The position numbers were made by a program, and so were the translations under genes. 23,026 nt of DNA, taken from the NCBI GenBank assembly GCA_965644315.1, contig CBFFRQ010000172.1:1-23026 (forward strand), read 5' to 3'. Numbering within the stretch: the first letter of the stretch is position 1; each line of letters starts with the position of its first letter. Below the pieces are notes generated by a model. It saw only the letters and a program-made list of their open reading frames with translations, did no database searches and had not been told where the DNA came from. The DNA is from Caecitellus pseudoparvulus (Eukaryota > Protista > Bigyra: Bicosoecida). Shown in pieces: positions 1 through 23,026 of this stretch.

Positions 1-2
1 GA

Positions 3-3000
3 CACCCCCGGAGACAAGTTCACACTAGGGACCAATATTCGGGTTGCAATGGCGCCCCATGATGAGATGCAGCTTAAGTCTGCGCCAAAGTCGGCGTAAA
101 CACCCGCGGCGATGTTCAAGATGGTCGAGCCTTCAGATGCAACTGCCCCTGGAGCGAGTGGCAGAGTTCGACAAACGACAGCTTCCAACGCAGCAATGCC
201 AGAGGCGTCATCAAAGTGGCCAACCAGCGTGACGTTCAGCACGCCTTGCGGTGCTTCATGTGTCAAGGACACACTTGCACTTGCCTGCTCAGGAAAGGAT
301 GTGTCCACGCGAACACATGCAGCCGTTCCAGCCACAAACAGTCCGGCAGAGTTTGAAACGTTGAAATGTGGGCAGTACAGGCCATCTTCGTCGACAGGAG
401 TGCTGGAAAGCGAACCACTAGATCCCTGGATGAGGGCGTAAGCACTCGGCACGCTCGCCCAGGCCTCGCCATCTGATGTCAGCCATTCAATCTCGATGGA
501 ATTCAACGCGGAGTGTTCCTCAATGAAAGCCCCAGTCAACCAGGACATGGAAAGGGCTGTGTCTGAGGTGACTTCCTCTGAAATGCCGGGAATTGTGCCT
601 GCAAAGATGAGGCTGGCGTTCAAGACAGGAGGGGACCTGTCAACAGTGAATGGCCCATGAAAGCTACGAGTCTGCAGACCCGCGTGGTTTTCGGCAGTGG
701 CAGTCACAAACACTTCTTGGCCGTCGTTGGCAGCTGCAAGGCTTCCGAGGTTGACAGCTTGGGCAACGTCGTTACCGAGCCCAGTCGCCACATCACCCAA
801 TCCTGGGGAGCTTCCGACTTGGAAAGAGACGGATGCGAGACCGCTTTCGGGGTCTCGGAAGCCATCCAAGATCGCGAAGACTTCAGCAGTTGAGACCCAA
901 GAGATGCTATCCCACGCAACATCCGTGCTGGTCGCGCCAGAAGTAGGGACAGCCAGAGTCACTGTACCTGCCACAGGTGGGGTCGACTCCTTCGTGAGCG
1001 CGCCTGTTGCGACTGACTCCAGTCCAGCGGAATTCGAGCAATGTGCTTCCCACATCAACACAGAACCGTCTGGCACAAGCATACCTTGGTGCTTCAAAGA
1101 GACAGCATACGGTAAGTTGGAGAGCATGGCGCCCCACTCAGCCGCTGGCTCCAACGAGGCAGGACTCCGCCCCGCCAATACCGCGCAAGTGACTGACGTC
1201 TCATCCGAGACTGCAAGCTGGAGTGCGGGCATGCTGGCGTTGTGAAAGAACATACCAGAATCTGTTGTCGAGAGCAGTCCTGTGACATTCACTTGCACTA
1301 GCGGAGGGGTGACGTCCAGAAGAACGCCATCGCTGACGGACACTGCTGGGGTAAGGTCTCCGTACTCTGCGACTACTTTGGTGAACACCCGCCCTCCTCC
1401 TTGAAGGCTCAACGGTGTTGCTGCAACCCCATAAGCGTTGAACCTGGCATCTTGCAAGGGGAGCACGTCACATGCGCAGTCTGGGCCAAGCGCGGTGCTG
1501 CTGCACAGGCACCACTTGTAGGAGATCCGCGCTTGCGGAATCTCAGCGAGAGAGAAGGGCTCCCAGCTGGCATGGAATGCATCTGAAACAGGCAAGGCCT
1601 CGTTGTCGTGCATGTTCGCCCCATCAAATACAGTTCCAATCTGAATGGCTCGGTTGCGAACTGGAATGGCTGGCCCAGTGGCGAGCTGGGACTGCTGCCC
1701 CAGAGAGTTGGTGCACACTACGCTCACAGCCAACAGTTTGACGTCCCAGGTTGACACACCCGACCAAGAGGCTTCCATGGTTCCAAAAGAGGTGACACCG
1801 CTGCTCATGGGTGGCAGGTCTGGCAGAGCTTCATCGGCAGCTGAGCCATCGCCCACCCAAGCAGCATGGAACGTGGCACTCGTGATGCCGGACTCGGGGT
1901 CGGAGCACCCAGAGAAGCGTACAGAAAGAACCGCGCCGTCAACTTGAGCTGGGTACGTTGTCTGGCTCGCGGCGTTCTGTGGCAAGCGCACTGAGGCTTG
2001 CAGGGCAGAGACGGCAGATGGAACTACAACAGGGGGTGTGGTGTCAACTGTGACTCCGTCACTGCTGAACGTCGCAGCATTGCCTGCGAGGTCCTGCACA
2101 CGGAACGTTGCATACACAGTTCCTTCGGTCAAAGCTGCCTGGAGACTTCCGCGGCACACCAGGTTGCCAGCTTCGCGCTCAACTGCCGTGAAACTTTCAG
2201 AGGCCACGTCGGCCAGGCCTGGCAGAGAGCCAAAGTAGCACGACGCGTTGCCAACGCCAGATACTGTGTCCATGACCGAGACGAGGACAGCTGACATCTC
2301 CTGAAGGCTCACAACGCTTCGCAAGTCTTCTGCGGCATCGGCTCCATCCACCACCGCTTCTGCCACGGGCGGAGAGTCATCCAGGCCAAATGCCGAGCTG
2401 AAACCTTGCGATACCAGCCCGGCAGAGTTGGTTGCGCTCACTGCGATCCTAAACGTGCCAGCCGACGAGACTTCTAAGGCGGCACAGGAGACCTGTCCGG
2501 CTGGGAAAGTCCGGGACTCGACCTCCCAAGCGTCTCCAGTCCGGCGCTCGAGCCAAAAACGCTGCGACTCAATCTCCGACACGTCCTCTGTGCACGACCA
2601 ACAGAACTGTTGGAATCCCTGCTGAGTCACCCATGCGGCATTGGACGAGTCAGTTAGCTGCACTGAGGTGCAGATTGGTGGCGTGGAATCCACAGTCACA
2701 CCATCAGACATGACTTGAGTGGCAAGCCCCGCGGAGTTGATGGCCTTCACCTGCATCGCGTACTTGGTGGCGTCGGTGAGGCCTCCAGGCACCAATGTGG
2801 CCAGCACATAGTTCCCCAGGAGCACTGCAGGAAGCCATTGCCCGACTGGTTCAGGTGCTCCTGAAGCTGGGACGAGCACGGGCCGCATGAGCACTTCATC
2901 GATGCTTGTTTCACCGTCCACAAAGGACGCCGTGGCAGTCAGATGGGTGGCGTTGGAGGTGAACTGCACATCCTCAGCCCCTGCTCCATCCTGTGGCTCG

Positions 3001-6000
3001 AACAGCGACAGGGGGGGCGTCGAGTCCACGATGACGCCGTCTGAGGTGCAGACGCCGACGCTGCCCGCACCATTCGTGACAACGATCACCGTGTACAGCT
3101 TCTCACCAGAGGGCAGCAGCACCCCCTGCTCCATGAAGTGGGCAGCTTCCCGAGCACTGGCGGGAGCGTCTTGCAGAGGCAGGAAGTCATCTGCCCCTTG
3201 CAGTCGCCCGATGCCGTACTGCACACGCGCGACGCCGGACTCGGGGTCGGTAGCCGACCACTGCAACCAGGGCAGGAAGGAAGAGGTGAAGTCCTCGTCA
3301 ACGCCCTTCACAGGGCCGTCCCATGCGAAACACGAGGGGGGCGTGGTGTCCACACTCACCGGCACGGTGGATACTGCGTGGGACATGCCGATGCCGTTAA
3401 CGGCTCGCACCAGTCCGTACACTGTCTGCCCATGCGCCAGATCCAGCCCCACCATGGCGGCCTGGGTGGACAGCGTGCCGCGTGTGAAGAACACGATGTC
3501 AGCTGCTTCTGGCGTGGAGCCCAGCCCCACATCGTACCGCACAATGCCAGTCTGGTTGTCCGCGAAGCCCGCCCAGTGCAGGGTGAAGGTGGACGTGCTG
3601 GAGATGAAGGTGCCTGAGGCTGGTGCGGCACCTGCCAGACCCAGACGGGCCCAGGCAGCGCCATCCACAGGCCCCGTGTCGTCGATGAAAATACCGTTGC
3701 TCCAGACACTGGTGGCCTGGCCTGCCTCGTCCACGGCAGTGACACGCGTGAAGTATGTCTGCTGTGGAGTGAGCGGGTCGTCTTGCAGGTCCAGCACCGT
3801 CCACTCTAGCAGCCCGACACTGTGGTCGGGCACGACGTCACAGGGGCCGTCCGCGGCGGTGGCAGCGCAGACACGGAAGTCCACGATGGAACTCTCCAAG
3901 TCCAGGAAGTTGGCCCAGCTGATGACCAGCACCTCCGTCATGCTCTGTGCGACAGCGTCTGCGGTGCCAGGCATGCCGTCCGTCACAATGCCTGGCAGGG
4001 GGGGGCGGGTGTCAATGAGGAGCGTTGTGGACAAGTGCGTTGCAGTCCTCTGCAATGCCTCATTGTAGCACACCACTTGCGCATGCACGCGCCCTGCACC
4101 AGGTAGATTGTGACCAGCAAGAGACACCCAGTGCCTGGCTTCGTGCTTCGGGCCTGAACGTTGGGAAGCTGCCACGCTCGCACCAGATTCCAAGTCAAGC
4201 CCTGTGTTCTTCACATCTGTGACCACGACTGGACCAGGGGATGGTTCATGTAGCCATGAAGTCGCCCCTGATGAAGTGGTGAACTGCCCGGCGGGGATGA
4301 GAGCACGGTTGACAATGTCTGTGCCACCGGCGTAAGATCCAAGTGACAGCTGGCAAAGCAAGTTGCCAGATTCGGGCTCTGCCACGTGCCAAGAAAACAC
4401 AGCCACGTCTGATGAGCTTCCGATGACACCAGCACCAAGGCTGCTGTTCGTCGCCATGATGAGATCGGACACCTGCGGCGGTGTCACATCGACCAACACA
4501 CCATCGGACACGCTGCTACTCAGCGCGCCTGCACCGTTCCTCGCTTCAACATGGAACGAATAGCGCTTGCCATGCTCCAGCGTAGCTGGAATCAAGGCAG
4601 AGTACAGGGCTTGCCGTCGGACGGCTGGGATGGTGAAAACCTCAGAAACAGCTTGACCCGACGCCACATCAGAAACCCACACTGAGTATGACACGACATC
4701 CGATTCGGCATCGGCCGCGGGTTCCCACGAGCCAGCATACAGTGTGGACTGCCCCTGCACCCTTTCATTCGCGAGTGTCGCGTTTCCAGTCAGTGCAGCC
4801 AGACCCGGAGACGCAGGAGCGCCATCGACGACTGCTCCCATGTCTGGGGCGGTGGTATCGATAACAACCCCCGTCGTTGACCTCCATGTTGACACACCAG
4901 CCACATTCGTGGCTTTGATCGTGGTGAAGTATGTGGATCCATGGGCAAGCGCATGTGGAAGGTCTCCCCACGTTCGCTGCTGCACTGTTGCGTGCAGCCT
5001 CACAGGGCCCGCAACGTCGAAGAACGACGCAATATTCTCCACCCCAGCACAGGCACCGCTGTCGGAGAGCTGCGTGATAAGGTTCAAGCGGTGAGGATCC
5101 CGCGCCAGCAGGGCGGAGGGCAGGTCTCCACGCTCGAATGCCACGACATCTGCGCAAGCTTGCAGCGACTCATCAAAGGGCTTGGACCCGAGGAACACAT
5201 CCACGTGCGCGACCTCCGAGTGTGGTTCAAAGAAACCACTTTCCCAGCTAGATCGCAGGGAAGTTGTCGACTGCTGCGCTCGAATCGCAGTGGCCAGGGA
5301 GCACCCAGATGCCTGCACTCCACAAGAGAAGAATCGGTGCTGCCCGTCAGCCTGGGGCCCGGAGGGGTCGTACATGGTACCGTCATGCACTTGCCAGCGT
5401 TCACCACGTGCTTTATTGGCAACTCTAAGAGTGACAAATCCAGTGGTGTGGGCCGGCCAGTCGACGTTGCGCAGGACGGACTCCTGCTGCAACGCTTGAG
5501 GCAGTGGCGTCCAGTCCACCAAATCGGTGCCACCTGGGGACGTGCCGAAGCCTATCACGATGCTGTCCACGCCGCTCTCGGCATCCCATGACTGCCACAT
5601 AATGTGCAGCAAGTCAATGTCTGAGATGAATGCGGTCGTCGTCCGTGCCACTTGCGTTGCAAGCAAGGCAGGCTGGGGAAGGTCTCCAGGTGACGTGGAG
5701 GGCTGGCGCTCAACACGGTTGTAATCCACATTCACTTGGCGTGACGAAAGGCGCAGCGACTTCACCTCCGGGGGCGATGAGTCTACAACAAAGCCGTTTG
5801 AGAAGCTCTCACGAACCGCCCCAGCAGCGTTCTGAGAGATGATGCTCCACCTATACGACAGTCCATCTCGAAGGTGCAGGCTGGGAGGCAGGGCAGTTTC
5901 CCAAGCCCGTGCACTGCCAATGTAGGCATGCTCGCTGTTTCCCTCACCAGAGCCTGGGAGCATCATCCGGCCTGTTTGCACCTCCTGCACATTCACCCAG

Positions 6001-6830
6001 AAGTGCTCTGTTGGCGTTCCCTCCGCATCATCAAAAGGGCCAAACGAGATGCTGAGGCGCTCAGCCGACGGCCAGTGCGAAACATCTTCCTCCACACCCC
6101 ATCCAAACTTACCCCCACTCTCACTGATGAAGCCCGCCCAGGAGCCAGTCGTGTCAATAAAGATGGGGTGGCTGGTGTACCACCCCCGCAAGCCAATGTG
6201 GTTGGCTGTGCGGATGTTTACCCAGTAATACTTGCCATGTTGCAAGTCCAAGCCGCCCGCTTCAGCGTAGTACCAGGCAGGTGATTTCTCCTCCATGAAG
6301 TCAGCATATCCAACATCAGACCACGGGAGCACATCATCCTTCCCTGGGCCCGAACCGACTGCGAACTCGACCAAAGCTATGCGGCTTCCTTCTGCAAGCT
6401 CTTGCACCTTGAACCGCACGAGAAGAACCTCCGTGGCATTCGTGACCTGGAAGTCGCCATACCGGATGTAAGCTTGTGCGCCCGTGTCCCACACTTCCAA
6501 ATCTCGCACCTCAGGTCCAGTTCGATCGCAGGAGAATCGCGTCGTAGTGCCGGAACGCAAACCTGCAGTGTTGGTTGCAAACACGGACGCGAATGCCGGG
6601 CGTGACTCGCCTGGGCAGTCGACGGAACTAAACGTGAAGGAAGAAAAGTCCATACCCGTGTAGTACTCGCCAATATCCTCGCGCATGGGAGCAGTGCCAA
6701 GGGCCACTGAAAACTCTCGAACATAGCTCTCCTGGTCCACGAAGCCTCCCCACTCTGTCTTCACTGTCACTGCGTCTTGCTGCTCGACGTCCACGACAGC
6801 CGTGCTCGTTAGAGCGGCTGTTGAGTCTGG
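3..6830 (-). repeat. Tandem array of >=19 divergent FN3/Ig-like beta-sandwich repeats (about 100-170 aa each) within the CDS
   Basis: Recurring protein consensus D-x-[ST]-P-P ... W-x-G-F-x-D-x-E-S-G-[IV] ... G-[ST]-x-P-G-x-x-D-[VI] ... L-x-H-G-x-x-Y ... A-x-N-x-A-G-L ... S-D-G-V-x-V. Boundary motifs lie at about 6826, 6526, 6154, 5782 (VDSSPP), 5368, 4858, 4489 (VDVTPP), 4012, 3682, 3349 (VDTTPP), 3025 (VDSTPP), 2689 (VDSTPP), 2380, 2044 (VDTTPP), ~1655 (degenerate), 1315, 988, 640 and 304. That is 18 complete units plus one cut by the window edge. Confidence 0.88.
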
Positions 6831-9800
6831 AGGAAGGCGACACACTTTGAAGAGAGGAATGACGTGCCAATCATCACCGAAGGGCTTGTACTTTGCAATT
6901 GTGAACCGGTGCTCCTTGCACTTTACGATGCGGCAGTATGGTACCCGGATGGAGAACCACCGGCCCAACTTGATCTTGCGGCAGCAGTAGCAACGAATGC
7001 ACAATCTGAACGCATAGTAAAACTCGACCGCAATGCTGGGATACTGCAGGGCCAGATCCATCTGCAGACAAAGGTCGACCTTCCCTGCTGGGTTGATCTG
7101 CAGCGAAGCTGTTGGCACCACTGCGAGGGAAAACAGCCTCACCCGCGCCTGCACTCCTGCCACCCCAATACCAAAGTCAATCTCAATGCCAGCCGCAAAG
7201 TATGGAGTCGCAGACGGGATGAGTGATACAGCGAGGAGCTTCTCCTTAAGCAACAGTGACACATCCAGATCCACCTGGACATCCACTCCTGCTGAGATGG
7301 ACAGGAACAACGGCACAATTGGAGGGCCAAGAGGGAACCTTAGTTTAAAGAACACAAAACTCTGGGACATTAGAGTGTTCTTTGCACTGATGGCAGAATC
7401 AAACTTCGGATCACGCGCGCCGACAGCTTGCAGGACACGCGAGGAGCCGCGACGAACGACCTGGTGCGTGTCTGCAACGCGAACTCCAGATCGCCGGGAA
7501 GAGTGGTGAACGACAAGGCTTGGCGTGGACAAATGCGCATTTCGCACACGTAGCTTGCGACCATCTACTGTGCGAATCGTCACTGCAGCTCGGGGCAGCT
7601 GGTGCGCGGCAAGCCCAGCCGCTTGCGTCAGAGACCGGCCATGAGCTGCATCACGTGCAAGCTCATCCAACGTTATGGGCTCTGCTGCATCTTCCACCTC
7701 TGCTCCCACACTGCCCAAGCTCCGGCGCGTTTCACAGAGCGGATCACCTTCGATCGGCAGTAGGCATCGAGGGCCAACGTACGAATGCAGGGAGAACGGC
7801 GGAGTAGGCTGGCGCACCTTCAGATACAGCACATTTTCGGTAAACTGAGGGTTTACGTTGCGTACAGTGGGCAAGAGGAACTTGTACACCGTGTCATCAG
7901 TCAATGCTCCAATGCGTTGCACCTGGTCAAAGTTGGCGTTCGCACCCGTAGACGTGACCATTGCGGCGAACGTCACATCAGTACCATCGTACAGGGCAAG
8001 AGACTCGACACCTGCTGGGACACGCATTTTCAGCGTAGCTGTGCCCAAAGACGCGCCGTCGTCTTCTTGGTTCTGGCCCGCACTGGAGTCCTGCCCGCGC
8101 CGCTTTCGCAGGGAAGCAGGCGCTTTGCCGCTGCGGAGCACCCACTGCCCCACCGGGAAATCCTCAAGCTCAGCCTTCGTCTTCATACGGCTGAGAACAC
8201 TGGGGTCTGGAAGAGATAGATCTGAACTCATGTCTGATGGCAAGAGCTGGTGGAAATCCAGGGTGCAGTGTGAGCCCGCACGGGTGTATGTGCAGCGAGT
8301 CAGCGCCATGTTCACGAAGCCAAGCTGCTTGAACAGCATCACACCCTTCGCCCGAGCTCCAGATTGAACGATAAGGTTCGGGGCCAAGACGACTTGGCCG
8401 TCCACCTCGTAGGTGAGTCCAAGTGTGGCAGCTCTTGGCAATCCATCGAAACCCAGCGCAAAGCCCACAGTCCACCCCATGTTGCACTGCAGCCAGGCGT
8501 TGTGCCGATCTCCTTCAGCTTCATCAGCGTCTTCTGCGCCGACGGAAAATGGCCCGTAGGGACCCTGTGCACAGAAATCCGCACTGTACTCGCCGTCCAC
8601 AGTGTGGTGCTCCGCCACACGGCGAGAGTAGGAGTACATCAGGGGAGTCGAGGGCGTGGACCTTGCCAGAGGCTCGTCAGTAGAGGCAGGCCCACCTGCC
8701 CCAGCAGGAGGCAGCCATCCTGAAAGTTTGTTCAAAAAGCCACCGACCTGTGGGCTTGTCTGACTCTCCCCTGGTTCTTCCGCTGGGGATGCGGGATCGC
8801 CTGGTTCATAATACTCGCCCACCCACAGCGTTCCGTGGAAGCCGAAGGCTGTGCGATCATAGAAAAGAGCATTCGCCTGTACATCAACTTCGAACGGGCC
8901 ATGCGCTGCCATGAGTTCGACCACAGGGTCGGAGTTTGACAAGAGCTGCTCCGCAACTTTCCAATCGAAGGCCATGATGTGGTTTTGCCGGGCACTTGCT
9001 GGGATGCTGTCTTGCACGTGATCGATTGCTGTCTCGTTGACAGCATCAGAGCACACCCACAGCAGGCCGTGATCGCGGTCCAGGGCCAGGTCTGCCACAG
9101 AGCCGAAGTACGGCGTGCCGTCAGGCAGCTGCAGGGAGAATGTCTTCAAGATCACTTCGTCGTCGTTCATGACGACGATAATGCTTGGCGTGGCAGCGTT
9201 CTTGCCTGTCCCGTGCATACTGACTGCCAGTCGGCGGTAGTCGAGGGCCTCAACCCCCTGCGGCATCCAATCCTCAACCAGCCCAGGGAGAGTCACGTGC
9301 CAGTTGTCACCCCGGCAAGGGTACCCTCTGATCTGGCATGATCCGAATGCGGGTGGGAAAGTTTGGTACCAAAAATGGGTGTACTTGAGGGCCATGAGTG
9401 ACGTGAACACAGCTGAGCGACGAGGAACTACGTGGACACACGGGTCCCCTGCATCACAGGGCGGCTTCAGATCAGCAGGATCAATAACACCGTTCGGCGT
9501 CCCACGCCCCAGCACCCGCCGGGATTGCTCTGCAAAGTCTGCTATGCCGTCAGCGATGTCCTCCACAGTGTCACGGGCAGGGGAAATGTCGTTCACTACA
9601 TCTTGAACGCCATGCAGTACATCCAAGGCCAGCTGTGGTACTTTCACGAACTGATCCCTGGCCAGGAGCACGAGCTTCTCAGCTGTGCCGCGGATGTAGG
9701 AGACGACACTGTTGAGCGAGTCAACGACAGTTGTGCGGAATGTAACGAAGAATTCCAACGCCATTCGCAATGGGGACAGAACAAAGGCTGCGACTTCTTG

Positions 9801-12800
9801 AATCCTGTCCGCCACCCACTGACCAGGGTTAAACGCTTGGATGGCGGCCACAGCAGAGCGAACGCCTCTTGAGATTGTGCCAAGGAATCCGGCCACTCCT
9901 TGCACGAAGTCAGCTGCTCGGCGAATCCCACCAACAATAGTATCAGCGAAGTCAAGAGCAGCACCTGAGACGACGGCCAGGAAGTTTCCGCTTGCCAGTG
10001 CCCGAGCACCGCTACCCGGGCCTTGGAGTGTGAACAGAGCAAGTGCTGATTGCACTGGCTCCTTGGCCGCTGAAATCAACGACGTCGCCCGGTTGAGGCT
10101 GGACAAAAGGCCAGATCCTGAAGAATCCATGTGCGCCTTGAATGTGCCCACTGCTCGGACGCCTTCTTGCAGTGCTCGAGATTCGACCAAGACAGTTTGC
10201 AAGGTGTCTTTCAGAAGGTCGCGGATGCACGGAGAGCCGGGGACACACTCCTGCAAGTCGAAGGAAGCCACGAGCGCAGGCAAACGCTGGCGCAGTGCAC
10301 GGAGCGCAGCCACGCTGTCGCTTGACGAGGCCAAACCAGCCTTGAGAGCCTTCGTTGTCGCAAAGAGTGGCGCTGCAGACGCAGCTTCGTCCGCGAGCTC
10401 AGTGGGAAGTCCAGCCAAGGCAACGACAGCGTCACCCACGTCGACCAAGGTGGACTTCACGACAGCCCTGGAAGCGATAAACTCTATCGCACTGTCAGCC
10501 CCAGCACGGATGCGCTGTAGCGTTTGCGCAGCGTTGGCAACAAGACTGAATACGCTGCTGAACCCAGACAAAATGGAGCGAATGACTTTCTCTGCCAGTT
10601 GACTAGCCAAGGCCTTGCCGCCATCCACCAGGCGAAGCAGCGTATCTGGGACGAAGTTAGCAAACTCATCAGCTCTACTGCGAAGGATGGACGTCCAACT
10701 GCTCAATAGGCCATCAAGTTTCTCCAACAGCAGGGTCACAATGTCCCCAAGAGCACCGACAAGCCCCCCAGAGCTCACGATCTTTTGGGCCACAGTCTGA
10801 ATCTTCAGGGCAAAGGACACCACGTTCTGGGCCGCGGTGCCGACTTTGAACAGCGCGCCGCCTCCGCCCCTCATGATGCTTCCGATGGGGCCAGGGGTGG
10901 TCTGTCCCATGCTGAGCACAGTGCGGCCGACTTTGGTCACAGTCTTGATGATTGGTGACGCCTTGCTGGCGATCTTGTCTGTCACATTTGCCACTACGCC
11001 AACAACATGTTCCACTTTCTGCATGGTGGGGCTGCCGCTCACAAGCACATCCAAGCGCTGCAGCAACTGGCCCGATAAACTGCGGAGCTGCTGCATGCCC
11101 TGGTCCACTACACCGTCCACTTCTTCCACCAACCTCGCCGCCAGCTCTTGCAGCACAACCCTCAGGTCCTCTGCGGCGTTTGCAAGCAGGTCTCCAACAT
11201 TGTCCACCATGCGGTTGATCTGCAGCATGACCTTTTGGGTAAGGAAGTCTTCAATTTCCTGGGAACTATCCAACACGTCTAGAACCTGGCCTGCCATGTC
11301 CAGATAGCCCTGGGCTTCGTCGACCACCCGGGCAATGGCAGCGTCGGCAGCTGCCCCAATTCCGTTCAGGGAGCCAGTCCACGTCGCAACACTGGTTTGC
11401 AGGGATGGGAGAGAGCCACCCAGAGCCTGACCAAGCAACGTAAGTGTGGGTTCAGTGACCAGGACAGCATCGGCCACTCGCAGAAGGGGCCCAGGAGGAG
11501 GAAGCCGCTCATCAATGCTCTGAATGAGAGCATCCAGCACTTTGACCAGGTCAGTTTTCAGTACACGGGTTGCGTTGGCGTTGTCCGAGAGAACGCGCTT
11601 CACGGCAGACTTGCCTGCTGCCAGCTGCGTGCTCACAGGAGCGCCAATAGACCCTAGCCTGCCAACTTGCACCATGTCCTCCGAGGCTTCCTTCATAGAC
11701 AGTACGACGCGCAGCACAGCAGCGGTACGGGAGCTTGGCTGGAATGCAGGTGATGCCTTGAGCGAGGCAAGTTGACCAAGGAGAACTGGCAGGAGCGCGG
11801 TGTGGCCAGCCGACAGCTCCAACACGCTATCCATCAGTGCCGCCAAGTCTTCATGAGCGGCAGCTAGAAGCACTTTCGATTCTTCAGGTGACAAAGCCAA
11901 CGAGCCATCGCTGTCCAGGAGGCTCTGCAAGTCCACGATGCGGTCTGCGAAGCCTCGCAGCTGTCGTTGGTCTCCAGCACTCACCCCGGGTGTGCCAGCT
12001 GCTGCTCGAGCTGCGAGCTCCAGTGCCTCAAGGTCTAACCCTGGCGAAGAGGCCATGCTGTCAGCGGAAGCAGACTCAATGGTACCCACAAGGGTACCCG
12101 CTGCACCGTCCAATGCAGCATTCCAAGCTGCAAGGCGCTCAGAAGTGCTGTCTTGTCGACGTTTTAGACTTTGGAGGCCAGAGGCAACGGAGCTCAACGC
12201 AAGTGACGCTGGGAGTACGTTGGACGTGATGGTCCCAGCCCTGCCTAGTATTTGGCTTGTAAGTGCTCCGATACGTAAAGCCTGCAGTTCAAGTTCAACC
12301 TGGTCAAACTGCTCTGCACCTATGCCAAGCCCCCTTGCAAGCGGTCTCACGCTTTGAATGGAGCGCTGGGCAGCATCAGTTGCCCCAGCAAGACGGCGCA
12401 GTCGGCTCTCAGGCATCCAAGCCAGTGGAACTACAGTGCGACCGACCGTTTCTGCCACCAAACGAAGACTTTCACTCGCACTTGTGAGTCTGCTGCGAGC
12501 CGGCGTGCTTTCCGGCGCTTGCTGTGCAGCAGAGTGCAGCGCACCCCCGAATAACAGGAGAGCCTTGGCTTGGGGTGCGGCCACGGCGTCGACAGGGGCT
12601 GGGACGCTTGCCGCAAGCAACGTTGTCAGGACCGTGATTCTGCTGGCTGGGGAGGTGGTCGCGGATGTCTCAAGAAGGTCAACAGACGAGGCCTGATGTG
12701 CATGTCGCGCCACAGCTCCGGCCAACGCCTGGGTGACGCGGAGCGATTCTCCAGCATGGTGCAGCACAATGCCCGCGCCCACCGCTGCAAGAGCATCGCG

Positions 12801-15800
12801 AATGCCGTCACGGTCAGGGTATGCACCTGAGCTTGCCACAAGGCTGATGAGTCCAGCATCAGCTGTCAAGTCGTCGCATCCGGACAAGCCATGCACAAGG
12901 TCTAAATCAACTTCTGACATCGCGAGGCTGGCGCTGGACCCCATGCCTTGACGACCGTGAAGTGTGCCCTTTGCCCATAGCGAGAAGATCTGGCTTGCAA
13001 GGGTGCCCGCCGTGGCACTGGCTCCCGCAAGTTGGGCACTGGAGAGAGTCCACGTGCAAGGTTGGGAGCAGATCTCAGTAGAGGAAGGCAGTCTTGCGAG
13101 TGCATCCAACAACGCAGGGTATGCTGAAGTAGTGCCATGAGCCACGAGGTTGCCCAGTTCTGCAAGTGCACTGCACGACCCGACGTCCCTGTTAAAGTTG
13201 AGAGCAGACCTTTTCCAAACTGCCTCACGCGATACTGAGCCTAGGTTTTGAGAGTGTAGCTGCCGTGCCAACAACGCTGCCGCCTGAGAGCTTCTGAAGT
13301 GGAGTGAAGCCGCAGCAGTGTGAACAGACGAGGCCTCCAGCTGCATCCTGCAACGGCGGGAGGCATTCATGACGGATTCTGCTTCGCGCACCAGGCTGAA
13401 GCCTGCTGCACCCCGCTCAATTGCTGTCTGCAGCGATTCCGCGAGAGCATGAGTAGTCTCACAAATGCTGCACTCAAGTGGGCCAGACACACACAGGGAG
13501 TTCAAAGCAGCTGCCTGCTCTGCTGTGGCATTCAAGAAAGACGCAGCATTAGCTTCAAGGGAAACCGCCTGCTCTGCATGCTGCTGTGCCAACGACGCGA
13601 GCGTTTGGGCCAGCAGCAGAGAGAGTTCCTGGGTTTCCTGGTGATCAGACAAGGCATCCTTCAATGTGTGCGCTAGGAGCAGGTCCTGCTGTGCCGTCTG
13701 CAGCGAGCTGAACGTGCTGGCTGCAGTTTGGATGGCTGCCATGGCAAGGTCGGCGTTTGGAACCACTGCCGTCGATGCGCCCATGAGTAGCAAGGCAGCT
13801 GCTTCCTGTTCGGCATTTGTGCCACTGGCAAAGCCTTGCGCGGGCAGGTTCAGCACAGTAGGAGCAAATGCAGCCAAGGCTGACACAAGGCTAAGGCTTG
13901 TGTTTTTAGTCAACGCCCGAGTACACCGAGCTGCCGCATCAATGACAGGCTGGGGCAACTCCGTTGTGTTGTCGCTGGCCGACAGCAGCCCATCACAAGC
14001 AGATCTCACAGAGGATACCAAAGAAATACCGAGGCGCGCGTGAAGCAGTGACGTAGCCTCAGACACTGATGACACCAGTGCTGTTTCAGTCTGAGCAGCA
14101 GCGCCAGAAAGCTCTTCCAGTAGTTGCTGCACCTGATCCAGCACAGGACTGTCTCCAGCAGGCTGCATGGAACCGCCCCCCTGCAGGCTCGCAAAGGACT
14201 GGCGCAAGATATCCATAGAAGCTGCGTGCCCACCTGCCGCTCGTTCATGCGCTTGGGCCAACGCAGTGACAAGGACCCACGCGCCGGCGGATGCACTGGA
14301 AGACGGCGTACCAGCCGAAGACAGAGCGGAAACTAATTGTTGCCGAAGTACAGGTGCAGGCAGGCACTGCGGGCATGGGATGCCGTGGCTAGCCAGGACG
14401 ATCGACGCCGATGCCTGCTGGTCGGCAAGGAATGCTGACATGATGCGGATGCCCTGGTGTACCTGTGCAGCCAGCACTGGCGCGGCAGTGCCCCACTGGT
14501 CAACACACCTGGCTTGCTTCCAGACAGACCCTTGGAGGGCTGACACTGCAGCCATCTCGTCCGAGTCAATGACCATGTGTTGTGATGCTACGGTCGCCAG
14601 GCCACACAGCTCGCTCGATGGCGCAGCAAAGGCTTGCAGCCCAGCAAGTCTGTGCAGGGGCTCTGCCGGGGGAAGAATAGCCTCAATGGAAACCGCACCC
14701 TTGACCGGCAAGGCAGACCATGTAGATCGCACTGCAGCTTGGAAAGCAGTTCTGGAGAAAGGGGTTTGGTGCAACGCCGAACGGGCGGCGGTGGCAACTG
14801 CCACAGACATAGACAAGGGAAGTTGTTGCAAGGCAGCGACAAGGAAGGCTGTGTCGCGACACATGGAAGGCAAATCAGCGTGGGCCGGATTGGCGGTAGG
14901 TTCGAAAACTCGGCTGCACAACTGTGTGTGTGCAGCTCCCAAGGTCTGGACATAGGACACGGGTAATGCAAGAAGCGACTTGGAGTGGGACTGCAGGGTT
15001 TCCAACGCAGTCACAAGGGTCACCAACGGCTGTTGCACCTGCTCAGCTTCAGAGTTGAACGCCACTCCCTGTAGCGCATTCAGAATGGACTCAGCCAGGA
15101 CCAACATGCCGTGGACAGACCAAGACTGTTCATCCAATTCTGAGGTGAGGGCTTCGTACACCGCATTTGGGAGGGCAACAGGGTCTCCTGCCCAAGTTGC
15201 AGCGACCGCTCCAGAGACTTTCGTTGCTGCTACCAGCTCACCGGCTTGCAGCACCCAGGCAGCTACATTTGAAGTTGTTGGGCATGCTGTGGTTCCGGTG
15301 CATAAGCTTGCCAGCCTGGTACACGTGCTGAATGAAAGAGAGTCACTAGCGACCGCGCGGGCAGGGGCAAGTGCGAACGCGTCCACACTCCTTGCAGCTG
15401 CGAGCATAGCAGGAAAGATGCGTGCCTTTTGACCCAAAGAGTAGCTAGCAACCGCAGCGTGGATCGCCTGCAACCCAGCTGTCGTGTTGGACGGCACTTG
15501 CGGGAGTGAGGGGGACACTGCCCATGACGGCTGAGCCTGGCCGAAGCCGGGGCCTGTGGGTTCCACGGACACTTCCAGTCCCAGCAAAGGGGCCACCTGC
15601 TGCAGCAGCCCCTTTCGCAGGTCAACTGACACATCAAACACTTGGCACGAATCTGATACACAAATTTCCACCGTCTCAAGAACTGCACCAGAGCCCGTGG
15701 CCAGCATTTCACGGGAACCGCCACGGACAGAGCGGAACACCTCCCCAAGTGTGACGCACTCTACGCACATCACATGCAACGTAGTGGTTGAAGGGCACAC

Positions 15801-18800
15801 AAAGCCGTTGCAAGGCGCGTGCAAACCAAAGACTGGGCCAAGGCTGCCCTGTAAATGACCATGGGAGTGCTTAGGCAGAACAACAGTTCGAGATGGGGTG
15901 GACGCGGATGGACTGGCAGTCAGCAGCCCTGCAGCCTGAGCAGTTCCAAGCGACATATGCAGAAGCTGGGAAACATTGACCCCAACTGCATACTGTACCC
16001 CGCTTAGTTGCGCCTGCAGGTGTGCCCAAGGGACGAACAAGTCAGATTCACTTGCCATGCTCACTTGCGCTATGCTACTTGCAACGGTCTGCAGTAAGTG
16101 AACGTCGGCTGCAGCGATTCCAAGCATGGGTGATGTCGCACCACCATGCAGCTGCAATGTGCCTCTCGCGAAAGAATTCAAACTCTGTGCCATGCCCAAA
16201 GCATCGTCCAATGTAGCCGCGAGACTCGAGGCTGTGACGGGTCGAACTCTGATGCCAGCGGGGTCAACGGTGGTGGTTGCTCGCGCAGCTTGTCGAACAC
16301 GAGATGCCAGTGGCAACACAGCAACGTGATCCACCATTGCTACAGACACAGCTTGAAAAGTCTCTGATACCCCTGCAAACCATCTGAGCACCAAGAAATC
16401 CAATGCCATCTCAAGGGTGGGGCGGTCACACGTGGAGCAGGAGGTTATGAGCAACTGAATGGCTTCGGCTGCCACGGGCAGTCCCGAGCCGGACTCCACA
16501 GCTTGTGACACCTGCCGACGCAATAGAGACTGATGCCCCGGAGACACTGGCAGGTCATCCATGGCATCGGCCGCCCAGGCTGCGAGAGGCAGCAAGCATG
16601 CGCTTGCCTTGACAAGGGGCGGGGCCGCTGTGAGCCAAGACTTGAGTTGGGCATCAACATCAGGAGCGCTTATGGCACTTGTTGGTGCCGTCGGATCTGC
16701 TAGCGTCGCAAATAGCGCCGTGCTCAGGCTCTCCAAAGAGGGAAGGCCGGCGGCCACTGAGGCTGCACCACCTGGCAGTCCCTTCCCATCTGGCAACACC
16801 CGCGAAGTAGAGCAGGGGGAGAGTGCTGAGAGGGCCTGCAAGGCAACCAGGACTTTAGCTTGCTGTTCTGATGTGGAAAGCCGGGCAACCTTCTGCCCCA
16901 ACGATGCGGCCTCGCACGAAACACCTGCTACAGCGTGCACCTGCCCGCTCTGCAGGTGACCCTCAGCTCGAGAGAGCAGCAATGCAGCCCGAACTAAGGT
17001 GCTCTTGCAGCTGCCGTCTACGCACGCGGATGCTGAAAGTGGTGAATCTAAAAGGGATGCAAGTGCCGCAGAAATGTGCAAAGATGCGCCAGCAGCCTTG
17101 GACAGGGCAGCCGTTGTCAGGAAAGTTGCCGGGAAGGCAGAAGCACATGTGAGGCCGTTCACAAGTCTTAATAGTTTCCCTACTTTCTGAACATCACAAG
17201 ATGCGCCATGGCCATTGACAGCGCCACACTCCGCCGCGCCCTTTGACACTTCTGCCTGTACGGAAAAAGGGGGCACCGTGTCGAAGCTTCGAGACACGTT
17301 CATGGCCGCCCCCGAGACAACCTCACACTGCATGGAATCAGTGGGAAATTCTTGAGCAGACCACAGGAGTTCTGTCGAGTTAACAATGCTGCAAGCATCA
17401 CCCAGCTGCAGTTTTCGCAACGAATTCGTGAGGCTCTCACGGCTCGCTGATGGCAGACACTCCGCTTCGTTACGTATCAAGTCCCCAAGAAATGCAAGCG
17501 CAGCTGATTGAAGGCTTGTTGTCGGTTGTGTGCCGTGCACCAGTGCATGGAAGGCTGTGGCCCCAGCTAGCTGCAGAGCTGCCTCCTCGGCGAACGGCGA
17601 GGCGCCCACAAGGGGACGAGTCACAGCCGCTCCCTGCATCGTCATTGCTGGCAAGGCGTACAAAGAAAGAACATCGTCTGATGGCCCCGAGCAGCCGGAC
17701 GCCGCCAAGTGAGCCAGGAAGGCTGCCAAGCTCGCCTGCTGGGCTGACCTAGGACACGGCGACCCATCACAAAAAGACACCTCGCTCTGAAGACGCAACA
17801 GTTCGGGGACAGCTGGGTTGTGACCGCGCGTAACTGCAGACATGGCAGCCATGCATGTGCCTCCCTGGGGCAAGTGCAAGCTAGCATCTGCTGCAGTAGA
17901 GGACAATGCATGCAGGCGAATGCCAACGCCAAACAGCACATTAATACTGCCATCCGTGGACAACAGGTCCTCCGCCACCGCCTTCACAGCCCGTGAAGTC
18001 TGGGGTGACAGGCCTGCCGCCCAAGCAATTATGTCACTCGGTAGGGAGGCCCCTCCGAACACAGTAGCAAGATCAGTTAAGGCTGCTGCAGCATTAACAG
18101 CAGCTTTTCCTGCCTTTTGGAGGGGAAGGTAAGCCGCCTGTTGCAGGACACTCTCGCTCACGCCAGCGGAGCAAGGCCCCTCGCACTGAACAACCACGCC
18201 AATCTCTAGTTGGGCAGCTGAAAGCAAACTCACAGAGGTATCAAACAGAGGAATTAAGCTTGGAACTCCTTCAGGCATTGTTTCTGCTGCCGCGCTTTGG
18301 GACAGGCCAACGAGTCCTCGGACTGCCGCAGTAAGCGACCCATGCAGGCTGGACATGCGCTGATTGATGTCAGCGGATGACAGTGCTTGAGCAGATTCCT
18401 TGACAAATGGCTGGCGAGCGGCTGATATCAATAGGTCGCCAAAACTTTGGGCAGCTGTTGAAAACTCCACTGGCCCAACTGGACCACGGGTGACGGCACC
18501 AGCGAGCGAGTGTGCCACGCTATCAGCCCCAACAGCTGCGCCCAACTCGACAAGGCCCTCTGCCACTGCTAAACTTGATTGTGTCAGCCATGTGTCTGAA
18601 AGGGCTGTCAGGGACATGTTGCCCCCGACTGTCCCACCACGAAGGGCCTTCAGCACCAAGTCGCCCGCAGGCACGCTGTGCGACGTGAGGCCGGCACGTG
18701 TCACGTCTACATCAAGGCTTGACAAGCTCAGCAGGCGCTTCTGAGCAGCCTCCGCTGCCGCCAATGTTTGCGTGGAACGATCCAGGTTAAGGGCGGACCG

Positions 18801-21800
18801 GGCTGCGACCAAATCTGCGACTGTGTGCAGTGCCCGTGCGGACACCAGCCCCTCTGTCGAAAGTGAAGCAGCTTCGTTCCACCACGCTTCAACGCGGAAG
18901 GCGTCCATACCATCTGATGCAGCAGAAGCGAGGGCATCTATTGCAACAGCCGACGCATTGGTCGCGATGCAGGACAGTAACGAGTCACAGGATGCTGCTC
19001 CTGGCCAAACTCTGTCGACCTCTGCCCACACAGAGGCCAGTGAGGACTGCACACGCTCAGGCAAGCTTGCGACTCTGTCATCTGTCTGAGCTGTGTGCAG
19101 GAGCAAAGCAAGTCTTTCCCCAGAGCCAGGGATGGACACGTCGGTGCCATGTGCAGCCAGATCTTGCACGACAGCACTGCCATGTACTTCCAGAACGGAG
19201 AGGAGCCAAACGTTCTCACGAACCGCATGGAGCGCCCCCAGAGACGTTTGGTTCACGATGCCTGCCGCGGACTCCACCGCTACCTGCAATGCATCCAAAG
19301 ATGCCACGGGTACTTCTGTGAGTGCTGAGGATGACGCAAGCAGTGGTGAACTGCTTGCTGTGTGGAGGGTTGACAGTGCCTTGTAGGCATCATGCACGTG
19401 CCAGTAGTCCATGCCGAAGCAAGCATCCTCAGCTGTACAGGGAGAAAGAGGGGCCAACACGCCTCCAAGAGGGGGGGCGCTCTGTGACCAAGCTGCAATC
19501 TGAGACAACGCTCCGGATGGAAGAGCGTCAAGCTTCCAGTCTGACAGCCAGCTTTCGAGGGCACTTTCCACAACATGCAGGTGCCCCTCTGCAAGCAAGT
19601 CCTGCAGGGAACCCCGCTGGCCATCATCGGCATTAAACACCGCGGACATGGCCAGAACAAGGTGTTGCTGCTCTGTGGCCATAGAGCAGTAGTGCAGCAA
19701 GTTCGCCAGTTGAGTCCTGAAAGCACAAGCAGCTACGGCAAGGTCAAAAGGGCTGACAGGTTCGGAGGAGCAGGCCGCCAACGTCATGATGTCTGCCTCA
19801 CTTGTCTCCGCCACCGAGCACACTGACTGCGCCAACTCCGAAAGACGGGTGAAGTTTGCCTCGGTCACATTTAGCTGTGCTCGAAGCTGTGCCTGGGCGC
19901 TGCTCAGAGCACTATCAATAGCCACAGCCACATCTATTGCTTCATCAGCTGCCACTGACTCAGCGGCCAACGCGCTCCAGGACGCCTGGAACGCTGACAT
20001 GCTTCCTCCCACACTGGGCAGCGAAATAACCGTTGAGAGCCCGAACAGCGCACTATCCAAAAATGCTGTCCCCACTGCAGTCTCAAAGGCTGTCCATGCG
20101 TCGGTTGCGTTCGCATCCGACACTTCTTTAGCGCGCAGCAGTGCTTCGGACCCGAACTGGGTCAGCGTAATGGTTGGCGAAAGGACTGAAGCAAGTGCAG
20201 GCAATTCTTCATCGGACGGAGAAAATCCCGCCTGGAAAAGTGCGGCATCATTCACGGAATTCTGACCCCAATCGGAGGGCGCGGTGTGGTCAACCGAGCC
20301 GTCAACCTGGACGGACAAAGCACCAAGTCCTCCTGCGTAGAGACAAGCCAGAATGGAACAAAAACCATTGCTCGGAAAGCTCTCCTTGCTGCAATGGCCA
20401 GCCCAGGGCGAAAGGCTTGCAGCAGCTGGGCGCAAGAGAGTGACGTTGCCCGTGCTCCATGACTCGTGAGCAGTTTTGACAGCGGTATAGTGCTCAGCGG
20501 CAGCAATGACATGGGAGTGTGCGTCTTCAAGGATTGGAGAGGAGGCACCAGCACATAGTAGGAGAGTATCTTCCATGCTGATCGGTGAGCCCGACCAGTT
20601 TCCAGAGCTGTGGGCGAGCATAGCCGTCGAGCGATCTATCCAGCTTGAGCCTGACACAGACAAAGACTTCAAGGACGCAGAATGGGCCTGTTTCAGTGGG
20701 GCAAAGGATGACAGCAAGGAGGGTGGGATGTGACTTGCTGCGAGTGCTGCACCTGCCAAAGTTGGAGCGGATTCCGTAGCTGTCATCCAAGAAGCCAGAT
20801 GCGACACGAAGGAAAGTAGGCTTCCTTGCGAGACGTCAGCAGAAACAAAAGGGAGAGCCACCTCAAGTGCAGATTGCAGCGTACTGGCCACTAGGGAGCA
20901 CCCAGGTACACCAGCTACCGTAGCCAGTGCAGCCTCGCACGAAAGTGCGCTCGCAATTACAGTTTCGTTGGCGGCCGAGTTCAGCGCCAAGCATGGCGCA
21001 AGCAAGGTACCGCCTGAACCGCTCCCCGCCAGAGCAAGCCCGCACTGGGCGGCAGCATCGGAGGTTCCAGGTATTGTCGTGTTCAGTGCACCCGAGAAAC
21101 CAACTTCCCAAGCCAAGTCAAGGATGTCATCTGGCAAGGGGCTGCTGTCGTTCACCCAGCGCAGCAAAGCGTGGGGGGCAAACTGGCCGGCGCTGGCAAA
21201 AGTGGCAATTGTTTGCTCAACTGTGAGATCTGGGTCATTCAGAGCATCCGCTTCGTCATTCCCGTCCAGAACAAGGCGAAGCCCAACCAGGGAAGCATGG
21301 GCTGTGAACAGCAGACGTGCTGCGGAGCCGCAGGCCGGCACCACGCAGGTAGATTCCAAGGCTTGGGCCAGTTGCCAGGCATCACCTGGCGCTCTGGCAA
21401 ACTTTTGGAACCGACTCTCGGTAGTTACAGCCTTTGCCATAGCTTCCTGTTCGGCACTAGTCCAGCTCTCAGGCAGCAGCTCAAGCGCTTGCGTGCAGAC
21501 AACCCTTGCAGCGCTCATCAGATCCTGAGCGCGAGGGCCGACTCGGGAAGCCGCTTGAGCAGCTCCTTCAATGAGGCGCGACACAGCACCAGGCACGGCA
21601 CGCAAGACAGCTTCTCCAGAAGCCACGGCCACTTCGGCAGACTCCATGGCTGCCGCAAGTGCTGTGGAAGAGCTCGATACAGGCAAGGCGTTCAAAAGAG
21701 CAGTTTGAAAGGCAAGGAACAACACAGCCCTTGTTTCGTTCTGCGCGCTAGTACCCTGTGCAAAATCTTCAAAGGCAGCGCCGCCCACAGAAGCTGCGGC

Positions 21801-23024
21801 AATGCTGTGCCAATGACCAGGTAACGAAAGAGCAGGAGGCGACTCCAACACTTGCTGGCAAGCAGATTGCAAAGCTTCAGCACTCGCAAGAATGCTAGCA
21901 TCAAGCATAGCGGGCCAGCTTGCGACCCGTGCTCGCCATGCTTCTTCTGCGAGGGAGGCCACGTCTTGGCCAAGCTCCAAGCGACTCGACGCAAGCGCGC
22001 CAAGCAACGCCTGCAGCGAACCTGAGATAGCCGATGCCGGGTCCAAGAGTGACTCGTGTGGCAAACCTCCGAAATATGCCGACCCTGAGTACTGCTGCTG
22101 GGCAGACTCAGCTGCAGCTTCAGCGACGAGCACGTCAGACTCCACATCAAGCTCTGAAGCAGCCCACACGACCAGCAAACTCGTCGTCTCAATGAACGAA
22201 GTCAAGTTTGCCACAGCCTCACCGAGTTGGTGCCTGGCTGTGTTGAAGTCAGACACAGAAGCAGGGTCTGAGCTTGCGCTGCGGTGCAATGAAGACCTCA
22301 GCGCCAGGCCTGCAGCCTCCAGCTCAGTCAGAGCCGCAGAAACGGTTGAGTTCAGGCCGACCGCAAGGTCAGCCAGCGTCGCACTATGCTTGCGCGCAGC
22401 ATCGATAACTAGTGCTTCGAAAGGATTTGATGCAACGTCATCTGCAGACCCCAGCTGTAGGGACTCTGAGAAAGACTCCAGTTTAGCCACAGCAGCCTCA
22501 ATTTCAGGCCGGACCCGCTCAAAACGAGACGTCATGAACGACACGTCAAGGTTGTCTTGAATGACATCCACAGCAGCTGATGTTTCAGGGCCGAGACCGC
22601 CCTGCAGAAGCGCTGCAAACGGGGCAAGAGCGCCACCAGATCCGGACACGACGCTGTCGATGAGGAAGATTGTATCACGCACTTTCTGCGCGTCAGCCAC
22701 AATCCCGTCAACGAATGAGCTTCCCTTTGCAAGGACAGCATCAACCCTATCCAGAACATCTAGCACGTGATCTCCATAGCCAGCGATGCGTTCATACCAG
22801 TTGTTCACGTTGTCCAGGTGGCCCTGGATCATCTCGATCACGGGGGGATCGGCGATGTACTCCAGCTTCTCCTGCACCGCTGCCAGCTGGCCATCCACGG
22901 CATCAATGAACTCTTGAACCCGGAGGAACTCAAGTGCTTGGTCCAGATAGGCATTGACAATGTCCAGCACGCCTTGGGTGTCCAGCAGTGCATCGACGAA
23001 GCCTTGCACAGCTTCGATGTACTC
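3..23024 (-). CDS. Giant multidomain secreted/surface protein, partial at both ends (>7,674 aa): helical region + beta-propeller + LLTP/MTP-like beta-sheet + FN3-like repeat array
   Basis: The minus-strand frame whose codons have a lowest coordinate divisible by 3 reads EYIEAVQGFVDALLDTQGVLDIVNAYLDQ... at 23024 and ...ILVPSVNLSPGV at 3. I saw no stop in the hand-translated parts (1-9840, 10200-11700, 19560-23024, samples elsewhere). Every minus-strand ORF in the supplied track is in one of the other two frames. A stop in this frame would have produced a reported ORF, so the frame is stop-free across the window. The translation has coherent domain motifs throughout. Confidence 0.96.
6840..7380 (-). 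other. Long-stranded antiparallel beta-sheet domain, candidate MTP/vitellogenin/apoB (LLTP) lipid-binding sheet
   Basis: Translation FVFFKLRFPLGPPIVPLFLSISAGVDVQVDLDVSLLLKEKLLAVSLIPSATPYFAAGIEIDFGIGVAGVQARVRLFSLAVVPTASLQINPAGKVDLCLQMDLALQYP...IPLFKVC shows alternating hydrophobic strands. IEID..AGV (7155-7187) and CLQMD (7056-7070) match, in order and spacing, ITVD..AGL and CMQMD of the human MTP C-terminal sheet as I recall it. Confidence 0.6.
7381..7740 (-). other. Arg-rich, probably disordered linker / propeptide-like segment
   Basis: LCETRRSLGSVGAEVEDAAEPITLDELARDAAHGRSLTQAAG...DGRKLRVRN...SRRSGVRV...VRRGSSRVLQAVG, with several R-x-L and dibasic motifs lying between two globular domains. 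Confidence 0.55.
7860..9300 (-). other. Beta-propeller domain with long inserted loops
   Basis: Blade-like motifs occur in order: VTLPGLVEDWMPQGVEALD (from 9296), PSIIVVMND..ILKTFSLQLPDGTPYFGSVADLALD...LLWVC, FEVDVQANALFYD...TLWVGEYY (8808-8828), GWTVGFAL, GARAKGVMLF, MRVPAGVESLALYDG (~8000-8020), VTSTGA, DDTVYKF. Confidence 0.7.
9500..12850 (-). other. Cys-poor amphipathic alpha-helical region (apolipoprotein/helical-bundle-like)
   Basis: Examples are AIARVVDEAQGYLDMAGQVLDVLDSSQEIEDFLTQKVMLQINRMVDNVGDLLANAAEDLRVVLQELAARLVEEVDGVVDQ and TFRTTVVDSLNSVVSYIRGTAEKLVLLARDQF. Both show 3-4 hydrophobic periodicity with short Pro/Gly breaks. The upper boundary is approximate. Confidence 0.7.
12850..21900 (-). 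other. About 3,000-aa Ala/Leu/Ser-rich, mostly helical region with dispersed cysteines and many N-glycosylation sequons; no family recognised
   Basis: Samples are LAQALESTCVVPACGSAARLLF, AQLRAQLNVTEANFTRLSELAQSVCSVAETSEADIMTLAACSSEPVSPFDLAVAACAFRTQLANLLHYCS and ANETVIASALSCEAALATVAGVPGCSLVASTL. Only partly translated by hand. Confidence 0.55.
21900..23024 (-). other. Acidic amphipathic helical region (apolipoprotein-like), continues upstream of the window
   Basis: EYIEAVQGFVDALLDTQGVLDIVNAYLDQALEFLRVQEFIDAVDGQLAAVQEKLEYIADPPVIEMIQGHLDNVNNWYERIAGYGDHVLDVLDRVDAVLAKG. No Cys in this stretch. Confidence 0.65.
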
Positions 23025-23026
23025 CG

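Follow-up and report, generated by a model that had tools for sequence, protein, structure and literature searches.

The window analysed here, a stretch of DNA of 23,026 nucleotides, contains a real, conserved all-beta domain within what would be the middle of a giant secreted surface protein, probably anchored in the membrane as a type I protein. Several weak but independent clues suggest a very distant relative of the animal lipid carriers MTP, vitellogenin and apoB, with this domain as its long lipid-binding sheet; these carriers are grouped with apolipophorin as large lipid transfer proteins (LLTPs). We give somewhat better than an even chance to the reading in which the domain is the counterpart of the MTP A-sheet in an LLTP carrying a giant insertion, and in that case the window protein may bind lipid. 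The protein belongs to a small protist family in which the distal head seems to be LLTP-derived.

A conserved all-beta domain in a giant open reading frame

The minus-strand frame from 23024 to 3 forms one ORF of 7,674 codons with zero stops and is open at both ends. Because the ORF is open at its 5' end, the protein extends beyond the window on its N-terminal side. The DNA of the window is 96.5% identical to a contig of Symbiodinium sp. KB8, and the protein is ascribed to a dinoflagellate of the Symbiodinium type. The parts of the encoded protein are as follows.

11325..23024, minus strand: Ala/Leu/Ser-rich region, presumably helical (aa 1-3900); stop-free, with the ORF still open at its 5' end
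9525..11324, minus strand: conserved amphipathic helical region (aa 3901-4500), from BLASTP and hydrophobic moment
7461..9524, minus strand: conserved beta-rich globular region (aa ~4501-5188), from a profile of 10 members
6831..7400, minus strand: all-beta domain of ~190 aa (aa 5209-5398), from alignment A1 and an AlphaFold2 model
7068..7070, minus strand: Cys5319 of CLQMD (A1 column C131; model strand E128-139)
6840..6842, minus strand: Cys5395 of IPLFKVC (A1 column C207, kept in at least 90% of sequences)
3..6830, minus strand: FN3/Ig-like array (aa 5399-7674), open at its 3' end, from Pfam and boundary spacing

Three short motifs mark the all-beta domain. GIEIDFGIGVAGVQ occupies aa 5279-5292 (window 7190-7149, minus strand) and is followed after a gap of exactly 26 residues by CLQMD at aa 5319-5323 (7070-7056, minus strand), and IPLFKVC is located at aa 5389-5395 (6860-6840, minus strand) beyond a basic, Cys-rich stretch. 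These strings and the 26-residue spacing had been reported in the first-pass annotation and were found exactly where it placed them. When 1.84 billion representatives were scanned in full with HMMER, 23 protein clusters were found to carry the domain (E ≤ 1e-3), with identities ranging from 100% down to 24% and relatives at 59% and 43% among them. The alignment of the 23 sequences (A1) revealed invariant Cys, Pro and Gly residues. The CLQMD cysteine, Cys5319, is invariant across the family, and Cys5395 of IPLFKVC, which is located 76 residues further on and immediately before the PxDxTPP motif that opens the FN3-like array, is near-invariant.

AlphaFold2 modelling with the 23-sequence alignment (pLDDT 86, pTM 0.72) predicted about six antiparallel amphipathic strands of 20-25 residues each, plus two short strands, ending in a basic Cys-rich segment. 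Cys5319 belongs to the fifth of the long strands in this model. Hydrophobic residues line one face of the strands and polar ones the other, as in LLIAVVVLVL versus FSSGDQDDSL. The neighbours of the domain are also fixed: wherever family members have upstream sequence, it follows the beta-rich region and directly precedes the FN3-like array. The MTP likeness might also be fortuitous, a motif match in an unstructured or artefactual frame, and the lack of MTP similarity in HMMER would fit this. The possibility is refuted by the 23-kb ORF, the conservation across the 23 clusters over the identity range given above and the confident fold, and its probability is close to nil.

Likeness of the domain to the sheets of lipid transfer proteins

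The A-sheet of MTP consists of six long antiparallel strands with Cys827-Met828 on beta5, and Cys827 is disulfide-bonded to Cys878 (PMC6717300). The MTP sequence given in the first-pass annotation, in which the CMQMD cysteine is bonded to a late cysteine, was thus right in substance. Our predicted model resembles the MTP large subunit A-sheet (6I7S) in having six long antiparallel strands of which one face is hydrophobic, and in the domain, too, strand five carries a conserved Cys that is followed by another one further along the chain. At the sequence level, the motif resemblance to MTP is not statistically supported by itself. The HMMER comparison that had been proposed as a check revealed no profile similarity to LLTP sheets at E ≤ 10: phmmer and A1 profile searches of PDB gave no MTP or lipovitellin match, and neither the domain nor any of the 23 members had a Pfam match, to an LLTP sheet family or otherwise. 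A Pfam scan of the whole 7,674 aa and of the domain at the same cut-off returned only FN3/Ig families, all in the C-terminal array.

The AlphaFold2 model of the domain was also compared with 350,542 PDB chains using Foldseek. Only three hits had a probability of at least 0.6, and all of them were LLTP structures, namely MTP (6i7s; probability 1.00, the best; E 2.8e-3; TMq 0.28), apoB100 (9bd1; probability 0.69; TMq 0.31) and lipovitellin (1lsh; probability 0.60; TMq 0.29). The matches had rmsd values of 13-18 Å and poor TM-scores of 0.28-0.31, and zero hits were obtained at E ≤ 1e-3. Against viral structures, the Foldseek probability peaked at 0.23 and nothing was found.

Foldseek gave its lowest E-values (1.4e-3 to 1e-2) for pore-state C9/C8/C7, perforin and perforin-2. 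Together with the long, amphipathic strands, these hits are in favour of a pore former, in which the long hairpins would be a MACPF/CDC-, gasdermin- or aerolysin-type module unfurling into a target membrane. We consider this very improbable. The same matches had TM-scores of 0.07-0.12, rmsd values of 35-40 Å and probabilities of at most 0.23, indicating that hairpin length was matched and not the fold. Pfam matched no MACPF, aerolysin or gasdermin family, neither along the 7,674 aa nor in the relatives, and a meander sheet stapled by putative conserved disulfides argues against unfurling. A MACPF/CDC core beside the hairpins was rejected on the same Foldseek values and the absent Pfam match. 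A TULIP/Takeout super-roll of about 200 aa was ruled out as well (3e8t, 3h4z and 9hae; TM 0.12-0.14, probability ≤ 0.25).

Upstream regions, relatives and the FN3-like stalk

Ala, Leu and Ser make up 43% of the residues in aa 1-3900, an orphan region in which no Pfam family, internal repeats or relatives were found. The following segment, aa 3901-4500, is common to the family members P0002 (residues 1480-2305; BLASTP E 8e-15) and P0019 (residues 905-1630; E 1e-11), and its mean helical hydrophobic moment is 0.40 versus ~0.26 elsewhere. Its equivalent in P0019 gave sub-threshold matches to Apolipoprotein A1/A4/E and ApoLp-III. Amphipathic helices had been annotated throughout; by composition and hydrophobic moment only, the case for them is strong in aa 3901-4500 and modest in aa 1-3900. 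The "propeller" annotated next to them corresponds to the conserved beta-rich region at aa ~4501-5188, the propeller fold being that annotation's own label. In a profile of 10 members, this region precedes the sheet in all family members having upstream sequence, and it had no Pfam or PDB sequence match.

A signal peptide and a Vitellogenin_N module had been predicted further upstream. From aa 3885 on, relatives align colinearly with the window (P0002, E 1e-102; P0019, E 1e-105), and the models of three of them (P0002, P0018 and P0019) reach far enough upstream. The N-terminus of P0002 is signal-peptide-like, as judged by eye. P0002:36-330 matches positions 81-145 of Vitellogenin_N (PF01347), its barrel part, with 20.8 bits (E 1.6e-4), and P0019 matches positions 398-519, the alpha part, with 17.1 bits (E 2.2e-3); both scores are below the gathering score of 24 bits. 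Because Vitellogenin_N had been predicted beforehand, the per-family chance of each match is E divided by 24,736 models, approximately 1e-8 to 1e-7. P0019 also matches HEAT_2 (E 1.5e-5), and P0018 had no Pfam match to Vitellogenin_N. P0002 and P0018 share the motif PF..Q..G....L..ED..L.V..LK+G.L.ALQ followed by EETD.SG.Y, and the P0019 gene model begins inside this motif and keeps only its second half. A beta segment of ~120 aa just before the helical region is common to all three. The AlphaFold model of P0002:36-1110, built from three sequences only, was unreliable (pLDDT 35) and gave generic HEAT/ARM repeats as Foldseek matches, and profiles of the relatives' N-termini matched no LLTP chains in PDB.

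In the window protein, nothing LLTP-like was detected in the 5,188 residues that precede the domain, with no Vitellogenin_N in aa 1-5500. Similarly, no LLTP module was found in the ~3,300 upstream residues of L002, L003 and L005. A metagenome scan yielded four loci, and the 10 kb upstream in each was a single open helical ORF containing no Vitellogenin_N. When the window protein, P0001 and the ORFs upstream in these loci were searched locally, no segment resembling the short sheet and no LLTP N-terminus was found. Homologue searches by word index, in which P0002:1-1100 and window aa 1-1500 served as queries, were blank, a result that is weak because of length and word filters. The predicted N-terminal module was seen below threshold in the colinear relatives P0002 and P0019, and was not detected in the 4,600 upstream residues of the long-form relative P0001. 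It may be present in the window's own gene.

Downstream of the sheet, aa 5399-7674 contain about 20 FN3/Ig-like units of 103-125 aa each, with D-x-[ST]-P-P boundaries. The FN3 stalk annotated at this place was confirmed by Pfam fn3, which scored above its gathering cut-off (41.2 bits versus a cut-off of 25; E 2e-10); Big_13 reached 27.8 bits versus a cut-off of 27, and Ig_J_second was also matched. A single C-terminal transmembrane helix is present in P0002, P0003, P0014 and P0015.

These arrangements also bear on a structural explanation, in which the domain is a neck, a disulfide-braced beta-sheet coupling the beta-rich head to the FN3 stalk of an adhesin-like protein. The LLTP likeness would then be convergent, and the Vitellogenin_N-like module of the relatives an unrelated addition. 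The constant position of the domain, with the beta-rich region on one side and the PxDxTPP motif opening the array on the other, and its termination in a Cys-rich knot, are consistent with such a neck. So are the low TM-scores to LLTPs with no E ≤ 1e-3, the lack of profile similarity of the sheet to LLTPs, and the long-form members without an LLTP N-terminus in their available sequence. However, a neck leaves unexplained why three different LLTP structures are the only Foldseek hits at a probability of at least 0.6, and why the same proteins independently match two ordered parts of Vitellogenin_N. A neck also has no obvious need for a 70 Å hydrophobic face, and we regard it as rather unlikely.

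Proposed organization and comparison with known proteins

The LLTP module split by a giant insertion, as put forward in the first-pass annotation, agrees with the fold and with the N-termini of the relatives, but every LLTP signal is below its accepted threshold. In the short-form members, the order would be a signal-peptide-like start, a Vitellogenin_N-like beta-barrel, an alpha-superhelix and a short sheet of about six strands, followed by an insertion of amphipathic helices and the beta-rich region, the all-beta domain and the long FN3-like stalk. Several members, including P0002, finish with one transmembrane helix and a cytoplasmic tail. In the window protein, aa 5209-5398 would be the A-sheet counterpart, with six long strands and one hydrophobic face braced by putative conserved disulfides. 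If the domain is homologous to LLTP sheets, it would pair with an upstream partner sheet, and the two sheets and the alpha-superhelix might close around hydrophobic cargo or cover it. Amphipathic helices lying in between could widen the lipid-contacting surface, as in apoB.

In the literature, LLTPs are treated as having arisen in animals, in connection with the making of yolk and lipoproteins (e.g. PMC1783640), and literature searches on protist and algal LLTPs or Vitellogenin_N gave no description of such a protein. We raise, tentatively and with considerable doubt, a non-animal LLTP lineage: a protein of apoB size, tethered to the membrane, that would capture lipids at the surface of symbiotic dinoflagellates and other protists. 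The cavity of this protein would be built from sheets separated by thousands of amphipathic-helix residues, and it could mediate the uptake of lipids or sterols from host or prey, or the recognition of lipid surfaces. Confirmation would mean that the LLTP fold arose earlier or was passed from one lineage to another, and that the lipid cavity can accommodate an insertion thousands of residues long. Coral-symbiont biology would also gain a candidate for lipid or sterol exchange, or for surface recognition, at the host-symbiont interface.

MTP is a soluble ER protein of 894 aa paired with PDI. The presumed order in the relatives (barrel, alpha-superhelix, short sheet, long sheet) is that of MTP. 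In contrast to MTP, the window sheet is without detectable sequence or profile similarity and reaches a TM-score of only 0.28. The presumed distance from the short to the long sheet, filled by helices and the beta-rich domain, grows from ~1,500 aa in short-form relatives to >5,000 aa in the window gene. The window sheet is also followed by >2,000 aa of FN3-like repeats, to which the relatives add a membrane anchor.

ApoB100, vitellogenin and lipovitellin are secreted soluble lipoproteins of animals. They (9BD1, 1LSH) share with the present family the giant size and the mixture of amphipathic helices with amphipathic beta-sheets, and the Vitellogenin_N-type N-terminal module of the relatives, below the Pfam gathering threshold, would be a further likeness. 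Unlike them, the present protein comes from a dinoflagellate and seems to be held at the membrane by a stalk and a transmembrane helix, and the window protein is without a von Willebrand D domain. Compared with the giant FN3/Ig-repeat adhesins of protists and bacteria, the head of the window protein differs in combining a beta-rich region, a long sheet and thousands of helical residues with no known adhesin domain, whereas the array of ~110-aa units with DxTPP boundaries and the single-pass anchoring of the relatives are alike.

Reading frame and conservation of the flagged domain

A minus-strand ORF fills the entire window (23024..3; 7,674 codons, zero stops), so the protein extends past both window ends. 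The GC content is 56-65% all along the window, and the many 100-400-aa ORFs in its other frames are probably shadows of the GC-rich coding frame.

Features of the ORF (minus strand throughout; aa numbering of the ORF)
aa 1-3900 (window 11325-23024): Ala/Leu/Ser-rich region, without relatives or internal repeats
aa 3901-4500: conserved helical region, strongly amphipathic
aa 4503-5188: conserved beta-rich region, where the first-pass annotation placed a propeller
window 7335-7337 and about 7185-7187: Cys columns of the family alignment missing in the window
aa 5279-5292 (window 7190-7149): GIEIDFGIGVAGVQ
aa 5319-5323 (window 7070-7056): CLQMD, 26 residues after GIEIDFGIGVAGVQ
between CLQMD and IPLFKVC: basic Cys-rich stretch
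aa 5389-5395 (window 6860-6840): IPLFKVC
downstream of the flagged domain: FN3/Ig-like array, about 20 units of 103-125 aa with D-x-[ST]-P-P boundaries (fn3 E 2e-10)

Every motif string reported in the first-pass annotation was found in its place, as was the FN3 stalk after the sheet. With aa 5189-5415 as query, a full HMMER scan over 1.84 billion representative proteins returned 23 clusters carrying the domain (E<=1e-3). Three are closely related (100%, 59% and 43% identity); the remainder share 24-32%, and most of these lie within proteins of 2,400-7,900 aa. In the alignment of the 23 family sequences, one Cys (that of CLQMD), two Pro and one Gly are invariant, the Cys at the 'RLC' and 'KVC' positions are near-invariant, and a conserved IC..P.D.TPP junction at the end of the domain leads over to the first FN3-like unit. 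This conserved domain is real, and a chance match of the motifs, the probability of which is negligible, is refuted. Eight Cys are conserved in most members. The window protein and its paralogue P0005 both lack the same two, one before strand 1 and one in 'LCIxDK' (LLLKEK in the window), suggesting from this shared pattern that the two form one disulfide and that these Symbiodinium copies lost both halves of it together.

The profile of the beta-rich region matches directly before the sheet in every member with upstream sequence, so beta-rich region, sheet and FN3 array are, by sequence order, a fixed unit. The region at aa 1-3900 contains 64 Cys and 23 N-x-S/T sequons, and no relatives of it were detectable. 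This includes the family members, whose N-terminal helical regions resemble one another just as little; such helical linkers evolve very fast and vary in length. Sub-threshold matches to positions 139-202 of Pfam DUF7217 were seen in the helical regions of the relatives P0019 (687-750, E 9.5e-4) and P0001 (4032-4095, E 1.3e-4); Pfam gave none in the equivalent region of the window.

Predicted fold and likeness to large lipid transfer proteins

The first-pass annotation had compared the domain with the lipid-binding sheet of MTP, a large lipid transfer protein (LLTP). Profile searches did not recover this likeness: neither the domain nor any of the 23 members matched a Pfam family at E<=10, and the domain matched no PDB chain at E<=10 by phmmer or profile. 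AlphaFold2 with the 23-sequence alignment (mean pLDDT 86, pTM 0.72) gave an all-beta model: a meander of about six antiparallel strands, each 20-25 residues long, and after it two short ones. The strands show a sharp amphipathic pattern; modelled residues 51-70 present a face LLIAVVVLVL and a face FSSGDQDDSL, and residues 128-139 a face VLLMLL and a face DCQDAQ.

Among 350,542 PDB chains, Foldseek returned no match at E<=1e-3, and probabilities of at least 0.6 were reached only by three LLTP structures, all with poor TM-scores: MTP 6i7s chains G and H (probability 1.00, E 2.8e-3, 164-168 columns, TMq 0.28), apoB100 beta/alpha1 9bd1 (0.69, TMq 0.31) and lipovitellin 1lsh (0.60, TMq 0.29). This likeness of the model to MTP and lipovitellin is a lead, not proof. 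The same model searched against a viral structure library as a control gave a top probability of 0.23. The best E-values belonged to pore-state complement and perforin chains, which might point to a pore-forming hairpin module. These chains match hairpin length only, because TM is 0.07-0.12, rmsd 35-40 A and probability at most 0.23; the likeness was rejected, and a pore-forming role is poorly supported and very improbable.

In MTP, both the A-sheet and the C-sheet have six strands; those of the A-sheet are antiparallel and have twice the length. Strand beta5 of the A-sheet carries Cys827, with Met828 next to it, and this Cys forms a disulfide with Cys878 near the C-terminus (PMC6717300), in substance the MTP disulfide named in the first-pass annotation. 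In the model, the fifth long strand holds the invariant CLQMD Cys; a near-invariant Cys 76 residues further on is a candidate partner for it. On a narrow balance of probability, the flagged domain corresponds to the A-sheet in a very divergent head of LLTP origin, which would sit at the tip of the FN3 stalk of a giant surface protein. With their hydrophobic face, the long strands would then touch either lipid or a partner sheet that encloses it. In the main rival reading, unlikely yet deserving serious weight, the domain is purely structural, a neck braced by disulfides that joins head to stalk and resembles an LLTP sheet by convergence.

A putative LLTP-like N-terminal module in short-form relatives

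An LLTP-derived head further predicts an N-terminal module before the insertion. The short-form relatives P0002 (7,640 aa) and P0019 (6,006 aa) are colinear with the window (helical region, beta-rich region, sheet, FN3 array); window aa 3905-7495 matches P0002 1480-4714 (E 8e-15 and 1e-102), and P0019 likewise. P0002 is a complete ORF with a signal-peptide-like start, as judged by eye, and one transmembrane helix at residue 7363 followed by a cytoplasmic tail. P0003, P0014 and P0015 likewise have a single C-terminal transmembrane helix, and these four, at least, look like type I surface proteins whose head is distal.

Two sub-threshold Pfam matches to Vitellogenin_N, the LLTP N-terminal model, occur in the right order: P0002:36-330 to positions 81-145 in the barrel part (E 1.6e-4, 20.8 bits, cut-off 24), and P0019 280-393 to positions 398-519 in the alpha part (E 2.2e-3, 17.1 bits), alongside a HEAT_2 match (E 1.5e-5). 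Since Vitellogenin_N was named in advance, each E-value can be divided by the 24,736 models, giving a per-family chance of about 1e-8 to 1e-7. The third short form, P0018, has a HEAT match (E 8.8e-4) and shares with P0002 the motif PF..Q..G....L..ED..L.V..LK+G.L.ALQ, then EETD.SG.Y; the P0019 gene model begins inside this motif and keeps its second half. LLTP barrels have a conserved block, NIKRGI.S.LQ, which the motif resembles. The helical region is directly preceded in all three by a conserved beta segment (about 120 aa), which appears as six short strands in a low-confidence AlphaFold model of P0002:36-1110 built on three sequences (pLDDT 35), for which Foldseek matched generic HEAT/ARM repeats.

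Profiles of the relatives' N-terminal regions matched no LLTP chain in the PDB, and word-indexed homologue searches with P0002:1-1100 and window aa 1-1500 gave no match, a blank weakened by length and word filters. The 5,188 residues before the domain in the window gave neither a short sheet nor an LLTP N-terminus, the 4,600 upstream residues of the long form P0001 gave no N-terminal module, and in metagenomic loci L002-L005 the 10 kb before the sheet, an open helical ORF, gave no Vitellogenin_N. An LLTP-like N-terminal module is therefore seen in the three short forms only, at sub-threshold Vitellogenin_N scores in two of them; there the parts follow the proposed order (barrel, helices, short sheet, insertion of helical and beta-rich regions, long sheet). 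For the window gene, an LLTP N-terminus is a prediction.

Family spread and close copies

LLTPs are described as an animal superfamily (e.g., PMC1783640), and no description of a protist LLTP or of such an architecture was found in the literature searched; database-only annotations may exist. If true, our reading implies that dinoflagellates and other protists, with GC-rich as well as GC-poor genomes, have a membrane-tethered LLTP-type module interrupted by about 1,500 to more than 5,000 inserted residues. The family loci range from 50% to 69% GC. At L006, the locus of P0018 (Logan SRR30952582, 69% GC), a short intron-like stretch (10833-10972) lies inside the sheet domain, after which the frame picks up again with the Cys-rich end and DRTPP; this contig is therefore genomic, from a very GC-rich eukaryote, whereas the window is intron-free.

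Window 5366-11213 is 96.5% identical in DNA (200 mismatches, 1 gap) to Symbiodinium sp. KB8 contig CAJNDU010014807.1 (L001:1-5850), and P0004 (CAE7529749.1), annotated there, is 100% identical over the flagged domain; by this identity the window derives from a Symbiodinium-type dinoflagellate. The P0004 gene model skips 54 codons as an intron and is probably wrong at this point, because the same frame is open in the window. The window shows no sign of an intron over 23 kb; Symbiodinium genomes are usually described as intron-rich. The KB8 paralogue P0005 (CAE7856105.1; 59% identity over the domain, 48% over 886 aa) carries the NCBI name 'rad50, partial', apparently a mis-annotation caused by its coiled-coil-like helices.

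Protein disulfide isomerase (PDI) is the obligate partner of MTP. At L007 (ENA ERZ27316688), a PDI-family gene (17796-18848; Thioredoxin and Thioredox_PDIA6_C) is found on the opposite strand about 100 nt downstream of the family member P0006 and its 2,059-aa PKD-containing continuation; this single case is most likely a coincidence.
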